Below, one piece after another: positions 1 through 55,473 of a DNA stretch of 55,473 bases. Origin of the DNA: an uncultured virus (IMG/VR IMGVR_UViG_3300026522_000616) (taxonomy: Duplodnaviria > Heunggongvirae > Uroviricota > Caudoviricetes); IMG/VR virus record IMGVR_UViG_3300026522_000616. One strand, given 5' to 3'. The number at the start of each line of letters is the position of its first letter. The first letter of the stretch is position 1. Both the position numbers and the translations under genes were made by a program. The notes beneath the pieces are model-generated. The model made no database searches. It was not told the origin of the DNA and was given only the letters and a program-made list of their open reading frames with translations.

Positions 1-307
1 TAGTTTTGTCGATAATATCGAATTTATCTTTTCCTTTAAGGTATTGTTGATAAGCAAAACAAATATTTTCGTTTACTGTATGAACAAGTTTTGAAAATTG
101 ATGTAGTTGACTCTGCTCAAAGAATGTTTCAGGTTTGTAATAATATCTACGGCAAGCTAATCTGTGGCGAATATCGTCTTTACAGATGATAAAATATCCA
201 TTTTGACGAAAAAATATAGCAGTTGTAGATTTACCTGAACCAGGTAATCCACTTAATAGAATGGCTTTCGGTTTGTTGTCAATAAGATTTTGAATGCAAA
301 TATTCAT
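1..307 (-). CDS. P-loop kinase, polynucleotide kinase/AAA_33-like (runs off the window edge)
   Basis: Manual translation MNICIQNLIDNKPKAILLSGLPGSGKSTTA...IICKDDIR; Walker A plus DxxR motif. Confidence 0.8.
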   Translation of the reverse strand, partial: MNICIQNLIDNKPKAILLSGLPGSGKSTTAIFFRQNGYFIICKDDIRHRLACRRYYYKPETFFEQSQLHQFSKLVHTVNENICFAYQQYLKGKDKFDIIDKT

Positions 308-322
308 TTTATATTTTTCCTT

Positions 323-622
323 TCATAATCCGAAATTATAGATAAAAAAAACATATATTTTATTTGATTTTTTAATACATGGTAGCAGTTTTTGATAAGT
401 ATATTGATAATCTGCTTCTAATATGCCATTATCGTAATAATTAGAGAAAATATTTAAATGCGTAAAATCCCTTATATTACGTATAATCGTTTCTCTAGTA
501 AATGGGTTATTATATAAATTAGCTATAAAAGATAATGATAATTTATAGTTTTTAATAAAAAGGTTTCCATCGGCATTCATTGAAAGGTTATATTTGCCTA
601 TATGTAATATAAATCTATACAT
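323..622 (-). CDS. hypothetical protein
   Basis: ORF with GAGGA RBS, co-oriented with neighbours. Confidence 0.6.
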   Translation of the reverse strand: MYRFILHIGKYNLSMNADGNLFIKNYKLSLSFIANLYNNPFTRETIIRNIRDFTHLNIFSNYYDNGILEADYQYTYQKLLPCIKKSNKIYVFFIYNFGL

Positions 623-636
623 GATAAATTCCTCAT

Positions 637-951
637 TTATAGTCCATTATATATGGCAAGTTGTATTTTGAAGTAATCATATGTTTGTTGAATAATATCA
701 ATATATTTATTTAAATTTTTATGAAACATTCTGATATTATCACACAAATCAAGAATGGGTTCATGTGGAAGAATATGTGGCTTCCCTTCATCGAATACTG
801 CTCCATATCCATAAAAATGTTCATTGTTCATGGATAATGTGACATATGGAATTCCTGTACCAAATGTAGCTTTAATTTTTACTAATTTTTTATCTTTAAA
901 AATTAATTTTGTTTTCATTAATGATTTCTCCGAAATTGATGATTTTAACAA
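637..951 (-). CDS. hypothetical protein
   Basis: ORF; start uncertain. Confidence 0.55.
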   Translation of the reverse strand: MLKSSISEKSLMKTKLIFKDKKLVKIKATFGTGIPYVTLSMNNEHFYGYGAVFDEGKPHILPHEPILDLCDNIRMFHKNLNKYIDIIQQTYDYFKIQLAIYNGL

Positions 952-1154
952 AAAAATATATAATAAAAATAATTTGAAATGAAAAACCCTCTTGACAATT
1001 AGATTTTATGGGGTATAATAATCATGAAAATTTGATGTATTTCAAAAGTAAATGACCTACAAACAGTAGAATATTTATCTAGAAACATTATAACACGATA
1101 ATGATTATAAGTCAATGATAGTAATATGTTTGGTAAAATAGAAAGGATGTTTTC

Positions 1155-2939
1155 ATGGGTATGGGTAATGGTGTAAGACAATATCAGCAGAGTGCAATTT
1201 GCGATACAGATTATACAGATGATTATATGGTGATTGCGCGTCATGCCGAAATGAAAAAACATTCTTTATATAATGCTTATTTGTTGGATATTGCTAAAAA
1301 TAAGGGCTATTCAACTAAATTAACTGATTCTTATTTGACTGCATTAAATAATTGTCAAAAAGACATGACTACTGTTGTAGATAAAAAAATGGGTACATAT
1401 TATCATACTTATGGATTCCGTTGCAGAAGAAATTTTTGTTGGGGTTGCATGGATAAAAAAACAAATATTTTGTATCGCAATACGTTAAAAGCCGTTGATG
1501 AATATTTGTTTAACAATCCTTCTTCACAGTTTAACGTTTATATGTCAACATTTTCTTTAGATTATGTTGATACTATGGAAGAAGCAGTTGATTCTTTAAA
1601 ACGTTTAGATAAATATATGAAAAAAATTACTAGAGCATATTCTAATTTAAATTATACTAAAAAGAATGGTGCAATTATTGGAAAAGGAAAAAGAAAACCT
1701 TGTATGACATTGGCGAAAATCATTAATGATGATTTAGGATTTATTTCGTCATTAGAATTATCTTATAAGCCGAATCGTGGTTTTAAACCACATATGCACA
1801 TTAATGTAATTACAGATATTAATACACATATTACAGGTCAGGAAATGGATGACCTTTTTATGTATGCTTCAGGTTTAAAGAAAAACGAATTTTATAGTTT
1901 TACAGAAGAAACTCATGCAGATAAACTAGATTTTGATTTTGCAAAGCAGATTGCTTTAATTTCTTCTTATACAATTAAAGGCTTTTTAATTGATTTTCAA
2001 AAAACAGGTATGTCTACTGATGAACAGGCAAAGTCGGCAGGAGTATTATTTGATTTTTTGTTCAAGAAAAATATTGTAAGTGTTTTAGGAAAAATTTTTA
2101 ATGGTCAAAGAATTCGTTCTAAGACAACGAATACTACAGGCAGACATGAACATAAACTTTTAAATCAGATTGGCATTCGTGAAAATGGTTTAAATGAAAA
2201 TGAATATGATGATATTGTAAAAGAATTTGAAGGTCAACCTGTACAAGAAAATGATATTACAGATAATGTGAGTATTGACGAGTCTGGTATTCTTCCTAGA
2301 AAAGAAGATTTAAAAAATGATAAATTTATTAGTGTAGGTCAGGCTGCGAGAAAATATGCACAGAAATTAAATATTAGTAAAACAATTAATATTCCGACGC
2401 ATAATCAAAATCTTTCTTTGTTGAATACATATACAAAAGACAAAATCCAATACGAGCAACAAGTTTTGTGGAATTTTGATGATAATAAACTTTCATTTAT
2501 TGCACATACATCAAAAAATGATTTGAATCGTGTATTAGCTATGCGTATTTTAAAGGTAAAAAATATGTGCAGGGATTTTGCAGAGAAACAAAAGAAGATT
2601 TTAAATGAAAAACATCCAATGCTTTTTGAACATATTGTTGAAAGAGCAAAAGTATCTTATATGAAAGATAAGATTATGAAACATTTTCACATGGATACAT
2701 GTATTAAATATATTTATAATTCATATGAAAATGTGTATTTAAAATCAAGTAAAGTGGATTATGCAGAAAATGGTATGATTTTAAATGCTATTTATTACAA
2801 TACATTTATATCTCATGAAGAATATAATCAAATGAAAAATGAATGGTTAAATTCTAATGAGTATACAATTCCGAATGGTTATTTTTGCCGTTCATCAAAA
2901 CATACAAAGATGTCAAAAAGATTTATTAAAAACAAATAA
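1155..2939 (+). CDS. HUH endonuclease, rolling-circle Rep-like, with long C-terminal extension
   Basis: Cys cluster C..CRRNFCWGC, LELSY..KPHMHINV (HUH), SSYTIK (YxxK); GAAAGGA RBS; TTGACA-17-TATAAT promoter at 992-1018. Confidence 0.7.
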   Translation: MGMGNGVRQYQQSAICDTDYTDDYMVIARHAEMKKHSLYNAYLLDIAKNKGYSTKLTDSYLTALNNCQKDMTTVVDKKMGTYYHTYGFRCRRNFCWGCMDKKTNILYRNTLKAVDEYLFNNPSSQFNVYMSTFSLDYVDTMEEAVDSLKRLDKYMKKITRAYSNLNYTKKNGAIIGKGKRKPCMTLAKIINDDLGFISSLELSYKPNRGFKPHMHINVITDINTHITGQEMDDLFMYASGLKKNEFYSFTEETHADKLDFDFAKQIALISSYTIKGFLIDFQKTGMSTDEQAKSAGVLFDFLFKKNIVSVLGKIFNGQRIRSKTTNTTGRHEHKLLNQIGIRENGLNENEYDDIVKEFEGQPVQENDITDNVSIDESGILPRKEDLKNDKFISVGQAARKYAQKLNISKTINIPTHNQNLSLLNTYTKDKIQYEQQVLWNFDDNKLSFIAHTSKNDLNRVLAMRILKVKNMCRDFAEKQKKILNEKHPMLFEHIVERAKVSYMKDKIMKHFHMDTCIKYIYNSYENVYLKSSKVDYAENGMILNAIYYNTFISHEEYNQMKNEWLNSNEYTIPNGYFCRSSKHTKMSKRFIKNK

Positions 2940-3088
2940 ATTGCTTGACAAATGTTCGTATGTATGATAAGATAAATACTGTGATAAGGATAAATCAAAA
3001 AAATCTTGTATCACATTCAAATTTTTTTCTTGACAATTGAATATATATTTGTTATAATGTCTTTGTTGAAAGATATTATATAAATGTA

Positions 3089-3267
3089 AAGGCGCAATCA
3101 GCAATCATTTACATAATACTAAAACATATTAAATGTTTTTACGAAAAGTCTGCTTACTCATTTCAAAGATTTGACTTTAACGTAATAATTATATTGTATC
3201 TCTCCTTTCAATACAATATATAACCTATAACACTTATTGCACATCACAAGTGATTTATGCGTCTTGT
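3089..3267 (+). ncRNA. CAGCAA-stem RNA motif copy 1 (long insert with anti-SD loop)
   Basis: AAGGCGCA-AT-CAGCAATC...TGCGTCTTGT; ends pair; directly upstream of tRNA-Leu. Confidence 0.6.
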
Positions 3268-3272
3268 TAAAT

Positions 3273-3359
3273 GGCGGATTGGCGAAATTGGCAAACGTAG
3301 CAGACTCAAAATCTGCCGATAGAAATATCTTTTCGGTTCAAGTCCGAAATCCGCTACCA
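3273..3359 (+). tRNA. tRNA-Leu(CAA)
   Basis: Cloverleaf, long variable arm, loop CTCAAAA, CCA end. Confidence 0.95.
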
Positions 3360-3387
3360 AGAATATAATTTCATAATTATATATATT

Positions 3388-3470
3388 TAGACACAGCCAG
3401 CAATCTTTGAATTTAAAAAATGATGATTTTTAAATTTTAATATGGTAACATATTAATCTATGTGTCTAGT
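3388..3470 (+). ncRNA. CAGCAA-stem RNA motif copy 2
   Basis: TAGACACA-GC-CAGCAATC...TGTGTCTAGT; directly upstream of tRNA-Lys. Confidence 0.6.
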
Positions 3471-3474
3471 AAAT

Positions 3475-3550
3475 GAATCTGTAGCTCAGTTGGTAGAGCA
3501 CCTGACTTTTAATCAGGGTGTCGTGGGTTCAAATCCCACCAGGTTCACCA
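3475..3550 (+). tRNA. tRNA-Lys(TTT)
   Basis: Cloverleaf, loop CTTTTAA, CCA. Confidence 0.96.
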
Positions 3551-3562
3551 TTTGAAATTGGT

Positions 3563-3592
3563 AAGACTTCATATTTATGAAGTCTTTTTTTA
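3563..3592 (+). terminator. intrinsic terminator
   Basis: AAGACTTCAT/ATGAAGTCTT hairpin plus T run. Confidence 0.85.
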
Positions 3593-3600
3593 TTGGAAGA

Positions 3601-3670
3601 GAATACCCCCACTTCTAAGCTACGAGGTAGCCGTTAGGCTATCCGAGTAGCGAAAGTTGGGGATGACCAA
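3601..3670 (+). mobile_element. IS200/IS605-family right-end remnant
   Basis: GAATACCCCCACTT...AAGTTGGGGATGACCAA resembles the GAA-CCC-hairpin-GGG-GTCAA end of tnpB elements. Confidence 0.5.
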
Positions 3671-3835
3671 TATTAACTCTTGACTATTTTCACAAATAGT
3701 GATACAATTAAATCAAAATAGGTGAAATAAAATGCTAATGGCAATATAATTGCAAAGTAGTAAAGATAGATATTCTATTACATTTTAATATTTTTGATGT
3801 AACTCAAGTATAAAAAGAAAAGGAGATAGATAAAA

Positions 3836-4174
3836 ATGGAAGTTCAATATAAGGCTGAGTTTGACTGTAAGCTGGTCAATAGTTCTTATGGAGTTAAGAT
3901 GTTTATAAATGGTGTTTATATCGGTTGTCAAAATTCTACAGATAATAGAATGAAAGAGCTTATTAATAGTGAGTTAGAAAAACACAAAATTCCTAAACAT
4001 GAACCTAAATCCATGACAGAATCACGTAAGCGTAAGATTGAGAAAAATAAACAAATGTTAGAGCATAGTAAAAAAGTAAGAGATTCCTTAAATAAATATT
4101 ATACTGGTGAAAGAACTTATACTTATTTGGGTAAGGGTGAGAACTTCCCATTAGATTATGAGCCTATTGTATGA
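3836..4174 (+). CDS. hypothetical protein
   Basis: AAGGAG RBS. Confidence 0.75.
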   Translation: MEVQYKAEFDCKLVNSSYGVKMFINGVYIGCQNSTDNRMKELINSELEKHKIPKHEPKSMTESRKRKIEKNKQMLEHSKKVRDSLNKYYTGERTYTYLGKGENFPLDYEPIV

Positions 4175-4195
4175 TAAACAAAAGGAGATAGAAAA

Positions 4196-4456
4196 ATGTA
4201 TAGAGCAGAAACTTGGGCATGGCATTGTCCGTTGGAGGAGAATACATATATTAAATGTGGTCAAACGAATAAGATGGAACAAGTCGCGGAGATATTCAAT
4301 AAAAAACTAAATGAAGAGTTTACTGTTGAATGTGGAGGTAGACGCTATAAGGCATACTTTGAAAAAAGCGGAATTAGAGTCCATGCTATGTATTATGATT
4401 TGTGGGACAGTGTTCTTATTGGGCTACTTACAGGGGAAGCGACGATTGTTGGTTAA
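4196..4456 (+). CDS. hypothetical protein
   Basis: AAGGAG RBS. Confidence 0.75.
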   Translation: MYRAETWAWHCPLEENTYIKCGQTNKMEQVAEIFNKKLNEEFTVECGGRRYKAYFEKSGIRVHAMYYDLWDSVLIGLLTGEATIVG

Positions 4457-4482
4457 ATAAAAGTACAAAAGGAGTTAATTTT

Positions 4483-4962
4483 ATGGCTAAATATAACTGT
4501 GTAACTCGTTCTTCTTATTTTTATGTAGTCGATGAGTTTGAATATGAAAAATTTAAGCAACATATTGTTGTTGGAGATAATGACGAGAGAATAGAGTTTT
4601 GGCATAAAATTGCAGATAAGGCTGAAAGTGACGAAGTATACACTGGTAAAAATATGAAACATGCTTTTGGTGGTTATACACAAATATTAGGGTATGTAGA
4701 GGACATTGAGCATTATGATAGCAAGTTATTTTATCCAACTCCAAACTATAAGCTATTTTTAGAAAAGTTATCTAAAATTATTGCACCTAATTCTGCTTGT
4801 ATTATTACAGAAGTAGGTAATAATGCATTGCGGTATCTTGGAGCAGAGGTTAGTATCGTAACACATAATAATTATGAGACACTTGTACTTGATGAAATTA
4901 TTAAGAACAGATTATCAAATAAAAAAGGAATTACATATAGTGATATTGATATGTGGTTTTAA
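4483..4962 (+). CDS. hypothetical protein
   Basis: Start moved to the ATG after AAGGAG. Confidence 0.75.
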   Translation: MAKYNCVTRSSYFYVVDEFEYEKFKQHIVVGDNDERIEFWHKIADKAESDEVYTGKNMKHAFGGYTQILGYVEDIEHYDSKLFYPTPNYKLFLEKLSKIIAPNSACIITEVGNNALRYLGAEVSIVTHNNYETLVLDEIIKNRLSNKKGITYSDIDMWF

Positions 4963-5096
4963 TAAGGTGGAGACTATAAAAGACAAAAAACACTTATTTA
5001 TAATAGAGTTGACTTGACTAGACATTTGAGATATAAAATTATGAATTATATAAATATTGCAATTAGTATTATTAGAAATAAGAACGGGGTGTAATA

Positions 5097-5315
5097 ATGG
5101 AAGTACGTGTAATTTTTATGGATGCAACTGCTGAAAAAGTATTCAAAAACGTAGACAATATCTATACAAAAGGTGGTCTACTCGTTATTAGAGAAGGAGA
5201 TTGGCTTTACAAGTATCCCTTGGAGCATATATTCTCTATCGTGCATAAACACGGAGCACATTGGGGAAGCAACGCATGGAAGAAGAAAGAATTTACAAAG
5301 CAAAAAGACGCTTGA
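5097..5315 (+). CDS. hypothetical protein
   Basis: GGGGTG RBS. Confidence 0.65.
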   Translation: MEVRVIFMDATAEKVFKNVDNIYTKGGLLVIREGDWLYKYPLEHIFSIVHKHGAHWGSNAWKKKEFTKQKDA

Positions 5316-5436
5316 AAGGCGTGCTATATAGAGGATTTATTATGAAAACGACAAAAAAAACTGCTGCCCATATTGTGGCAGCAAAGACATCACCATCGAT
5401 GTAGATGTTACAGTTGGCACTCGTTTTGAGAACAGT

Positions 5437-6435
5437 ATGCTTATTCTTGAAAGGAGAAGAAGAATGAATACAGTTGAAAAGTTAAAGAAAATCTACGATG
5501 AATTAGATAGTGTAGTTGTCAAAGAATGTCATTCAACTGATTATTCAATTAATGGGTGTAGGGTTTGCCCATATTACTCTCACAATGAATGCGACTTTGA
5601 GAAAACTGAAATAAATATTAATCACTTGATTTATGTCTCAGAGAAGCTAGAAGTACAGAGAAAAAAGAGAATAGCTAAAAAATATAAAAAAACCATCTAT
5701 GTAACAGAAGAGGATTGCAGAACGTTGCTTCATCATTCTCCGACAGCATATTTACATCCTGGAAGCGTAAAAAGTATTTGCGCGACATTTGATAACGGGT
5801 ATGAGGTCGTTATCGGTTTTACACCGACATTTGAGTTAGAAGATGATTTCACATTTAGTTTATTCGGTAAAAATGACGAATTCATCAAGACAGAATACTA
5901 TGAGCATTTTCAAGAGACATGGAGGGTTACTGACCCCAATACTTGTGATGAGTATGAATTAACTCTGATTAGAAGCGATAAGCCTAGGCTGTCAGGAGAA
6001 GCACATATTCGCCGACAAGAAAAAGTATCCAATAATGACAAAATGCCAGAGAAACACGAACAGGAGAATAAGCCAAGCAAAATCATTCACGATTTGACGA
6101 TAACAGTAGACGAAGAAACCCTTAAAGATTGGAGAAATCCAACAGGGTTTATGGATGGAGGATATAAGGCTGTGTGGGGAGAATTTGACAATTATCTCAC
6201 CGTTAGGGTAAAACCATCTATGACGTTGGAAGGTGATGGTTTCATCGAAGTTTGCTTGTATAAGGATGGTAAGGAAGTTGCATCAACGTATCCATACTTC
6301 TTGTTTGACCCGATACGCCTTGAATATAATAATGAAGAATATCATATTCAGCTAGAAAAAGAATATAAAGAAAAAAGACCAGAGTTGAGATACACGGAGG
6401 ATTTATTTTTGAAAGAAGATGAAAGCAATGGCTAA
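5437..6435 (+). CDS. hypothetical protein (true start probably 5464)
   Basis: Long ORF, Cys-rich N-terminus, two similar internal domains. Confidence 0.75.
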   Translation: MLILERRRRMNTVEKLKKIYDELDSVVVKECHSTDYSINGCRVCPYYSHNECDFEKTEININHLIYVSEKLEVQRKKRIAKKYKKTIYVTEEDCRTLLHHSPTAYLHPGSVKSICATFDNGYEVVIGFTPTFELEDDFTFSLFGKNDEFIKTEYYEHFQETWRVTDPNTCDEYELTLIRSDKPRLSGEAHIRRQEKVSNNDKMPEKHEQENKPSKIIHDLTITVDEETLKDWRNPTGFMDGGYKAVWGEFDNYLTVRVKPSMTLEGDGFIEVCLYKDGKEVASTYPYFLFDPIRLEYNNEEYHIQLEKEYKEKRPELRYTEDLFLKEDESNG

Positions 6436-6617
6436 TTATTGCTATGCAGTTTGTTTTTCGTATTTCTATTTCACAGATGAGAAAAATACAAAGAACTTAT
6501 GGAGCACATCATTACTCGTGTGAATCTTCTATTGCCGGGACGTAAAAGAAGATTTAGAAAACGTAGAAAAGGGGAGCACTTCTGATACTCACAAAAATTA
6601 AAGATACTATCAATAAA

Positions 6618-6884
6618 ATGTACTGCTTTTTCTTTGACCATGAATTACTAGATAAATTAATCATTGCATATAGTATTGATGTTGGATATATGTATGCTAC
6701 AATCAGCATATATAAAGTCTCGAAATGTAGAAGATGCGGAAAGACTTTTTGCAAAAAAATTGATTCATATGATAAGTTCGGTTGGTATTCTCAGTATCTT
6801 GCAGATGAAGAAGAGAAAATTCTTCGAAAAAGAGGAATCGTATCAATCGCTGAAGCATATCAAAAAGTAGAGAAAAAAGATTAA
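6618..6884 (+). CDS. hypothetical CxxC protein
   Basis: KCRRCGK motif. Confidence 0.55.
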   Translation: MYCFFFDHELLDKLIIAYSIDVGYMYATISIYKVSKCRRCGKTFCKKIDSYDKFGWYSQYLADEEEKILRKRGIVSIAEAYQKVEKKD

Positions 6885-6931
6885 CTCATACTGGGAGACT
6901 AAAAAGGACTGCTAGTAAAAGAGGTGAGAAT

Positions 6932-7390
6932 ATGTATCTGGCAGAAGCGAAAGCTAAAAAACTTGAGCCTATCAAACAATGTCTTAAAATGTATACGAAC
7001 TATCAGATTGAATCAATTAATGATGGTTTTATCATCGTATTTCCATATAGATATTGGCTTGACGGCGATGGTATGTCGATAGTTCTTCTCCTTGAAGATG
7101 ATATGGATACGCTTATCTTACAAGACGATGATTTCTGTATCCATAATTCTATCTGTTTAATTCCAGAAGAAAGAAATAATGTACTCGCCATGGCGAAAAA
7201 ATGTAGGCTCGATTGTTTTTATGATAATGATGAACATGCGACACCAGAATTCCGCGCAAAAATCTCGCCACTTTCTTTTTGCCTTAATAGCAACATAGAA
7301 AGGCTAATTGATAAGATTGAAGAGTTCCTGAATAAACTTATCGTATTCAACTGGAAAGCATACGAGGAAATGGATATAAGGCATTCATAG
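6932..7390 (+). CDS. hypothetical protein (DUF1828-like)
   Basis: FPYRYWLDGDGMSI..ILQDD pattern; GAGGTG RBS. Confidence 0.6.
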   Translation: MYLAEAKAKKLEPIKQCLKMYTNYQIESINDGFIIVFPYRYWLDGDGMSIVLLLEDDMDTLILQDDDFCIHNSICLIPEERNNVLAMAKKCRLDCFYDNDEHATPEFRAKISPLSFCLNSNIERLIDKIEEFLNKLIVFNWKAYEEMDIRHS

Positions 7391-7392
7391 AC

Positions 7393-7439
7393 AGGTGCGG
7401 CGGAGACTCGTGACTTCAGTCATGAGAGGAGCCACACCT
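7393..7439. mobile_element. IS200/IS605-family end hairpin remnant
   Basis: AGGTGCGGC..CTCGTGACTTCAGTCATGAG..GCCACACCT nested palindrome. Confidence 0.6.
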
Positions 7440-7535
7440 TCCACCTCCTTTTGATAAAAAATATAGAGTTTCAGCAAAAAATTACTATAATAATTTTGAT
7501 GAAGATAAAGAAAGTTTATGGTATATGATGTTAGT

Positions 7536-7676
7536 ACTACGTTGTTTATGTTATCTTACCCTAGAATGATACCCTAGTTCTAGGCTCTAAGTAGGTTCTG
7601 TAAACAGCTCTGATAGGTAGGAACAGTTAACCTAGTGTGGTCGAATACGACAAGCATTTGTAACTTTAGCGAAAGG
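7536..7676 (+). ncRNA. orphan IscB omega-RNA (HEARO-like) scaffold fragment
   Basis: CTACGTT...CCTAGAATGATACCCTAGTTCTAGGCTCT...TAAACAG...AAGC...AACTTTAGCGAAAGG; no iscB ORF follows. Confidence 0.65.
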
Positions 7677-7729
7677 AGGAAATATGTTATCTGATATTGA
7701 CAAATGAGATTAAATGTGATAATATATAA

Positions 7730-7900
7730 GTATGAAATGCAGGAAGTATTTCATACAAGTAAAGACACTTTCAGCAATCATTTATTGATTATTGATAGGA
7801 AATCATAATGTGTCTTGTGTTTGAATTTCTGATTTCTTGGCAGTTCTCCTTTAACAAAAGTACGATAATATGGTGATTAAATTATCGTGCTTTTTGTTTT
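7730..7900 (+). ncRNA. sRNA containing CAGCAA-stem motif copy 3 (7762-7818)
   Basis: TTGACA at 7697; AAGACAC-TTT-CAGCAATC...TGTGTCTTGT; anti-SD TTCTCCTTT at 7844; terminator 7856-7900; no ORF. Confidence 0.6.
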
Positions 7901-7935
7901 GAGGAAATGAATCCATAGAAAGAAGGTATAAAAGA

Positions 7936-8100
7936 ATGATTAAAGAAACTGATATTAAGCCAAAAGTTCATAAAGATTATAATGAACAGGTTTTTGTTTC
8001 TTTAAAAGAGGTACAATTTGCAAAACGAGCAGTTGATGTAATCCTTTGTGTTTGTGCAATTGCTTGTGCTATGGCGATTTTGGTGTATTACCATATGTAA
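7936..8100 (+). CDS. small membrane protein (54 aa)
   Basis: AGAAGG RBS, hydrophobic C-terminus. Confidence 0.5.
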   Translation: MIKETDIKPKVHKDYNEQVFVSLKEVQFAKRAVDVILCVCAIACAMAILVYYHM

Positions 8101-8114
8101 AAATTTTATCGAAA

Positions 8115-8411
8115 GCGCCGTAAAACCCCGCCCTTTAGGGCTGGGGATATAAGGCGCGAGAACTAAATTAAGTATTGACAAGCACCAACTTTTGTATTAT
8201 AATATAAACAAAATAACAAACAGTAGCTTAAACAATATAAAAACTGTACCGTAGGGCTTACGGAATCAGTATAAAACTAAGCCTATGGAGATTGCGTAAG
8301 ACATAAAAATATATAGTATAACTATCATAACTATATATCATGTGATTAAATCACATGATGCTGCGGTCAATGAATTAGGAATTCCCTGCCTTTAGGCATG
8401 GGGAGTGTCAA
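8115..8411 (+). mobile_element. non-autonomous IS200/IS605 mini-element: left-end hairpin, promoter and TnpB omega-RNA
   Basis: CCCCGCCCTTTAGGGCTGGGG hairpin; TTGACA-17-TATAAT 8175-8203; GTACCGTAGGGCTTACGGAA..GCCTATGGAG..GAATTCCCTGCCTTTAGGCATGGGGAGTGTCAA. Confidence 0.75.
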
Positions 8412-8468
8412 ATACCTGTTATATTAAACATATGTTTATTTTATATAATAGGTGTAAGAAAGAAATAT

Positions 8469-8546
8469 GGCGCAGTAGCACAGTTGGATTAGTGCATAGA
8501 CCTTCTAAGTCTACGGTCGTGAGTTCGAGTCTCACCTGTGTCACCA
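8469..8546 (+). tRNA. tRNA-Arg(TCT)
   Basis: Loop CTTCTAA, CCA. Confidence 0.95.
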
Positions 8547-8745
8547 TTTAGATTTTTTATGTATTTAAAAAATTTTGTGCTTGACAAATGATTGGATACA
8601 TGATACAATAAATGAGTAAGGTTGATAAAGATATTTTACTTCTTAAAAAAAATAAATCAAGAAAGCACTTGACAGATAGCGATTGATTTGATATAATAAA
8701 GAAGTAAGGTTGAGATAAATCTTACAAAAGAGAAAATCAAATAAT

Positions 8746-8832
8746 GCGAGTGTGGCGGAATCGGCAGACGCATGGAACTTAAAATCCTAGGGTGGCAATA
8801 CCGTGAGGGTTCAATTCTCTCCATTCGCGCCA
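8746..8832 (+). tRNA. tRNA-Leu(TAA) copy 1 (mismatch in anticodon stem)
   Basis: Loop CTTAAAA; stem TGGAA/TCCTA imperfect. Confidence 0.8.
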
Positions 8833-8859
8833 AATTATTATTTTTCTTGGGGGGATTTA

Positions 8860-9099
8860 ATGAGAAATTATCCAGTAGACTCAATCCATTTATCAATCGA
8901 AGAGGTTATTCCATTTAATAATGACAGGCATTCTGGAATTATTTTTAAATGGTCCAGCGATATTGGATTTGGAGAGTATACAATATATAAAAATAAAGAT
9001 GGTTGGTTTGCTGACTCAGAAACCATGGATTCTAATAACGACAAAAGTTTTGTAAAAGAACTAATGAATCTTTGGATAAAAGATGTTTGTGTTATATAA
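8860..9099 (+). CDS. hypothetical protein between duplicated tRNA-Leu genes
   Basis: GGGGGA RBS, ATG at 8860. Confidence 0.7.
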   Translation: MRNYPVDSIHLSIEEVIPFNNDRHSGIIFKWSSDIGFGEYTIYKNKDGWFADSETMDSNNDKSFVKELMNLWIKDVCVI

Positions 9100-9151
9100 T
9101 CTTTGTTTTCAAGAGCATCATTCATTTTAAATATACTTAGCTTTGTATAGT

Positions 9152-9238
9152 GCGAGTGTGACGGAATTGGCAGACGTATGGGACTTAAAATCCCAGGGTA
9201 GTAATACCGTGAGGGTTCGACCCCCTCCATTCGCACCA
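9152..9238 (+). tRNA. tRNA-Leu(TAA) copy 2
   Basis: Perfect anticodon stem TGGGA/TCCCA, CCA. Confidence 0.95.
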
Positions 9239-9242
9239 TTAT

Positions 9243-9319
9243 GTTGGTTGTGGCGAAATGGTTAACGCGCTAGATTGTGGCTCTAGTTATTGCAGGTTCA
9301 AATCCTGTCAACCACCCCA
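9243..9319 (+). tRNA. tRNA-His(GTG)
   Basis: Loop TTGTGGC, G-1, C discriminator, CCA. Confidence 0.92.
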
Positions 9320-9320
9320 A

Positions 9321-9394
9321 GATAACTTATATATCAGTACCTTTACGTGGTAGTTATCATAAGTATCTGAAAAAGAGAAACTAAAACTGATATA
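9321..9394 (+). ncRNA. HDV-like theta ribozyme
   Basis: P1 GATAACT/AGTTATC, P2 ATATCAGT/ACTGATAT, P3 ACC/GGT with L3 TTTACGT, J4/2 CTAA. Confidence 0.85.
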
Positions 9395-9405
9395 AGACAA
9401 TTAAA

Positions 9406-9945
9406 ATGGGTAATGGAATTATGTATAAGATTAATGAAAAATATCCAAATTATAAAATATACGATAATGGAATTATCACAGATTTAAATGATAAACTATT
9501 AAAGGTATTTACTAGTGGTAAGGGATATTTATATGTCAATTTTTATGTAAATAAAAAGACAAAAATTGTTTTTATACATAGACTTGTTGCTTATATGTTT
9601 TGTAAAGGATATAAAGAAGGATTACAAGTAAATCATATCAATGGAATAAAAACTGATAATAGAGCTTGTAATTTGGAATGGGTTACTGCGAAAGAAAATA
9701 TGCAACATAGTGTTAGTACATTAAGAAATTTTATTGGCAGTAAAAATCCTATTGCAAAAAAGATTGATGTATATAATTATAAAACAGGAAACCTTGTAGC
9801 ACATTATGATTGTATAGCTACTATGATAAGAGATTTTTTATGTAAGAATTTAGGGGTTTGTTATCATAGTGCAGAACAAAGTGTATATAGAATTTTAAAA
9901 GGTGTACGAAAATCTTATTATGGATATACATTTAAATATGTATAA
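9406..9945 (+). CDS. free-standing HNH homing endonuclease
   Basis: IHRLVA...VNHINGIKTDNRACNLEWVT. Confidence 0.92.
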   Translation: MGNGIMYKINEKYPNYKIYDNGIITDLNDKLLKVFTSGKGYLYVNFYVNKKTKIVFIHRLVAYMFCKGYKEGLQVNHINGIKTDNRACNLEWVTAKENMQHSVSTLRNFIGSKNPIAKKIDVYNYKTGNLVAHYDCIATMIRDFLCKNLGVCYHSAEQSVYRILKGVRKSYYGYTFKYV

Positions 9946-9975
9946 TATGTTGATAATATAAAATTTATTATAAAT

Positions 9976-10052
9976 CCGCCCGAAGCTCAATTGGTTGAAG
10001 CAAGCGTCTTATACACGATAGGTTCTGGGTTCAAGTCCCAGGGGGCGGACCA
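9976..10052 (+). tRNA. tRNA-Ile(TAT)
   Basis: Loop CTTATAC, A discriminator, CCA. Confidence 0.85.
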
Positions 10053-10121
10053 TTATCATCAAAATAAGGTGAAAATCTTATAATGATGAAAAATTTATAA
10101 ATGATTAAAAATCATTTATCT

Positions 10122-10197
10122 GGCTCCTTAGTCAAGTTGGTTAAGACAACAGGTTTTCATCCTGTCATCGTCGGTTCGAGCCCGGCAGGAGTCACCA
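10122..10197 (+). tRNA. tRNA-Glu(TTC)
   Basis: Loop TTTTCAT, CCA. Confidence 0.93.
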
Positions 10198-10270
10198 GTT
10201 ATCCTATTATCAATACCTTTACGGGGTGGATAACATAAGTACCTGATATAAGGGAAACTAAAATTGATAA
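10198..10270 (+). ncRNA. HDV-like theta ribozyme
   Basis: P1 GTTATCC/GGATAAC starts right after CCA; P2 TTATCAAT/ATTGATAA; J4/2 CTAA. Confidence 0.88.
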
Positions 10271-10281
10271 AACTAAAATAT

Positions 10282-10368
10282 GGGCAGGTGTCCGAGTGGC
10301 TAAAGGAGCCAGACTGTAAATCTGGTGGCTTTATGTCTACGTTGGTTCAAATCCAACTCTGCCCACCA
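10282..10368 (+). tRNA. tRNA-Tyr(GTA)
   Basis: Loop CTGTAAA, long variable arm, CCA. Confidence 0.96.
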
Positions 10369-10369
10369 T

Positions 10370-10445
10370 TCACCAGCAGTCCAGTCGGGGGGACAAATGA
10401 CTATTAATCATTGGGTCGTAGGTTCGACTCCTACCTGGTGAGCCA
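10370..10445 (+). tRNA. tRNA-Asn(ATT), unusual A34
   Basis: Acceptor TCACCAG/CTGGTGA, G discriminator, loop CTATTAA, CCA; position 8 is C. Confidence 0.8.
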
Positions 10446-10447
10446 TA

Positions 10448-10521
10448 TGCAGGATATTGTAAAGGTAACATGGAAGTCTCATAAACTTTCGTTAGTAGTT
10501 CGAGTCTACTTCCTGCACCCA
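10448..10521 (+). tRNA. tRNA-Met/Ile2(CAT)
   Basis: Loop CTCATAA, CCA. Confidence 0.85.
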
Positions 10522-10525
10522 TAAT

Positions 10526-10598
10526 GCGGTATTGGTTTAATGGTAAAACATCATCCTTCCAAGTTGAAATTGTGAGTTCGATTCTCACATACCGCTCC
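10526..10598 (+). tRNA. tRNA-Gly(TCC)
   Basis: Loop CTTCCAA; ends in CC followed by the ribozyme G. Confidence 0.92.
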
Positions 10599-10676
10599 GT
10601 CAATCTATTATTAGTACCTTTTCGTGGTGATTGACATAAGTACCTAACATAAAATTAGGGAAACAAAAACTAATAA
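10599..10676 (+). ncRNA. HDV-like theta ribozyme
   Basis: P1 GTCAATC/GATTGAC, P2 TTATTAGT/ACTAATAA, P4 CCTAA/TTAGG, J4/2 CAAA. Confidence 0.85.
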
Positions 10677-10728
10677 AATCCTTGACAAACATTGTATTAA
10701 GTGGTACAATATAATTGTTAAAGGAAAT

Positions 10729-10805
10729 GGTGGTATAGCCAAGTGGATTAAGGCGACGGTCTGCAAAACCGTTATTCCACAGTTCAAATCTGTGTACCAC
10801 CTCCA
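10729..10805 (+). tRNA. tRNA-Cys(GCA)
   Basis: Loop CTGCAAA, CCA; promoter at 10682. Confidence 0.95.
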
Positions 10806-10813
10806 ATTAAATT

Positions 10814-10888
10814 AGGGGTATAGCTCAATGGCGAGAGCGGTCGGCTTTGACCCGACATATCTTAGTTCAATTCTAAGTACCCCCGCCA
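10814..10888 (+). tRNA. tRNA-Gln(TTG)
   Basis: Loop CTTTGAC, 1:72 mismatch, CCA. Confidence 0.9.
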
Positions 10889-10889
10889 T

Positions 10890-10964
10890 GCTGACGTGGC
10901 GCAAAGGTAGCGCAATTCATTTGTAATGAATCGGTTGTAGGTTCAAGTCCTACCGTTAGCTCCA
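10890..10964 (+). tRNA. tRNA-Thr(TGT)
   Basis: Loop TTTGTAA, CCA. Confidence 0.95.
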
Positions 10965-10990
10965 TTTAAAATTTAAATAATTAAATATAT

Positions 10991-11032
10991 AAGACACTAT
11001 CAGCAAAGAATTATGGGTATAATGTGTCTTGT
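10991..11032 (+). ncRNA. CAGCAA-stem RNA motif copy 4 (minimal)
   Basis: AAGACAC-TAT-CAGCAAAG...TGTGTCTTGT. Confidence 0.6.
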
Positions 11033-11037
11033 AAAAG

Positions 11038-11180
11038 TTATTATTTTGGTTTAATATTTTATTCTTCAATGTGAGACGAGTGGCAAGGTACACCTCGCGC
11101 AAGGTGGTTTAGCGAGAGCTAACGCAAGTCCGAATCTTGCCATTGTTTAAAAAGGTAAAATATTTTATTAAGATAATAAT
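11038..11180 (+). ncRNA. tRNA-like RNA on an extended stem
   Basis: D-like, CACCT/AGGTG, TTAGC/GCTAA and GCAAG-TCCGAAT-CTTGC arms closed by CAATG/CATTG; no CCA. Confidence 0.55.
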
Positions 11181-11184
11181 ATAA

Positions 11185-11220
11185 ATAACCTCAGTTTGGC
11201 GATGACTGAGGTTATTTTAT
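11185..11220 (+). terminator. intrinsic terminator ending the tRNA operon
   Basis: AATAACCTCAGT/ACTGAGGTTATT. Confidence 0.85.
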
Positions 11221-11266
11221 AAAATAATTATTTGACAAATACAAAGAATTGTTGTATAATATATAT

Positions 11267-11525
11267 AGAAATCAAGAAGATAGAATTTTTTGTAGAAGAT
11301 TTATCGGTCCATGTATTTCTTGTTTAACAGAACACGTTATATTAAAAATGTGTCGATACGTAACAAGTGGTTTTCAGATATGTTTTTATAATGCATGACA
11401 AATTCTATAAACGAGAAATGATAAATCTTTATGCTAGATACGAAAGATTTTATTGTATTGGTTTTATTTACAAAAACTACATAATGAAAGAGACAAGGTT
11501 TGATGTAGTTCCTTGTCTCTTTTGT
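11267..11525 (+). ncRNA. putative ~255 nt structured sRNA
   Basis: TTGACA-17-TATAAT 11232-11260, long-range helices, terminator AAAGAGACAAGG/CCTTGTCTCTTT, no ORF. Confidence 0.55.
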
Positions 11526-11528
11526 TAT

Positions 11529-11573
11529 ATGTAATTATCATTTATGTAATTATCATTTATGTAATTATCATTT
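11529..11573. repeat. 15-bp tandem repeat x3 (ATGTAATTATCATTT)
   Basis: Three exact copies running into the -35 TTGACA of the next promoter. Confidence 0.9.
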
Positions 11574-11624
11574 GACATTTTAACCAATAGCATCTTATAA
11601 TAAAAATAAAGGAGTTGAAGTATA

Positions 11625-12125
11625 TTGGAAGAAATTCAGATAGGTCAATCACAAAAACCGATATTGAGATTTCCTGACGGTTCATTTATTTATCAATGCA
11701 GAGGAAAATTCGATGGGTTTATGTTTAAACTAAATAACTATGCAATAAAGGATATAGATTATTTTACTTGCTTGAAACAATTATCAGATAAATATGGAAT
11801 AGATAAAGTATATAATGATTTTATTTTAGTTTATAATATGGTTGGCATAAATATCAATAGTCAGCATTGGTTAGCTATTCGTAATATAGCAGAAACGTAC
11901 AATAAGAAAGATTTTTTAGTTGTAGCTAAATTATTTTGTATTCTTTATGTAACAATGCTTGCAGAACAGAATAACGCTCATGCTATTTTAGGTAAGCGTA
12001 TAAAAAGATTAGGTGTATATCAAATATTGAAACAAAATATGCCAATAATAAAAGCAGTTAATTTTTCTAAAGGAAAAAGTGCAAGATATGATTTAGAACC
12101 TTTGTGTGAAAAATATGGTTTCTAG
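11625..12125 (+). CDS. hypothetical protein
   Basis: AAGGAG RBS, TTG start. Confidence 0.75.
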   Translation: MEEIQIGQSQKPILRFPDGSFIYQCRGKFDGFMFKLNNYAIKDIDYFTCLKQLSDKYGIDKVYNDFILVYNMVGININSQHWLAIRNIAETYNKKDFLVVAKLFCILYVTMLAEQNNAHAILGKRIKRLGVYQILKQNMPIIKAVNFSKGKSARYDLEPLCEKYGF

Positions 12126-12159
12126 GTCTTGACAAATAGATGTGGGCTTGATATAATAG

Positions 12160-12270
12160 AAGATGAAAAGAAAAACTTCTCTCTAAAAGTATTTCTTTTC
12201 AAACTTCCTTTTTATTTGACTTATAATTTTATTTATGGTTAAAGATGAACTTCTTTAACCACTTTTTTTG
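12160..12270 (+). ncRNA. putative ~110 nt sRNA upstream of tnpB
   Basis: TTGACA-17-TATAAT 12129-12157, 5' hairpin, terminator TGGTTAAAGA/TCTTTAACCA plus T run. Confidence 0.5.
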
Positions 12271-12322
12271 TTTACAGCATTGCATATATATGATAAACTA
12301 AAAAGTAAGGTGGTGAAATATT

Positions 12323-13411
12323 TTGCATAAACTTTTTAAATTAAATTTGGATAATTATCAAAAACAACAAATTAAGAATATGCTTTTAGATAATTCGCAA
12401 TTATATCATGAAGCATATCTATGGAAACAAAGTCATAAAGAGCCTTTTCAAACGTCTGTAAGGTACTTAGATTTTGTTCCTGAACGATTGCATAAAGAAT
12501 GTGCCATAAGAACGATTAAACGAGCTACAAAGGCAGATAAAGAGGTTAAATACAGGTATCGTAATATCTATATCAATCCAAATAGGTTTACGAATAATCA
12601 GATTGAATTAAATAATTTAATTATTCCATTTGATATTGATACTAACAAAATAAATATTTTGTCTGCATGGATTATGTACAAAAATAAGGAATATTATTTA
12701 GACTTGGAGATTGGCAAATCAGGAAAACATCATATGATTGCTATAGATGTTGGGGTAGATAATTTGGGAGCTTGTGTGACAAGTTTCGGAGATTCGTTTT
12801 TAGTCGATGGTAAAAAATTAAAAGCATATGATTATTATTGTTTAAAGAAAATTAATTTTTTACAAGGAATTAATTCTGAATCCAAAAAGATTGATAAAAT
12901 AAAGCACAATCATTATCATTATTTGAGAACATATTGTGAAAAAGCATCAAATATTGTAAAACAATACTGTATTGATAACGGTATAGATTTTATTTTGATG
13001 GGTAAAATTCCAACAAAAAAATCATTGTCATATCATACATTTATGGGAATGGATTATAAAAGAGACAATATTACTGCATTTGGTATGTCTTTGTTTGTAA
13101 AAAACATTAAGCATATTTGCAAAGTAAATAAATGGGAGTATTCTTGTATTGCAGAAGATTATAGTTCACAATGCTCTTTTTATGATGATGAAAGTGTAAA
13201 GCAAAGAGATAAACACTTTGGTAGGCGCGTACATCGTGGATTATATCGAACAAAAGATAATAATTATGTAAATGCAGATATTAATGCTGCTTATAATTTT
13301 TTCCGAAAATATGTAGATAACATTGATAATAAGAAAAAGAAAATTATTCAATGGAAAAATTGCAAGCAAAATTTAAAATTGCATACACGTAGAGTAAGAG
13401 TTATTGATTAA
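12323..13411 (+). CDS. tnpB: TnpB-family RuvC nuclease, stand-alone
   Basis: IAIDVGVDNL, AEDYSSQCSFYD, GRRVHRGLYRT, NADINAAYN; no tnpA nearby. Confidence 0.85.
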   Translation: MHKLFKLNLDNYQKQQIKNMLLDNSQLYHEAYLWKQSHKEPFQTSVRYLDFVPERLHKECAIRTIKRATKADKEVKYRYRNIYINPNRFTNNQIELNNLIIPFDIDTNKINILSAWIMYKNKEYYLDLEIGKSGKHHMIAIDVGVDNLGACVTSFGDSFLVDGKKLKAYDYYCLKKINFLQGINSESKKIDKIKHNHYHYLRTYCEKASNIVKQYCIDNGIDFILMGKIPTKKSLSYHTFMGMDYKRDNITAFGMSLFVKNIKHICKVNKWEYSCIAEDYSSQCSFYDDESVKQRDKHFGRRVHRGLYRTKDNNYVNADINAAYNFFRKYVDNIDNKKKKIIQWKNCKQNLKLHTRRVRVID

Positions 13412-13462
13412 AAATACAAGAAAATGATTGACAAAACCGTTTAATCTATGTTATAATAGAGA

Positions 13463-13945
13463 AGTGGGTGAGAAACCCAGATAAGTGCCTGTATTCACTT
13501 AGGGAATTTATGCAAACGGTGAATATTAGTATGAAGGGAATAAACGAGAATAAGAAATCCCTAAAGAATTAAAGTTTTTATATTTTGATAATTTATAGAT
13601 AGTCTAAACACAAAAGACTATTCATCAATAAAAAGAGTTTCCCTATCTTTTTAGTTCTTGCCAAAGGACGGTATTTATAGATAGCGATATATAAATACGT
13701 TGATGAAACAGTAAGGATTGGCGTTTTTACTGTTAAACGATAATGTCAGAATACGTTTTGGATTATTATAGGATATAAAAACATTCTTTTAAACAGTTCT
13801 TGTTCCAATGTGTAAAAGAACTTTTCAAGGTGCTTGACGCAGTATGCGGGATACAAATAAAATAAAACATACAAAAGGTTCTTTTGTGGATAACGAATTA
13901 TCAAAGTACTTGTATAAGTATATAACTTTTATTTCTCCTTTCATA
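13463..13945 (+). ncRNA. large ornate ncRNA (core 13483-13835)
   Basis: Own promoter 13428-13457; eight or more helices including pseudoknots; no credible ORF. Confidence 0.65.
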
Positions 13946-14002
13946 AAAGTTTTGGTAATTGTTATCCATTTTTCTATATATATTGGAAAGAAGGTTTGTA
14001 AT

Positions 14003-14176
14003 ATGAATTGGTTGGTAATTTTAGTATTAATGTGGCTAATTATTTTTTGGTTAATTGTTGGCTTTGGATGGTATTTCTGCGGGTTTATGCAAATGGTAAT
14101 ATATGTATTGGCATATATGTTTATTACATTTGGAGTTTTCCTATTATCTTTACAAGGTGTTAATGATGAAAATTAA
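14003..14176 (+). CDS. small two-TM membrane protein
   Basis: AGAAGG RBS; two hydrophobic segments. Confidence 0.55.
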   Translation: MNWLVILVLMWLIIFWLIVGFGWYFCGFMQMVIYVLAYMFITFGVFLLSLQGVNDEN

Positions 14177-14382
14177 AGAAATGCACATTGTATTTGAAAA
14201 CTTTGAAATATTAAAAATTCCATATCAATATGTTGGTCAAATGAGATTAGACTATATTACAGATAGTATTATTTCTAATGGGGATATGGTTATTAGGATA
14301 AACAAAAATCATTGACAAATTAATTTATATATGATAAACTGTAAATAGTTGGATGGTTATTGTATGTAAGGAGAGGTAATCA

Positions 14383-14742
14383 ATGAAAAGCAGAGTTATT
14401 AATACGAAAAATTTTGAGTGGAATAAAGAAAATAAACAGTTCATTGGCTATACGAGTAAATTGAAACCGAGTCTTTTTTATGGCAATAAAGAAAGAGAAG
14501 GGTATATTTGGTTGCAGAGTCAATGGACAAATAAAATGTCTAAATGGATTCTTCAAAACGAAACAATGAAAGATAATCAGATTGAGAAATGGGAATTTGT
14601 TCCTGATAATAAATTTGTGGAAAAGTTTTCTAATTTAAAAGATTATACTCTTATTGTAAATTTTGATTCTCATTATAAATTCGGTAAAGCAGCAAAACAA
14701 CGTAATGATGAACTAAATAGAAAAAGAAAGATGAATAAGTAA
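14383..14742 (+). CDS. hypothetical protein
   Basis: Promoter plus AGGAGAGG RBS. Confidence 0.75.
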   Translation: MKSRVINTKNFEWNKENKQFIGYTSKLKPSLFYGNKEREGYIWLQSQWTNKMSKWILQNETMKDNQIEKWEFVPDNKFVEKFSNLKDYTLIVNFDSHYKFGKAAKQRNDELNRKRKMNK

Positions 14743-14815
14743 CATCTAATATTTTTTATGTATGCTTCTATTCTTTAATTAGATAACACATTGTAAAAAA
14801 GGCAGGTTGTATAAT

Positions 14816-15520
14816 ATGAATAAAAGGCGTTATTTGATTGCAGAAGGTCAATCTGAATATACATATGATGAACTTAGTAAAACTTCAAAAGAGCAAGCAG
14901 TCAATGAAGTAGCGGAAATTCTAAACGAAATGAATGCAGAAGATTTGGTTACTATAGATTTAAATGCTATTACTGTTGATTTGAAAAAAGCAGGTATTCC
15001 TGACGAGAATTTTGAAGTACATATGGGTGAAGATAATCCATTTGATTTTTCTGTTGATATTAAGGATTTTGTATTGGATAGTACAAATCCATTATTTATG
15101 AAAGCAGTTAATGAAGCAGGAATTGATTTAACAGAATTTATTTCTTTTGATAATGAGCGTACTCATAATTCTTTTGAAACAAAAGAACAATCAAAACATT
15201 TAGATGAAAGTAATGCATTAGATTGTTTTGAAAAAGATGGAGTTAAATTTAAGATTAGTGGATTAGTACAAGACTATAAAACCAATATTAAAGTATCTGA
15301 TGTTACAGAATATCAAGATGAAAAAATACATACATTCAATCTAAGAGAACTTGTTGAACAACTTTCTGAAGGGTTAGCTAGTGTATTGGATGAAATTGTT
15401 CTTCACTATGTTGAAAGTTCAGACCAAGAACTTATGGATATGGATTCTGAAGGATATGAACAAGCACAACAAGAAGTTAATGATTATAAATTTGATGTAA
15501 ATGGACATATTGTTCATTAA
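14816..15520 (+). CDS. acidic protein with MNKRRYLIA leader
   Basis: ORF followed by a terminator. Confidence 0.8.
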   Translation: MNKRRYLIAEGQSEYTYDELSKTSKEQAVNEVAEILNEMNAEDLVTIDLNAITVDLKKAGIPDENFEVHMGEDNPFDFSVDIKDFVLDSTNPLFMKAVNEAGIDLTEFISFDNERTHNSFETKEQSKHLDESNALDCFEKDGVKFKISGLVQDYKTNIKVSDVTEYQDEKIHTFNLRELVEQLSEGLASVLDEIVLHYVESSDQELMDMDSEGYEQAQQEVNDYKFDVNGHIVH

Positions 15521-15600
15521 AATTATTTATTAAAAATGCTAAGTGAATATAATTTCACTTAGCATTTTTTCTATACTATATATGAAAATTTAGTATAAGA

Positions 15601-15849
15601 ATGGAGATAAATAATTTTATGGATAATGGTTTTATGCAGTTGAAAGATTGGGAAGATTATCAGTCATTTAATGTAAATAACAAAAAAATGTTAAGAAAAA
15701 TATTGATGGATATGCAAAATTTAATATCGAATCAACAGATGAAAATTTTAAAATTGGAAGATAGAATCAACCGTTTGGAAATAGAAAAACGAAATCTATC
15801 TATAGATATACATCATTTGTATAAACGTATAAACGGAGAAACAATATGA
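15601..15849 (+). CDS. hypothetical coiled-coil protein
   Basis: ORF. Confidence 0.55.
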   Translation: MEINNFMDNGFMQLKDWEDYQSFNVNNKKMLRKILMDMQNLISNQQMKILKLEDRINRLEIEKRNLSIDIHHLYKRINGETI

Positions 15850-16092
15850 TTTATTTTGTTTCAGGAATTTTAATAGGTGCAATAGGAGCGTCTATTGCAA
15901 TTTTTAGTATATCAGGATATACTAAAAAGAAAGGATTTTTTTATAAGCGTAAAAATTCATGAATTTTTGGTGGTATTTATATATATTATTTATATCATTT
16001 GTGATTTGGACAATGATTTGAGAAGAACAAGATGTATATGATATGGAAGTACAAAATTTTCATAATTTTGCTATTGATTTGGGGGAGTAAAT

Positions 16093-16437
16093 ATGCCAGA
16101 AATATATATTGAAGAAATGAAAGATAAAAACTATAAGGATAATATTCTCATTAAAGTATTTTTATATTATATGGAGAATATTGATGATGCAATTCTTAAC
16201 TCTCAGAAGTACGAATCTTTAGTTATAGATACTCTTTCTACAGATTGGTTTAGATTTGATGGAGCAGTATATTCACTTACTGTGGTTTATGTTCATGATA
16301 GTAAGTTGAAAACTGTTTATGTTAACAAACTCGAGAATGAAGAAAGCTATTGCCTCGGGAGTATTGCATTAGTCTGTAAAGAAAAGGCAAATGCTGACCA
16401 TAAATATACTATTAAAATTACAGATATCGATTTTTAA
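16093..16437 (+). CDS. hypothetical protein, paralog of next gene
   Basis: Shared TDWF..YSLT..GSIAL motifs. Confidence 0.8.
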   Translation: MPEIYIEEMKDKNYKDNILIKVFLYYMENIDDAILNSQKYESLVIDTLSTDWFRFDGAVYSLTVVYVHDSKLKTVYVNKLENEESYCLGSIALVCKEKANADHKYTIKITDIDF

Positions 16438-16452
16438 TAAGGGGAGCATATT

Positions 16453-16893
16453 ATGTCGGAATTGAATTTTCAATTTGAAGAAATAAAGGATAAAGAGTAT
16501 GCTATTAATACTCTCAATAAAGTATTTACCTACTATAAGAAAAATTTCGATAATATAATTCTCCTCTTACCAGATTTTGGTTGTTTCTTTTTCAATCCAT
16601 ATTGCACTGATTGGTTTAAATATGGTGGAGATGAATATTCACTTACCATAGTAGATAATCCTGAATGGAAAAGAATTTACGTTTATAGTATAAAGGATGA
16701 ATACGTTTCTAAAGGAAATATTATTTATAAACCCAAGAACGATAAAGTTTATCGTATTGGGAGTATTGCATTACTTGGCGAAGAAAATGTAATTATCAAT
16801 AATAAAGAAGATAATATCCGAATCGTGGATAAAGAGTTTTTCAATAAATTAAATGAAAGAATCGAACTTGCTAAAAAAGAAAAATTTGGTTGA
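16453..16893 (+). CDS. hypothetical protein, paralog of previous gene
   Basis: Shared motifs; GGGGAG RBS. Confidence 0.8.
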   Translation: MSELNFQFEEIKDKEYAINTLNKVFTYYKKNFDNIILLLPDFGCFFFNPYCTDWFKYGGDEYSLTIVDNPEWKRIYVYSIKDEYVSKGNIIYKPKNDKVYRIGSIALLGEENVIINNKEDNIRIVDKEFFNKLNERIELAKKEKFG

Positions 16894-16912
16894 AAAATGA
16901 TGAATATATGAA

Positions 16913-17422
16913 TTAATAATCTTCTAATTCACATATTTGTTCACAACATATATCATCTAATATGTTTAAATCTGTTTCATTAGTGGAACAGATTTTTTGT
17001 ATATAAGAAATAATTTCATTATAATCTGATATATCGCAAATACTAATTTCTTTTTCAATTAAATGAAATAAAAAATCATGGACTTTTTGATATAAAATAC
17101 TGTCATTTAAGTCTTGATAAAATAAATTACCTGCATTGTGATTACATAATTTATACGAATATCCATAAATATATGTTAGCAATTCTTCATATTTTAGGCA
17201 AATAGAATAGTTAAATTGTTTGTTTATAGTTAATGATATTTCTTTAATTGATAAATTTTTATTCCCTTTTAAAACATAGTTGTTATATACTGCGGATTTA
17301 ATATCGTGATTATGTTGCCAAAATCGCCTATTTAATTGTTGAGAGGTACATCCAATATAAATTGGTTGATTTGTTGTACTATCAATTATTTTATAGAAAT
17401 GGTATTTTTTCAATTCATTCAC
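16913..17422 (-). CDS. GIY-YIG nuclease
   Basis: FYKI..IYIGCT..RFWQH..E..N. Confidence 0.8.
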   Translation of the reverse strand: MNELKKYHFYKIIDSTTNQPIYIGCTSQQLNRRFWQHNHDIKSAVYNNYVLKGNKNLSIKEISLTINKQFNYSICLKYEELLTYIYGYSYKLCNHNAGNLFYQDLNDSILYQKVHDFLFHLIEKEISICDISDYNEIISYIQKICSTNETDLNILDDICCEQICELEDY

Positions 17423-17467
17423 TTCCGTTTTAATAATATTATATTAAAAAATTAGAGGTAGATAATA

Positions 17468-17755
17468 ATGGCAGATGAAAAAAAGCACACGTATGTAAAT
17501 ACAATTACACCTGTATTTGCTACAGGAAAATATGAATATCCGAATGTAGGTACAATTAAACCTGTACGTATTTATGAATCGCATTATTACGTTGAAAAGA
17601 AAAATGTAGATAATGTAGAAGTATACAAGGCATATCGTGCTCTTATGGACGTTTGTTTTGACCGTGGTGTAGCTAAAAAAGTTGAACAAGCAGATTTAGA
17701 TAAAGCTATGGCAGATTTTAAAACTGCTTTAGAAAAAGAAGTCGGTCTTTCTTAA
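17468..17755 (+). CDS. hypothetical protein (possible in-frame extension to 17827)
   Basis: GAGG RBS, strong codon bias. Confidence 0.8.
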   Translation: MADEKKHTYVNTITPVFATGKYEYPNVGTIKPVRIYESHYYVEKKNVDNVEVYKAYRALMDVCFDRGVAKKVEQADLDKAMADFKTALEKEVGLS

Positions 17756-17935
17756 GAAGAAGAAAAGAAAGGTGAAACACCTGCTCCAAAAACAGAAGAA
17801 ACAACTACATCTGAAGTAAAAGGCTAATAATTAAAATGCAGTAAAGATTAATTTCTTTACTGTTTTTTAATTGACAAATCACATTATCAATGATAAAATT
17901 ATATATATAGAAAGATATATGGAGGGAAATATATC

Positions 17936-18271
17936 ATGGATATATATGTTCTTGATAATGCACGTTCAAAAGATTTTGTTGCGTTGTGTGAAACAATTAA
18001 AATAAATCCAAATAAAACATGTGATGATTTTATTCATAATGGATTTACAAATTATTATGAACCTGTTTTACATTTTTATAGAAAAATTAATTATCCTGAT
18101 AATTATGACGTTTCTTTTTCAATTGATATTGATAAAAAAACAATGGGGATAAAAGAAATATCTATATTAGATGAAAACTTTTGTCAACCACATTTTTGTG
18201 ATGATATTGCATATAATCAAGTATCAAAAATGATAGATAGTTTAGTAGAAAAAGAATTGTTTTATAGATAA
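17936..18271 (+). CDS. hypothetical protein
   Basis: GGAGG RBS. Confidence 0.75.
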   Translation: MDIYVLDNARSKDFVALCETIKINPNKTCDDFIHNGFTNYYEPVLHFYRKINYPDNYDVSFSIDIDKKTMGIKEISILDENFCQPHFCDDIAYNQVSKMIDSLVEKELFYR

Positions 18272-18277
18272 GGTGAT

Positions 18278-18330
18278 GTCAACTACCCCCACCTAACGCC
18301 TTTGGCGTTTGAGGGGGGGAGACTTCTGCC
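18278..18330 (+). mobile_element. IscB/IS200-type palindromic mini-element A
   Basis: GTCAACTACCCCCACCT..TGAGGGGGGAGACTTCTGCC. Confidence 0.65.
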
Positions 18331-18363
18331 CGTAAGAATATTAAAAGAAAAGGAGAGAGATAA

Positions 18364-18708
18364 ATGGAACCAGTTATCTCGCCGATATGGTTTTATTTAA
18401 TTCATGTTGCTAGTATGATTCATGTTCTATCACTTTTTGTCTTAGTAATTTCTATAGCTGGTTTAGTGGTGTTAGTAGCAGGTGGTCCAGATGAAGAAGA
18501 GAATAGAAGAATCACGAAGAAGTATGTAAAGACTTGCATTATAGCTATAATTATATGTAGTCTTGTGGTAACGTTAGTTCCGAACGCAAGGACAGTATAC
18601 ATGATGCTTGCGGCATCCGTTGTCACCCCTGATAATATTGTAGGCGGTGAAGAACATATTGTTAATCTAATCACAAATATTGTTACTGCAATCAATAATG
18701 CAAAATAA
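18364..18708 (+). CDS. membrane protein
   Basis: Two TM segments; AAGGAG RBS. Confidence 0.8.
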   Translation: MEPVISPIWFYLIHVASMIHVLSLFVLVISIAGLVVLVAGGPDEEENRRITKKYVKTCIIAIIICSLVVTLVPNARTVYMMLAASVVTPDNIVGGEEHIVNLITNIVTAINNAK

Positions 18709-18713
18709 TTTGG

Positions 18714-18753
18714 GTCAACTACCCCCCCACCTATGAGGTGGGAGACTTCTGCC
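18714..18753 (+). mobile_element. IscB/IS200-type palindromic mini-element B
   Basis: GTCAACTACCCCCCCACCTATGAGGTGGGAGACTTCTGCC, direct repeat of A. Confidence 0.65.
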
Positions 18754-18768
18754 TGTGAGGATATTAAA

Positions 18769-18990
18769 ATGTATGAATTAAAATTACCAAAAGATAAACA
18801 AACAGTTTCAATTATTGCTTATGTAAATACTAACAAAAAAGAATATGCAGTTCGTTTGACAAGAGAATTAACGTTTCAAATCTTTGATGAAGGTAAAAAA
18901 ATTTTCCATACACAGATTAAACGTGGGTCATATGATATGGAAACATTAAAACAAGCAGTTGATTATGTATTCCCAAAAATGCACTTGTAA
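18769..18990 (+). CDS. hypothetical protein
   Basis: GAGG RBS before ATG 18769. Confidence 0.65.
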   Translation: MYELKLPKDKQTVSIIAYVNTNKKEYAVRLTRELTFQIFDEGKKIFHTQIKRGSYDMETLKQAVDYVFPKMHL

Positions 18991-19097
18991 ATTGTGCATA
19001 TATAAAAGGAGTAAATAAAAACAAATAATACGTTTATTGATACATGTAGAAAAACAAGTAAAAGAATGGATAGTAAATAATTTGGTTAAAGAAGAAA

Positions 19098-19298
19098 TTG
19101 GGAGTGTTATACTTAATGCAAAAAATTTATCAAATTTTATATTTTGAATCTGCGGATAAGTTAGATGAAATGAGAAAAGAAATTGAACATATGCAAGATG
19201 TTAATTTAGATGTGGAATTAAAACCTTTTGATAAAGGAATATTGGTAATTGGCAGAGTGCAAAAACCGCATTACTATAATAATTATTTTGATAATTAA
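19098..19298 (+). CDS. hypothetical protein (true start probably 19116)
   Basis: ORF ending at a bidirectional terminator. Confidence 0.6.
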   Translation: MGVLYLMQKIYQILYFESADKLDEMRKEIEHMQDVNLDVELKPFDKGILVIGRVQKPHYYNNYFDN

Positions 19299-19331
19299 AA
19301 GAGTGGGTATATCCACTCTTTTTATGTTTAA

Positions 19332-20057
19332 TTAGTTTTTTGCTACTCGTATAAATTCATTATCGTTTCCAATATTATCATTTGTATATATTTTTTTTAT
19401 GCCATTTTTCTTTAAAACAGATATAACATCATTAATATTTGCATTTGCATTAACTTTCCCACTAGATGTTTCTACAATAGCAATTTCGTTTTTTGTTTTC
19501 CCTGTAATAAATTTAGCATCAGGATTTTGTTCACAGAATTCTTGAAAGTTATCATATCCCATTTTTTTTGATAATTTTTCAAATAATTCTATATGGTCTG
19601 ATGTTTCTCCTTCTAAATATTCTCCATCTAAATATACAAAACGATTATCTATATTATCGTATCCATCGTTTAGTGTTATAGTATCCCCAACCTTATCATT
19701 ACGTTTATATAATTGTTGATAACTATCTCCAATATGTTCGTTACAACAAGATTTTATTTCTTCATTCGTAAATGCATCAATGATATGTTTTAATAATACA
19801 TTTTTTGTTTCAATTATCATTTCAGTTTCTATTTTATCAAATTCATTTTCATCTTCAAATTCTTTATAATAATCTAAATCTGAACATAGATTTTCATTTT
19901 TATATATAAATCTATCACAAATATTATACAAAAAATCTGAAAGCGAATCTGTAGGAATATAATTATTTTTTATAAAAGATTGTAATTGTTGTTTTGTTGG
20001 TATTTTATTTTTAATGTTTGATAAATTATAGTATTCATCTACAATATCGTATAACAT
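19332..20057 (-). CDS. third repeat unit of the tandem-domain protein (out of frame with the upstream ORF)
   Basis: GYDNFQEFCEQNP..FITGK..LKKNG.KK.YTN..RVAK shared with upstream ORF. Confidence 0.8.
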   Translation of the reverse strand: MLYDIVDEYYNLSNIKNKIPTKQQLQSFIKNNYIPTDSLSDFLYNICDRFIYKNENLCSDLDYYKEFEDENEFDKIETEMIIETKNVLLKHIIDAFTNEEIKSCCNEHIGDSYQQLYKRNDKVGDTITLNDGYDNIDNRFVYLDGEYLEGETSDHIELFEKLSKKMGYDNFQEFCEQNPDAKFITGKTKNEIAIVETSSGKVNANANINDVISVLKKNGIKKIYTNDNIGNDNEFIRVAKN

Positions 20058-21817
20058 TTCATGCTTTTTTTCTGCTTCGAAATCTGTTCTTTATAAAAAT
20101 TAACCAATTCTTCTACATCTTCTTGATTATATAAATATTTTTCTGAAGATAAAATTAATCTTTTCGTAATTTTTTGAAATTTTGCCACTCTTTCAAAATT
20201 TGTTTCGTGACCCATTTTATTATCATTTGTATATACTTTTTTTACACCGTATTTTTTTAATGCAGAAATTATTTCATTTAGATTTTTAGTATTTTCTGTT
20301 ACTTCAATTACTGCTATATTATTTTCTATTTTACCTGAACAAAACGTAGCATTTTCATTTTTAGGGTCTTGTGAATATTCCCATGAACTTGAATATCCAC
20401 ATTCCTTGGCTATATCATCAAATAATTCTCCGTGGTCGCTACTTTGTTTTACTTTTAAATGTCCATTTAAATAAACAAAACGTGTTAATGCATTATCATA
20501 ACTATTGGATGTGGTTACTTTATCACCAATATTATCTTTTTTATTCGATAATTCTTTGTAACATTCTTGCCCATTTGATTTAATGCTATCATATACTTTA
20601 TTAAATTCTTGTTCTGTAATATTATCTAAAGCATGAGTATTGAATGTGTTGTATACATCATCTTCTACATCCTGTAAATTATTTTTTTCTATATATTGTG
20701 ATATTTCATTTTCGCATATATCTTCTGCAATCATCGGTTCATATTCTTGTATGAATTGTTTGGCGTTTGATAATGTAATTTCTTCGTTAGCATTATACAT
20801 GGATTTAATCAACTCTTGTATATATTCTGTGCCTTTATTTGATTTCATACATGAGTTAATAAAGTTTTTCATTTTTAGATATAGATTATCTTCATTAGCT
20901 AATTTGATTAATCTTTTCGCTACTCGCATAAATTCATTATCCCTACCTTTATTTGTATTTGTATATACTTTTTTTGCTCCGTTTTTCTTTAGTATATTTA
21001 TAACATTATTTATATTCGCATTAGCATTAATTTTTCCGCTAGATGTTTCAATAATAGCAATCCCATTTTCTATTTTACCTGTTATAAATTGTGCATTTGG
21101 ATTTTGTTCACAAAATTCTTGAAAATTATCATAACCTAAATTGTTAGCGATTTTTTCAAATAATTCCATGTGGTCATCACAATTATCTTGTAAATAATTA
21201 TTATTAAGAATAACAAATCTTGAAGAAGAATTATCATAAGATTGTATAGTTTTTATTGTATCGCCTATGTTATCTTTTACTTGTGATAATTCTTCATAGG
21301 CATCTGAAAATTTGTTTTTATTTTTTATACGATTTTCACATTCATTAAATAATGGTTTAAATATAGTTTGATATTTTGAAGAATTTTTAAAAAATTCTGA
21401 TACTATACAATAAGCTATATCATATGATTCACTTTCTCCAACATCATTAAATAATATATTATTATCAAGTAAATAATTGGTAAAAGAAAAACAACAATCT
21501 TCTGTAAATGTGGAATAATCATTACCGCATTCTTTTACTTTTTGTATGAATAAATTATAATTGATGTTGTTATCTTCTGCTAATTCTTCTATAAAATTGT
21601 ATATATCACTATCACAATATCCATTTTTTAAACATTGTTCAAAATAATTTTTCATTGTATTTATGAATGATGAAATATTTTGTATATGATTATCAGATAT
21701 GATTTTATTAATATTTTTATACATATCACTTTCTGAATAATCATTCTTAACAAAATCAGGAAAATATTTTTTAATTATATTAATAATCAAGTCATTATTC
21801 GCAATTAATCGTTTCAA
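20039..21817 (-). CDS. tandem-domain protein with MKRLIA leader
   Basis: Two copies of a domain, each ending RVAK and followed by KRLI. Confidence 0.85.
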   Translation of the reverse strand: MKRLIANNDLIINIIKKYFPDFVKNDYSESDMYKNINKIISDNHIQNISSFINTMKNYFEQCLKNGYCDSDIYNFIEELAEDNNINYNLFIQKVKECGNDYSTFTEDCCFSFTNYLLDNNILFNDVGESESYDIAYCIVSEFFKNSSKYQTIFKPLFNECENRIKNKNKFSDAYEELSQVKDNIGDTIKTIQSYDNSSSRFVILNNNYLQDNCDDHMELFEKIANNLGYDNFQEFCEQNPNAQFITGKIENGIAIIETSSGKINANANINNVINILKKNGAKKVYTNTNKGRDNEFMRVAKRLIKLANEDNLYLKMKNFINSCMKSNKGTEYIQELIKSMYNANEEITLSNAKQFIQEYEPMIAEDICENEISQYIEKNNLQDVEDDVYNTFNTHALDNITEQEFNKVYDSIKSNGQECYKELSNKKDNIGDKVTTSNSYDNALTRFVYLNGHLKVKQSSDHGELFDDIAKECGYSSSWEYSQDPKNENATFCSGKIENNIAVIEVTENTKNLNEIISALKKYGVKKVYTNDNKMGHETNFERVAKFQKITKRLILSSEKYLYNQEDVEELVNFYKEQISKQKKSMKCYTIL

Positions 21818-21921
21818 TTATATCTACTCCTTTTTTTATATCTACCAATATAATAAATAATTGTGGTTGATTTAGAACGTAAAATATGGTATAATATAAT
21901 TAAAGAAATGAGGTAGTTTAT

Positions 21922-22437
21922 ATGAACAAAAAAAGATTTATTAATTTTGTTGCGGTTTGTGTATTCGTGATTTTGTGTATTGTGTTTTTTGGAATTAATC
22001 AAAAGGTAAATAAACAACAAGAGGAAATTATTCAAACAAGACAAGAATTACAAGAACAAAAAGAACAATTGGATAAAGATGCACAATCATTAGATAAAAC
22101 ACATATTCTTATTAAAGATTGTGACAATTTTATGAATAAAGTTTATAAGGATATGTACAATTATACTATCTCAAATTTAAATGATGGAAATATTGATTCA
22201 CAAGAAGCAGAAAAAGAATTATCTGATTTGGCTTTAGTTACAAAAGGTAAGTATAATGAATTTATTGAAAAAAGTAAAGACGTTTATACGGACGATATGA
22301 CAGAAGAACAAAAATCACAAATTAAAAAAGAGCTTGATGTATACGATGAAAAATTTAATAATAGAATTGAAACATTAAATAAAACGATTAGGTATATTCA
22401 TTCACATAAACAAATTCAATTAGATATAATTCAATAA
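21922..22437 (+). CDS. membrane-anchored coiled-coil protein
   Basis: N-terminal TM plus heptads. Confidence 0.75.
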   Translation: MNKKRFINFVAVCVFVILCIVFFGINQKVNKQQEEIIQTRQELQEQKEQLDKDAQSLDKTHILIKDCDNFMNKVYKDMYNYTISNLNDGNIDSQEAEKELSDLALVTKGKYNEFIEKSKDVYTDDMTEEQKSQIKKELDVYDEKFNNRIETLNKTIRYIHSHKQIQLDIIQ

Positions 22438-22809
22438 AAAGAAGTAGAGAATATTCTCTACTTCTTTTTAATTTTTTATTAGATGTTTTTTTTGCAACGC
22501 GAACTAAGTCTTGTGGCTCATTTGTACGATTATAAAAATCTACTAATATACCCCTTATTCATTTTTATCTCTAATTAATAAATAAGTTAAACATAATCGT
22601 TTAATATATATAAAAAATTTAGTGATTGAATCACAAACAAACATTATTCATGTGTTTCTAAGAATATAAAAGTTGAAATTTTTATGAAATTTTAGCTTAT
22701 TTTTTTATTGAAAATGAAACATTTCGCAAAATAAAGTTGAATTTTTAATGTAAAATCACTACAATAAATTGTGTAATGATGATATAATATTTCTATCAAG
22801 TCAAAAGGA

Positions 22810-25800
22810 GTGAATCACTTGCAAAAAGTAAGAAAACGTAATGGAAAAGTTGTTGACTACGATTCGCATAAGATATTTAATGCGATTAAGAAAGCTAACA
22901 ATGATTCCAAAGATAAGAGAATGAATAATTCGATTATTTGGGGGATGGTAAGTCAGATTGAAGAAAAATTTGAAGATGTAAAAGCACCTTCAGTAGAAAG
23001 TATTCAAGACGAAGTGGAAAATGTTCTCATGAAGTCAAATTGGGAACATACTGCTAAATCGTATATTATTTATCGTTCGGAACACGCAAAAATTCGTGAT
23101 ACACATGAAGAACTTATGAAAAAAATGATGGATATTACATTTCAATCTGGTGAAGAATCAGATTACAAACGTAGTAATGCTAATATTCAATCAGATGAAC
23201 CAATGGGTTCAATGTTAATTTATGGGACAACAGTAAGTAATTTCTTTAATGATAATTACATTATTCCGAAGAGATATATTGATGCTCATAGAGCAGGATA
23301 TATTCATATCCATGAATCTTATTGTGGATAAAAAAATAGGTGAACTGATAAAATATCAGGTGTACAATTTACGTATAGGAAATGTAGGAAATGACATTTA
23401 GAAATTGTGCTAACAGGGAATGACTTTATATAAGTAGAATCCTGTGCTAACATTTACATTTTTTGTAAATTAAGTTAATCGACTATCCATTTATGGAGTA
23501 CATATATGTTAAAAATATGTGGAAGTGCCTATCTTAGATGATATAGTCAATCTGCAATAGACAACTGTCTACTGTGAGAGGACAAGGATTTTTCAGAGCT
23601 AACATTCAACTGCCTCCAGGTGGATTTACAAAAGACATTTAAAGACGGTTTTAAAATTGGTAGCTCATATATTAGAGAACCGCAAAGTATTCGTTCTGCT
23701 GCAAGTTTAGCTTGCATCGTGTTGCAATCTTCGCAGAATAACATGTTTGGTGGACAATCAATTCAGGACTTTGATAGAGCTATGGCAGAAGGTGTAAGAC
23801 GTTCTTTTAAGAAAGAATTTGAGGAATGTGCTAAAAACCTTGCTATGGTTTCTGATGTATCAGAAGATACTGTAGACGAGATTTTGAAACAAAAACAGAA
23901 CGAATATCCAACGTATAAAAATGATAAAAACATTGATAAACTAACAGATGATAAAGAATTAAATAAGCTATTTAAAAATGCTTATAAGCTGGCTTGTAAG
24001 CGTGTAGAAGAAGAAACACATCAAGCTATGGAAAGCGTTATTTTCAATCTAAATTCGATGCATTGTTTACCATATTCTTCAACAATTTTTGTTTATGATA
24101 AACAAGAAGAAGAATTAAAAGTAATGCAAATTGGTAAACTACATGAGATTTATGAAAAAGGTCGTTATCAGGCTATTTCATTAAATCAAAATACAGGTGT
24201 AGCAGAATTAAAAGATATTACTGATATTGAAAGAAAAAATAATCATCGTAGATTGATTACAATTCATACAACATCAGGAGCATCAGTTACGACAACAGAC
24301 AATCATAAAGTAATGTATCTTAATAACGCAGGTAAAATTGCTGAAGATTATCCTGAAAGTGTACCAAATGTATTAATGCCAAGAAATTTTGTTTTTAATG
24401 TGAAAAATGATATTAGTTTAGATAAATTCCATTCACGTACAAAACAAAATTATACAGAAAATCATATTGTAGTAAATCCTTCTTTTGGTAAATTGGCAGG
24501 GTATTATGTTGCAGAAGGTTCTATTGTTGGTGATAGTCAATTATGCTTTACCACTTGTGATGAAACTAAAGAACAAGAATTGTTATCATTAATGAAAGAA
24601 TGCTATAATGAAAAAGTAACATATAATAAATATTCTATGCCTAATGGTAAACCAAAGGATATAAGATTTAATGTTGGTAAAGTTTGGTCGGACGCATTTA
24701 AATATTATTTCGGTAGAAATGCACATGAGAAAAAAATTCCAATGCAAATTATGTTTGGAACAAAAGAAGTTCAATCTGCATTTTTGGAAGGGTATTTTAA
24801 ATGTGATGGTAGTATAAAACCAACATATATTGGGGCTACAACTGTTTCAGAAACGTTACGTTCTCAAATTCAATTAATGATTTTGTCAATGAATGAAATG
24901 TCTCATATTCACAATACATATAACAGGAAAACGTCTTATGGAACATATAATGGATATGATATTAGTTTTAATTCTAATACTGCAAATCGTTTGAATTTGA
25001 AAGATTTAAATCAAAATAATGTACGAGCAGAATATATTTATTATGATTTTGATTTTTTGAAGAATTTATTAAGTCGTAATATTGATGGTAGGAAACCAAA
25101 ATTTAATCGTGTAAAAAAAGAAATTATTGACACAAAAGCAATTGATGATAATAAATTCATTCCTGCTTCACATATATATCCATTATTTATTGAAAAAGTA
25201 ACGGAAAGTAATAGTGAAGAAGAATATGTTTATGATATGTCTGTTGCAGACAATGAGACTTTCTTAACATCTAATTGTATTTTTGTTCATAATTCGAGAG
25301 CTGGCTCTCAAGTGCCATTTAGTTCCTTAAATTTTGGGTTAGATACGTCTGAAGAAGGACGTTTAGCTATGAAGCATTTACTGCTTGCACAAGAAGCAGG
25401 ATTAGGACATGGCGAGACGAGCATCTTCCCTAGATAAATGGGGCTTACTTTAATCAGTAAGAAACATATTGTGAAAACGGTAGAAGTTTTAATCGACTTC
25501 GTAAGAGAACCTAAATCCTAAATGGATAGTGGTAATACCGTGTTAAGACTTATTAATGCTAAAATAAAATATAATGGAGGTGAGAAAATGAATAAAATAT
25601 TTAAAACGAATACAGGATTAGAATATAAAATTAATTATGATTATATAAAAAATGGTAATCATTATTATGAAATTGAATTTCTAAGAACACATAGCAAACG
25701 AACTGTTTTGAAGCAAGCATTGAATCAAGGTTGTATTAAAGATTTATTCTATCCAACATTATATGGGATTGGATATATGGGAAATGCAACATCAAAAATG

Positions 25801-28565
25801 AATAAACGCGCTTGCACATTATGGAGAAATATGTTAAGTAGATGTTATAATTCTCATAACAAAAAAGACTTTTCTTCATATGGTGGATTAGGTGTTACTG
25901 TTTGTAATAGATGGCATTGTTTTGAATATTTTTTAGAAGATTTATCCAAAATTGATGGATATAATGAAAAAGAATTCAATGATGGAATTTTATGTTTGGA
26001 TAAAGACATAAAGCAAAAAGGATTATTACCATCACAAAAAGTTTATTCTTTAGATACTTGTATGTTTATATCTAATGAAATAAATATTAAATATAGAAAC
26101 ACAGAACAATATTCAAAACATTTTATTGCTATTTCACCAGATAATGATTTAATGATAATTCATGGAATTGTACATTTTTGTAAAATATATAATTTCAGTC
26201 CAGGTAGTGTTAAATTGCGATTGGATAAAAAGCTGTTTAAACCTTATCATGGTTGGAATTTCTTTAGCATTAATAATTAAAATGTAACGACTATCCGTGA
26301 GAACGGAGTACATATTATTAAAATATGGAAGTGCAATATACATCATAATGATGTAAAGAGATAGTCTAATCCGCATTTCTTTAAGAAATGGTTAAAATAT
26401 TACGAAAGTAACGGTATAAATGATAACTATATTTAGACTTAAAAAGGGTATTAGTTATGACCCTGGTGACCCGAATTACGATTTATTTAAATTAGCTATG
26501 CGTGTAAGTGCAAAGCGTCTGTTCCCTAAACAACATTGGGGCTTACAGTAATGTAAGAAACATATTGTGAAAACGGTAGAAGTTTTAAGCAACTTCGTAA
26601 GAGAACCTAAATCTATTTTTAATAGATAGTGGCAATACCGTGCTAAAATTTATTATAAATAATAAATAAAGTGTAACGACTATAGGAGAAATCCTAGTAC
26701 GCATAAAATTATGCGGAAGCGCAATATACATCAATATGATGTAAAGAGATAGTCTGCGAATTATAGAAATATAATTTATTTAAGCGAATTTTGAAAATCA
26801 AGACGCACCTTACAATATGCAATATTATAATCCAAATGATTATAGAACTGAGATTGCAACCATAAACAAACCTGTGGCTTTATACAGAAATGTATATCGA
26901 AGAACTTTTCTAAACAAGGAAACCTTAAATTTTTAAGGTAATCTAGTGCTAAATTTATTTATAAATGGTGAAATATGCAAGAACTATGGAAAGAAATTAA
27001 AGGTTATAATGGAAGATATTTAATTAGTAATTTTGGACAAGTTAAAAATAAAGATGGAAGATTATTAATCGGAGACAAAAATAATTGTGGATATAGACGT
27101 GTTTGTTTATCTAATCCACATAAAAGATTTTTTATACATAGATTAGTTGCATATTATTTTTGTAATCCACCAATAAATTATAGTACACTTGTTGTTAATC
27201 ATATTGATGGAAATAAATTAAATTGTAGATATGACAATTTAGAATGGTGTACTCGTTCTGAAAATGATAAACATGCATTTAAGAATGGTCTTAGAAAAGT
27301 ACATAAAAATCATTATAAAACAACATGGTGTCCAATAATTATATATTCTGATAAAGATAGAAATAATGTTATCAGAGAGTTTGATGAAAGAAAACAATTT
27401 GCAGATTATTATGATAAATCATATTTATCTGTAGATGGAATCATAAAACGTGGATATTTTATTTACAAAAATAAAAAATTTTATGTTTCTACATATAGAA
27501 AAACAATTAAACACATTTATTAATAATAAAAGCTAAACGACTATCTACGGAAGTAGAGTACACTTTTTGAGTTAGTGGAAAAGAAAAGATGCCTATAATT
27601 ATAGGTATGTGATATAGTCTGAACCTATAGTGATATAGAAAATGCTACGCTGGGGCTGTAGAACCAAAACTCAAATGAATTTGAATGGCGAACCAATTAC
27701 TTCATCAAGAGGTAATTTTGCATTCGATACCATTAATCTTCCTATGTTGGCATTGGATGCAAACCATGATATTAAAAAGTTCTATAAACTTTTGGATAAA
27801 TACATGAAACTTTGCAAAGAAAATCTTCTTTGGAGATTTGAACGCATTGGTCATCGTCATGTATATAATTTCCCATTCTTGATGGGACAACATCTTTGGT
27901 ATACAAGTGAACAATTGAAATGGACAGATGAAATTGCTCCTGTATTAAAACAAGCATCTATTTCAATTGGTTTCTGTGGATTGGCAGAAGCACTTGTAGC
28001 ATTGATTGGTTCACATCATGGAGAAACAGAAGAAGCGCGTAAGTTAGGATATGAAATTATTAAACATATGCGTGAAATGACAGATAAGTACGCGAAAGAA
28101 ACGCATTTAAACTTTAGTTTATTTGCGACACCGGCAGAATCAACTGCTGGTGCGTTCCTTCGCGATACAAGAAAGAAATATGGAGTTATTAAAGGTGTAA
28201 CGGATAGAGAATATTTTACGAACAGTATGCATATTCCAGTTTACTATCCTATTTCAGCTGCAAAGAAAATTGAGATTGAAGCTCCATATCATGAGTTGTG
28301 TAATGCGGGTGTAATTAGCTATTTGGAAATGGATGGAGACCCATTAAAAAATCTTGATGCTTTTGAAACTGTTATTAGATATATGCACGATAAGAATATG
28401 AATTACTTTGCAGTCAACCACCCCGTAGACAGATGTCCTTCATGTGGTAATACATTAGTTATTGATGGAGACACTTGCCCAATTTGCGGATATAAAGAAA
28501 TTCGTGAAGATACAGATATTCACGTAAATATTCGCGATATTGGTTGTGGTTGTACAGATAAGTAA
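22810..28565 (+). CDS. nrdD: anaerobic (class III) ribonucleotide reductase large part; exons 22810-23313, 23581-25431, 26423-26527, 26787-26863, 27653-28565
   Basis: ATP cone; spliced joins HIH|DKDF, IFP|ITIF, RLFP|NF, IAT(AT|G)GCRT restore NrdD motifs; CxxC pairs at C-terminus. Confidence 0.92.
23314..23580 (+). mobile_element. group I intron 1 (no ORF)
   Basis: Exon ends in U, intron ends in G; IGS GTGGAT; GACTA and ATATAGTC (P7) elements. Confidence 0.88.
24064..25293 (+). mobile_element. intein with LAGLIDADG endonuclease (410 aa)
   Basis: SMH|CLPY...FVHN|SRAG; LAGYYVAEG and FLEGYFKCDG blocks. Confidence 0.93.
25432..26422 (+). mobile_element. group I intron 2 with endonuclease ORF
   Basis: TTCCCT|...TG|ATA; AACGACTA and AGATAGTCT core. 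Confidence 0.88.
25588..26280 (+). CDS. intron-encoded putative homing endonuclease
   Basis: GGAGG RBS; WRNMLSRC..YGGLGVTVCNRW..LDKD. Confidence 0.75.
   Translation: MNKIFKTNTGLEYKINYDYIKNGNHYYEIEFLRTHSKRTVLKQALNQGCIKDLFYPTLYGIGYMGNATSKMNKRACTLWRNMLSRCYNSHNKKDFSSYGGLGVTVCNRWHCFEYFLEDLSKIDGYNEKEFNDGILCLDKDIKQKGLLPSQKVYSLDTCMFISNEINIKYRNTEQYSKHFIAISPDNDLMIIHGIVHFCKIYNFSPGSVKLRLDKKLFKPYHGWNFFSINN
26528..26786 (+). mobile_element. group I intron 3 (no ORF; sister of intron 2)
   Basis: TTCCCT|...CG|AAT; core nearly identical to intron 2. Confidence 0.88.
26864..27652 (+). mobile_element. group I intron 4 with HNH ORF
   Basis: Splits the ATG of MGCRT; AACGACTA and ATATAGTCT. Confidence 0.88.
26975..27523 (+). 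CDS. NUMOD4-HNH homing endonuclease
   Basis: WKEIKGYNGRYLISNFG; IHRLVA; VNHIDGNKLN. Confidence 0.92.
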   Translation: MQELWKEIKGYNGRYLISNFGQVKNKDGRLLIGDKNNCGYRRVCLSNPHKRFFIHRLVAYYFCNPPINYSTLVVNHIDGNKLNCRYDNLEWCTRSENDKHAFKNGLRKVHKNHYKTTWCPIIIYSDKDRNNVIREFDERKQFADYYDKSYLSVDGIIKRGYFIYKNKKFYVSTYRKTIKHIY

Positions 28566-28728
28566 ATTAAAATTACGGAAGTCTATTTAATTAATAGGTG
28601 ATGTAATTATGAATGTTACATTTATATATTGTTTGATTGCATTTATCTTTGGATTAGTTAATATAATGTTTTCATTATATGTAATTAAAAATATGGATAA
28701 ATAAATTTTAAAAACAGAGACGAGAAAT

Positions 28729-29109
28729 ATGAGACGTAAAAAAGGAAAATTATATATGGAAAAAGAATATAAGAAAAAATTCTGTATCTATAAAATTGTA
28801 GATAAGAATACAAATAATGTAATTTATATTGGACAAACTACGAATACATTACATCGTAGACTAATTCAACATCATTCAGGGGACTATACATATCCTGATA
28901 GACAAATTAGTAAATATGATTTTGATGATTTAGATATACTTCCAATTGTAGATTGCAGTACACAAGATGAAGCAGATAAATTAGAGAAATTATATACGGA
29001 AATGTATGAAAAAGATTATGATTTGCTTAATGTGAAAAAAGCAAATGACCCCTCTCCTGAAATTAAAGAAAAAATTAGCAATACTTTAAAGAAAACTTTA
29101 AATTCATAA
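28729..29109 (+). CDS. free-standing GIY-YIG nuclease
   Basis: CIYKI..IYIGQT..RLIQH. Confidence 0.82.
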   Translation: MRRKKGKLYMEKEYKKKFCIYKIVDKNTNNVIYIGQTTNTLHRRLIQHHSGDYTYPDRQISKYDFDDLDILPIVDCSTQDEADKLEKLYTEMYEKDYDLLNVKKANDPSPEIKEKISNTLKKTLNS

Positions 29110-29124
29110 AAAAGGTGATATGAT

Positions 29125-30184
29125 ATGAAAGAATTTGAGATTGATAACAAGACAATTGTATTTAATGGATTTGAAGATGAAGCAGTTATTGATAAAAAGT
29201 TCGCAGAAAACTTTTTGAATTATGCAGAAGAAAAAAAAGAAGAAAAAGATGGTGTAATTGAAAAAGTAACTATTACTAAAGTAGATGAAAAGAATGCAGA
29301 TATTGATATTAAATATGTGCAGGATAAACCAAAAATTGAGAGAATTAGACGTATCACGGGTTATTCCCTGTAAGAAAAGCCCATCAACTGTTGTAAATGT
29401 ATTTTGAATAGTACAGTTTCCATAATTGGATACCTAATAAGGTTCAGAAATAAAAAAATGATTATGGAGGTATCAAGGGAGATATGAGTAATCATATTAA
29501 TCGTGAGTTTAGAAAAATTAAATCATTACAATTTTTATATGAAGTGAATGATGATGGAACAATTTTGAGAAATGTAAAATCCAAGAAACATATTAAAATT
29601 ATATTAGATTATCATCATTCAAAAAATGGTTATTATGTAGCTTTTGTTAATTTAAAAGGTAAAGTGCATCGAGTACCAATGCATAGAATTGTTGCAGAAT
29701 GTTGGCTTGGCGATAGACCTGAAGGTTATGAAATAGACCATATTGACAGAAACACGCATAATAATAAATATACAAATCTAAGATATGTGACTCATAGTGT
29801 ACAAATGAAAAATCGTGCATTAACAGAAAAAATGATTAATGTAATATTAACTAATTGGAGTAATGCACGCAAAATAAGAATGAAACCTATCATATTAATG
29901 AAAGAAAATTTTAAACAAAAGTTTGAATCAATGTCTGAATGTGCAAGGTTTTTGAGTAATGAATATAATAAATCATTTGAACATATGAGAGGAAAATTGA
30001 AGTCACATAGAAAACATATTTATGAATATGATGTGATTTATCTAAATGCAGAGACTAAACACAACGACCCACAGAGGTAAGAAATAGTCCATTTTATGAA
30101 AGTAAGATGTATCTTACAGGAGATTTAACCACATGGAATAATGCTAAACGTCATGAAGTTGAAGAACGTGTTAAGCATTTTTAA
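29125..30184 (+). CDS. separate NrdD glycyl-radical subunit; exons 29125-29361 and 30110-30184
   Basis: Spliced product ..IERIRRITG|YLTGDLTTWNNAKRHEVEERVKHF. Confidence 0.88.
29362..30109 (+). mobile_element. group I intron 5 with HNH ORF
   Basis: IGS TAAGA..GCCC pairs with both exons; GCAGAGACTA and AAATAGTCC; terminal G. Confidence 0.85.
29484..30080 (+). CDS. intron-encoded HNH endonuclease
   Basis: MHRIVA..EIDHIDRNTHNN..NLRY. Confidence 0.9.
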   Translation: MSNHINREFRKIKSLQFLYEVNDDGTILRNVKSKKHIKIILDYHHSKNGYYVAFVNLKGKVHRVPMHRIVAECWLGDRPEGYEIDHIDRNTHNNKYTNLRYVTHSVQMKNRALTEKMINVILTNWSNARKIRMKPIILMKENFKQKFESMSECARFLSNEYNKSFEHMRGKLKSHRKHIYEYDVIYLNAETKHNDPQR

Positions 30185-30334
30185 TAAATTTAAAAAAACT
30201 AGCTAATTATTAGCTAGTTTTTTATCCTATTATATTTATATAATAAATAGAAAATGTATGATTAAAAATTATATATTTCAAACTAAAAGTTATTTTTTGT
30301 ATAGGTAAATATAATTTTCAAGAGGTAACAGTAT

Positions 30335-30631
30335 ATGAAATTGCAAGTAAAATGGCAAGATTTAGATATGTCTCGTTCGTCTATTATGGGATTATTTGAC
30401 GGTAAATATATTAATGCAGTAAGCCAATTAGGAGAAGAATTTTTTTTAGGATTTGGTCATGATAGACATTATAATAAAATTATATTTATACAATCACAAT
30501 TAAATGAAACATATATAAAAATTTGTGATACGAAAATGCAAATGGAACAAATAGCTAGTAAATTTGCATATGCATTACAAAATAATACCAGTCAAGAAAT
30601 ATTAAAATGCTTTGATTTTAAAAAAATATAA
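30335..30631 (+). CDS. hypothetical protein
   Basis: GAGG RBS. Confidence 0.7.
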   Translation: MKLQVKWQDLDMSRSSIMGLFDGKYINAVSQLGEEFFLGFGHDRHYNKIIFIQSQLNETYIKICDTKMQMEQIASKFAYALQNNTSQEILKCFDFKKI

Positions 30632-30646
30632 TAAAGGAGAGTTTAC

Positions 30647-31135
30647 ATGAAAAGATTAATTGCAGAAGAAGAAAAACCAATTGTATTTTCTAGGGAAGAT
30701 GTGCTAAAACTATGCGAAGCAGCAGAAAAGGACGTTGAAATAGCTAGTGAAGTTGCTACGGAATTGATTGATAAAGATAGAGCATATGAAGAAATATCAG
30801 ATTATCAAGTCGAAGAAAAAATATTATCAACATTAGATGATTGCGATAATTTCTATGAATGTTTGTGTGAAATTTTACCTAAATATACAAATGACGATAT
30901 AGATGATGTGTCTGGTGAAATGATGGATAATATTGTATTATTATCTGTTGCTATGGGTGATAAACCAAATACTTATGATAATATTCAAGAATTGGTTTAT
31001 GATGCAGGTGCTTCAGGCTTACCTGATATTGATAATTATGTTCGCGAACATAATTATCAATGTTGGCTTCTAAAGAAGGAAGCAAAAGAAGAAGAAGAAT
31101 ATTGGGATAACGAATGGCATAGAATGAAATTATAA
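30647..31135 (+). CDS. acidic protein with MKRLIA leader
   Basis: AAGGAG RBS. Confidence 0.8.
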   Translation: MKRLIAEEEKPIVFSREDVLKLCEAAEKDVEIASEVATELIDKDRAYEEISDYQVEEKILSTLDDCDNFYECLCEILPKYTNDDIDDVSGEMMDNIVLLSVAMGDKPNTYDNIQELVYDAGASGLPDIDNYVREHNYQCWLLKKEAKEEEEYWDNEWHRMKL

Positions 31136-31152
31136 TATAAATTGTTCAATAG

Positions 31153-31670
31153 TTCAGTAACCCACGAATAAATTCGTGGGATTGTGGTAGAAATATCACA
31201 ATCCCTTGCTGAATAGCCTAAGTCTTTATATATAAAATAAATTTATAGAAAGAGAGTGTATCAAATCATGTATGCAATTTCATTTGATTTTAATTCTAAT
31301 GAGCTAAAGAAGGAATATGGAGATACTAGTAAAGCCTATAATGAGATAGAAGAGGAACTTGCAAAGTTTGATTTTGTATGGCTAAATGGAAGTGTATATG
31401 TCAACTATCACGGAAAAAATAGTCTAGTATATGTATACAAAGTAATTAATAGACTATCTACGCTATACTGGTTTAAGAAAAGTGTACGTGATATAATAGT
31501 ATTCAAAATAGAAAATTTGTCTAATTTTACTTCTATTGTGAAGTGACAAAAAGCTAACAAAGGGAGCAGAATTAAGATTTTCTATATTCTTAATAATATC
31601 ACAAAAAAAAGGAGGAGCGTTGTTTCCTCCCACGATTAAAATCGTGGGAGGAAACAACGCAAAATCTATG
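31153..31670 (+). mobile_element. IscB-type transposon ends carrying vapD
   Basis: CCCACGA/TCGTGGG hairpin at both ends; omega-RNA 5' stub ending TAGCCTAAG. Confidence 0.7.
31268..31546 (+). CDS. vapD: VapD (Cas2-like) nuclease
   Basis: MYAISFD..L...Y...AY.EI...L..F..GSVY..WFKKSVRDI..F.IE..S.FT. Confidence 0.88.
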   Translation: MYAISFDFNSNELKKEYGDTSKAYNEIEEELAKFDFVWLNGSVYVNYHGKNSLVYVYKVINRLSTLYWFKKSVRDIIVFKIENLSNFTSIVK

Positions 31671-31770
31671 AACAAAATGATAAATTTGATTATGAAGAAA
31701 ATGAAAAACCATATGAAGATGATATAGAAAAATTTACACATAAAAATATTATGCTAGAAGGAATGATGTT

Positions 31771-31992
31771 ATGAAATCACGTTTAATTAAAGCAGATTCA
31801 GATGTAATGAACCAAGTAGTACTTGCACAAGATAGAGTTTGGGAAATAATATGTGGATTACGACGTGCTTTAGATGAAGCAGAAGAAAAGGATAAGGAAT
31901 TAAGAAAACAAGATTCACATTCACAAGAAACACTAGATGGTTATCTTGAATTAGAAAAGAAATTATCTGAAATTAGAACCACATATAATTAA
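31771..31992 (+). CDS. small protein with MKSRLIKA leader
   Basis: GAAGG RBS. Confidence 0.7.
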   Translation: MKSRLIKADSDVMNQVVLAQDRVWEIICGLRRALDEAEEKDKELRKQDSHSQETLDGYLELEKKLSEIRTTYN

Positions 31993-32009
31993 TAAGGAGT
32001 GTAATTATA

Positions 32010-32198
32010 ATGGAATATAATAAAATTAAAAAAACAGATACAATTGAAGTTGTTAATGCTAAATTAAAAACTTCTGAATATAAAGATATGGATAATGTAG
32101 CTATCGCACACATGTTAGTTGATATGAATTATCCATTGGACTTTAATGTTTTTGAAATTCGTGGTCAACAAATTGAACGAAAGATTGTATCGGATTAA
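32010..32198 (+). CDS. hypothetical protein
   Basis: AAGGAG RBS. Confidence 0.7.
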   Translation: MEYNKIKKTDTIEVVNAKLKTSEYKDMDNVAIAHMLVDMNYPLDFNVFEIRGQQIERKIVSD

Positions 32199-32582
32199 CT
32201 GAGACAATATTATATTTGTTATAGGAGTTTATTAATGGAAAATTTATTTGCTTTAACTATAATTTTCATAGTGATTGACATTTTCCTTTTTATTATGTTA
32301 TTTCAATTGGCAAAGACGGTAAAAAATCTCGCAAGCTGTTTACCAATCATTCGGAAGGAACTTACCGACCATCAATGCCGTATTGAAATTATCGAAAGAG
32401 ATATGAAAAAATAATCAAAAGCTAACCTTAATTGGTTAGTTTTTTTGTAAATATTTTTATGATGATACAGTCTATGGATAAGTAAAACAAAAGCAGGCAT
32501 TAAATACCTGCTTTTTTGTTGACAAAAAATAGAAAATGATGTATCATTAATAATAAAATAAAATGTAAGTAGGTATAAATCA

Positions 32583-33104
32583 ATGAAGAATAATATAAAT
32601 AATTATAGGAAAGAATTAACAGGTTATTGTAAAGAAAGCATTGCAAGTGCTACATATAATGAGTGGCATTTTAAGTATTTACAAGAAAAATTGAAAAATG
32701 AAATTTTACGAGTAAGATTAAAAAATTGCAAAGAAGATAATAAACAAATTAAAAATCGTTATATTAGTTGTATAAAATTTTTGTTACATGATAGGCAAGA
32801 TAAATTAAAAGTACGTTCTATGAATGATATTGTATGGGATTTGGATAATAGTATATCATTGTTAATGGGTGATATACTAATACGCTTTACAAAGAATGTA
32901 CAAGGTATCCCGAAAGATTTTATAGATAAATACAAAGATGGTGAAATAGCGTTTAATGAATGGATAAAAACAATAAATAAAATGGCACAATCGTTTTATC
33001 TAATACATGATAAAGATTCTATGGATATAACAGAAGAAGAAAATAAAACTATTCAAGAAGGATTAAATTTATTTGCTAAACATTTCCGTGATTTATGGTG
33101 TTAA
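32583..33104 (+). CDS. hypothetical protein
   Basis: C-terminal W...I.KM..SF..EGL.LF..F.DLW pattern common in phage hypotheticals. Confidence 0.75.
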   Translation: MKNNINNYRKELTGYCKESIASATYNEWHFKYLQEKLKNEILRVRLKNCKEDNKQIKNRYISCIKFLLHDRQDKLKVRSMNDIVWDLDNSISLLMGDILIRFTKNVQGIPKDFIDKYKDGEIAFNEWIKTINKMAQSFYLIHDKDSMDITEEENKTIQEGLNLFAKHFRDLWC

Positions 33105-33254
33105 TGAATGGTTTTATAAATTTTAATTCAATCAAAACTTTAATTTAATTAAGTTCCAAAGTATGTATATTTGCCATTATGTTAATTATTATATTGGTGA
33201 GAAAACAGTTTTTTAATATTTATTGTTAATTAACAACGTGCGGGTGAATACAAA

Positions 33255-33491
33255 ATGAATGCAAATAAAGATTTTAATGTTGTTGATAATGCGGTGTCTA
33301 TAGGGAATCTTTCTTTTGATAATATTGATAGTTTACTTAGCCATACGAATACTGTCCTTGATATAAATCATAAATTATATGAAACAACAAAAGATGGATT
33401 GGGAAGTATTATTAAGGTGGTTGGTTTTTGCGCTAATGCTACGGTTGCTTTATTCTTAATTCTGTTATTTGTTGCTTTATTCATTTTATGA
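33255..33491 (+). CDS. small membrane protein
   Basis: C-terminal TM. Confidence 0.6.
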   Translation: MNANKDFNVVDNAVSIGNLSFDNIDSLLSHTNTVLDINHKLYETTKDGLGSIIKVVGFCANATVALFLILLFVALFIL

Positions 33492-33535
33492 ATATAATAG
33501 ATATAGAATTTAGCGAAAGGAATTGAAAATTTTAA

Positions 33536-33916
33536 ATGAAACGTAGATTGGTAAAAGCTACAGAAAATTCAGATAATGTTTTTTCTCTTTTTAAAAATCT
33601 TATTTCAGTAGAAGAAATTTCAGATGAATTAAACGATTTGTATTCTGCATGGAATGAAGCTTCTAATGATAATCAACAAATAGATGAAATAAAATTTTCG
33701 TCTGTTGATGAATGGTTTGATAATTTTTATACTTCTATTGTTGAGGATTTAATTATTAAAGCCAAGGAAGATTTTGAATTTGAGGATAAATATAATAATC
33801 TTTCAACAGACGAACAGGATGAGTTGAAAGAAGATATTCAAAACTATATTCTTAATTCAAAAAGTGATGTTGTTGAAAACCTTCAATCAAAAGATAATGA
33901 TGAAGATTTTAATTAA
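33536..33916 (+). CDS. acidic protein with MKRRLVKA leader
   Basis: ORF. Confidence 0.78.
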   Translation: MKRRLVKATENSDNVFSLFKNLISVEEISDELNDLYSAWNEASNDNQQIDEIKFSSVDEWFDNFYTSIVEDLIIKAKEDFEFEDKYNNLSTDEQDELKEDIQNYILNSKSDVVENLQSKDNDEDFN

Positions 33917-33931
33917 GGGGAAAAATATAAA

Positions 33932-34219
33932 ATGAATAATTATATTTCTAGTGGTGTAGATTATGAAATGATTTCCGAAAAGGAATTTAATGATTATGAA
34001 CAGAAATATCGTATGAATAAAAATTCTATTCCACGAGAATGTTATGTAGCAAAAACGGATAATGGTACATATTTAGCTATGGATAATTCCAATGGGGAAT
34101 GTTTTGTAGATGAATTTACTTCTAAAGTTTTAGTAGATGAATTTTTTACGGATAATTTGGGATATGATGATGATTATTCCAATATGGAAAAAATAGGAAC
34201 GAAAAAACTTTATTACTAA
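33932..34219 (+). CDS. hypothetical protein
   Basis: GGGG RBS. Confidence 0.72.
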   Translation: MNNYISSGVDYEMISEKEFNDYEQKYRMNKNSIPRECYVAKTDNGTYLAMDNSNGECFVDEFTSKVLVDEFFTDNLGYDDDYSNMEKIGTKKLYY

Positions 34220-34392
34220 TATATAGGTCACTTGAAATATAGTGACCTTTTTCTATTGACTTTTTTAATGTTTGATATAATAAAGATAAAAGTTTTTCAA
34301 CAAGATATTCAAAAAAGTGTTGACAAATCATTTTAAATATGGTAACATATAAGTACAAGGAAAATATTAAGACATTAAAGGAGAGGTCAATA

Positions 34393-35253
34393 ATGGATAA
34401 TCAGATGTATCGTTTGGCAAGAATTGAAGTTCCTGCATTTACGGAGCTTAAAAAAATGGTTTATGACGCAAATGGTAAAATTACAGAGAATACTGTTCAT
34501 CGTTCTGCACTTTTTAGTCGTATGTTTAGTGATGACCCAAGGGCAACGTCGTGTGAACGTTTCGTGTTTGCTCGTAAGTCCGATGTTTATTGCATTAATG
34601 TTCCTAAACGTGGTGTTATTGCGTATAAACTGAATGATGAAGGAAATAGATTTGTGGAATGTGGTAAATACAAGACGTTCAAAGAGAATTTTTCCAATTC
34701 TGAAATCAAGAAGGAAGTCGCAAAGGAACTGACTTTACAGAAACTTACAGGTCATAAAGCCATTACCATTTCTAATTCCAATTTTCAGAATGCAGAAAAT
34801 GTGGAATTGAAGGTAAAGAATGGTGATATGGAGTTTGAGTGTTTGAAACATGATGAATACATTAATTGTGTTCATTATATGTATATTCCCATTCGCAAGG
34901 CAGACGGTACTGTTGAACTTCGTCAGCTTCCATATGGGCAGATGCTTTATCGCTTGACGGATACACCTGCTAATCGTAACAGCTATCTTGCAATTCCGAA
35001 AAACACACCTTTTATTACGAAAGTATTCTTGAAAGAGGATGAAAGTTTTGGCAAGATGAATTTGTGGTATAAAGGTGGTAATGTTATTAAAGACATTGAT
35101 GAAAAAGACTTTATGAAGGGTGACAATTGGGATATTGTTGAAAAAATGGCAATAGATGAAAGCGACTTTAAAACGGTTGACTTTACTGATGATAATACCG
35201 AGTTTTATATGGTATACACAGGTGTTATGGAAGAAGAAAAAGATAACTATTAA
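34393..35253 (+). CDS. hypothetical protein behind tandem sigma70 promoters
   Basis: AGGAGAGG RBS. Confidence 0.85.
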   Translation: MDNQMYRLARIEVPAFTELKKMVYDANGKITENTVHRSALFSRMFSDDPRATSCERFVFARKSDVYCINVPKRGVIAYKLNDEGNRFVECGKYKTFKENFSNSEIKKEVAKELTLQKLTGHKAITISNSNFQNAENVELKVKNGDMEFECLKHDEYINCVHYMYIPIRKADGTVELRQLPYGQMLYRLTDTPANRNSYLAIPKNTPFITKVFLKEDESFGKMNLWYKGGNVIKDIDEKDFMKGDNWDIVEKMAIDESDFKTVDFTDDNTEFYMVYTGVMEEEKDNY

Positions 35254-35292
35254 GTCAACTACCCCCCTGCTCAAAAGAGCAGGGGATTTTTT
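35254..35292 (+). terminator. IscB-end-like hairpin positioned as a terminator
   Basis: GTCAACTACCCCCCTGCTC-AAAA-GAGCAGGGG plus T run. Confidence 0.6.
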
Positions 35293-35354
35293 ATATAGAT
35301 AAAACAAACATTTTTTTATATAGTTTTAATATGTATTATTTAGATGAATAAAAA

Positions 35355-35930
35355 TTGGTGGTGATATATATTATGTTAGTTTCTGATACATATAAAAAAG
35401 ACGAACAACAGAATGAAAGCAATCCTGATACAAAAGAAAATGGTCAAGAACCGAATGTTTTAGATGTAATACAACAACAAGTGACGGAACATCAAGAAGC
35501 GATAGATTTGCTACAAGAACAATATCGCGTTATAAAAGAACAAGTAGAAGGAATAGATAGTAAAATTACTAGAGTAATGAATTCTGTTGATTATATACAA
35601 GAATATTTTATGAAATCAAACATTACAGATGTTCAGCTAAGAGATATAAAAAATTCATTGAATGAATTTGTCATTAGTCAACGTAGAGAAAATAAAAATT
35701 TGAAAAATGACATAAACGAATTGAAAATATTAAAAGATGATATAGACAAAATGTATTGGGATATTATATCTCTTAAAGAAAATGGTATTCCTTTGACTAA
35801 TGCACGTATAGCTACCAATGAAGAAAATGTAAATAATAATAATATTCGTTTATCAGATGTATTGGTAAATATAGAAAAAATTAATGATGAAATTAAGTAT
35901 ATAGAACAACGGATGAAGGAGGTGGATTGA
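35355..35930 (+). CDS. coiled-coil protein, possibly structural
   Basis: Heptads; abuts next gene. Confidence 0.75.
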   Translation: MVVIYIMLVSDTYKKDEQQNESNPDTKENGQEPNVLDVIQQQVTEHQEAIDLLQEQYRVIKEQVEGIDSKITRVMNSVDYIQEYFMKSNITDVQLRDIKNSLNEFVISQRRENKNLKNDINELKILKDDIDKMYWDIISLKENGIPLTNARIATNEENVNNNNIRLSDVLVNIEKINDEIKYIEQRMKEVD

Positions 35931-35931
35931 A

Positions 35932-37182
35932 TTGGCTACATTACAAAGTAAAAACGTTAATATTGTACTTGATTCAAATAATGATATAGATTTATATGAT
36001 GAACAAATAGATACGAACAAAAGTGTTTCAGAACAAAATAAAAAAGATATAGCTATATTAAAAGGTTTGATAGCTAATAATGACTCTGAAATTACATTAG
36101 TAAAAAGTCAAGTAACTGCTTTAAAAAACGCACAACCTGTTTTAATACAAGCAGAAGTAGATAAAATACGTAAAGATATAGATAATGCTACAAAAATAGC
36201 AAATACGAATACAACGAATTTAACAAACCTTACAAATCAAGTTCATACCAACACTACAAATATTTCCAATACAACAAATAATTTAACGAATTTAACAACA
36301 GTTGTTAAAAAAATAGACCAAGCAACTACAGGTGGTACATATACTGGCGGTACTGGTGGCGGTTCAGGTAGTGGAACCGGATTAGATACTAAAATAGCCA
36401 ATTTAAATACTAGATTAACTAATGATGAATCTGATATAAATCAATTAAAAATAGATGTAAGTAACAATAAAACATCTATTGGTAATTTATCAAATCAGTT
36501 ATCTTCATTTAAAACAAATGTAAATAGTAGTATTACAAATATTAATAATAAAAATGGAATACAAGATGGTCGTTTAACGTCACTAGAAAATAAAATAAAT
36601 AGTTTAAATACACAATTAAATGGTTCTGGTGGCAGTTCTTCAAGCGGAAGTATTCAATCACAAATTGATAGTATAAAATCTGATATAAATACAATAAATA
36701 ATACAACAATATCATCTATTAACAATTTAACAAATAATGCTTATAATAAAGCATTATCTGCGGTTAATACAATTAATAATACAATTAATCCAAAATTAAC
36801 AGATTTAACTTCTCAATTAAACGATGTTGAAAATGATATAGATAGTATAATTATACCTAAAATTAATACAAATACTACAAATATTACAAATAATACAAAT
36901 GCCATTAATGCTTTAAAAAAAGTTATAAAACCAAATGTAAATGTACAAGATAAAACTATTAATGCGGGTGGAAATACCACTATTAATTATGATAGCACAA
37001 TGGATTTATATTCCATGCAAATAAAAGTACTTGTTAAAGATACTATATCTGGTTCACGTACTATTAATAAATATATTAATGCAGAAGGTGTTTGTACATT
37101 AGCATACAATAGTAAAAATTCCATTACATTATATAACGATGCAGATGTACAATTGGATTTTAAAATTATTGTATCTATTTAA
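35932..37182 (+). CDS. fibre-like coiled-coil virion protein
   Basis: N/T/I-rich heptads with Gly/Ser hinges and a small C-terminal beta domain. Confidence 0.65.
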   Translation: MATLQSKNVNIVLDSNNDIDLYDEQIDTNKSVSEQNKKDIAILKGLIANNDSEITLVKSQVTALKNAQPVLIQAEVDKIRKDIDNATKIANTNTTNLTNLTNQVHTNTTNISNTTNNLTNLTTVVKKIDQATTGGTYTGGTGGGSGSGTGLDTKIANLNTRLTNDESDINQLKIDVSNNKTSIGNLSNQLSSFKTNVNSSITNINNKNGIQDGRLTSLENKINSLNTQLNGSGGSSSSGSIQSQIDSIKSDINTINNTTISSINNLTNNAYNKALSAVNTINNTINPKLTDLTSQLNDVENDIDSIIIPKINTNTTNITNNTNAINALKKVIKPNVNVQDKTINAGGNTTINYDSTMDLYSMQIKVLVKDTISGSRTINKYINAEGVCTLAYNSKNSITLYNDADVQLDFKIIVSI

Positions 37183-37294
37183 TTATTATTAGTATAGTAT
37201 ACAAAAACGTGATTTTATTTAATTTTTTATATATGTTAATTGTAGATAAAAAACTTTTTTAATTGTTTCTTTTATAAGAAACGGAGGTTATATA

Positions 37295-37912
37295 ATGAGA
37301 CAAGTTACATTAGATGAAGTTTATCAGTTGGCTTCTGATGCTCGTCAGGCTATTTGGAATATTGCAGGTCAGTATGGACGTGAACCAAAAATTTATTTGC
37401 ATTGGTCAGCAGGACGTTATGATACTTGTTTTGATGATTACCATATTAACATTACAGGTGATGGTTCTATTTATGTAGCTACAGATGATTTATCAGAAGT
37501 GTTAAATCATACGTGGCGTAGAAATAGTGGTGCTATTGGAATTAGTCTTTGTTGCGCTTATGGTGCTACAACAAATGATTTAGGCTCTTATGCTCCTACG
37601 GCAGACCAAATTGAGGTTATGGCACAAGTAATTTGGAAAGTAGCAGACGCACTTTGGCTTACGATTGATACAGACCATGTTATGACACATGGAGAAGCAG
37701 CAGATAGTATTGATGGAATATATACATATTCAGAAGATGATTGTTACGGACCACAGTATACTGTTGAAAGATGGGATTTACAGTATTTAGGAACAGAAGA
37801 AAGTTCTTATTATACATCAGACCATAGCGACCCTGTAACGGGCGGCAATGTACTTCGTGGCAAAGCTACATGGTATAAACAACAATACGATAGCGAACAA
37901 AATCAAGAATAA
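37295..37912 (+). CDS. N-acetylmuramoyl-L-alanine amidase (Amidase_2-like), endolysin candidate
   Basis: IYLHWSAG, YHINI, HTWRRNSGAIGI, VMTHGE. Confidence 0.85.
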   Translation: MRQVTLDEVYQLASDARQAIWNIAGQYGREPKIYLHWSAGRYDTCFDDYHINITGDGSIYVATDDLSEVLNHTWRRNSGAIGISLCCAYGATTNDLGSYAPTADQIEVMAQVIWKVADALWLTIDTDHVMTHGEAADSIDGIYTYSEDDCYGPQYTVERWDLQYLGTEESSYYTSDHSDPVTGGNVLRGKATWYKQQYDSEQNQE

Positions 37913-38020
37913 TATATAAAAACTAACCAATATTGGTTAGTTTTTTTGATTGACATATAATAAAATAATGTGATATAATATCAATAAAAGTCAATCAACT
38001 TAAAAAGGATATGTGTTCGT

Positions 38021-38446
38021 GTGACAAAAAAAGATAAAAAGTTTATGCGTATTGCCGAAGCCGTTTCTAAAACATCTACTTTTAGAACAACTATGCAACA
38101 TAGAATTGTACATATAGGCGCAGTTATTGTAAAGAAAAATCGCATTATTTCTGTTGGTAAAAATAGTAAAAAGACCCATCCCATACAAAAATATTACGAT
38201 AGATATTTAAGTTATTATAATGATGTAAAATTTCAACATCACATTCATGCAGAAATTTCTGCAATTGTTAATTCAAATGAAGATTTATATGGTTGTACTA
38301 TGTATATTTATCGTTGTGATGCTACTGAAAAATGGTTAAAATGTTGTAGACCATGTAATGCTTGTTACACACTAATTAAAAAAGTTGGTATTAAACGAAT
38401 CGTATATACAATTAATAATGGATATGCAGAGGAAATTATTAAGTGA
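38021..38446 (+). CDS. zinc-dependent cytidine/dCMP deaminase-family protein
   Basis: IGAVIV, HAE, PCNAC. Confidence 0.85.
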   Translation: MTKKDKKFMRIAEAVSKTSTFRTTMQHRIVHIGAVIVKKNRIISVGKNSKKTHPIQKYYDRYLSYYNDVKFQHHIHAEISAIVNSNEDLYGCTMYIYRCDATEKWLKCCRPCNACYTLIKKVGIKRIVYTINNGYAEEIIK

Positions 38447-39282
38447 AAAATAGAAAATTAAATTATATAAAAAATGTTTTTGATAGTATGGAAATTGCAA
38501 ATTATTTCCATACTGTTTTTGATATAAATAATTTTAATAATATTCTAAAAAATGGTTTAGCTTTAAAAGAAAATAATCAAGAAAATAATCAAACTTTTTA
38601 TTATAATTTGAAAAAATATAATCAATTTAATAATTGTTCACTAAAACATTTTTTTGCTCTTATAAAAGATACCCCCCTATCAAAAAAAATGGAATTTGAA
38701 ATTAGTAAAAAATATAATCAGAAAATACCTTATTCATTAATAGTTAATTATGTTGAGAATGATTATATATGTAATAATGCTTGTACCAATTGGTTAAAAG
38801 ATATAATGAAGTATATGCGCGATAATCCATTATATACAAAAAAGTATTGTGGTTTCGGCAATATAAATGAAATTAAAGATATAAAAGAATTATATACATA
38901 TAATGATTCTATAGGTCAAGTGGTTAAAATTAATAGACAATTAGATTTTGATACAAGAGACAATGGATGGATTTATATCAAGCCAAATATATATTTAGAA
39001 ACAAAACAAAAAGAATCACATACAAAATGTTTATTGCGTTGGTGTAATAATAATCATATTGATTTTATATCAGATAAAAGACAAGTTAGATTAGATAAAA
39101 ATGAATTAAAAGATATAAATATTCATTCTTGTGCGTTTGGTCATAAAGTCAATCAACTTGCCTTTATTGAAACTATGCAAGGTATATCATTATATAAACT
39201 TATAAATAAATTAAAAGATGTTGGATATAAAAAAATATATTTATATAATAATAAAAATAGATTTGTTAAAAGAATTGTATAA
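38443..39282 (+). CDS. distant paralog of the 19.3-21.8 kb repeat domain
   Basis: DSIG..DFD..H..FG..AFIET..LKDVGYKKIY..KRIV. Confidence 0.7.
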   Translation: MKNRKLNYIKNVFDSMEIANYFHTVFDINNFNNILKNGLALKENNQENNQTFYYNLKKYNQFNNCSLKHFFALIKDTPLSKKMEFEISKKYNQKIPYSLIVNYVENDYICNNACTNWLKDIMKYMRDNPLYTKKYCGFGNINEIKDIKELYTYNDSIGQVVKINRQLDFDTRDNGWIYIKPNIYLETKQKESHTKCLLRWCNNNHIDFISDKRQVRLDKNELKDINIHSCAFGHKVNQLAFIETMQGISLYKLINKLKDVGYKKIYLYNNKNRFVKRIV

Positions 39283-39287
39283 TTTTG

Positions 39288-39470
39288 CCACCCCCCCATG
39301 CTGATTTTCTTGAATTAGAAAAAAAATAATTTTTAAAAATTTTTTAAGCTATTTTATTATAAATTGATTAACTTAATTTTTGAAACAAATTTATACTACC
39401 CCCCCTCCTGATTTTTTGACCCCCCCATACCTAAATTTTTGATTTTCAAAAAAAAGCAGTTTTTAATATT
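39288..39470. repeat. three C7 tracts with imperfect direct repeats
   Basis: C7 at 39291, 39399 and 39420, each followed by CT(G/A)A-T-rich sequence. Confidence 0.65.
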
Positions 39471-39674
39471 GCTCAAAGATATACTTTTATTGTATTATTG
39501 ATAATAATTATCATATGCCATATAATAAAACATTTTACAAAAAAAGGTCAAAACAACAATTTGTAAAATGTTTTATATAGAAGTATAACATAAAACATTT
39601 TACAAAAAAATTATCTTGACATATATATGGATTTTTGATAAAATCATAGTAGGTTTAATAGGGAGGTAATTTGT

Positions 39675-40028
39675 ATGCTTAAAGATGAAGTTATTAAGTT
39701 TCTCAATGATAATGGGGAAAAATTAATTGTTGGTGGATATGCAAACTACTTAGATTTGAAACGAAAGAAAATGCTTAAATTTGATAACGATACTTTTGTT
39801 AATATGGCTATGCAACAATATTTCATTTCTACAATGAAACGTAAATTTGGTAGACAAGTAGAAACACAATTTATGCAAGAATGTTTTAATGATGGTAAGT
39901 ATGATGTTCAATATGCTACATTGAAATTTAGGTATGAACAATTAAGACAAAAGTATTTTGATAATGATAAAAGTCATGTTATCAACGATGCAAAAGAACT
40001 GATTAAAAAAATTGATAATATATCATAA
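39675..40028 (+). CDS. hypothetical protein, paralog of next gene
   Basis: V.KFL.DNG..YAN.LD.KR shared. Confidence 0.8.
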   Translation: MLKDEVIKFLNDNGEKLIVGGYANYLDLKRKKMLKFDNDTFVNMAMQQYFISTMKRKFGRQVETQFMQECFNDGKYDVQYATLKFRYEQLRQKYFDNDKSHVINDAKELIKKIDNIS

Positions 40029-40301
40029 TTATCATAGGGAATGATTTTTCATTCCCTATTTTTATATTGCTTTTTTTGTAAAATGTTTTATCTGATAAAA
40101 TTATAAAATGAATAAAACATTTTACACTTTTTCAATGATACTGATATTTTGTAAAATGTTTTATCTGTAAAATTTATCATTAGAAGCATATTAGAATTAT
40201 ACAAATTCCATTGACAATATGTAGCTAGCGTGCTATCATGTACAATGTAAGGAACAGGAGAGATTGTTCCGAATAAGTTCTCTAACAATTAAATAGGAGG
40301 T

Positions 40302-40673
40302 GTGCTTATGGATAATAAGCATATTCGTCAACAAGTTTTGAAGTTCTTGAGCGACAATGGGCAGAGTGTTATCGTTTGTTGCTATGCAAATTGCTTAGAT
40401 GTAAAACGACGAGCAAGTTCGATGTTGTTCGATGAACAAACGTTTATCAAATTCGGTATGCAAACTAGCTTTACTGATATTATGCGAAAGCAATTCGGTA
40501 AAAACGTTCAGATTGATTTTGATGTGGAGACATTAACTAGTAACGAAAAAGACTTTTTTTGTATGCAATACGATAAATTGTTGAAACGTTATTATACAGG
40601 TCATGAGAAATCAATCAGACAAAAAGCGATTGAATGTATGCAAAGTGTTGATAAACGAATGAGACAAATATGA
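40302..40673 (+). CDS. hypothetical protein, paralog of previous gene
   Basis: Shared motifs; AGGAGG RBS. Confidence 0.8.
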   Translation: MLMDNKHIRQQVLKFLSDNGQSVIVCCYANCLDVKRRASSMLFDEQTFIKFGMQTSFTDIMRKQFGKNVQIDFDVETLTSNEKDFFCMQYDKLLKRYYTGHEKSIRQKAIECMQSVDKRMRQI

Positions 40674-40953
40674 TGGGTAAAGCGATAGGAAATTTCCTAT
40701 CGCTTTACTAAATGATTTTGATATAAAACATTTTACATTTTTTCAATGGAACTAGTTTGTTTGTAAAATGTTTTATTATATCTATTTATATAAAAAAATT
40801 GTTGACAATATTATATATATGTGGTAATATATAACCATAGAAACAAAACATGTTTTGAGAGAAATAAAATAAAAAAATTCTTGACAAAGTATCTAAGATG
40901 TGATAATATATAAACATAAAGAGGTTCACAGGTTCGATTGGGAGGTAATTGAA

Positions 40954-41481
40954 ATGAGTTATTCAATTATGTATGACCGTGTAGGCATTAAACTTTCAAA
41001 CGATGAAGTTCTTTTACTTTGGTGCATTGGTTCATCGAATTGTACAGAGTTTAATTATACAACAAGAAGGGAGGTTTATGAACGCTTATGGTTTTCTTTC
41101 GATGGTGAAAAACCTGTTAAGACGGTAGCACAATGGCACAAGTATCTTGTCAATACTTGTGATAAGTGGTTCGGTGATGAAGAAGATACACAGATTTTCA
41201 CAAGTCATACAAGTGATAGCATTAAGGTTATTGACTTTTATAATGGTTTGTGGAATAGCGTTAAACGAGCTAAAGATAGTGTGAAACAGTTTGTGGATAA
41301 AGGCAATTTGCTTTATATCATGTATAATGAAAAAGATAACACAGATTGTATGATTGCAAAAGAGATTTGTGTAAGAGGTATTTACAATGAACAGGAATTA
41401 AGAGACTACTTGAAATATGTTATGGATAACGGTTATTCATTTCGTATCGGTTTGAAAAATCGTAAGCGTATCAAGAAATAA
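40954..41481 (+). CDS. hypothetical protein
   Basis: GGAGG RBS before ATG 40954. Confidence 0.8.
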   Translation: MSYSIMYDRVGIKLSNDEVLLLWCIGSSNCTEFNYTTRREVYERLWFSFDGEKPVKTVAQWHKYLVNTCDKWFGDEEDTQIFTSHTSDSIKVIDFYNGLWNSVKRAKDSVKQFVDKGNLLYIMYNEKDNTDCMIAKEICVRGIYNEQELRDYLKYVMDNGYSFRIGLKNRKRIKK

Positions 41482-41680
41482 AAAATAGGCAGGTGAAATA
41501 TCCTGCCTATTTTGATATATAAAAATAAAACATTTTGCATTTTTGTTTAATGTACTTTTGTAAAATGTTTTATTCAAAAGTTTGTAATTCAAAAATATAT
41601 AAAAAACATCTTTACAAAAAGCTATATATGTGATATTCTATAACCATAGAGATAAACAGTATTGAAAGGAATGAGTTACA

Positions 41681-42163
41681 ATGTTCAAAGATATGGAATT
41701 ACAAGATTTTTATCGTGAAGGGGCAGTAATATTTAATGATAATAAAAATACAGATTTTTCTTTTTTGGAAGATATTATTGTTATTAACAATGATAAAGAA
41801 CCTTGTTTTATTCCAAACTCTGAAAATAAATTAAGTCTGTATGATTTTCTTCATGGATTTTGCAATATTTTTGCATTAAGATTACATAAACAGTTTGGAT
41901 ATAAAATTGTAAATGTGTATTCATACGAAAAAAGCCTTATTCATTCTTTTTGTATAGATGAAGAAGATAATTTTATAGATATCAGAGGTAAAACAAAAGA
42001 TTATAATGCTTTTTGGGGAGAATTTGAGGATTGGATAGACATTGATTATTGGAAGGAAAATCCTTCTGATAATGAACCAACTGTTTTAGTGAATAAGTTT
42101 GATAAAGAGATTTATAAAGATACAAAATATATTATTGATAATTATGTTGAATATTTTCGTTAA
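41681..42163 (+). CDS. hypothetical protein (C..H..D motif)
   Basis: FLHGFCNIFA..IHSFC..FIDIRG. Confidence 0.8.
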   Translation: MFKDMELQDFYREGAVIFNDNKNTDFSFLEDIIVINNDKEPCFIPNSENKLSLYDFLHGFCNIFALRLHKQFGYKIVNVYSYEKSLIHSFCIDEEDNFIDIRGKTKDYNAFWGEFEDWIDIDYWKENPSDNEPTVLVNKFDKEIYKDTKYIIDNYVEYFR

Positions 42164-42179
42164 GAAAGGAAGTTGAAAT

Positions 42180-42680
42180 ATGGGCTTTTTAAAAGAGAAA
42201 TACAAAAAAGAAATTGACTACTCCAATAATTTAGCAAAACAAATTGATGCTCATACAGATAAGTTTTCTGAAGTATTTGATTCTTTTCCTAAAGAAGCTG
42301 TTGTAGAGCTTTATAATATTCAAGCTGAAAAAGACGAAAATATGATGAAAATTTATTCTAAGGCAGAAGCAGAGATTTTTAGACCAGTTATTGACTCTAA
42401 AGATAATGAGCATTTTTCTTATGATGATGATTTCTATGTAATGAAAGATGATGGCACTTTCTTTAGTGGAAACGCAGAGACTATTTTGAATAAATTTGTT
42501 GATATTGATGATTTAAAAGAATTTGTTATGGAAAGTTGTCGAGAGAATGTTCCTGTTTTATTGATTATTCGTAAATATTCTGAATGGGCAGATGAATTTG
42601 ATAGACTGATGAATGATTGGGAATATTATTCTCAAATTCCATTAAAAGTTTGCCTTTTTGATAAGATATTAGAAGGTTAA
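42180..42680 (+). CDS. hypothetical protein
   Basis: AAGGA RBS. Confidence 0.8.
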   Translation: MGFLKEKYKKEIDYSNNLAKQIDAHTDKFSEVFDSFPKEAVVELYNIQAEKDENMMKIYSKAEAEIFRPVIDSKDNEHFSYDDDFYVMKDDGTFFSGNAETILNKFVDIDDLKEFVMESCRENVPVLLIIRKYSEWADEFDRLMNDWEYYSQIPLKVCLFDKILEG

Positions 42681-42704
42681 TATTTGTTAGAAAGAGTGAT
42701 TGGC

Positions 42705-43295
42705 ATGAGTGAATTTAAATCTTATATATATTCTTCTTTTTTGGCAGGTTGGAGCATTGGTATAGGGTGTATTTCTCTTGCTGTGTCTCCTAATAAATTA
42801 ATTGGGGCTGTCCTTTTCTCAGTAGGTCTTTTAGCTGTATGTGTTCATGCTTTTAAATTATTTACAGGTTTTGTATGCAGTTCTACACCTACGTTAAAAA
42901 GTTTGAAGGATAATGCAACGGTTTTATTCGGTAATTTTATTGGAATTGGTCTTTGTGCTTTAGTTTTCCTTGGTTGTGGAATTGAAAGCAATGTTTCGAC
43001 TATATTACAAAATAAATTGTCCGAAACTTTATTGATGGTATTTTGCAAAGCTATCTTTTGTAATATTCTTATTTTCTTAGCTGTCAATGAGTGGAAAACT
43101 CAAAAGAATTCTTTGCTTGTAATTTTCTGCGTTACGGTCTTTGTATTTTGTGGGTTTGAACACTGTGTAGCAAACTTTTTCTTTATGTCAGCGTGTGGAA
43201 CTTTTAATATTCCTTTCTTAGCAACTAATGTATTAGGAAATGCTTTAGGTGGAATTCTTTTTTTCCAGTTTAAAAAGGCAGGGGCTTCTTTATGA
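42705..43295 (+). CDS. formate/nitrite transporter (FNT) family channel
   Basis: LFTG, GNFIG, KAIFCNILI, GFEHCVAN, LGNALGG. Confidence 0.9.
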   Translation: MSEFKSYIYSSFLAGWSIGIGCISLAVSPNKLIGAVLFSVGLLAVCVHAFKLFTGFVCSSTPTLKSLKDNATVLFGNFIGIGLCALVFLGCGIESNVSTILQNKLSETLLMVFCKAIFCNILIFLAVNEWKTQKNSLLVIFCVTVFVFCGFEHCVANFFFMSACGTFNIPFLATNVLGNALGGILFFQFKKAGASL

Positions 43296-43300
43296 TTAAG

Positions 43301-43371
43301 ACTGCCGTGGAGGTAGCAAGAAACGTTAGTCACTTAGGAATCCAACGACTTCAGTCGTTGGAGGATGTCAA
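43301..43371 (+). mobile_element. TnpB omega-RNA / IS right-end remnant
   Basis: GAATCCAACGACTTCAGTCGTTGGAGGATGTCAA. Confidence 0.7.
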
Positions 43372-43459
43372 ATTTCGATTGTAGCATAGTTAAATTATGT
43401 AACGTATATAACTATATCTGTTTGTTGATTAAAACGTGATACAAACGATTTTAGAAGGT

Positions 43460-43861
43460 TTAATTGTTCTTTTTATAAAGCATATTTACTTTTCTAGGGT
43501 TATCAAAAACTTGTTTGATTGTTTTATTTATAAGTGACTGATTGAATATATTTTTATCTAATAAATTATTGTTGACAATATGCAAATAACTTTGTATGAA
43601 TGTGTTAGTTATAATGTCTCTTAATTTTTTGTCAATAATATTTTCGTTGCCATTATCGTAAACCGTCATAAAATAAAATATGTCTATGTGATTTGTAAAC
43701 AAATCAAAATAAAATTCATCTATGTAATCATACATATTATTTATACATGTTTTGATAAATAGATTTTTACCCATAATCCCTTTATGATTAATATCATTTA
43801 TTTGTTGTTCTGCCAATAGAGTAAATGATTTAGGCTGTAATTTTTCATACGGATTATCCAT
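43460..43861 (-). CDS. hypothetical protein
   Basis: GGGTGG RBS. Confidence 0.65.
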   Translation of the reverse strand: MDNPYEKLQPKSFTLLAEQQINDINHKGIMGKNLFIKTCINNMYDYIDEFYFDLFTNHIDIFYFMTVYDNGNENIIDKKLRDIITNTFIQSYLHIVNNNLLDKNIFNQSLINKTIKQVFDNPRKVNMLYKKNN

Positions 43862-43951
43862 TATTGTATTCCACCCTTCTATAAATATAATAAATAGTGG
43901 TAGATACCGATATAATAATAATGTAAAATGTTTTATATAGGAGATAATATT

Positions 43952-44326
43952 ATGAAACGTTTAGCTAATATCAAATTTGAAGAAGAACAAGAAGGAAATA
44001 AAACGAATATTAATATGTATAACGGGGCTACTTATTTAGGTACAGTAGATTTATACAAATATTCATCTGATAATCTTACATGGGTAGGTAATTTAGAAAT
44101 TGAACCACAATTTAGAGGTCAAGGATTAGGCAGGACATTATTTGATTATTGCTTGAAAAAAGGAGCAAATGCTTTGTGTGTAGCACCTGACAATACAGTA
44201 GCAGTTAATTTATATAAATCTAGTGGATTTGAATGTGTTGGAAATAATGAAGGGTTGGATATTTATATTCTTTCATCTGCTAAACCGTCACAAAGTTTTT
44301 GGGATAATTTGTCTAAAACAAAATAA
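43952..44326 (+). CDS. GNAT acetyltransferase
   Basis: FRGQGLGRTL, N..AVNLYKSSGF; AGGAG RBS. Confidence 0.88.
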   Translation: MKRLANIKFEEEQEGNKTNINMYNGATYLGTVDLYKYSSDNLTWVGNLEIEPQFRGQGLGRTLFDYCLKKGANALCVAPDNTVAVNLYKSSGFECVGNNEGLDIYILSSAKPSQSFWDNLSKTK

Positions 44327-44617
44327 GCAAGAAGGAAGAAATAGTTCTTCCTTCTTTTGATAAACAATATTTGGTATAAAACATTTTACAATTTTGTGTA
44401 TATTGATTTTTGTAAAATGTTTTATACGAATAAAATCTTTTCAAAAAAAATATACAAAAACTATTGACAAATATATTGATATGTGTTACTATATAAGTGT
44501 CGAAAGGCAATAGATACAGTAACCAAGAAAAAATAAAAAAGTTCTTGACAAAGTATCTAAGATGTGGTAATATATAACCATAGAGATAAGGTTCACGTAT
44601 GAAAGGAAGTAATTACA

Positions 44618-45127
44618 ATGTTCAACAATTACGAGGTCGCAAACAAAATTTCCAATGGGTATCTGATTACTGTTTTTGGAGAGCTTAATCAGATTGGAAA
44701 GCAGAAGCCGTATTTTTCCGTGACGCATGAAACATGGAAAGCCACGAGAAAAGGTAAACGTGATAAGCGTTATGCTAATCCTGTTTCCTTTGGTGCTTGC
44801 CTTCATGATACGGAACGCAAGTTCCCTGCTATTGCAGATTTATTTGAATTTCATCTTCGTGACGTGGACGGTTGCCCAATGTATGAGGTGGAAAATGGTG
44901 CATACTTCATTAAAAATAATGACGTAAAAGCACTTGCAAATCACCTGCTTGTGTCTGTTGATGAAGCAGAAAAGTTGATTGCACTTTGCAAGGGCGCAGA
45001 TGATGAAGGGATTAAGGGGACGCTTGCAATCTATATCTATGAAAATAATCTGCATGAAATTTGGAAACACAAAGCAGATAATCTGATTGAGAAATACAAT
45101 CTGAAAGTACACGAAAGTACACTATGA
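44618..45127 (+). CDS. hypothetical protein
   Basis: Promoter-RBS-ORF-terminator module. Confidence 0.8.
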   Translation: MFNNYEVANKISNGYLITVFGELNQIGKQKPYFSVTHETWKATRKGKRDKRYANPVSFGACLHDTERKFPAIADLFEFHLRDVDGCPMYEVENGAYFIKNNDVKALANHLLVSVDEAEKLIALCKGADDEGIKGTLAIYIYENNLHEIWKHKADNLIEKYNLKVHESTL

Positions 45128-45289
45128 GCGTTGATAAAGTACAAGGAAGGGGAAACCTTTCCTTTTTAATTTTATGATATTTGTAAAATGTTTTATGATT
45201 TGGAATTTGATTTGGTATAAAACATTTTACAAATTTTGATTGACAAATATTTCTATAAATGATATGATTGTATATGGTGGTGATACAAT

Positions 45290-46519
45290 ATGTTTGATTG
45301 GAATATAGCATATAACTATGTTATGAAGATAAAATATCAGTATATGAACAAAAAGCAAATAGATAAACTAGATACATATAGTGTAGAAGATATGTGTATC
45401 TATTTAAATACAGATAAATATAATAACTTTTTGAAATGCGTAAATATCATTGTGTATGGAACATATAATTTATTCAAATATTCACTTATTAAAGGTGGAG
45501 ACAATGATATATATCGTAATGAAAATTCTATTTATCGTGAAATGCGTGGTCTTACAATAGATGTAGAAAAAGATACAATTGTATTATGTCCATTTAGAAA
45601 ATTTTTCAATATAGGCGAGATTGAAGAAACATATATTGATAAAATTCAATCATATTTGAAAAATGCAAAAGATGTAGAAATAACAAATAAACTAGATGGT
45701 TCACTTTTGTCTGTTAGATATTATGATAATCATTTTGTGTTAGGTGGTACAGGGTCATTAGATAAAGAACAAAATTTTAGATTGGCAGAAGCAGAAACTA
45801 TGCTATCATATAATCACAAACAAATGATTATGAATAATCCTGATAAAACATTCATTTTTGAATATATTTCATTGAATGATAGGCATGTAGTTATCTATGA
45901 TAAATCACAACAGGGTATTTATCTGATTGGTGTACGTAATGTCACAAATGGAATAGAATATGGATATAAGTATATTAAAAAAGAATTTTCTGATAAGTAT
46001 CATATTCCTATGACACAAATAGATACAAAATCATTCAATGAAGTTATGTGTAATCGTGATACTTACAAAGGTTCGGATAAAGAGGGTTGGGTTATCACAA
46101 TTGATAATCATAGATATAAACTAAAGTGTACTGATTATTTGGAATTAAGTCATATACTATCAGATGAAACATCTAGTAAAACAATTATTAAAGCTATAGC
46201 AGATGATTATTATGATGATTTGTTGGCTAAAGTTCCTACTGTATATCATACTGTTTTGAATGAAAAAGCAGAAAAAATATATACATATATGCGTATAAAA
46301 CGTGATATGATATATAGATATTATGATATAGTGAAGAATATAAATAATAAATCTGATTATGGGAAGTCAGTACAAAAATTAGTACCAAAAGAATATCAAG
46401 GATATATGTTTAATTTGAAAAATCATATGCCTATTAGTTTGATAAAAACAAAAGCAGGTAGATATATAACTATGAACGAAATAGAAACATATTTACAAAA
46501 AACAAAAGATTTAACGTGA
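45290..46519 (+). CDS. RNA ligase, T4 Rnl1-like
   Basis: EMRGL, PFRKFFN, KLDGS, FEY, EGWV, KLK. Confidence 0.88.
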   Translation: MFDWNIAYNYVMKIKYQYMNKKQIDKLDTYSVEDMCIYLNTDKYNNFLKCVNIIVYGTYNLFKYSLIKGGDNDIYRNENSIYREMRGLTIDVEKDTIVLCPFRKFFNIGEIEETYIDKIQSYLKNAKDVEITNKLDGSLLSVRYYDNHFVLGGTGSLDKEQNFRLAEAETMLSYNHKQMIMNNPDKTFIFEYISLNDRHVVIYDKSQQGIYLIGVRNVTNGIEYGYKYIKKEFSDKYHIPMTQIDTKSFNEVMCNRDTYKGSDKEGWVITIDNHRYKLKCTDYLELSHILSDETSSKTIIKAIADDYYDDLLAKVPTVYHTVLNEKAEKIYTYMRIKRDMIYRYYDIVKNINNKSDYGKSVQKLVPKEYQGYMFNLKNHMPISLIKTKAGRYITMNEIETYLQKTKDLT

Positions 46520-46644
46520 TAGAGGATATATATCCTCTATTTTTTATTGTAAAATGTTTTATGATAGCAATTTTTATTGACATATAGAAAATTATTTGAT
46601 ATACTGTACATAGTTGATAAATATTTTTGTTGTGGTAGTTGCAA

Positions 46645-47240
46645 ATGGTGATTTTTGATTTACTTGAAAAGTTAGTTGCTATGGATAAAAACAATGATTA
46701 TCTTGTAACGAAATTTGCAGGATGACATTATGTACTTAGGCGTATAAATCTTGAAACAGACAAAATTTGTAATAATTTTGTGGATATGGAAAACATGTTA
46801 CGTATTATATATTACAAGTAATTATTTTGCAACTTTTTGTACAAATATATCATAAAATGTTTAATTTGACATATATTTAATACAGGATGGAGGTGAAATA
46901 ATATTGAAACTAAAAAAAACAGGATTCTCTCAAACGTTTTGAAAAAATCCTGTCATCAGGAAATTGAACCAAATAAATTCATTCCAATTTACAAAACCCA
47001 CGAAGAATTCAAAACAACATACATAGAATTAATTAAACAAAATACCGTATCTTGAAAAAAGATTAAGGTGAGTACATTAACGATACTTTGAATTTAGAAT
47101 TCTAAACAAAATTATACATATTTATTCTTATTTATATGTAATTTTGACGTTATGCTTGAAGGAATTTATAATGAAGTGCAGTCTTGTAGTGAACATAAAA
47201 ACGCATATTAAAAAAGCAGGTGAAATTCCTGCTTTTATTT
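46645..47240 (+). pseudogene. degenerate interrupted copy of the 47340-47552 module
   Basis: Near-identical 5' end with premature TGA; matching 3' end and terminator. Confidence 0.7.
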
Positions 47241-47339
47241 CAAAAACAAAATATACAAAAGCTCTTGACAAATATTGTATCATGTGTTATTATATAATCA
47301 TAGAAACAAGAATTTAAGTGTTAATGGAGGTAGTTACAA

Positions 47340-47552
47340 ATGGAGATTTTCGATTTGCTTGAAAAAATCAATGCTATGGATAAAAACAATGATTATCTTG
47401 TAACGAAAATTGCAGGAGATTATGTGGTTGTTCGCATTAATCTTCCAACAGATGAACGTTATGATATTGCTTTTGCCAATACAGAACGTAGGTTACGCAT
47501 TACACTTGAAGGAATTTATGATGAGGTAAAATATCATAGTGAACGTGATTAA
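47340..47552 (+). CDS. hypothetical protein
   Basis: GGAGG RBS; paralog at 48606. Confidence 0.78.
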   Translation: MEIFDLLEKINAMDKNNDYLVTKIAGDYVVVRINLPTDERYDIAFANTERRLRITLEGIYDEVKYHSERD

Positions 47553-47716
47553 ATAAAAGCAGGTGAAATTCCTGCTTTTATTTCAAAAACAAAAAAATAC
47601 AAAAAGTCTTGACAAATAAAAATCTATGATATATAATAAAACAAAGAGACAAAATAAAGATTACCTACGCTGGTTAATGTTTTTAAGAAAGATTAAATCA
47701 CAATAAGGAGACTTTT

Positions 47717-47965
47717 ATGATGAATTTGCAAATTGGCGATTCTGTAGTCATTAAACCAATTAATGATTTGCCTAAAGAAGAAGAACTAAAACGAAAATAT
47801 TTAGCAGACCAGATTGTTACTGTGAAAAGTATCATTAATCTTGGTAATGAACCAATAATTATGGTTTATACAGGTAAAGATGATACAACAATGGTAATTG
47901 ATAAGTCATGGATTTTAACAAAAATATCTATGACTGAAGATGGAGTTTCGCTAGAGGATATTTAA
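47717..47965 (+). CDS. hypothetical SH3-like protein
   Basis: LQIGDSVVIK. Confidence 0.7.
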   Translation: MMNLQIGDSVVIKPINDLPKEEELKRKYLADQIVTVKSIINLGNEPIIMVYTGKDDTTMVIDKSWILTKISMTEDGVSLEDI

Positions 47966-47982
47966 GAAAAGGAGTTTTTGAA

Positions 47983-48426
47983 ATGAGAACATTTGACGTA
48001 GATAGTTTTGTTGGTCATAAATTTGGTAAACTGACTATTGTTCGATATGTAGAGAACAAGGAAATTGGAAATCATGGTAAAACACTTGCTATGTATGAAT
48101 GCGAGTGCGAGTGTGGAAATCATATTATTGTACCCTTGCAGTATCTAAAAAGTGGTAACGTAACCATGTGTAAAGACTGTAAAGAAAAGGCATATGAGAG
48201 CAAATGGATTGGACGTAGATTCGGTACGTTAACTGTCATTTCGATTGTACAAAAAGCATACTATGATGATAGTGGTAAGTTCCATAATGCAAAAATGCGT
48301 TGCAAGTGTGATTGTGGTAATATTATTGACGTATATACAGGTAATTTGAAAAATAAAAAGACTTGTGGTGTTCATTGTGGTATGAGAGCAGATAAATCAC
48401 ATAAATTGGATATTGTTGAACTGTAA
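47983..48426 (+). CDS. Cys-rich repeat protein (GxxFGxLT..CxCxCGN x2)
   Basis: Two repeats of a type often found in HNH/AP2-associated proteins. Confidence 0.75.
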   Translation: MRTFDVDSFVGHKFGKLTIVRYVENKEIGNHGKTLAMYECECECGNHIIVPLQYLKSGNVTMCKDCKEKAYESKWIGRRFGTLTVISIVQKAYYDDSGKFHNAKMRCKCDCGNIIDVYTGNLKNKKTCGVHCGMRADKSHKLDIVEL

Positions 48427-48605
48427 TAAAAGCAGGGTGAGGTATCCCTGCTTTTTCTATAGACTTTTTGTAAAATGTTTTATGACAAAAATTTTTCTGC
48501 CAAAAATATAAAAAACATCTTGACAAACATAGTGCTATATGCTATACTGTTTACAGAGATAAGGAAATGGAAACAAATTATATGAATTGATGGAGGTAAT
48601 CAAAA

Positions 48606-48812
48606 ATGGATAACTACTTAATGAAAGCATTTGATATTGTTGACAAACTGAACACCAATAATAGCTATAGCTATTATTTAACAAAAAATGGGGAGGAATT
48701 TCTTATTGAAAGAAGAAACAAATTTACAGGAAATATGTATAGAATTGGTAAAACAAATTCAACTTTTCTTCTTGTAAAGTTGTTAAGAACTTTTGATACC
48801 GAAAAAAAATAA
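48606..48812 (+). CDS. hypothetical protein
   Basis: GGAGG RBS. Confidence 0.7.
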   Translation: MDNYLMKAFDIVDKLNTNNSYSYYLTKNGEEFLIERRNKFTGNMYRIGKTNSTFLLVKLLRTFDTEKK

Positions 48813-49096
48813 AAAAAAGATATAAATAAATCAAATTGGGGAGAAATGAAAATCATTTCTCCCTATTTTGTATATGTATATAAATTGTAAAATGTTTTAT
48901 GACAAAAATTTTTCTGCCAAAAAATATAAAAAACTTCTTGACAAAGTACTTGTAGTTTGATATACTATAACCATAGACAGGGGGGGGAATAAAAAAAATC
49001 AAGAAATGAATAAAAAAGTTATTGACAAAACGTTCCATATCAGATATAATAAAGACAGTAAGAGATAAGGTTCATTTTTAAGAAAAGAAAGGAAAA

Positions 49097-49672
49097 GTGA
49101 TTATCATGGGTTGGACTTCACTTCACAAGGATTATGGTATGAGCATTGATGATTTTTTTGAAAAAGAAATGGAGAGTGACGATTTTAAGTTTATTGGTAA
49201 AGGCGCACTCGTAAATATGAGTGAGTATTATCGGGCGGTATACATTCCGTCTAAGAAACAGTATTTTGCAATGGTTTGCAAGGTGCATTTTAGCAGGGAT
49301 AAAGAATATAATTTCTCTTATAAGGATATGGACGAATCAGTAAATCCATATTATTATAACTGCCCTGCAAGAATTATGAAAATCGTAGAACAGAGTGAGC
49401 CTTGCAATGATTGGTCAAAAAAGTGGAGGGAAACCGTTCATAAGGTTCTTTCTCGTAAAGAAATGGTCAAATCCCTTGCTATGGGAACAGTTATCAAATT
49501 CAAAAAACCATTTTGCTTTGGGAATGGTTGTGAAGAAGATACATTCCGTATTGTTAATAACAATCCGTTCGGAAAACGCAAGACAAAGGGTTTACGTTCT
49601 GTCAATCACGGTTTTTGTGCCAACATTCCGAATTGGAAAGGGATGGATTTTGAAGTCATGGAACGTGTATAA
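49097..49672 (+). CDS. hypothetical protein (DUF6927-like)
   Basis: MGWT..YKDMDESVNPYYYNCP..WR. Confidence 0.75.
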   Translation: MIIMGWTSLHKDYGMSIDDFFEKEMESDDFKFIGKGALVNMSEYYRAVYIPSKKQYFAMVCKVHFSRDKEYNFSYKDMDESVNPYYYNCPARIMKIVEQSEPCNDWSKKWRETVHKVLSRKEMVKSLAMGTVIKFKKPFCFGNGCEEDTFRIVNNNPFGKRKTKGLRSVNHGFCANIPNWKGMDFEVMERV

Positions 49673-50009
49673 CAAAATAGAACAGGAAGGTGAAATACCC
49701 TTCCTGCTTTTTTATTTGCTACACGTAATCATAGATAGCGTTTTCTTTTGCAGTTTTTCAGTCAATACATATAACTATACCTGTTTTGCTATTAAGGCAC
49801 GTTACAGGTGAAGTGTAAGCCTATACGAGCTGGTTATAGCATAATACTTATGCCGTTTATAAAGTAAAACGGAATATAGATTGTTTATTGATAAAACATT
49901 TTACAATCTTGCTTGCTACGAAATATATATAAAAAAGTGCTTGACAAATTGCACATAGTTTGCTATACTATAACCATAGAGATAAACAGACGCTATTGAA
50001 GAAAGGTTC

Positions 50010-50438
50010 GTGAGCACAATGAAAATGACGAAAGAACTTTTTGAAGAACAGGTAAGTGTAGCGAACGAGGTTTATGTTTCATTCTATCACCTTTATCCCG
50101 ATACGTATAAGGATGAATTAGAGCACTTGAAAGAAGAATTGAAAAATCCAAATAAATCTACTGTCAAGGATGGTGTATTATATTGGATTCTTCCAAACGA
50201 AATGCGTATTGCTCCAATGGATGTAGCAGGTTTCTACTATACTAAAATGCACGGAAATATTGATTTAGTCAAACATAGCAGGGCATTGAAAAAGGCTAAT
50301 GAGGAATTTATTAAATCCTATCGTGAACAAATGGCAAATCACAAACCGAGTGAAGAAGAACTAGCAGAAATGCGTTCTGCCTTTGGTGGTGGTACAGAAG
50401 TCATTAATGTTTTCACAGGTCAAGTGACAAAACTGTAA
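50010..50438 (+). CDS. hypothetical protein
   Basis: C-terminal EMRSAFG.G..V.NV.TG. Confidence 0.78.
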   Translation: MSTMKMTKELFEEQVSVANEVYVSFYHLYPDTYKDELEHLKEELKNPNKSTVKDGVLYWILPNEMRIAPMDVAGFYYTKMHGNIDLVKHSRALKKANEEFIKSYREQMANHKPSEEELAEMRSAFGGGTEVINVFTGQVTKL

Positions 50439-50513
50439 CGAGTAGGAGAGGGAAAATATATTCCCTCTTTTTATATCAAATCATTTTTGTTATAATGGTA
50501 TTGGGGGATAACT

Positions 50514-50909
50514 ATGAAAAGATATACCATCGAGTACTATGTAAAGAAAAATACGAAACATACAAAATGGAAAACATATACAGAACAAGAAAAAGACATT
50601 TTTAGAAAACGCATAATAAAATATCTTATGTATACATCAATGACATATCCCTTCCTTATTTATAAGAAAGATGATATATCTTATTACATTGACATTGATA
50701 TATTATTCGGGATAAATATTTGTAGATATAACATTGTTTCTGAACACAGAACAGATAATAGAATAAGAAAATATAATGGGACGTATGATTATATGAATAA
50801 AAAAATACGTTTTGAAAAAGAAAATGACGCAAAAGATTGCATTGATGGATATAAAAAACTATTCTATCATAAAGTAATTTTACCTATTACACTATATAGC
50901 GGATTATAA
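50514..50909 (+). CDS. hypothetical protein
   Basis: GGGGG RBS. Confidence 0.65.
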   Translation: MKRYTIEYYVKKNTKHTKWKTYTEQEKDIFRKRIIKYLMYTSMTYPFLIYKKDDISYYIDIDILFGINICRYNIVSEHRTDNRIRKYNGTYDYMNKKIRFEKENDAKDCIDGYKKLFYHKVILPITLYSGL

Positions 50910-50948
50910 AAAAGAGACTAGCTATCTAGTCTCTTTTATTTATATGTT

Positions 50949-51227
50949 TTATTTGTGTATATTTATAAAATCTGCTACTGCTTTATTAACCAAATTTTCT
51001 AAAATGGTTTCATTGAATTTATAATTTGAATAAATGCTCGTAACAAATACTGTATTGATATTAACAAATTCACGTATGTTATAAAAATGTTTTGATACAT
51101 CTTTCAACGGTTTTATAACATAGAAAACTTTTTTATCTTTCATATTATAAAACACATCCATATAATCTTCACGCCAAATTTCTTTAGAGGCTTCTAATAC
51201 CTCCTTTATTCCATTTATCATTTTCAA
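50949..51227 (-). CDS. hypothetical protein
   Basis: AGGGTG RBS. Confidence 0.6.
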   Translation of the reverse strand: MKMINGIKEVLEASKEIWREDYMDVFYNMKDKKVFYVIKPLKDVSKHFYNIREFVNINTVFVTSIYSNYKFNETILENLVNKAVADFINIHK

Positions 51228-51467
51228 ATCACCCTTGTTTGAATAGTTTTTTATATAAATGAAATAAAAGCGTATAATTCAAAAATCCTGTTTTTCCTGC
51301 GCATATTAAAAACTACTTCTTTTTTCATAGTGTAAAATGTTTTATGTAAAAAATTAGATAAGACATTTTACATTGTGAAAAAGGCATAAAAAAAATATGC
51401 CTATCTTGCATACACTTTCCATTCATGGATAATGTGTTTTCACATTATCCGTTTACGTTTTATTTAA

Positions 51468-51716
51468 TTATAATTCGCGTAAATACTTTTTAATTTCATT
51501 AAATGCTGGTCGTTCATCTACTCCACTAATGTTAATTACCAATATTTGATTCGGTAAAATACATAAGTCTAAAACACTTAATATACTTTTTGCATTGGCA
51601 GAATTGTTATCATTATAAACCTTAATACTTGCATGATATTTCTGTGCTATCTTTGCTAAACCTCCGCACTCTCTCAAACTCAAACGCTTGTGAGATTGCT
51701 CTATTAAATTAACCAT
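51468..51716 (-). CDS. HPr/Crh-like phosphocarrier homolog lacking His15
   Basis: NAKSILSVL (Ser46 motif), G.DE; LSLR in place of LHAR. Confidence 0.8.
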   Translation of the reverse strand: MVNLIEQSHKRLSLRECGGLAKIAQKYHASIKVYNDNNSANAKSILSVLDLCILPNQILVINISGVDERPAFNEIKKYLREL

Positions 51717-51863
51717 GATTACATCACCTCATTGTTATAATAAAACACATAGAATAAAAATATTCTACGTTGATAGTATAACAAAAAAGAGACTTTTTTG
51801 CAAGTCTCTTTTATAAATCATAACAGTTTTATTATATGTACTATTCTTTTTTATTATATCTAA

Positions 51864-52268
51864 TTATTCAATAGCGATATACTTATCTTCCTGTTTTTCG
51901 TCCTTATTAACAGTAATGGTTAAAATACCATCTTTCAAATTAGCTTTAATATCCTGCTTGTTCATGTTAGGAAGTCTAAAGCTACGTGACACCTTGCTAT
52001 AACTTCTTTCGTGACAAAGATACTTCTTATCATCCTTTGTATCTTCCTTGTGTTCAACTGCAATTGTCAGAACGTCATCCTTAGTTGATACTTTAATATC
52101 ATTCTTGTCAAAACCTGCAACCTCCGCAGTAACAATATATGACTTTTCTGTATCTTCTACGTCACATTTCATATCTTGATGTACTTGTGGAAACTTAAAT
52201 CCATCAAAAAATCCATCATTAAAAATACTATCCATTTCTTTGTTTTCAAAAGGAATTAAACCAAACAT
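51864..52268 (-). CDS. Hsp20 small heat-shock protein
   Basis: DVEDTEKSY..AGFDKNDI..ERSY..RSFRLP..DGILTI. Confidence 0.95.
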   Translation of the reverse strand: MFGLIPFENKEMDSIFNDGFFDGFKFPQVHQDMKCDVEDTEKSYIVTAEVAGFDKNDIKVSTKDDVLTIAVEHKEDTKDDKKYLCHERSYSKVSRSFRLPNMNKQDIKANLKDGILTITVNKDEKQEDKYIAIE

Positions 52269-52500
52269 TATTATTACCTCTTTATATTAAATACTCTTTT
52301 TCCTTTTTCCATTGATTAAATAGTCAAAAAGTCAAACTTTATAACAGGTACTAAAAATTTTTTTGTAAAATGTTTTATGGTAAAAAGTCAATCAACTTAA
52401 AAGCACAAAATCAAGAAAAATTTTTATATAAAAAGTATTGACAATGATTGTGTGATATGGTATTATATAGACAGTTAAGAGATACAGTTCACTAGAGAAA

Positions 52501-52815
52501 ATGGAGGAACACAAAATGATGAATTACGAAAAAGAAAAATATGATATGGGTGTCAAACTTGCACGTAACATGTCGGATGCTCTTAATACGAGCGGTATGA
52601 GCGGGCAGAAACCATTAACGGATGGATTTATTTCCACCTTACAGAAAGACCATCGTTCTTTGCAGTATGATGAGATTATTTTAATGGTAAAAGCCATTGG
52701 CGCGTTTTCTGATTGCGGAACGGATGCAAGGAATGAAAACGCTGTGAAACTTGCTCGTTTCATTAAAAAAGCAGTTGAAGAAAAATACGATTGCCCGATT
52801 GAATATCTGAACTAA
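52501..52815 (+). CDS. hypothetical protein
   Basis: GGAGG RBS (start about 52516). Confidence 0.78.
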   Translation: MEEHKMMNYEKEKYDMGVKLARNMSDALNTSGMSGQKPLTDGFISTLQKDHRSLQYDEIILMVKAIGAFSDCGTDARNENAVKLARFIKKAVEEKYDCPIEYLN

Positions 52816-52892
52816 TCGGGCGGGCGGTCAAAAGACCGTCCTTTTTCTTTTATATAGAATAAAACATTTTACATATAAAACTTTAAGCATGT

Positions 52893-53073
52893 TGACAAAC
52901 TTGTTTGTTTGTGATAGTATATATGTAAAGAAAAACAGATACTTCAAGAACAAAAGAACTTCAAAAAACCATTGACTTTTATGACAATGTGTGATAAGAT
53001 ATATATGTAATCAAGAACAGAGGTTTTAGAAAAGAAAAAAGTTCTTGACAAAAAAAAATTAATATGGTATAAT
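52893..53073 (+). promoter_or_regulatory. three tandem sigma70-type promoters
   Basis: TTGAC(A/T) at about 52893, 52972 and 53045 with -10 boxes. Confidence 0.75.
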
Positions 53074-53079
53074 AAATAT

Positions 53080-53322
53080 ACAAAGAAAAACTTTGAAATT
53101 GTATAACGCAAAAACAAGTGAGTAGGCTTGAACCACCTATTAAGTATGCAAACAGGTTTCTTTACCGATTGTACGCTCACCTCCAATTTGCGACAAAAGG
53201 CAAACTAAGTAATGTAGTAATACGTGAACGGTTACTGTTGCATAAATCACAGGCGTTATCTTACTTATATTTGTTTATCTCTCGCATTTACCGCCACCAT
53301 TTATGGTAGGCGGTTTTTGCGT
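53080..53322 (+). ncRNA. putative ~240 nt sRNA
   Basis: ACGCAAAAAC/GTTTTTGCGT end pairing, anti-SD CTCACCTCC, terminal GC hairpin. Confidence 0.55.
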
Positions 53323-53529
53323 CCTATTAATTATTTTATAATAAAAAAGTTATTGATAAAATAAGTAATATCTGTTATACTATATATAGTTAAACGAGAT
53401 AAGTTTTAGGAGGTAATTAAAATAAAGGTTTGGGTTGTAACGTTTTTCAGTTCTGATGAGTAATGTAATTAAAAGCAAGGGAACAAAATCCCTTGCTTTT
53501 TTGTTAGTTATCCTTTATAATTAAGTAAG

Positions 53530-54411
53530 GTGATAATTATGCGAAGAAGTTTTAGACCTACATTTATATATACAGATGATTTGTATAATACGAATAAACA
53601 TATTATTGTAGGTATGGATTTGTCTTGCGGTCATTGTGCAGAGCATGAAAGAGGTATACAATGTTTACAAAATTTATATCATTTAACGCCATTTATGTTT
53701 CATAATAAGCCTTATGTTTTACAATCATATGAAAAAACAAATTTTTATAATAAAAAAAATAGGTTGTTATATAAACCTATTTTTGGATTTGATAGTAGAC
53801 AAATTCATTATGTTAGTAATCAAATGCAAATATGGAAACGAAAACAATATAATATGACATTTTACTATATGATTGGTGCAGATGAATATATATATAATTA
53901 TTATGATACTAATATAAATAAGTTTCCTAGAGAATTATTTTTATCGCAAAGTTTATATAAAAAACGTTATCCTGAATTGGCTACTGCATGGAGTAATTGC
54001 GACTTTGGGATTATGGGAACAAAAGAATATTTGCAAAGTATAGTTGATATATATACATCGTTCAAACAAAAAGATATTGTTATATGTTATGGATATACAA
54101 ATAATAAAGTAAAATATGATGGATTAGTTTTTTTTATACGTTCAATGTTATCTAAATCAATGGAACAAAAACAAAAAGAATTAGATGAAATAAATTATGA
54201 ATTGCATATAAAAACAGAGGATTTGAATATACGAGAAATTTTAGACAATATAGGTATTAAATATAGTAATAATATAAATGCTATATACGCAGATGATGAA
54301 CATACAAAAATACTATGGTCAATACAGATAAACAATTATTCTTTGTTGTATTCGTATGAACAATTAAAAGAAATGGAGTATATACATGGAAGCTATAACA
54401 ATAAACAATAG
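53530..54411 (+). CDS. hypothetical protein
   Basis: AAGGTG RBS; HCAEHE motif. Confidence 0.75.
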   Translation: MIIMRRSFRPTFIYTDDLYNTNKHIIVGMDLSCGHCAEHERGIQCLQNLYHLTPFMFHNKPYVLQSYEKTNFYNKKNRLLYKPIFGFDSRQIHYVSNQMQIWKRKQYNMTFYYMIGADEYIYNYYDTNINKFPRELFLSQSLYKKRYPELATAWSNCDFGIMGTKEYLQSIVDIYTSFKQKDIVICYGYTNNKVKYDGLVFFIRSMLSKSMEQKQKELDEINYELHIKTEDLNIREILDNIGIKYSNNINAIYADDEHTKILWSIQINNYSLLYSYEQLKEMEYIHGSYNNKQ

Positions 54412-54865
54412 TGCTTTAGAAGATAATATTATATCTGAAAAACATATATCTAAAGTAAAGCGTATACAAAAAGAATATTATTTTTCAGAAGTATATATAA
54501 ATCGTTATCAGATAGTTATCAATATTCGTGGTACGAAATATTTTGTATGGTTTACTGAACAATTTAGACAATATCCTCATACATTTTTGCAATCCATGGA
54601 TAGTTTTTATACAATTCGTATATTTAGAAGAAAACAAAATAGAGAACGTAAAGACAGAGATTGGTTTTGGTATAAAAAATATGGTAATCGTAATTTTGAT
54701 ATAAATAGTTTTTGTCAAGATATATTTCCTAGATTTACAAGTTCTAGGATAAATTTTTCACCCATAGATTTATTTGAAATATTCTATTTGTATATTCCAA
54801 ATTGGTATAAAAATAGTTTTATTACTTGTCATAACAAAGCAAGAAGATTGTTTTTTGGATTGTAA
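54386..54865 (+). CDS. hypothetical protein
   Basis: GGAG RBS. Confidence 0.65.
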   Translation: MEAITINNSALEDNIISEKHISKVKRIQKEYYFSEVYINRYQIVINIRGTKYFVWFTEQFRQYPHTFLQSMDSFYTIRIFRRKQNRERKDRDWFWYKKYGNRNFDINSFCQDIFPRFTSSRINFSPIDLFEIFYLYIPNWYKNSFITCHNKARRLFFGL

Positions 54866-54994
54866 AATGTTTTGTGAAACGTTTCTGTATCATGGTTTAT
54901 AAAAAATTTTTTGATTTACTATTGACTTCTTGTTCTACCTATGCTATACTATATACAGAGTTAAGGTTCAGAGACCAATAGACAGGAGGATATA

Positions 54995-55270
54995 ATGATG
55001 AACATCAGGAATGGAGATTATGTCACGTTGAAATCCATCGAGGAGGTAAAACCTCTCTATAAGTTTTGGGATGTGGCGAATGATGGAAATGTAACTACGG
55101 ATACAGATTATTTCTCAACTAATATGTTAGACGCAATGGGGACTTCTAATAAGTATAAAGTATTAGAAGCAAATCAAGATGGTGTTTGGGTTGACATAAA
55201 AGGAAAAATGTGGGGCTTTGACGAAATGTGTATTAAAGACGTATATAGATTAACAAAAGTAAATAAATAA
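54995..55270 (+). CDS. hypothetical protein
   Basis: AGGAGG RBS; paralog follows. Confidence 0.8.
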   Translation: MMNIRNGDYVTLKSIEEVKPLYKFWDVANDGNVTTDTDYFSTNMLDAMGTSNKYKVLEANQDGVWVDIKGKMWGFDEMCIKDVYRLTKVNK

Positions 55271-55282
55271 GGAGGTATTACA

Positions 55283-55447
55283 ATGAAAGTTAATGTAGGT
55301 GATTATGTAACACTTAAATCAATCAATAAAGTAGTGAGAGCTAAAGAAAATAGCTTTTTACTGACACTTACTCTTTTAGTAGATACTGAATTTTGGTTTG
55401 ACAATAAATGCATTAAAGATGTGTATAAGGTAACAAAAATAAGCTAA
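55283..55447 (+). CDS. shorter paralog of previous gene (54 aa)
   Basis: GDYVTLKSI..FD..CIKDVY shared; AGGAGG RBS. Confidence 0.7.
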   Translation: MKVNVGDYVTLKSINKVVRAKENSFLLTLTLLVDTEFWFDNKCIKDVYKVTKIS

Positions 55448-55473
55448 TTGCAGACAGGAGGTCTAAAGATGAA

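Follow-up and report, generated by a model that had tools for sequence, protein, structure and literature searches.

Most likely, the CAGCAA-stem RNAs of this phage share transcripts with tRNAs, carry variable cargo and serve a Ro60-like phage protein as Y-RNA-like partners. The evidence that leads to this reading includes covariation of the closing stem, the Ro60-like fold of the protein, co-occurrence of RNA and gene in both directions, YrlA-like cargo in related phages, and the match between handle type and protein family. The RNA–protein partnership is deduced from genomic association, and protein binding and function are proposed for the RNAs. Y RNAs are already known as a kind, and their pairing with a Ro-like gene had been guessed in a few phages; what is new is that the probable partner RNAs of a widespread phage Ro60 relative are now defined, by the CAGCAA handle.

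The window, meaning the whole 55,473-nt stretch of DNA analysed, contains four copies, all on the + strand. The earlier note had described a four-copy family, and its coordinates, retained below, are confirmed by zero-mismatch matches to AGRCRCNNNCAGCAA at 3090, 3389, 7763 and 10992 and exact matches to TGYGTCTWGT at 3258, 3461, 7809 and 11023; with up to two mismatches, AGRCRCNNNCAGCAA gave seven matches (3.97 expected), the other three having two mismatches each. The count of four holds for the window, whereas the 281-kb phage genome has six copies in all, two more lying about 5.6–5.9 kb 5' of window position 1. One of these upstream copies has the stem AAGATTC/GAATCTT, which is fully compensated. 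The copies in the window and their neighbours are as follows.

3030..3058, + strand: sigma-70-type consensus promoter, TTGACA-17-TATAAT (12/12, with TG), driving the first RNA–tRNA unit
3089..3267, + strand: copy 1, with P1 formed by AAGGCGC (3089-3095) and GCGTCTT (3259-3265) including one G-U pair; spacer AAT; CAGCAA at 3099-3104; structured insert of 154 nt; 3' GT
3273..3359, + strand: tRNA-Leu(CAA), starting 5 nt 3' of copy 1
3388..3470, + strand: copy 2, P1 TAGACAC/GTGTCTA; spacer AGC; CAGCAA; 58-nt insert with two hairpins; 3' GT
3475..3550, + strand: tRNA-Lys(UUU), starting 4 nt 3' of copy 2
3563..3586, + strand: intrinsic-terminator-like hairpin and T run, closing the first RNA–tRNA unit
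7697..7725, + strand: promoter-like site (10/12, with TG), about 37 nt 5' of copy 3
7762..7818, + strand: copy 3, P1 AAGACAC/GTGTCTT; spacer TTT; CAGCAA; 32-nt insert; 3' GT
10991..11032, + strand: copy 4, the minimal form, P1 AAGACAC/GTGTCTT; spacer TAT; CAGCAA; 17-nt insert; 3' GT

The fold of copy 1 closes P1 (-29.3 kcal/mol, z -3.08), and copies 2, 3 and 4 match the covariance model R1 with E values of 1.4e-5, 4.5e-9 and 1.5e-5, respectively. When folded as single sequences, the two shortest copies did no better than shuffles (z -1.7 and -1.2).

The same architecture recurs far beyond this genome. Over 871 kb of DNA from related phages, a stem-agnostic descriptor gave 200 distinct matches, with one in the reversed control, a pattern far above chance that marks a widespread family; since the descriptor required pairing, the informative figures are the matches relative to the control and the variety of the stems. 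The handle consists of a 7-bp stem, N-A-G-R-Y-N-N and its complement; on the 5' side a 3-nt spacer leads to the unpaired hexamer, the two together reading NN(A)-CAGCAA, and a G directly follows the 3' strand of the stem. The earlier claim that the closing stem covaries is borne out: both sides change at five of the seven pairs (172 cells), G-U and U-G pairs are present (112 sequences), and the covariation score of 0.621 compares with 0.185 in shuffles (reached by 0 of 500) and at most 0.148 with the partner strand slid. When one mismatch was allowed, CAGCAA was exact in 209 of 319 matches, its variants staying at control level (65 control matches in total), and the spacer was 3 nt long in 229 matches vs 15 in the control. 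Of the CAGCAA and 3' GT described earlier as invariant, the hexamer and the G (103/112) stand, but the following T is not conserved family-wide (T 48, A 40, G 14, C 10). Around this invariant handle the insert may be as short as 17 nt or exceed 200 nt. No Rfam entry matched the family, in keeping with the earlier remark that it has no recognised name, although the RNAs would belong to the known kind of Y RNAs. The family, the covariation of its stem and its invariant handle are established here.

The candidate protein partner is a 516-aa ORF of the same phage genome with the Pfam domains DUF2828 and DUF7788. Two motif copies lie on the same strand within the 520 nt before it; the gene is situated about 9 kb 5' of the first copy in the window, and four of the six copies are 9–17 kb away. 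An AF2 model (pLDDT 83.6, pTM 0.80) is all-helical over residues 28-292 and alpha/beta over 303-516. All 13 Foldseek matches in the PDB at E <= 0.001 were Ro60/TROVE structures, aligned over the full length, led by the Ro60 of Thermus phage phiLo (E 1.7e-8, TM 0.53/0.58), with 14–15% identity in the structural alignment. The residues D308, S310 and S312 of the MIDAS motif DxSxS are invariant, and the protein matches PHROG 850, annotated as "RNA-binding protein", at E 2.9e-120. At the sequence level, neither Pfam TROVE (PF05731) nor vWA_Ro60 (PF25045) matched at E <= 10, DUF2828 and DUF7788 being the only matches, and a phmmer search of PDB sequences found no Ro60. The protein is predicted, from the modelled structure, to have a Ro60-like fold in which DUF2828 forms the HEAT-repeat ring part and DUF7788 the vWA domain. 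RtcB was not found in this phage, so the classical Ro–RtcB repair pairing is absent here.

Motif and protein co-occur both ways. The earlier note had suggested looking for a co-occurring gene, and DUF2828+DUF7788 emerged as such: 38 of 41 motif-seeded records of at least 80 kb encode DUF2828, as do all 16 with a completeness of at least 90%; in the other three of the 41, all 37–54% complete, no DUF2828 was seen. As a baseline, tblastn found a homologue of the DUF2828 protein in 710 of 50,697 cultured phage records. In the reverse direction, 80 protein-seeded IMG/VR loci gave 166 motif matches on the gene's strand, none on the opposite strand and none in the reversed control, with a copy less than 600 nt 5' of the gene in 46 of 78 loci. 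Once the covariance model was added, at least one copy was found within 3 kb in 68 of the 80 loci and none within that distance in 12. Where bacterial contigs have no tRNAs close by, a same-strand DUF2828 ORF follows within a few hundred nucleotides 3' of the motif in 11 of 12 loci tested, nine of the 11 ORFs being full length (478–519 aa, with DUF7788) and two shorter with DUF2828 only. In some other phages the motif is more than 100 kb from the DUF2828 gene, and adjacency is therefore not universal.

The handle type tracks the protein family, and in phages of Enterococcus and mycobacteria the same handle carries tRNA-like cargo of the YrlA type. In Enterococcus phage EfV12-phi1, four such units lie 5' of the DUF2828 gene, and two of them enclose T-arm and D-arm modules that score 45.2 and 34.3 bits with Rfam YrlA (gathering score 69); Mycobacteriophage Wyatt2 has three units 3' of a gene annotated "Ro-like RNA binding protein", the middle one scoring 36.4 bits. 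Overall, the YrlA scores of the relatives in EfV12-phi1 and Wyatt2 span 28–45 bits and are sub-threshold. In the present genome, YrlA (RF02553) matched neither within 2900-11300 (searched to E <= 10) nor near the two upstream copies (searched to E <= 5). Wyatt2, E. coli typing phage 1 (four units between tRNAs) and Listeria phage LP-125 (three units just 5' of the gene) all pair DUF2828+DUF7788 proteins with CAGCAA-handle RNAs. Table S2 of Chen et al. 2014 lists 22 phages, and each is Bacillus phage G, CcrColossus or a cluster C mycobacteriophage (PMC4201824); Bxz1, the one cluster C phage tested here, encodes a canonical TROVE protein (gp220, matching both the TROVE and the vWA_Ro60 model), and the RNAs 5' of its gene, GGCCGAGAG/GGCCGAAGG, are of the GNCGAA type, not CAGCAA. 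The earlier proposal of a constant handle bearing variable, Y-RNA-like cargo gains support from the invariant handle, the spread of insert lengths, the co-occurring Ro60-fold gene and this YrlA-type cargo, with protein binding as a proposed property of the handle.

The setting of the copies among promoters and tRNAs agrees with the earlier claims that copies 1 and 2 end 4–5 nt before a tRNA and originate in tRNA co-transcripts: the first unit runs promoter, copy 1, tRNA-Leu, copy 2, tRNA-Lys, terminator. RNase P cleavage at the 5' end of tRNA-Leu would define the 3' side of copy 1. Copy 3 appears to be a small RNA gene standing alone, and copy 4 lies 26 nt 3' of tRNA-Thr, closing a tRNA array. 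Family-wide, tRNA–motif pairs no more than 3 kb apart are on the same strand in 1029 cases and on opposite strands in none; fewer than 20 nt separate the end of the motif from a following tRNA in 40 of 182 cases, and its start from a preceding tRNA in 29 of 182. Small non-tRNA RNAs from a tRNA cluster that are freed by tRNA-processing enzymes are also known from T4, whose stable RNAs C and D (species 1 and 2) have a similar setting; T4 is not known to encode a Ro-like protein. In three of four bovine-gut metatranscriptome runs (X1–X3), contig depth was 31–171 over 2950-3511 vs 5–15 over neighbouring ORFs, which, for assembled contigs that carry neither ends nor strand and may include DNA carry-over, is a weak hint of expression; in run X3 the high-depth contig spans 2950-3243 only.

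Such positions could also be occupied by cis-acting signals: leader elements that regulate the DUF2828 gene, or hairpins that govern processing or stability and act as punctuation in tRNA precursors for a host or phage RNase. Many copies do lie 13–55 nt 5' of a DUF2828 start codon, and others directly abut tRNAs within arrays. We nevertheless regard this explanation, the foremost of the alternatives, as improbable: copy 3 has a promoter-like site of its own at 7697-7725, other copies are separated from the gene by 9–17 kb and in some phages by over 100 kb, several tandem copies with differing inserts can precede a single DUF2828 gene, and some copies contain complete tRNA-like YrlA modules. 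Punctuation, moreover, would need neither an invariant unpaired hexamer nor 17–200 nt of variable cargo.

Second among the alternatives, and likewise improbable, is that the RNAs are decoys of tRNA origin, or degenerate tRNA genes, acting alone, for example by soaking up anticodon nucleases or tRNA-modifying enzymes. Motif copies fill tRNA slots in arrays, and across the family 52 of 292 inserts have a hairpin whose 7-nt loop reads CU-NNN-AA (1.9 in shuffles; UUU, 14, and GUU, 11, dominate) and 46 of 292 members a T-loop-type hairpin (0.96 expected). In this phage genome, however, an anticodon-like hairpin occurs in none of the six copies, and the same is true of a T-loop-type hairpin or tRNA-like module; ARAGORN in bacterial mode made 15 tRNA calls in the window and the Rfam tRNA model 14–15, none at the four sites. 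The mitochondrial mode of ARAGORN made calls on 11 of about 70 related sequences listed, eight of the 11 on the wrong strand. A decoy would also leave the invariant handle and the near-obligate co-occurrence with DUF2828 unexplained.

A guide or antisense function, in which the inserts pair with phage or host transcripts while the constant handle serves an effector, fits the architecture of handle plus variable insert. It is very unlikely, and the guide-type reading entertained in the earlier note gained no support: antisense pairing between each of the six inserts and the phage's own + strand extends over 12–17 nt at most, no better than with shuffled inserts (mean 10.3–14.4, maximum 15–19), and many inserts across the family are internally paired or tRNA-like. 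Least probable of all are DNA-level elements, inverted repeats for protein binding, recombination or mobile-element ends, which a short inverted repeat around variable DNA and the differing copy number between related phages might suggest, but which are contradicted by the absolute strand bias (166 vs 0 and 1029 vs 0), the tolerance of G-U wobble in the stem (e.g. 14 at pair 4), the asymmetric CAGCAA always on the 5' side of the transcript and the co-transcription with tRNAs.

For Y-RNA-like partners of the Ro60-like protein, we envision the following course. Transcription would start from strong early-type promoters, singly or jointly with tRNAs, and excision of the adjacent tRNAs by RNase P and tRNA 3'-end enzymes would release the CAGCAA RNAs. 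The handle of stem, CAGCAA and 3' G is a putative dock for the ring protein, and the variable insert would act as the effector module. By analogy with Ro60–Y RNA particles, the RNA might gate the RNA-binding surface of the protein, tether it to other factors such as host exonucleases (PNPase, for instance) or tRNA-recognising enzymes, or both. Several RNAs with differing cargo could then endow a single protein with multiple specificities in the course of infection. In this model, the route of processing and the function of the RNAs are both proposals.

The YrlA/YrlB RNAs of Ro60 (Rsr; RF02553) are likewise small RNAs beside a Ro60-type gene, on the same strand and often several to a locus; their 5' and 3' ends pair, a short conserved motif lies on the 5' side, and the variable module is in some members a tRNA mimic with T and D arms (PMC4201824). 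YrlB resembles the short hairpin forms of the CAGCAA RNAs, and processing tied to tRNA enzymes, which we infer for the CAGCAA RNAs, is a further likeness. The two differ in the conserved sequence, GNCGAAN0-1G there and N-AG-RYNN, 3 nt, CAGCAA and a 3' G here; neither canonical Ro60-binding sequence, GNCGAAN0-1G or GGUCCGA, occurs in the CAGCAA handle. They also differ in the protein, TROVE+vWA_Ro60 there and the presumed DUF2828+DUF7788 partner here, and in that the CAGCAA copies are scattered over tRNA arrays, at distances from the gene that reach 17 kb in this phage and exceed 100 kb in others. Metazoan Y RNAs (Xenopus Ro60, 1YVP/1YVR) share a terminal stem with the protein site and a variable loop module, and Ro60 contacts Y RNAs mainly at a 5'-strand motif (PMC4201824, PMC12135203); unlike the CAGCAA RNAs, they are described in these sources as having a bulged helix with GGUCCGA, Pol III transcription and a 3' oligo-U bound by La, with no link to tRNA arrays in the parts available.

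Thermus phage phiLo offers a phage Ro60-fold protein with Y-like RNAs, Yrl1 and Yrl2, encoded just 5' of it (PDB 9KOP, 9L5Y): its Ro60 binds both RNAs and complexes with host PNPase, and hijacking of that enzyme is the proposed role (PMC12135203). The phiLo RNAs, however, were selected for a CGAA motif located within an internal bulge, and the sequence of the phiLo protein identifies it as Ro60, as opposed to CAGCAA and 14–15% structural-alignment identity here. Unseen Y RNAs had been suspected beside homologous genes in Listeria phage CKA15 (PMC12282133) and E. coli phage Bas63, for which a preprint guessed that some annotated tRNAs are Y RNAs (PMC11482910). The genes concerned, CKA15_055 and the Ro60-like gp130 of Bas63, also adjoin tRNA arrays, and tblastn matches to the present protein include Felixounavirus and P100-like Listeria phages, relatives of Bas63 and CKA15. 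The RNAs are left undefined in the available parts of those two papers, whereas CAGCAA units are found here in the relatives typing phage 1 and LP-125. Judged from LP-125, the most transcribed non-coding region of CKA15 (PMC12282133) is probably a ROOL RNA.

All four elements that the earlier note had proposed as an RNA family, with a constant handle carrying a variable cargo, lie where they were described, with both motif halves exact: AGRCRCNNNCAGCAA matches with zero mismatches at 3090, 3389, 7763 and 10992, and TGYGTCTWGT at 3258, 3461, 7809 and 11023. Each copy consists of a 7-bp stem, 3 nt, the hexamer CAGCAA, an insert, the stem complement and GT, and the inserts of copies 1 to 4 measure 154, 58, 32 and 17 nt. 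The window, which is the reverse strand of G000:C1:191113-246585 in a parent IMG/VR record of 281,186 bp (estimated 98% complete), is AT-rich, bears consensus sigma-70-type promoters and carries 15 tRNA genes between 3273 and 10964, every one on the + strand; tRNA-Leu begins 5 nt past copy 1 and tRNA-Lys 4 nt past copy 2. The RNA elements and their associated signals are as follows.

3030-3058: promoter (12-of-12), upstream of copy 1, tRNA-Leu, copy 2 and tRNA-Lys
3089-3267, +: copy 1
3388-3470, +: copy 2
3563-3586: terminator-like hairpin, after tRNA-Lys
7697-7725: promoter-like site, copy 3's own
7762-7818, +: copy 3
10991-11032, +: copy 4

Outside the window, some 5.6-5.9 kb upstream of its position 1, the genome contains two more copies. 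Their stems are TAGACAC/GTGTCTA and AAGATTC/GAATCTT; in the latter, three pairs are changed relative to AAGACAC/GTGTCTT, all of them compensated. Such elements account for 6 of the 29 CAGCAA hexamers on this genome strand. A covariance model, a check that the earlier note had suggested, found the genome's four short copies (E 4.5e-9 to 1.5e-5) and recovered the two long ones only partially; its search of the whole phage genome yielded no other convincing match beyond the handle-RNA copies. Among cultured phages there is no near-identical relative of the window, the only match being one of 43 nt to an Enterococcus phage.

An exact-pattern scan of IMG/VR requiring both motif halves returned at least 125 stretches, with 112 distinct sequences among the matches listed. 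Within these 112, features that the pattern did not require recur: Watson-Crick pairing of the free bases on either side of the fixed stem (99/112), a G directly after the stem (103/112) and A as the third spacer base (90/112). A stem-agnostic descriptor (CAGCAA, a 3-nt spacer, a 7-bp stem free in sequence but paired throughout, and G after the stem) gave 200 distinct matches over 80 loci with long flanks (871 kb) against 1 on reversed sequences, recovering the stems AAGGCAC, AAGACGC, AAGATGC, TAGATTC and many more; since the descriptor itself demanded pairing, what is informative is how far the matches exceed the control and how varied their stems are, not the 99% paired. CAGCAA is essentially invariant across the family: with one mismatch allowed in the hexamer, 209 of 319 matches were exact and the variants stood at about the control level (65 control matches). 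The 3-nt spacer gave 229 matches versus 15 in the control. An alignment of 112 diverse members bears out the stem covariation seen earlier, with both sides changed at 5 of the 7 pairs (172 cells), G-U and U-G pairs present, and a covariation score of 0.621 against 0.185 for shuffles and at most 0.148 with the partner slid. Stem pairs 2 and 3 are A-U and G-C without exception.

The earlier note had recognised no named family, and indeed no Rfam family matches the four copies: at gathering thresholds the whole window yields tRNAs only, and at E <= 10 over 2900-11300 no match overlaps them. The possibility that the inserts act as guides, which the earlier note had proposed to check through complementarity to host or phage RNAs, found no support within the phage genome, as antisense matches of the six inserts to it did not exceed those of shuffles. 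Nor are the copies tRNAs, as neither ARAGORN nor the Rfam tRNA model makes a call at them, or armless tRNAs, as the mitochondrial mode of ARAGORN calls few relatives and mainly on the wrong strand. K-turn, ribozyme, CRISPR-repeat, retron and MITE readings were dropped because the conserved letters are unlike the motifs of those elements and no Rfam model matches.

The elements are closely tied to tRNA genes. Across the 80 loci, ARAGORN placed 1029 tRNAs within 3 kb of a motif on the motif strand and 0 on the opposite strand; of the 182 motifs, 40 have a tRNA starting less than 20 nt past their end and 29 have one finishing less than 20 nt before their start, a spacing by which the elements occupy "tRNA slots" of phage tRNA arrays. 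In the window, the array also holds an HNH_3 homing-endonuclease-type ORF (179 aa, 9406-9945, +) between tRNA-His and tRNA-Ile, and ARAGORN assigns anticodon ATT to tRNA-Asn (10370-10445) and TAT to tRNA-Ile (9976-10052), both unusual, as unmodified anticodons, in a phage tRNA set. Four bovine-gut metatranscriptome runs, available as assembled contigs only, contain 75-86% of the region, the uncovered parts being uninformative. Contig depth over 2950-3511 (2950-3243 in X3) was 31, 101 and 171 in three runs, versus 5-15 in the same runs for contigs across the ORFs at 3.8-7.4 kb, and contigs across 10.6-11.15 kb reached 149-180 in two runs; this hints only weakly at a greater abundance of the RNA units than of their neighbours, because contig depth is a poor measure, strand, transcript ends and processing sites are invisible in it, and tRNA-like stretches draw reads of other organisms.

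A co-occurring gene, for which the earlier note had proposed to look, was found, and its coupling to the motif holds in both directions. The lead came from bacterial contigs, a scan in which about half of the matches are due to chance (60 of 125 pass an extra N:N'-plus-G test) and which was used for no other purpose: on contigs without a tRNA close by, an ORF matching Pfam DUF2828 follows the motif on its strand, at a distance of at most a few hundred nt. Of 12 ORFs tested, nine are 478-519 aa long with DUF2828 (PF11443) and DUF7788 (PF25043), and two shorter ones have DUF2828 alone. The window genome itself encodes a 516-aa DUF2828+DUF7788 protein, whose gene shares the strand of the motif copies and spans window coordinates of about -5349 to -3799; the two extra motif copies fall in the 520 nt preceding it. 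Upstream of this gene (locus L338, G000:C1:246586-260585, - strand of the locus, 8952-9458, 10322-11710 and 11850-13016) lie genes for a NusG-like protein and for a DUF2201 metallopeptidase-vWA protein adjoining a MoxR-type AAA ATPase.

With the protein as seed, 80 IMG/VR loci taken with 3 kb on either side contained 166 motif matches on the gene strand, 0 on the opposite strand and 0 in reversed controls. Of the 78 loci whose upstream DNA is long enough, 46 have 1-4 tandem copies less than 600 nt before the DUF2828 start, and many loci have another copy right past the stop codon. On loci lacking a strict upstream match the covariance model gave 45 matches, all on the gene strand, so that descriptor and model together place at least one copy within 3 kb at 68 of the 80 loci and none at 12. 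Seeding with the motif, DUF2828 is encoded in 38 of 41 records of at least 80 kb and in all 16 of those with a completeness of 90% or more; the three records without it are only 37-54% complete. Distances of more than 100 kb between the gene and a motif copy, seen in several records, speak for action in trans. At least 7,867 DUF2828 homologues were scored, and 710 of 50,697 cultured phage records have one, including FelixO1-like coliphages, Listeria, Staphylococcus and Enterococcus myoviruses, Campylobacter and Vibrio phages and cluster L-type mycobacteriophages.

The 516-aa protein matches PHROG 850, "RNA-binding protein" (E 2.9e-120). Pfam at E <= 10 finds only DUF2828 and DUF7788 on it, and phmmer against PDB chains finds no solved relative and no Ro60. 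The likeness to Ro60 is detected by fold search only: an AlphaFold2 model (28-sequence alignment, pLDDT 83.6, pTM 0.80) begins with a repeat region made of helices only and continues with an alpha/beta domain. Foldseek gave 13 matches to it at E <= 0.001, every one a full-length alignment to a Ro60/TROVE structure; these structures belong to Thermus phage phiLo (E 1.7e-8, TM 0.53/0.58), Xenopus, Deinococcus and human, and isolated vWA domains rank next. The D-x-S-x-S (MIDAS) signature is invariant in the 28-sequence alignment. As modelled, the DUF2828 protein is a Ro60 look-alike. No RtcB was found in the window phage, so the classical Ro-RtcB repair module is not at work there.

Cultured phages reveal how handle type relates to protein type. 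Ahead of its DUF2828 gene, Enterococcus phage EfV12-phi1 has four units with the handle AAGAnnC-NNN-CAGCAA (one CAGCGA). A T arm, a hairpin and a D arm are contained in two of these units, which score 45.2 and 34.3 bits against the Rfam Y RNA family YrlA, short of its gathering score of 69. In mycobacteriophage Wyatt2, three units follow a gene annotated "Ro-like RNA binding protein" (DUF2828+DUF7788), with stems TGAGCGC, TGGACTC and TGGTCAC, each succeeded by 3 nt, CAGCAA, an insert, the complement and G; T and D arms are present in the middle unit (YrlA 36.4 bits). Three units stand directly upstream of the DUF2828 gene of Listeria phage LP-125, and E. coli O157 typing phage 1 (Felixounavirus) has four among the tRNAs downstream of its own. 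The mycobacteriophage Bxz1 protein, by comparison, matches TROVE, the domain of canonical Ro60, and vWA_Ro60, and the RNAs upstream of its gene bear GGCCGAGAG and GGCCGAAGG, of the canonical GNCGAA type, and no CAGCAA. The handle sequence thus switches with the protein family: GNCGAA with TROVE, CAGCAA with DUF2828. The GNCGAA motif was defined by Chen et al. in 2014, with Ro60 touching mainly the 5' strand, and the phages in Table S2 of that source are confined to Bacillus phage G, CcrColossus and cluster C mycobacteriophages, without the DUF2828-type groups found here, Felixounavirus, Herelleviridae and cluster L-type mycobacteriophages (PMC4201824). In EfV12-phi1 a conserved element of ~50 nt, AAAACGGTTTTGG...GCCGGAACATA, which forms a hairpin of its own, stands before each of the four handle RNAs, and TACATA comes after each (L335 ~2237-2289, 2424-2475, 2574-2629 and 2758-2811); this may be a repeated promoter or a processing signal.

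For Listeria phage CKA15, one report describes very abundant non-coding transcripts near the homologous gene and guesses at Y RNAs (PMC12282133). In the related LP-125, a ROOL RNA (87.4 bits, E 2.3e-17, gathering score 99.1) accounts for the large unannotated gap, so the CKA15 signal cannot be assigned to the handle RNAs; its "most transcribed non-coding region" is probably a ROOL-type RNA. At L336 2465-3016, the LP-125 ROOL RNA separates the tRNAs from the Ro-like locus; 1.3 kb downstream of the Ro-like gene there is a gene for an RtcB-like ligase.

The inserts fall into recognisable classes. Among 292 distinct family members, 52 inserts contain a hairpin with the anticodon-loop signature (at least 4 bp, 7-nt loop CU-NNN-AA), versus 1.9 in shuffles (maximum 7), 3 in reversed inserts and 1-8 for other loop patterns of like composition, the middle triplets being chiefly UUU (14), GUU (11) and GCA (5). 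A T-loop-type hairpin occurs in 46 of 292 against 0.96 in shuffles (maximum 4), and 12 of 292 have both. None of the six copies of the window genome has either type; their inserts form hairpins of other kinds. A handle RNA with an anticodon-arm-like insert is also present on a bacterial chromosome contig of Enterococcus sp. BWR-S5 (L194 3000-3059), where it adjoins Macro-domain and RpiR-type genes, with no DUF2828 gene or tRNA within 3 kb.

An RNA family with a constrained stem, an invariant handle and a co-transcription context is established, as are its genomic coupling, in both directions, to a Ro60-fold protein and the correspondence of handle type and protein family. We consider it highly probable that the CAGCAA-handle RNAs are the partner RNAs of the Ro-like protein. 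By analogy with the Ro60/Y RNA systems described in two sources (PMC4201824, PMC12135203), the DUF2828 protein would bind the handle, mainly through CAGCAA on the 5' side and the fixed A-U and G-C pairs, while the insert would serve as an effector module, tethering or regulating, and the RNAs would be released by RNase P and the tRNA 3'-end enzymes. The coliphage Bas63 homologue is reported to counter the Ppl defence system (PMC11482910), which by analogy suggests a counter-defence role and makes the RNAs directly testable in a laboratory phage-host pair. The cargo classes, including the anticodon-arm mimics, suggest what the particles act on. A bolder idea, which we regard as rather doubtful, is that the protein and its RNAs constitute a modular phage RNP toolkit with interchangeable cargo, each capturing, misleading or recruiting a host factor. 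One ring protein would then be loaded with tRNA-elbow mimics (T and D arms), anticodon-arm mimics (mostly Lys-UUU and Asn-GUU) or other modules, such as the window inserts, and the host factors concerned would be readers of anticodon loops or of tRNA shape, such as tRNA-cleaving defence nucleases or repair and decay enzymes; if true, this would amount to a widespread RNA-based counter-defence system of large phages.

Y RNAs beside phage Ro60 genes are already known, and RNAs beside DUF2828-type genes were guessed by two groups (PMC11482910, PMC12282133). In the openly available literature we found no paper on DUF2828 concerning RNA and, among papers on phage Ro60/TROVE and Y RNAs, no description of a defined CAGCAA handle, of its association with DUF2828 proteins instead of TROVE proteins, of its occurrence across the tRNA arrays of many phage groups or of the anticodon-arm cargo class. 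As probable partner RNAs of DUF2828 Ro60-like proteins, which are common in phages and whose RNA partners were hitherto undefined, the handle RNAs are missed by the Rfam YrlA model and located by a testable descriptor (7-bp stem with AG at 2-3, 3-nt spacer, CAGCAA, insert, complement, G), which accounts for many unannotated gaps in phage tRNA arrays. GNCGAA/TROVE and CAGCAA/DUF2828 together form a natural specificity pair for structural work.

Further features of the window deserve mention. A full-length match to HEARO, the Rfam family of IscB-type omega RNA (7505-7685, +; 57.3 bits, E 7.5e-10, gathering score of 83 not reached), sits directly upstream of the copy 3 promoter, with no IscB-sized ORF adjoining, and a TnpB-like ORF (OrfB_IS605, 362 aa) occupies 12323-13411. 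Short GC-rich, self-complementary stretches matching no Rfam family punctuate the AT-rich intergenic DNA at ~3600-3675, 7390-7450, 8110-8170, 8370-8415 and 11070-11135. The window and the genome record differ by a single base at 4859. One contig of the RNA runs links 8109 to 8412, omitting 302 nt between two of the GC-rich stretches, which indicates that this piece is present in some strains and absent from others.

Follow-up and report, generated by a model that had tools for sequence, protein, structure and literature searches.

A compact TnpB gene and an abundant structured RNA adjoin in a giant phage of the cattle gut and may form an RNA-guided nuclease module

The DNA analysed here is a window of 55,473 nt, with positions counted from its first letter; the phage, a giant phage of the cattle gut, has a genome of 281 kb. 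The centre of interest is a tnpB gene (12323..13411, TTG start), preceded by a predicted small RNA, sRNA-B, and followed by a larger one, RNA-C; these three and their promoter sites are on the plus strand. The neighbourhood of tnpB contains 15 tRNAs and RNA-A, another abundant RNA running from promoter to terminator (~11267-11526), which is ~98% identical in L003, a related phage contig that has tnpB at the same syntenic place. HNH endonuclease genes are also encoded in the window, and in Rfam searches of the whole window only tRNAs reached gathering scores. It should be noted that perfect consensus promoters are frequent in this region (for example, also at 11232 and 11572), and that a strong promoter is therefore nothing special to the tnpB locus. 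Directly before tnpB there is only a weaker promoter-like site, P2 (12271..12299; TTTACA-17-TAAACT with TG; 9/12), whose equivalent in L003 is TTGAAA-17-TATAAT with TG (11/12).

The tnpB product, 362 aa long, matches the OrfB_IS605 family of Pfam (PF01385) at 36.1 bits, above the cut-off of 30.5, while the TNB domain (PF07282) scored 15.2 bits, below its cut-off of 26.3. The profile of the subfamily retrieved 2,483 proteins at E<=0.001, and a profile search of the PDB matched TnpB and Cas12f chains (~1e-18 to 1e-13). The AlphaFold2 model (mean pLDDT 92) and its best Foldseek matches (8iaz, 8j12, 8dzj and 8h1j, all at probability 1.0) point to a TnpB/Cas12f fold with WED, REC and RuvC parts, with TM scores that are low (0.27-0.41) owing to domain placement. 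The RuvC triad is composed of D142 in AIDVG, E278 in AEDYSS and D319 in NADINAA; it is invariant in all the 64 sequences aligned, three members of the subfamily among them, and the same columns are invariant in a nine-sequence TnpB alignment. Pfam match, model and invariant triad therefore agree with the initial annotation, which had described a 362-aa TnpB retaining the three acidic residues, and the protein is apparently an active RuvC nuclease. Its N-terminal WED/REC half is short, with ~60 residues fewer than in the nearest relatives in the alignment, and the C-terminal zinc finger's CxxC pairs are missing, the region containing a single Cys. Because the zinc-finger cysteines are missing from the nearest aligned relatives as well, their absence is a trait of the clade and not a sign of decay.

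The homologue in L003 is 55% identical to TnpB, and the pairwise comparison (dN/dS 0.20, dS 1.7) indicates that tnpB is under purifying selection. The intact triad marks the product as a nuclease-looking TnpB and not as a dead regulator of the TldR type; identity with TldR, a nuclease-dead repressor in which at least two RuvC residues are mutated, was rejected for this reason.

No features of a mobile element were recognized around the gene. tnpB is present in a single copy in the phage genome, and the only Y1 tnpA gene of the genome is ~210 kb away, so that the claim that tnpA is missing holds for the neighbourhood. A serine recombinase gave no match in the phage genome. Repeat searches across the window and the L003 loci returned only short AT-rich pairs at chance level, none of them common to both phages, and no terminal repeats common to both tnpB flanks were found, in agreement with the earlier view that there are no recognisable IS ends. 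An IS200/IS605 or IS607 transposon was rejected, considering that there is no adjacent TnpA, that no ends are defined and that there is one copy; an IStron was rejected as well, because Rfam searches matched no group I intron and the upstream RNA is only ~107 nt long. As regards a resident, domesticated-like TnpB, the proposal of a domesticated phage nuclease or regulator is supported, given the single copy, the lack of an adjacent transposase, the fixed place, the selection and the triad, and the product looks like a nuclease more than like a dead regulator.

Identity between the window and L003 is 95-98% at 11300-11700 and falls to ~50% at 12100-12700; the RuvC half of tnpB reaches 72-81% and RNA-C 43-67%, and 30 of 57 residues are identical in the membrane protein encoded downstream. 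A discrete divergent island around tnpB was rejected, as the identity shifts gradually along the locus. Since, in addition, the dS of tnpB falls inside the range of the neighbour genes (0.9-1.8 between window and L003), co-divergence of the gene and its surroundings is no argument for linkage.

The arrangement of tnpB followed by RNA-C is known from two loci only, the window and L003. Scans of viral contigs with proteins of the TnpB subfamily gave no further locus, those with two flanking proteins gave nothing, and those with RNA-C patterns gave no copy devoid of tnpB, where records close to the genome possibly fell outside these scans. Among the matches listed in a metagenome scan were the phage itself, L003 and one false match, and the contig encoding P0003 (353 aa, 35% identical) was possibly absent among them. 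The false match, L004/L005, was rejected as a bacterial gene, by eye a TilS-type tRNA-modification gene. In the phages of GenBank, there was no DNA match to the locus and no relative of the DUF7004 protein, and only distant TnpBs (identity up to 30%) were found. As to whether the parts of the locus stay linked across phages, the check put forward in the initial annotation, both known copies of RNA-C follow tnpB, in two loci only.

Upstream of tnpB, promoter P1 (12129..12157; TTGACA-17-TATAAT with an extended -10 TG; 12/12) begins 4 nt past the stop of the DUF7004 gene, and L003 has TTGACA-17-TACAAT (11/12) at the same place. The predicted sRNA-B (12164..12270, ~107 nt) contains a 5' hairpin (12164-12201) and a terminator (12236-12261) followed by a T run, and its fold has a z-score of -5.2. 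This promoter-terminator layout recurs in L003, where the terminator has a T8 run. The sequence itself is only ~50-55% identical, and by eye only two blocks are common to the two phages, AGATGAAAAG and AAAG-TATTTCT. Contigs assembled from RNA libraries leave 12147-12196 uncovered, those of two studies stopping at 12146; short RNAs, however, would not assemble. The upstream sRNA of ~110 nt is therefore upheld in its layout, which L003 shares, and as a prediction only. Nothing ties sRNA-B to TnpB. Pairing of the crRNA:tracrRNA type between sRNA-B and RNA-C was rejected, the best duplexes (-33.3 and -37.0 kcal/mol) being no better than those of shuffled sequences (22/40 and 18/40 mononucleotide shuffles, respectively, did as well). 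sRNA-B may be a by-product and not a partner of TnpB, with a phage promoter running into a terminator that would shield tnpB.

RNA-C has a promoter of its own (13428..13457; TTGACA-18-TATAAT with TG; 12/12), the -35 element of which begins 17 nt past the tnpB stop; the corresponding promoter of L003 (5104-5132) is likewise 12/12. Contigs of RNA-C were present in four of the four RNA-library runs examined (cattle-gut metatranscriptomes from three studies), with depths of 61.5, 100.8, 24.7 and 34.1, compared with 2-8 over tnpB. One contig of 482 nt spans 13469-13898 and has adapter letters at each end. Contigs with adapter letters place the 3' end at ~13850, 13869 or 13898, varying between runs, and assembled contigs give RNA ends and levels only loosely; the end at 13945 given in the initial annotation lies beyond all of them. 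In two runs, contigs match from 13577 on and have unlike sequence before this position, which hints at other contexts.

The folded body of RNA-C (13464..13834) was delimited by its fold, by the comparison between window and L003 and by the RNA-library contigs. It begins with a 5' hairpin (13465-13479), followed by a stem (13492-13498/13519-13525) which in L003 encloses ~90 extra nt, and by a conserved hairpin (~13535-13562). Long-range helices (~13563-13593 with 13760-13790) are formed around several hairpins, a terminal hairpin lies at 13795-13822, and a closing helix (13528-13532/13830-13834) still pairs in L003 although four of the five bases on its 3' side have changed. In total, 67 of 67 pairs are paired in both phages, and ten pairs changed on both sides; slid partners gave 0-2 such changes, and 2 of 500 shuffles equalled the observed number. 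Beyond the body there is a 3' tail (13835..13898), in which a block TTGACGC-N5-GCGGGATA is conserved in L003 and doubles as a promoter-like site (13834-13863). The phage genome contains a single copy of RNA-C, and Rfam gave no credible match, either over 11000-14500 at E up to 10 or in L003 at E up to 1. Contigs and compensatory changes thus bear out the large RNA with its own promoter 17 nt after the stop that had been noticed at first: RNA-C exists as a discrete, abundant and folded RNA of ~370-430 nt.

This RNA does not resemble the guide RNAs of related genes. In bacterial relatives, the omega-RNA scaffold starts within the ORF and reaches 54-91 nt beyond the stop. Among the nearest bacterial relatives examined is a five-copy element of 1,910 bp, whose right end is ~60 nt beyond the tnpB stop and whose left half resembles, by eye, a decayed serine-recombinase gene. 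In the final 180 nt of the phage ORF together with the spacer, no conserved structure was found in the two-sequence comparison of window and L003; the end of the ORF and the spacer fold with 20 predicted pairs, one of them compensatory, at -8.75 kcal/mol. Rfam gave no match at the ORF end either, and a canonical 3' omega-RNA, absent according to the initial annotation, is not detectable in this comparison. The omega-RNA profiles of the relatives match, by nhmmer, only the coding part 13219-13308. Searches with nhmmer in both directions between RNA-C and the omega-RNA regions of seven bacterial relatives gave no match outside coding sequence, RNA-C had no match in 17 bacterial tnpB loci, and its ~370 nt exceed the scaffold sizes inferred in the relatives.

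TnpB-family nucleases require a guide RNA, and for an intact TnpB under purifying selection a guide RNA is therefore to be expected somewhere. We tentatively propose, with somewhat less than even confidence, that RNA-C is the guide RNA of TnpB, and that tnpB and RNA-C constitute one resident RNA-guided nuclease module. At the canonical place of the guide RNA, the ORF end and spacer, no conserved structure was found. RNA-C is directly 3' of tnpB and on the same strand in both phages, and in its 3' position, its strand, its closed scaffold and its free 3' segment it has the layout of a guide RNA; in some guide RNAs the guide follows a closed scaffold. One adapter-bearing contig stops ~16 nt into the tail, and a weak hint comes from one run in which the contig, over the span 13469-13898, differs at 13833-13854 only (two substitutions and an 8-nt insertion). 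Against the proposal, the tail is largely conserved between both phages and promoter-like in each, nhmmer found no similarity of RNA-C to the omega-RNA regions of relatives, the 3' ends of the contigs vary from run to run, and the surrounding tRNA and RNA genes would make an independent RNA gene unsurprising. The non-canonical RNA partner suggested by the initial annotation is thus plausible if it is RNA-C, in view of position, strand and abundance and of a canonical omega-RNA not being detectable, but only two loci are known, no guide or target was found, and RNA-C is not similar to the omega-RNAs of relatives.

If RNA-C is the guide RNA, the scaffold would have been uncoupled from the end of the ORF and become a separate RNA of ~370 nt, with a strong promoter of its own for its transcription. 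As candidate guide segment of such an omega-RNA, the 3' tail that comes after the closing helix, from ~13835, would supply the guide. TnpB would act as an active RuvC nuclease, and the module would cut DNA containing a sequence that matches the guide beside a TAM. The likeliest target would be a co-infecting related phage without the module, in an act of homing or competition, a target in the host being less likely. The data show the protein family, the intact triad, the purifying selection and the fixed position of tnpB, and that RNA-C exists, is abundant and has a conserved fold, whereas we infer that TnpB binds RNA-C, which segment guides it, what it targets and what its role in the phage is. 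The fuller account, in which a compact zinc-finger-less TnpB lineage of cattle-gut jumbo phages has an ornate, uncoupled guide RNA of ~370 nt, driven by a consensus phage promoter and far more plentiful than the nuclease mRNA, and forms with it an endonuclease pair for homing or competition, is possible but more doubtful than the assignment of RNA-C alone.

A possible alternative, to which we give serious if limited credence, is that RNA-C is a large structured RNA of the phage in its own right, which neighbours tnpB by chance, TnpB using another RNA or having another role. The large ornate RNAs ROOL and GOLLD are found in phages and prophages, and RNA-C would be similar to them in kind, as a structured and abundant phage RNA near tRNA genes in a cattle-gut setting. 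Its own 12/12 promoter, a contig depth roughly 5-30 times that of the tnpB contigs, its ornate and closed multi-helix fold and its dissimilarity to the omega-RNA regions of the relatives would all suit an independent RNA, as would the 15 tRNAs and the abundant RNA-A nearby and the contigs of two runs with unlike sequence before 13577. However, a selected and intact TnpB would be left without a guide RNA, and no other conserved structure was found next to the gene in the comparison of window and L003. Moreover, RNA-C is smaller than ROOL and GOLLD, neither of these nor any other Rfam model matches it (E up to 10), and it has a single genomic copy; both known copies come directly after tnpB, and no copy without tnpB was found in the pattern scans of viral contigs, from which records close to the genome may have been missing.

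It appears very unlikely that a shortened canonical omega-RNA persists, beginning at the 3' end of tnpB, crossing the promoter and ending with the hairpin at 13465-13479, with a guide from ~13486, the element having been inserted upstream of a pre-existing RNA-C gene that an outward promoter now drives. This hairpin covaries with L003 (GTGGGT/ACCCAG versus GAGTTG/CAACTT), lies 54-68 nt past the stop, which fits the scaffold end of the relatives at 54-91 nt, and precedes the block AGATAA, common to both phages, beyond which the sequence varies more. On the other hand, there is no conserved structure upstream of the hairpin, the profiles of the relatives hit only the coding part already mentioned, the 20 nt at 13487-13506 have no other match in the genome with up to four mismatches, and the hairpin lies at the predicted 5' end of RNA-C, a place where one that stabilises the RNA is to be expected anyway. 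Likewise very unlikely is that RNA-C acts in cis, as a long leader or riboregulator, on the downstream operon of a small membrane protein, tnpB being unrelated: one run has a single contig from 13488 to 14900, a promoter-like site is present in the tail and a conserved TTTCTCCTTTCATAA block before the membrane-protein gene, and in the run with the 8-nt insertion in the site the downstream depth is ~1-2 compared with 100 for RNA-C, but in three of the four runs the contigs stop with adapter letters at ~13850-13898, short of the next gene, no Rfam riboswitch or leader matches, and the RNA-C body is closed by its own helices.

The locus can be compared with several known systems. It shares with the canonical TnpB-omega-RNA pairs of IS200/IS605 and IS607 elements (ISDra2, 8EXA/8H1J; ISFba1, 8IAZ) the family, the fold and the intact triad of the protein, and a structured RNA encoded 3' of the gene in the same orientation. 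In contrast to canonical elements, tnpB is single-copy here, without an adjacent transposase or recognisable ends. RNA-C differs from a canonical omega-RNA in its own consensus promoter, its size of ~370-430 nt, its sequence, which is not alignable to the omega-RNAs of relatives, and in that no conserved structure was detected over the ORF end. As in Cas12f and other type V systems, a small TnpB-like nuclease (AsCas12f being matched by Foldseek) would use an RNA partner with its own promoter; unlike in type V systems, the locus has no CRISPR array, repeats or adaptation genes, and a two-RNA design comparable to tracrRNA/crRNA is unsupported, the duplex of sRNA-B and RNA-C being at the shuffled level. 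Like the free-standing homing endonuclease genes of large phages, tnpB encodes a nuclease and sits between conserved genes of the phage, but its specificity would come from RNA. In the review PMC13565253, non-restorative homing of transposons among co-infecting phages is discussed as a possibility.

The TldR proteins are domesticated TnpB-like repressors of phages and prophages with a gRNA encoded downstream; their RuvC triad has deteriorated, the C-terminus is frequently cut short, and their gRNA consists of a scaffold of ~97 nt and a 16-nt guide (10.1101/2023.11.30.569447). The phage TnpB is like TldR in being a TnpB derivative fixed in a phage without a transposase, and unlike it in its intact triad and in an adjoining RNA several times larger than the TldR gRNA.

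Should RNA-C indeed guide TnpB, the phage would offer a natural case of a TnpB with an independently transcribed RNA far larger than known scaffolds, which might represent a step between the omega-RNAs of transposons and the RNAs that type V CRISPR systems encode separately, bearing on the origin of independently expressed tracrRNA/crRNA from transposon omega-RNAs. It would also bear on the use of RNA-guided nucleases as weapons of homing or competition between lytic phages, and would give the editing toolbox a nuclease of 362 aa whose RNA is separable. As an independent RNA, RNA-C would be new, a structured and abundant RNA made by rumen jumbo phages, beside RNA-A.

Candidate targets were sought in the phage and among bacteria. 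Elsewhere in the 281-kb genome, sRNA-B and RNA-C have no match of at least 16 nt, and four candidate guide segments have none when 3-4 mismatches are allowed. Searched in 401 genomes sampled from one bacterial phylum, the tail pattern gave five one-mismatch matches, compared with two for the control, which is not beyond chance. The match that was inspected (19 of 20 bases of the L003 tail) falls within a 432-aa ORF, by eye a nucleoside phosphorylase gene; it was ascribed to chance and rejected.

The tnpB gene (12323-13411, plus strand) encodes a 362-aa protein on which the Pfam family OrfB_IS605 scored 36.1 bits (cut-off 30.5), the TNB domain remaining, with 15.2 bits, under its Pfam cut-off of 26.3. 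Residues D142, E278 and D319 were invariant in an alignment of 64 sequences. The AlphaFold2 model was confident (mean pLDDT 92), and its best PDB matches were TnpB and Cas12f ribonucleoproteins (8iaz, 8j12, 8dzj, 8h1j and others; probability 1.0), with which a profile search of PDB sequences concurred. These data bear out the compact TnpB with a D-E-D triad described in the initial annotation. Compared with aligned relatives, the N-terminal half is some 60 residues shorter; the zinc-finger cysteines are absent from the phage protein and from those relatives alike. Among 5.8 billion proteins searched by word index, two proved close relatives: P0002, with 363 aa and 55% identity, and P0003, with 353 aa and 35% identity. 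The other matches were ordinary TnpBs of 399-435 aa, similar mainly over the C-terminal half. When a profile was run against 1.84 billion cluster representatives, 2,483 proteins passed E <= 0.001 and just nine passed E <= 1e-30. The phage TnpB belongs to a small, divergent subfamily inside a large clade.

The source virus record measures 281,186 bp (98% complete according to CheckV) and has a GC content of about 28%; the window carries 15 tRNA genes, spanning 3273-10964, as well as HNH endonuclease genes, and 12/12 consensus sigma-70-type promoters (TTGACA/TATAAT) at 11232, 11572, 12129 and 13428. tnpB is present as a single copy. The same genes, in unchanged order, occur on L003, a contig of a related phage: the DUF7004 gene, a promoter with a short terminated RNA, tnpB, a promoter with a large RNA, a small membrane protein and a 119-aa protein. 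Between the two phages, TnpB showed 55% amino acid identity and a dN/dS of 0.20 (0.32 in the N-terminal and 0.14 in the C-terminal part; dS 1.7), compared with 82% and 0.14 for DUF7004 (dS 0.89) and 83% and 0.06 for the 119-aa ORF (dS 1.8). Therefore, tnpB has been passed down at this position under selection and is neither a newly arrived insertion nor a relic in decay; the domesticated-like residency suggested earlier is upheld. The nearest bacterial relatives examined are mobile: one genome contains five copies (98% identical) of a 1,910-bp element encoding a 402-aa TnpB, whose right end lies about 60 nt beyond the tnpB stop and whose left half has, on visual inspection, the look of a degraded serine-recombinase gene. 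The presumed scaffold of seven relatives stops 54-91 nt beyond the tnpB stop.

The phage genome yielded no serine-recombinase match. The reported lack of tnpA holds for the surroundings of tnpB but not for the whole genome, where a single IS200-like Y1 transposase gene (158 aa, minus strand, Pfam E 7e-36) occurs about 210 kb away. This gene overlaps the beginning of a 543-aa ORF, for which Pfam gave no hit and BLASTP showed no resemblance to the phage TnpB. This stretch (about 21.9-24.0 kb of the full phage genome, G000:C1; 2387-4445 of its portion L026) seems, by eye, GC-richer than the phage and possibly represents a second mobile element of a different kind.

Downstream of tnpB, the RNA gene RNA-C has a 12/12 promoter with an extended -10, whose -35 begins 17 nt past the tnpB stop, a layout repeated in L003. 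Its expression was assessed from contigs of four cattle-gut RNA-library runs, from three studies, aligned over 10900-14900. The RNA-C contig depth was 61.5 in run X1 (tnpB contigs, 3-7.8), 100.8 in X11 (3.5-4.6), 24.7 in X13 (2.3-3.8) and 34.1 in X14, where tnpB had no real cover. Carried-over DNA cannot account for this step, about 5- to 30-fold between adjoining stretches of the same genome. One 482-nt contig spans 13469-13898 with sequencing-adapter letters at both ends, and further contigs stop with such letters after 13869 and at about 13850. Because contig depths and contig ends are poor measures of RNA levels and RNA ends, we regard RNA-C as supported as an expressed, abundant and discrete RNA of about 400 nt, and its exact ends as provisional. 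In two runs of one study, contigs carried an 8-nt tandem duplication (GCAGTATG) at 13838, in the promoter-like spacer of the RNA-C tail, together with 13833 C>T, the remaining RNA-C being identical to the window. In two runs of different studies, contigs matched the window only from 13577 on, preceded by 146 and at least 255 unlike letters; the 13576/13577 breakpoint may reflect part of RNA-C in other sequence contexts, or assembly chimeras.

RNA-C is single-copy in the genome and matched no Rfam family. Its single-sequence fold had a z of -3.9 (0 of 100 shuffles as good), that of L003 a z of -2.3 (5 of 100). The 3' three-quarters could be aligned between both phages, yielding 67 consensus pairs spread over 11 helices, all of these pairs being formed in both sequences. 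Both-sided changes affected 10 pairs, against 0-2 with partners slid by 1-3 columns, and 2 of 500 shuffles equalled this, figures inflated by deriving the structure from the same two sequences. In the full-length alignment the 5' hairpin covaries, and one stem encloses about 90 extra nt in L003. A five-pair helix (13528-13532/13830-13834) closes the body, its pairing kept although four of the five 3'-side bases differ. The tail beyond contains a block common to both phages, TTGACGC-N5-GCGGGATA, and reads in each as a promoter-like site too. The large downstream RNA with its own promoter thus stands. Further on, a 15-nt block, TTTCTCCTTTCATAA (13925-13942; L003 about 5680-5695), is invariant in an otherwise divergent spacer; it precedes the small membrane-protein gene (start 14003) and resembles an anti-Shine-Dalgarno sequence.

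TnpB-family nucleases require a guide RNA, and since this TnpB looks active and is selected, it should have one. RNA-C is our leading candidate, tentatively and at somewhat less than even chances. In both phages it follows tnpB immediately on the 3' side, encoded by the same strand; where relatives keep their guide RNA, no conserved structure emerged here (20 predicted pairs, one compensatory between the phages); a closed body with a free 3' tail is how such guide RNAs are laid out; and one adapter-bearing contig stops about 16 nt into the tail. However, the arrangement is known from two loci only; RNA-C exceeds the relatives' scaffolds in size and had no nhmmer similarity to 17 bacterial tnpB loci; profiles of the relatives' omega-RNA regions matched coding sequence only (13219-13308); and no target was found in the phage's own genome, nor any above chance in 401 sampled bacterial genomes. 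RNA genes are, moreover, plentiful around the locus, and that RNA-C is an independent RNA is only a little less probable. Smaller odds attach to a truncated canonical omega-RNA whose end would be the hairpin 13465-13479, and to RNA-C acting in cis as a leader for the operon downstream.

A functional link between RNA-C and TnpB remains a good hypothesis rather than a finding. Phages are already known to carry TnpB genes, and tblastn found distant homologues in 31 GenBank phage records, including Lak phages, Bacillus phage G, and Staphylococcus and Nodularia phages; it is as a pair that TnpB and the downstream RNA are unusual. Full-text searches returned no paper whose title or abstract describes a phage TnpB paired with a large RNA made from a promoter of its own. 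Background on TldR follows 10.1101/2023.11.30.569447, and that on homing concepts PMC13565253.

Upstream of tnpB, a 12/12 promoter (12129-12157) begins 4 nt past the DUF7004 stop and is followed first by a 5' hairpin and then, at 12236-12261 with a T run behind it, by a good intrinsic terminator; a weaker promoter-like site lies between this terminator and tnpB. The layout recurs in L003, the sequence being about 50-55% identical with, by eye, two short common blocks only. Of the upstream ncRNA proposed initially (about 110 nt), the promoter and terminator stand, while the RNA itself, sRNA-B (about 107 nt), remains predicted; the RNA-library contigs gave no sign of its expression, and its predicted pairing with RNA-C was no better than with shuffled sequences. 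Terminators occur at left ends of IS200-type elements. By analogy, we prefer to read this one as an insulator that would shield tnpB from the strong upstream phage promoter, in which case sRNA-B would be a by-product.

The neighbourhood holds another candidate non-coding RNA, RNA-A (11232-11526, about 260 nt), with a 12/12 promoter (11232-11260) and, at 11487-11526, a strong hairpin followed by a T run. Its identity to L003 is about 95-98%, far above that of the flanking sequence, and it provided the deepest RNA-library contigs (117-470); Rfam gave no credible match, and the 49- and 55-aa ORFs called over it may be spurious.

Elsewhere in the window, where no group I or group II intron matched Rfam at the gathering threshold, an NrdD-like anaerobic ribonucleotide reductase gene is split into two or more ORFs (23620-25437, 27642-28565), and these flank an HNH endonuclease gene (25522-26280), which suggests a putative intron or intein with a homing endonuclease. 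A different HNH endonuclease ORF, intact in the window (9406-9945), is cut in two in L003 by an insertion of about 116 bp (L003 526-641, relative to window 9512/9513). This insertion is visibly GC-richer, contains hairpins, matches nothing in Rfam, and may represent a small intron or a miniature mobile element.

Follow-up and report, generated by a model that had tools for sequence, protein, structure and literature searches.

A giant phage of the cattle rumen encodes a conserved, structured non-coding RNA of approximately 510-540 nt. The virus record measures 281 kb with a genomic G+C content of 28%, and the window, i.e., the whole stretch of this record that was analysed, comprises 55,473 nt. 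A large structured RNA had been proposed here in a preliminary description, and this call holds because of the fold statistics, of a fold kept in two homologues with compensatory changes, and of RNA contigs starting at the promoter. As the RNA runs on into a small operon, it resembles a long regulatory leader more than a free-standing RNA of the ROOL or GOLLD type. The best reading, put forward tentatively as an explanation that falls a little short of probable, is that the RNA is a long structured leader acting in cis on an early operon.

Position and extent of the element

Two homologues, L003 and L004, are present on related rumen phage contigs, with RNAs that are ~67-68% and ~92% identical, respectively. 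The features of the region, with the observations that delimit them, are as follows.

12323..13411, + strand: TnpB-like ORF of 362 aa (Pfam PF01385 OrfB_IS605, E 8.6e-9)
13428..13457, + strand: promoter P1 (TTGACA, 18 nt, TATAAT; TG precedes the -10 box)
13464..13562, + strand: 5′ domain (window and L003 folded independently by MFE)
13563..13789, + strand: central domain of 227 nt (same arrangement when folded alone in the window and in L003; double-sided pair changes)
13790..13833, + strand: linker, mostly unpaired (invariant columns in alignment A4)
13834..13863, + strand: promoter-like site P2 (TTGACG, 18 nt, TAAAAT)
13886..13975, + strand: 3′ hairpin domain (stems variable, loop invariant)
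13984..14176, + strand: ribosome-binding site GGAAAGAAGG (13984-93) and first ORF (conserved in the homologues)

The element extends from P1, with a predicted transcription start around 13464, to ~13975 or as far as the ATG at 14003. The extent given earlier, 13463..13945, needs correction at its 3′ limit, since 13945 splits a conserved hairpin in half. Absent from the earlier description are the continuation of the transcript into the ORFs behind it, the TnpB-like nature of the preceding gene and the second conserved promoter-like site, P2, within the element. P1 matches the sigma70-type consensus at 12 of 12 positions in the window as well as at the homologous place in L003, where the spacer is 17 nt, and in L004. 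Its -35 box lies 16 nt behind the stop codon of the TnpB-like gene, a spacing of 11-16 nt across the three phages. Fifteen tRNA genes are located at 3273-10964, and the RNA lies 2.5 kb downstream of this tRNA island.

On the + strand, 13412-13843 is devoid of ORFs of at least 40 aa, and the gap lengths in A4 (1, 2, 4, 11 and 12 nt) likewise count toward a non-coding sequence. Separately, antisense candidates for coding were rejected: the antisense ORFs at 13746-13904 in the window and 1536-1733 in L003 overlap only partially and are not conserved, and a 39-codon antisense frame running from a conserved loop meets a stop after 6 codons in L003.

Fold and its conservation

The + strand of the region has an MFE of -112.8 kcal/mol, compared to -87.7±5.3 for 100 dinucleotide shuffles, none of which folds as well (z -4.74); for the - strand, z is -2.58. 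Folded alone, the central 227 nt reach z -5.33 in the window (0 of 200 shuffles) and z -4.39 in L003, with the same arrangement in both. RNAalifold gives -78.1, with 120 column-shuffled alignments at -38.1±4.4 (z -9.1); the reverse complement scores -47.3.

In the raw MAFFT alignment A4, 86% of 477 cells are paired, and 13 of 160 pairs differ at both positions; shuffles average 5.1±1.7 such pairs, none of 500 attaining 13, and slid controls have 1-7. When the window and L003 are aligned with structure annotation, L003 retains pairing for 120 of the window's 179 pairs; 23 of these carry changes at both positions, compared to 3-6 in slid controls, and 84 recur in the MFE structure of L003 itself (slid controls 0-23). 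The RNA is available in three sequences, two of them 92% alike, a sample below R-scape-grade depth.

Comparison of these sequences supports a predicted fold that is nested, consists of three domains and is kept in both homologues. The 5′ domain opens with a terminal hairpin (13465-69/13475-79) that differs in sequence and is kept as a hairpin in all three phages. It is followed by helix 13491-99/13518-26, the loop of which holds an extra branched insertion of ~90 nt in L003, and by hairpin AGGGA/UCCCU (13535-39/13558-62), which is invariant and has an A-rich loop. The central domain is closed by a stem composed of 13563-69/13783-89, 13574-85/13771-82 and 13586-95/13759-68, which carries a multi-helix junction. 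From this junction emerge 13599-605/13615-21, 13622-29/13699-706, 13707-18/13723-34 and 13735-39/13754-58, the second of which in turn bears the hairpins 13630-36/13646-52, 13654-59/13664-69 and 13671-79/13690-98. Pairs changed on both sides occur in the closing stem and in the hairpins, and the 13735-58 hairpin combines a conserved loop with a variable stem.

The linker (consensus ATTCTTTTAAACA.TTCTTGT.CCA...GTAAAAGAA) is highly conserved and adjoins P2 on its upstream side; its conservation may act at the RNA level or at the DNA level. The long-range pairings that the MFE structure assigns to it (13793-801/13991-99 and 13803-14/13977-88) are lost in L003. The 3′ domain is a long stem (13886-905/13951-69) topped by hairpin 13925-32/13943-50, with three pairs changed on both sides in the apical stem and two in the basal stem. 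Its conserved loop, UUCUCCUUUC (13933-42), is complementary to the phage's Shine–Dalgarno sequences of the AAAGGAG type. Immediately after the 3′ stem comes a conserved U-run (13970-74), which in each of the three folds is base-paired to the ribosome-binding site downstream. Two multistem junctions are counted in the central domain and one more in the 3′ hairpin, the latter in the window and L004 only.

The preliminary description listed nine pairings, and all nine complementarities are present in the window (8/8, 7/7, 7/7, 10/10, 15/18, 7/7, 7/7, 9/9 and 8/8 pairs). Set against the 67%-identical L003, six of them stand. Helix 13492-98/13519-25 keeps 7/7 pairs, three of them changed on both sides; 13574-92/13765-82, 13599-605/13615-21, 13622-28/13700-06 and 13671-79/13690-98 are supported as well; and at 13707-14/13727-34 the hairpin is kept in a different register. 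The remaining three do not survive. The closing helix 13483-90/13828-35 has 4/8 pairs left. The crossing helix 13564-73/13650-59 has 7/10, and two helices that are supported, 13563-69/13783-89 and 13654-59/13664-69, compete with it. The loop pairing 13499-505/13558-64 is doubtful, with 6/7 pairs in L003 and competition from the invariant local hairpin 13535-39/13558-62. The crossing helices are thus those that fail in the homologue, and for this reason the proposed pseudoknotted architecture is not supported.

Comparison with known RNA families

Neither the window nor L003 contains a match to any Rfam family at the gathering score or at a credible E-value. At 13300-14100, the only matches are three on the - strand, with E-values of 1.1-5.7 and scores far below gathering; the curated cis-regulatory models (riboswitch, T-box and leader classes) yield nothing beyond these in this interval. 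Group I and group II introns, tmRNA, RNase P, OLE and HEARO are likewise without an Rfam match. The ROOL model RF03087 (574 positions, gathering score 99.1 bits) yielded 4 candidates in the 281-kb genome, none at E<=10, in a search in which the control genomes were also without a match, so that no positive control was seen. ROOL was also absent when the window, 13300-14100 and L003 were scanned with all Rfam models. For GOLLD, model RF02032 (416 positions, gathering score 150 bits) gave 40 candidates in the whole genome, again none at E<=10. The RNA had been described as either ROOL or GOLLD or a new class; lacking a match to these models or a credible match in Rfam, it belongs more plausibly to the second half of this alternative.

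The RNA is known from one phage lineage only, represented by three sequences. A metagenome scan returned the phage's own record, L003 and L004, and a blastn search with the RNA against 50,697 phage records returned no match. When viral contigs were scanned with protein patterns and RNA motifs, only chance or unrelated matches were obtained (two loci checked). Among the RNA-motif candidates, of which 80 of 106 stretches and one further locus were examined, the sole match was the searched motif itself in contig L116 (24 nt), and a scan of genome contigs gave two chance matches, in Bacteroides and Phocaeicola.

ROOL is described as having a mean length of 581 nt, as first found in cow rumen data and as occurring near tRNAs and in phages (PMC5737381). 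The phage RNA is comparable in being large and many-helixed, in its rumen and phage origin, in its location near a tRNA island, and in combining variable stems with conserved loops. It differs by its fewer multistem junctions (~2-3, where six junctions and three pseudoknots are described for ROOL; PMC5737381), by the absence of a supported pseudoknot, by its co-transcription with protein genes and by its internal promoter-like site. GOLLD RNAs are reported from phages and prophages near tRNA genes, with many members exceeding 800 nt, and both ROOL and GOLLD are reported to build RNA-only cages (10.1101/2024.12.08.627333). The likeness to GOLLD is that of a large phage RNA near tRNA genes; the phage RNA is smaller, however, and has no match to RF02032. 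Among other long structured RNAs in 5′-UTR-like positions, the raiA motif RNA, another large RNA upstream of same-strand protein genes, has according to its description a plausible but unproven cis-regulatory role (PMC5737381). The phage RNA shares this arrangement, but is phage-encoded, confined to a single lineage and distinguished from raiA by the Rfam scan, which gave no match.

Transcription and possible roles

Metatranscriptome contigs begin at 13458 (X16) and 13488 (X6), and the binned depth rises more than 10-fold at the promoter. The same contigs, 13458-14950 (X16) and 13488-14986 (X6), run across from the RNA into the ORFs behind it; as assembled contigs, they cannot show transcript ends, strand or local abundance. 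Contig depths over the RNA and over 14828-15830, an interval that includes the contig at 14828-15502, are alike in all four RNA runs (122/116, 55/52, 61/82 and 23/22), a picture that a discrete processed RNA with mRNA-like turnover would give identically. Over the upstream tnpB-like gene, the RNA contig depth is just 1-13, about 10-fold lower. Two runs have contig ends at 13554 and 14226/14227; these were given no weight, as strain differences are their probable cause. A canonical terminator between the RNA and the first ORF is called neither in the window nor in L003 or L004, while the neighbouring transcription units do have one.

The first ORF (ATG at 14003) encodes a hydrophobic protein of 57 aa, with homologues of 59 aa and 53% identity in L003 and of 74% identity in L004. 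The next ORF overlaps with it, and the operon extends to ~15520. Pfam, NCBIfam, PHROGs and the ESM Atlas were searched for the function of the downstream ORFs, without a usable result.

P2 occurs at the homologous place in all three phages, matching the consensus at 10 of 12 positions in the window and L004 and at 11 of 12 in L003; transcription from this putative promoter would start around 13870. In A4, its -35 hexamer and the -10 positions T, A,., A, A, T are invariant columns, and the flanks are variable.

Since the transcript continues into the operon, we infer that the RNA serves as the operon's long 5′ leader. Host RNA polymerase would start at P1 and produce a transcript opening with a hairpin, which would not be efficiently terminated and would run to ~15.5 kb, through the early operon of the 57-aa membrane protein and three ORFs. 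Acting in cis, the 5′ hairpin and the compact domains could stabilise the message, and the 3′ hairpin, the U-run and its pairing with the ribosome-binding site could gate read-through as well as the translation of the first ORF. A possible platform for the factor that sets this gate is the central 227-nt junction domain with its conserved loops. Finally, the weaker P2 could give rise to a short-leader transcript without the 5′ and central domains, and thereby give the phage a choice between operon transcripts that include this portion of the leader and ones that omit it. Several observations count against this leader, however. At -4.6 to -7.8 kcal/mol, the pairing of the apical loop, which resembles an anti-Shine–Dalgarno sequence, with the ribosome-binding site of the operon itself is weak. 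A conserved promoter-like site of the operon lies within the element, and the 400 nt of RNA upstream are therefore not needed merely to have the operon expressed, which would fit a separate function for them. In addition, the strongest conservation, at 13790-13863, may partly be that of a promoter or operator sequence in the DNA.

Such a separate function is the core of the first alternative, a stand-alone, trans-acting large non-coding RNA of a new class, with a lifestyle like that of ROOL and GOLLD, which is considered rather unlikely. The RNA would be expressed early from its own promoter, might be cut out of a longer transcript, and would owe its action to the conserved loops, e.g., by the CU-rich loop acting on ribosome-binding sites, by protein binding or by self-assembly. 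Besides the internal promoter, which leaves room for a job of the upstream 400 nt, this is suggested by the size, the many helices and the variable stems with conserved loops, as described for ROOL and GOLLD (10.1101/2024.12.08.627333). The context of a rumen phage and a nearby island of 15 tRNA genes fits ROOL as well, loop 13933-42 is complementary to AAAGGAG-type ribosome-binding sites of the phage (e.g., 11608-14), and the long stem with its U-run at 13970-74 may constitute a leaky terminator. On the other hand, the RNA and the downstream ORFs have the same contig depth in all four runs and are bridged by contigs, no canonical terminator is called, the ROOL and GOLLD models do not match, the junctions are few and a supported pseudoknot is absent, and the RNA is confined to one known phage lineage.

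Its position directly behind a gene of the TnpB family raises the possibility, judged improbable, that the RNA is a partner of the TnpB-like protein: an oversized scaffold like omega RNA or a guide-bearing RNA, made from its own promoter and not from the 3′ end of the gene. The TnpB-like protein is compact and lacks the CxxC zinc finger. Its RuvC residues D142, E278 and D319 are kept in alignments A1 and A5, so that it should need a guide RNA, and no further structured RNA is present at the 3′ end of its gene. TnpB-like proteins 54% (P0003) and 35% (P0004) identical to it are also known. A structured RNA immediately 3′ of the gene is also what is found for the reRNA, or omega RNA, of IS200/IS605 elements, and the gap of 11-16 nt between gene and promoter is common to the three phages. 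Judged by the identity between the window and L003, the protein (56% at the aa level) and the RNA (68% at the nt level) have both evolved more rapidly than the genes on either side (82-83% at the aa level); yet the neighbouring membrane ORF and a 148-aa ORF evolve equally fast, and the rate is thus not specific to this pair. The position expected for a guide, immediately behind the closed central domain, is occupied by the invariant single-stranded stretch 13790-13814, but no hypervariable guide-like segment distinguishes the 92%-identical pair. Nor do second matches of any segment in the rest of the phage genome exceed the chance level: the longest is 17 nt, compared to 14-18 nt in 30 shuffles. 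The known reRNA is described as ~150 nt long, overlapping the tnpB 3′ end and ending in ~16 nt of flanking DNA (PMC8612924). In contrast, the ~510-540-nt phage RNA starts only past the stop codon, from a consensus promoter of its own, is 3-4 times longer than reRNA and continues into downstream ORFs. By blastn, the 3′ end of the gene (13318-13522) does not align with L003 and is thus not conserved at the nucleotide level. The gene is single-copy in the 281-kb genome and is carried by all three relatives, for which reason no transposon end can be defined, and synteny among such close relatives says nothing about an association. A PDB sequence search with the TnpB-like profile gave no matches. 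A more specific version is quite improbable: the RNA would be a dedicated subunit of the zinc-finger-less protein, i.e., a domesticated, promoter-driven giant guide or scaffold whose stretch 13790-13814 would direct the protein to the internal promoter. If true, this would amount to RNA-guided control of the early operon.

It is very unlikely that the RNA has no function at all and that folding is incidental to DNA-level signals, namely two promoters, operator-like inverted repeats and an upstream region in an AT-rich spacer. Peak conservation at ~13790-13863 does coincide with the promoter-like site and its upstream region, helix 13815-24/13875-84, which brackets P2, is an inverted repeat flanking it, and A/T palindromes are common in a genome of such low G+C content. 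Nevertheless, the fold z-scores rest on dinucleotide-preserving shuffles, and both RNAalifold and the MFE statistics favour the + strand over its complement. Moreover, the 23 double-sided changes are spread over many short central hairpins, where + strand promoter-like signals are absent, and indels sit in loops or swap whole hairpins.

A 13-codon leader peptide at 13531-13572, within the highly conserved block 13523-13573, with its translation controlling the fold, is barely credible: the frame is open with the same TAA in all three phages and follows a GGTGA by 8 nt in the window, but L003 starts with GTG and lacks an upstream purine-rich site, the stretch forms the invariant hairpin 13535-39/13558-62, and all four codon differences are non-synonymous while the last eight codons are invariant in nucleotides, which fits a constraint on RNA and not on a peptide.

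To our knowledge, few large RNAs with complex folds are known in bacteria and phages. The RNA of this giant rumen phage, unrelated by model to ROOL and GOLLD, the two classes linked to phages, widens the set of large structured RNAs, and it comes with transcript support, a defined promoter, a testable fold and a function that we infer. Its position after a TnpB-like gene and before a fast-evolving early operon makes it a candidate for a new long regulatory leader or for an RNA-protein machine.

Genomic setting and neighbouring features

The window belongs to a virus record of 281,186 bases with an estimated completeness of 98%, and the stretch was found in public runs of cattle and sheep gut metagenomes. 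From the 24 runs listed, 20 contain half or more of the sampled words; six of these are RNA libraries, and 14 studies are represented. The window has a G+C content of 28% and carries 15 tRNA genes (3273-10964), among which ARAGORN assigns anticodon ATT to a tRNA-Asn (10370-10445) and anticodon TAT to a tRNA-Ile (9976-10052), both unusual anticodons. Several homing-endonuclease genes are present as well, with one split gene, nrdD, among them. This anaerobic ribonucleotide reductase gene (22810-28565) consists of three ORFs, with an intein bearing a LAGLIDADG domain in the middle piece and an HNH/NUMOD4 endonuclease ORF (26975-27523) between the pieces. The arrangement suggests introns; no intron model reached the Rfam threshold when the whole window was scanned with all models. 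The tRNA island is followed by these features:

11066-11222: G+C-rich island amid AT-rich DNA; closing stem GGCAAG/CTTGCC, two inner hairpins (one GAGA-looped) and a terminator-like hairpin at its end (11188-11222)
11232-11527: ORF-poor unit of ~260 nt driven by promoter TTGACA-17-TATAAT (11232-11260) and closed by a clear terminator (stem 11490-98/11511-19, then TTTTGTT)
11528-11577: the 15-mer TATGTAATTATCATT in three exact tandem copies that extend into the DUF7004 gene promoter at its -35 box (TTGACA, 11572-77)

The island, directly after the last tRNA and lacking a credible Rfam match, is a candidate second small structured RNA. The unit at 11232-11527 resembles a small RNA of very high abundance, with contig depths of 107, 466, 1665 and 5010 in four metatranscriptome runs and of 1-20 for neighbouring genes. 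It has no Rfam match and is 85.6% identical with L003, one of two related rumen phage contigs (L003 and L004) that carry homologues of the large RNA. The repeats may be an operator or upstream element.

The large RNA (~13464 to ~13975) is flanked by a 362-aa ORF (12323-13411) and a small ORF starting at 14003. The former is TnpB-like: it matches Pfam OrfB_IS605 (E 8.6e-9) and, when aligned with relatives, keeps D142, E278 and D319. It has no cysteine zinc finger, is single-copy, and its closest relatives are metagenome proteins (99%, 54% and 35% identical). Its own promoter (12129-57) matches the consensus at 12/12 positions, a terminator-like hairpin with a T-run (12236-61 plus tail) precedes its start codon at 12323, and the gene itself has a low RNA depth. 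The operon's second ORF (14165-14320) encodes 148 aa in both relatives (L004 4903-5349, L003 757-1203); the window has an in-frame internal deletion variant of ~50 aa, with ~257 nt present in L004 being absent. The downstream proteins belong to no recognisable family.

Folding, conservation and family membership

The preliminary description had claimed a large pseudoknotted non-coding RNA at 13463..13945, leaving undecided whether it is ROOL, GOLLD or a new class. Its nine complementarities all lie where it placed them. The folds are better than those of shuffled sequences, and the + strand exceeds the - strand, so that the folding signal is genuine and carried by the + strand.

Predicted folds compared with shuffled sequences (MFE in kcal/mol)
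13463-13945, + strand: MFE -112.8; shuffles -87.7+-5.3; z -4.74; 0/100 as good
13463-13945, - strand: MFE -87.8; shuffles -73.3+-5.6; z -2.58; 1/100 as good
13563-13789 (central 227 nt), + strand: MFE -56.3; shuffles -33.9+-4.2; z -5.33; 0/200 as good

The RNA is non-coding. The + strand has no ORF of at least 40 aa in 13412-13843, antisense ORFs are not conserved, and alignment gaps measure 1, 2, 4, 11 and 12 nt. All three sequences have an open frame of 13 codons at 13531-13572 (start GTG in L003), with all four codon differences non-synonymous and the last eight codons nucleotide-invariant.

A comparison of the whole window with 4227 Rfam models at gathering thresholds, the check that the preliminary description had proposed, returned 14 tRNA matches and nothing else. 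Permissive scans gave three - strand matches far below thresholds in 13300-14100 (E 1.1-5.7) and five chance-level matches in L003. For the ROOL model (RF03087), four candidates from the entire 281-kb genome were scored, none of them at E<=10, in a search that was equally empty in control genomes and so gave no positive control; with the GOLLD model (RF02032), 40 candidates were scored, again none at E<=10. These scans place the RNA outside every curated family. ROOL was first found in data from cow rumen and occurs close to tRNAs and in phages (PMC5737381), a context like the one found here, but its covariance model, size and junction number do not fit this RNA.

Blastn against 50,697 phage records gave no match to the RNA. 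Scanning metagenomes for a peptide motif from the upstream protein recovered the phage's own record, L004 (6.3 kb, ~89-92% identical across the region) and L003 (the end of a 95.9-kb contig, 67.5% identical across 13523-14273). Since searches of viral contigs, and likewise of bacterial and archaeal genomes, yielded chance matches only, the comparative evidence comprises three sequences, two of them close. All three share the gene order DUF7004 gene, TnpB-like gene, consensus promoter, RNA, small membrane ORF and further ORFs.

When the window and L003 were folded independently, from inferred start to start codon, the architecture was identical. Besides a 5'-terminal hairpin, which is kept in all three sequences with a different sequence in each, it comprises the following + strand elements:

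13491-99/13518-26: 5' domain helix; its loop in L003 has an extra branched insert of ~90 nt
13535-39/13558-62: 5' domain hairpin AGGGA/UCCCU, invariant
13563-13789: central domain; long interrupted closing stem, seven further helices, two junctions
13815-24/13875-84: helix of the 3' part, followed by the long hairpin
13886-905/13951-69: 3' long hairpin, bearing apical stem 13925-32/13943-50

The apical stem is capped by the invariant loop UUCUCCUUUC. The L003 central domain folded alone matches the window's arrangement (z -4.39). In the raw MAFFT alignment (A4; window 13523-14010 plus homologues), scored with the window's MFE structure (160 pairs, 477 cells), 86.0% of cells are paired. In thirteen pairs both partners differ, compared with 5.1+-1.7 pairs in shuffles (0/500 reach 13) and 1-7 in slid controls, whose partners were moved by 1-3 columns; covariation is scored at 0.185 vs 0.137+-0.013 (0/500). 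These counts are conservative because several L003 hairpins are misaligned there. The RNAalifold consensus energy is -78.1, compared with -38.1+-4.4 in 120 column shuffles that preserve gap and conservation classes (z -9.1; the best of them -53.5) and -47.3 for the reverse complement. A second window/L003 alignment (68% identity) took into its score, besides the base, the pairing state predicted for each sequence by itself; it leans towards the predicted structures, yet both were predicted separately.

Fate in L003 of 179 window pairs in the pairing-state alignment (observed; slid controls)
Also pairing: 120; 63-86
Unchanged: 80; 28-41
One side changed: 17; 7-11
Both sides changed: 23; 3-6
Broken: 35; 69-95
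Falling on gaps: 24; 19-24
Shared with L003's own MFE: 84; 0-23

Altogether, we hold with high confidence that the structured RNA is real. Its pseudoknotted character did not survive the comparison of window and L003, which yielded no conserved pseudoknot. The proposed closing helix 13483-90/13828-35 retains four of eight pairs in L003. The crossing helix 13564-73/13650-59 retains seven of ten, and has as competitors the invariant closing stem 13563-69/13783-89 and the covarying hairpin 13654-59/13664-69. The loop pairing 13499-505/13558-64 (6/7 pairs in L003) is in competition with the local hairpin, which is invariant. What is supported is thus a nested structure. Long-range pairs of the window MFE (13793-13814 with 13977-13999) and its small helices 13485-88/13529-32 and 13825-29/13833-37 are also lost in L003.

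Transcription

A promoter and a promoter-like site accompany the RNA:

13428-13457, + strand: promoter P1, TTGACA-18 nt-TATAAT, 12/12 match, TG preceding the -10 box
13834-13863, + strand: internal promoter-like site, TTGACG-18 nt-TAAAAT, 10/12

A 12/12 counterpart of P1 occupies the homologous position in L003 and L004. In the four metatranscriptome runs, binned depth rises from 0.3-3.5 (13208-13391) over 7.6-31 (13392-13575) to 23-134 (13576-13759), with contig depth of 1-13 over the TnpB-like gene. Contigs are unbroken over 13458-14950 (X16) and 13488-14986 (X6), and cover 13554-14226/14227 in the remaining two runs. Depths of the RNA and of the ORF at 14828-15830 are alike in every run (122.5/115.9, 55.1/52.2, 61.5/82.3 and 23.4/22). 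Ends, strand and local abundance cannot be read from assembled contigs, so these data are hints, in line with a single transcription unit from ~13464 to ~15.5-15.8 kb. No canonical terminator was called between RNA and ORF in the window, L003 or L004; clear terminators close neighbouring transcription units.

The internal site is matched in position by sites in L004 (TAGAAT, 10/12) and L003 (TATAAT, 11/12). Its -35 hexamer and five -10 positions are invariant columns with variable flanks, and because it lies there, the strong conservation of 13790-13863 may be partly DNA-level. If active, it would start a transcript near 13870 with the 3' hairpin alone as leader (fold z -3.60).

Possible modes of action

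The reading that we tentatively favour is a long cis-acting leader, because the transcript enters the operon at equal depth and gating of the first ribosome-binding site is open to the 3' end. Its main rival, a stand-alone large non-coding RNA of a new class, is favoured by the operon having an internal promoter-like site of its own, and seems rather unlikely next to that continuous depth.

It is improbable, though the tight adjacency of gene and RNA in all three phages speaks for it, that the RNA is a guide bound by the TnpB-like nuclease. TnpB reRNA as described is ~150 nt, overlaps the tnpB 3' end and terminates in ~16 nt of flanking DNA (PMC8612924), whereas this RNA begins past the stop codon, is 3-4 times longer, and its transcript continues into ORFs. 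At its 3' end, the TnpB-like gene is not conserved at the nucleotide level, and no RNA segment has a second genomic match beyond chance (43 matches of at least 13 nt, longest 17 nt; 30 shuffles gave a mean of 28.8, longest 14-18 nt). Literature on TnpB together with jumbo phages describes no such RNA by title or abstract among the matches listed. Divergence of the neighbours is as follows:

DUF7004 gene: 82% amino-acid identity, window vs L003
119-aa ORF: 83%, window vs L003
TnpB-like protein: 56%, window vs L003
Membrane ORF: 53%, window vs L003
148-aa ORF: 56%, L003 vs L004

Fast divergence is common to the TnpB-like, membrane and 148-aa ORFs, so the RNA sits in a fast-evolving block and does not form a special pair with the nuclease gene.

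A U-run follows the long hairpin in all three sequences (13970-74 in the window), and predicted folds pair it with the first ORF's purine-rich ribosome-binding site. The phage's AAAGGAG-type ribosome-binding sites, e.g., 11608-14, find their complement in the invariant apical loop; pairing of this loop with the operon's own site is weak (-4.6 to -7.8 kcal/mol). As a leader, the RNA would gate, through its 3' end, the ribosome-binding site of the first ORF.
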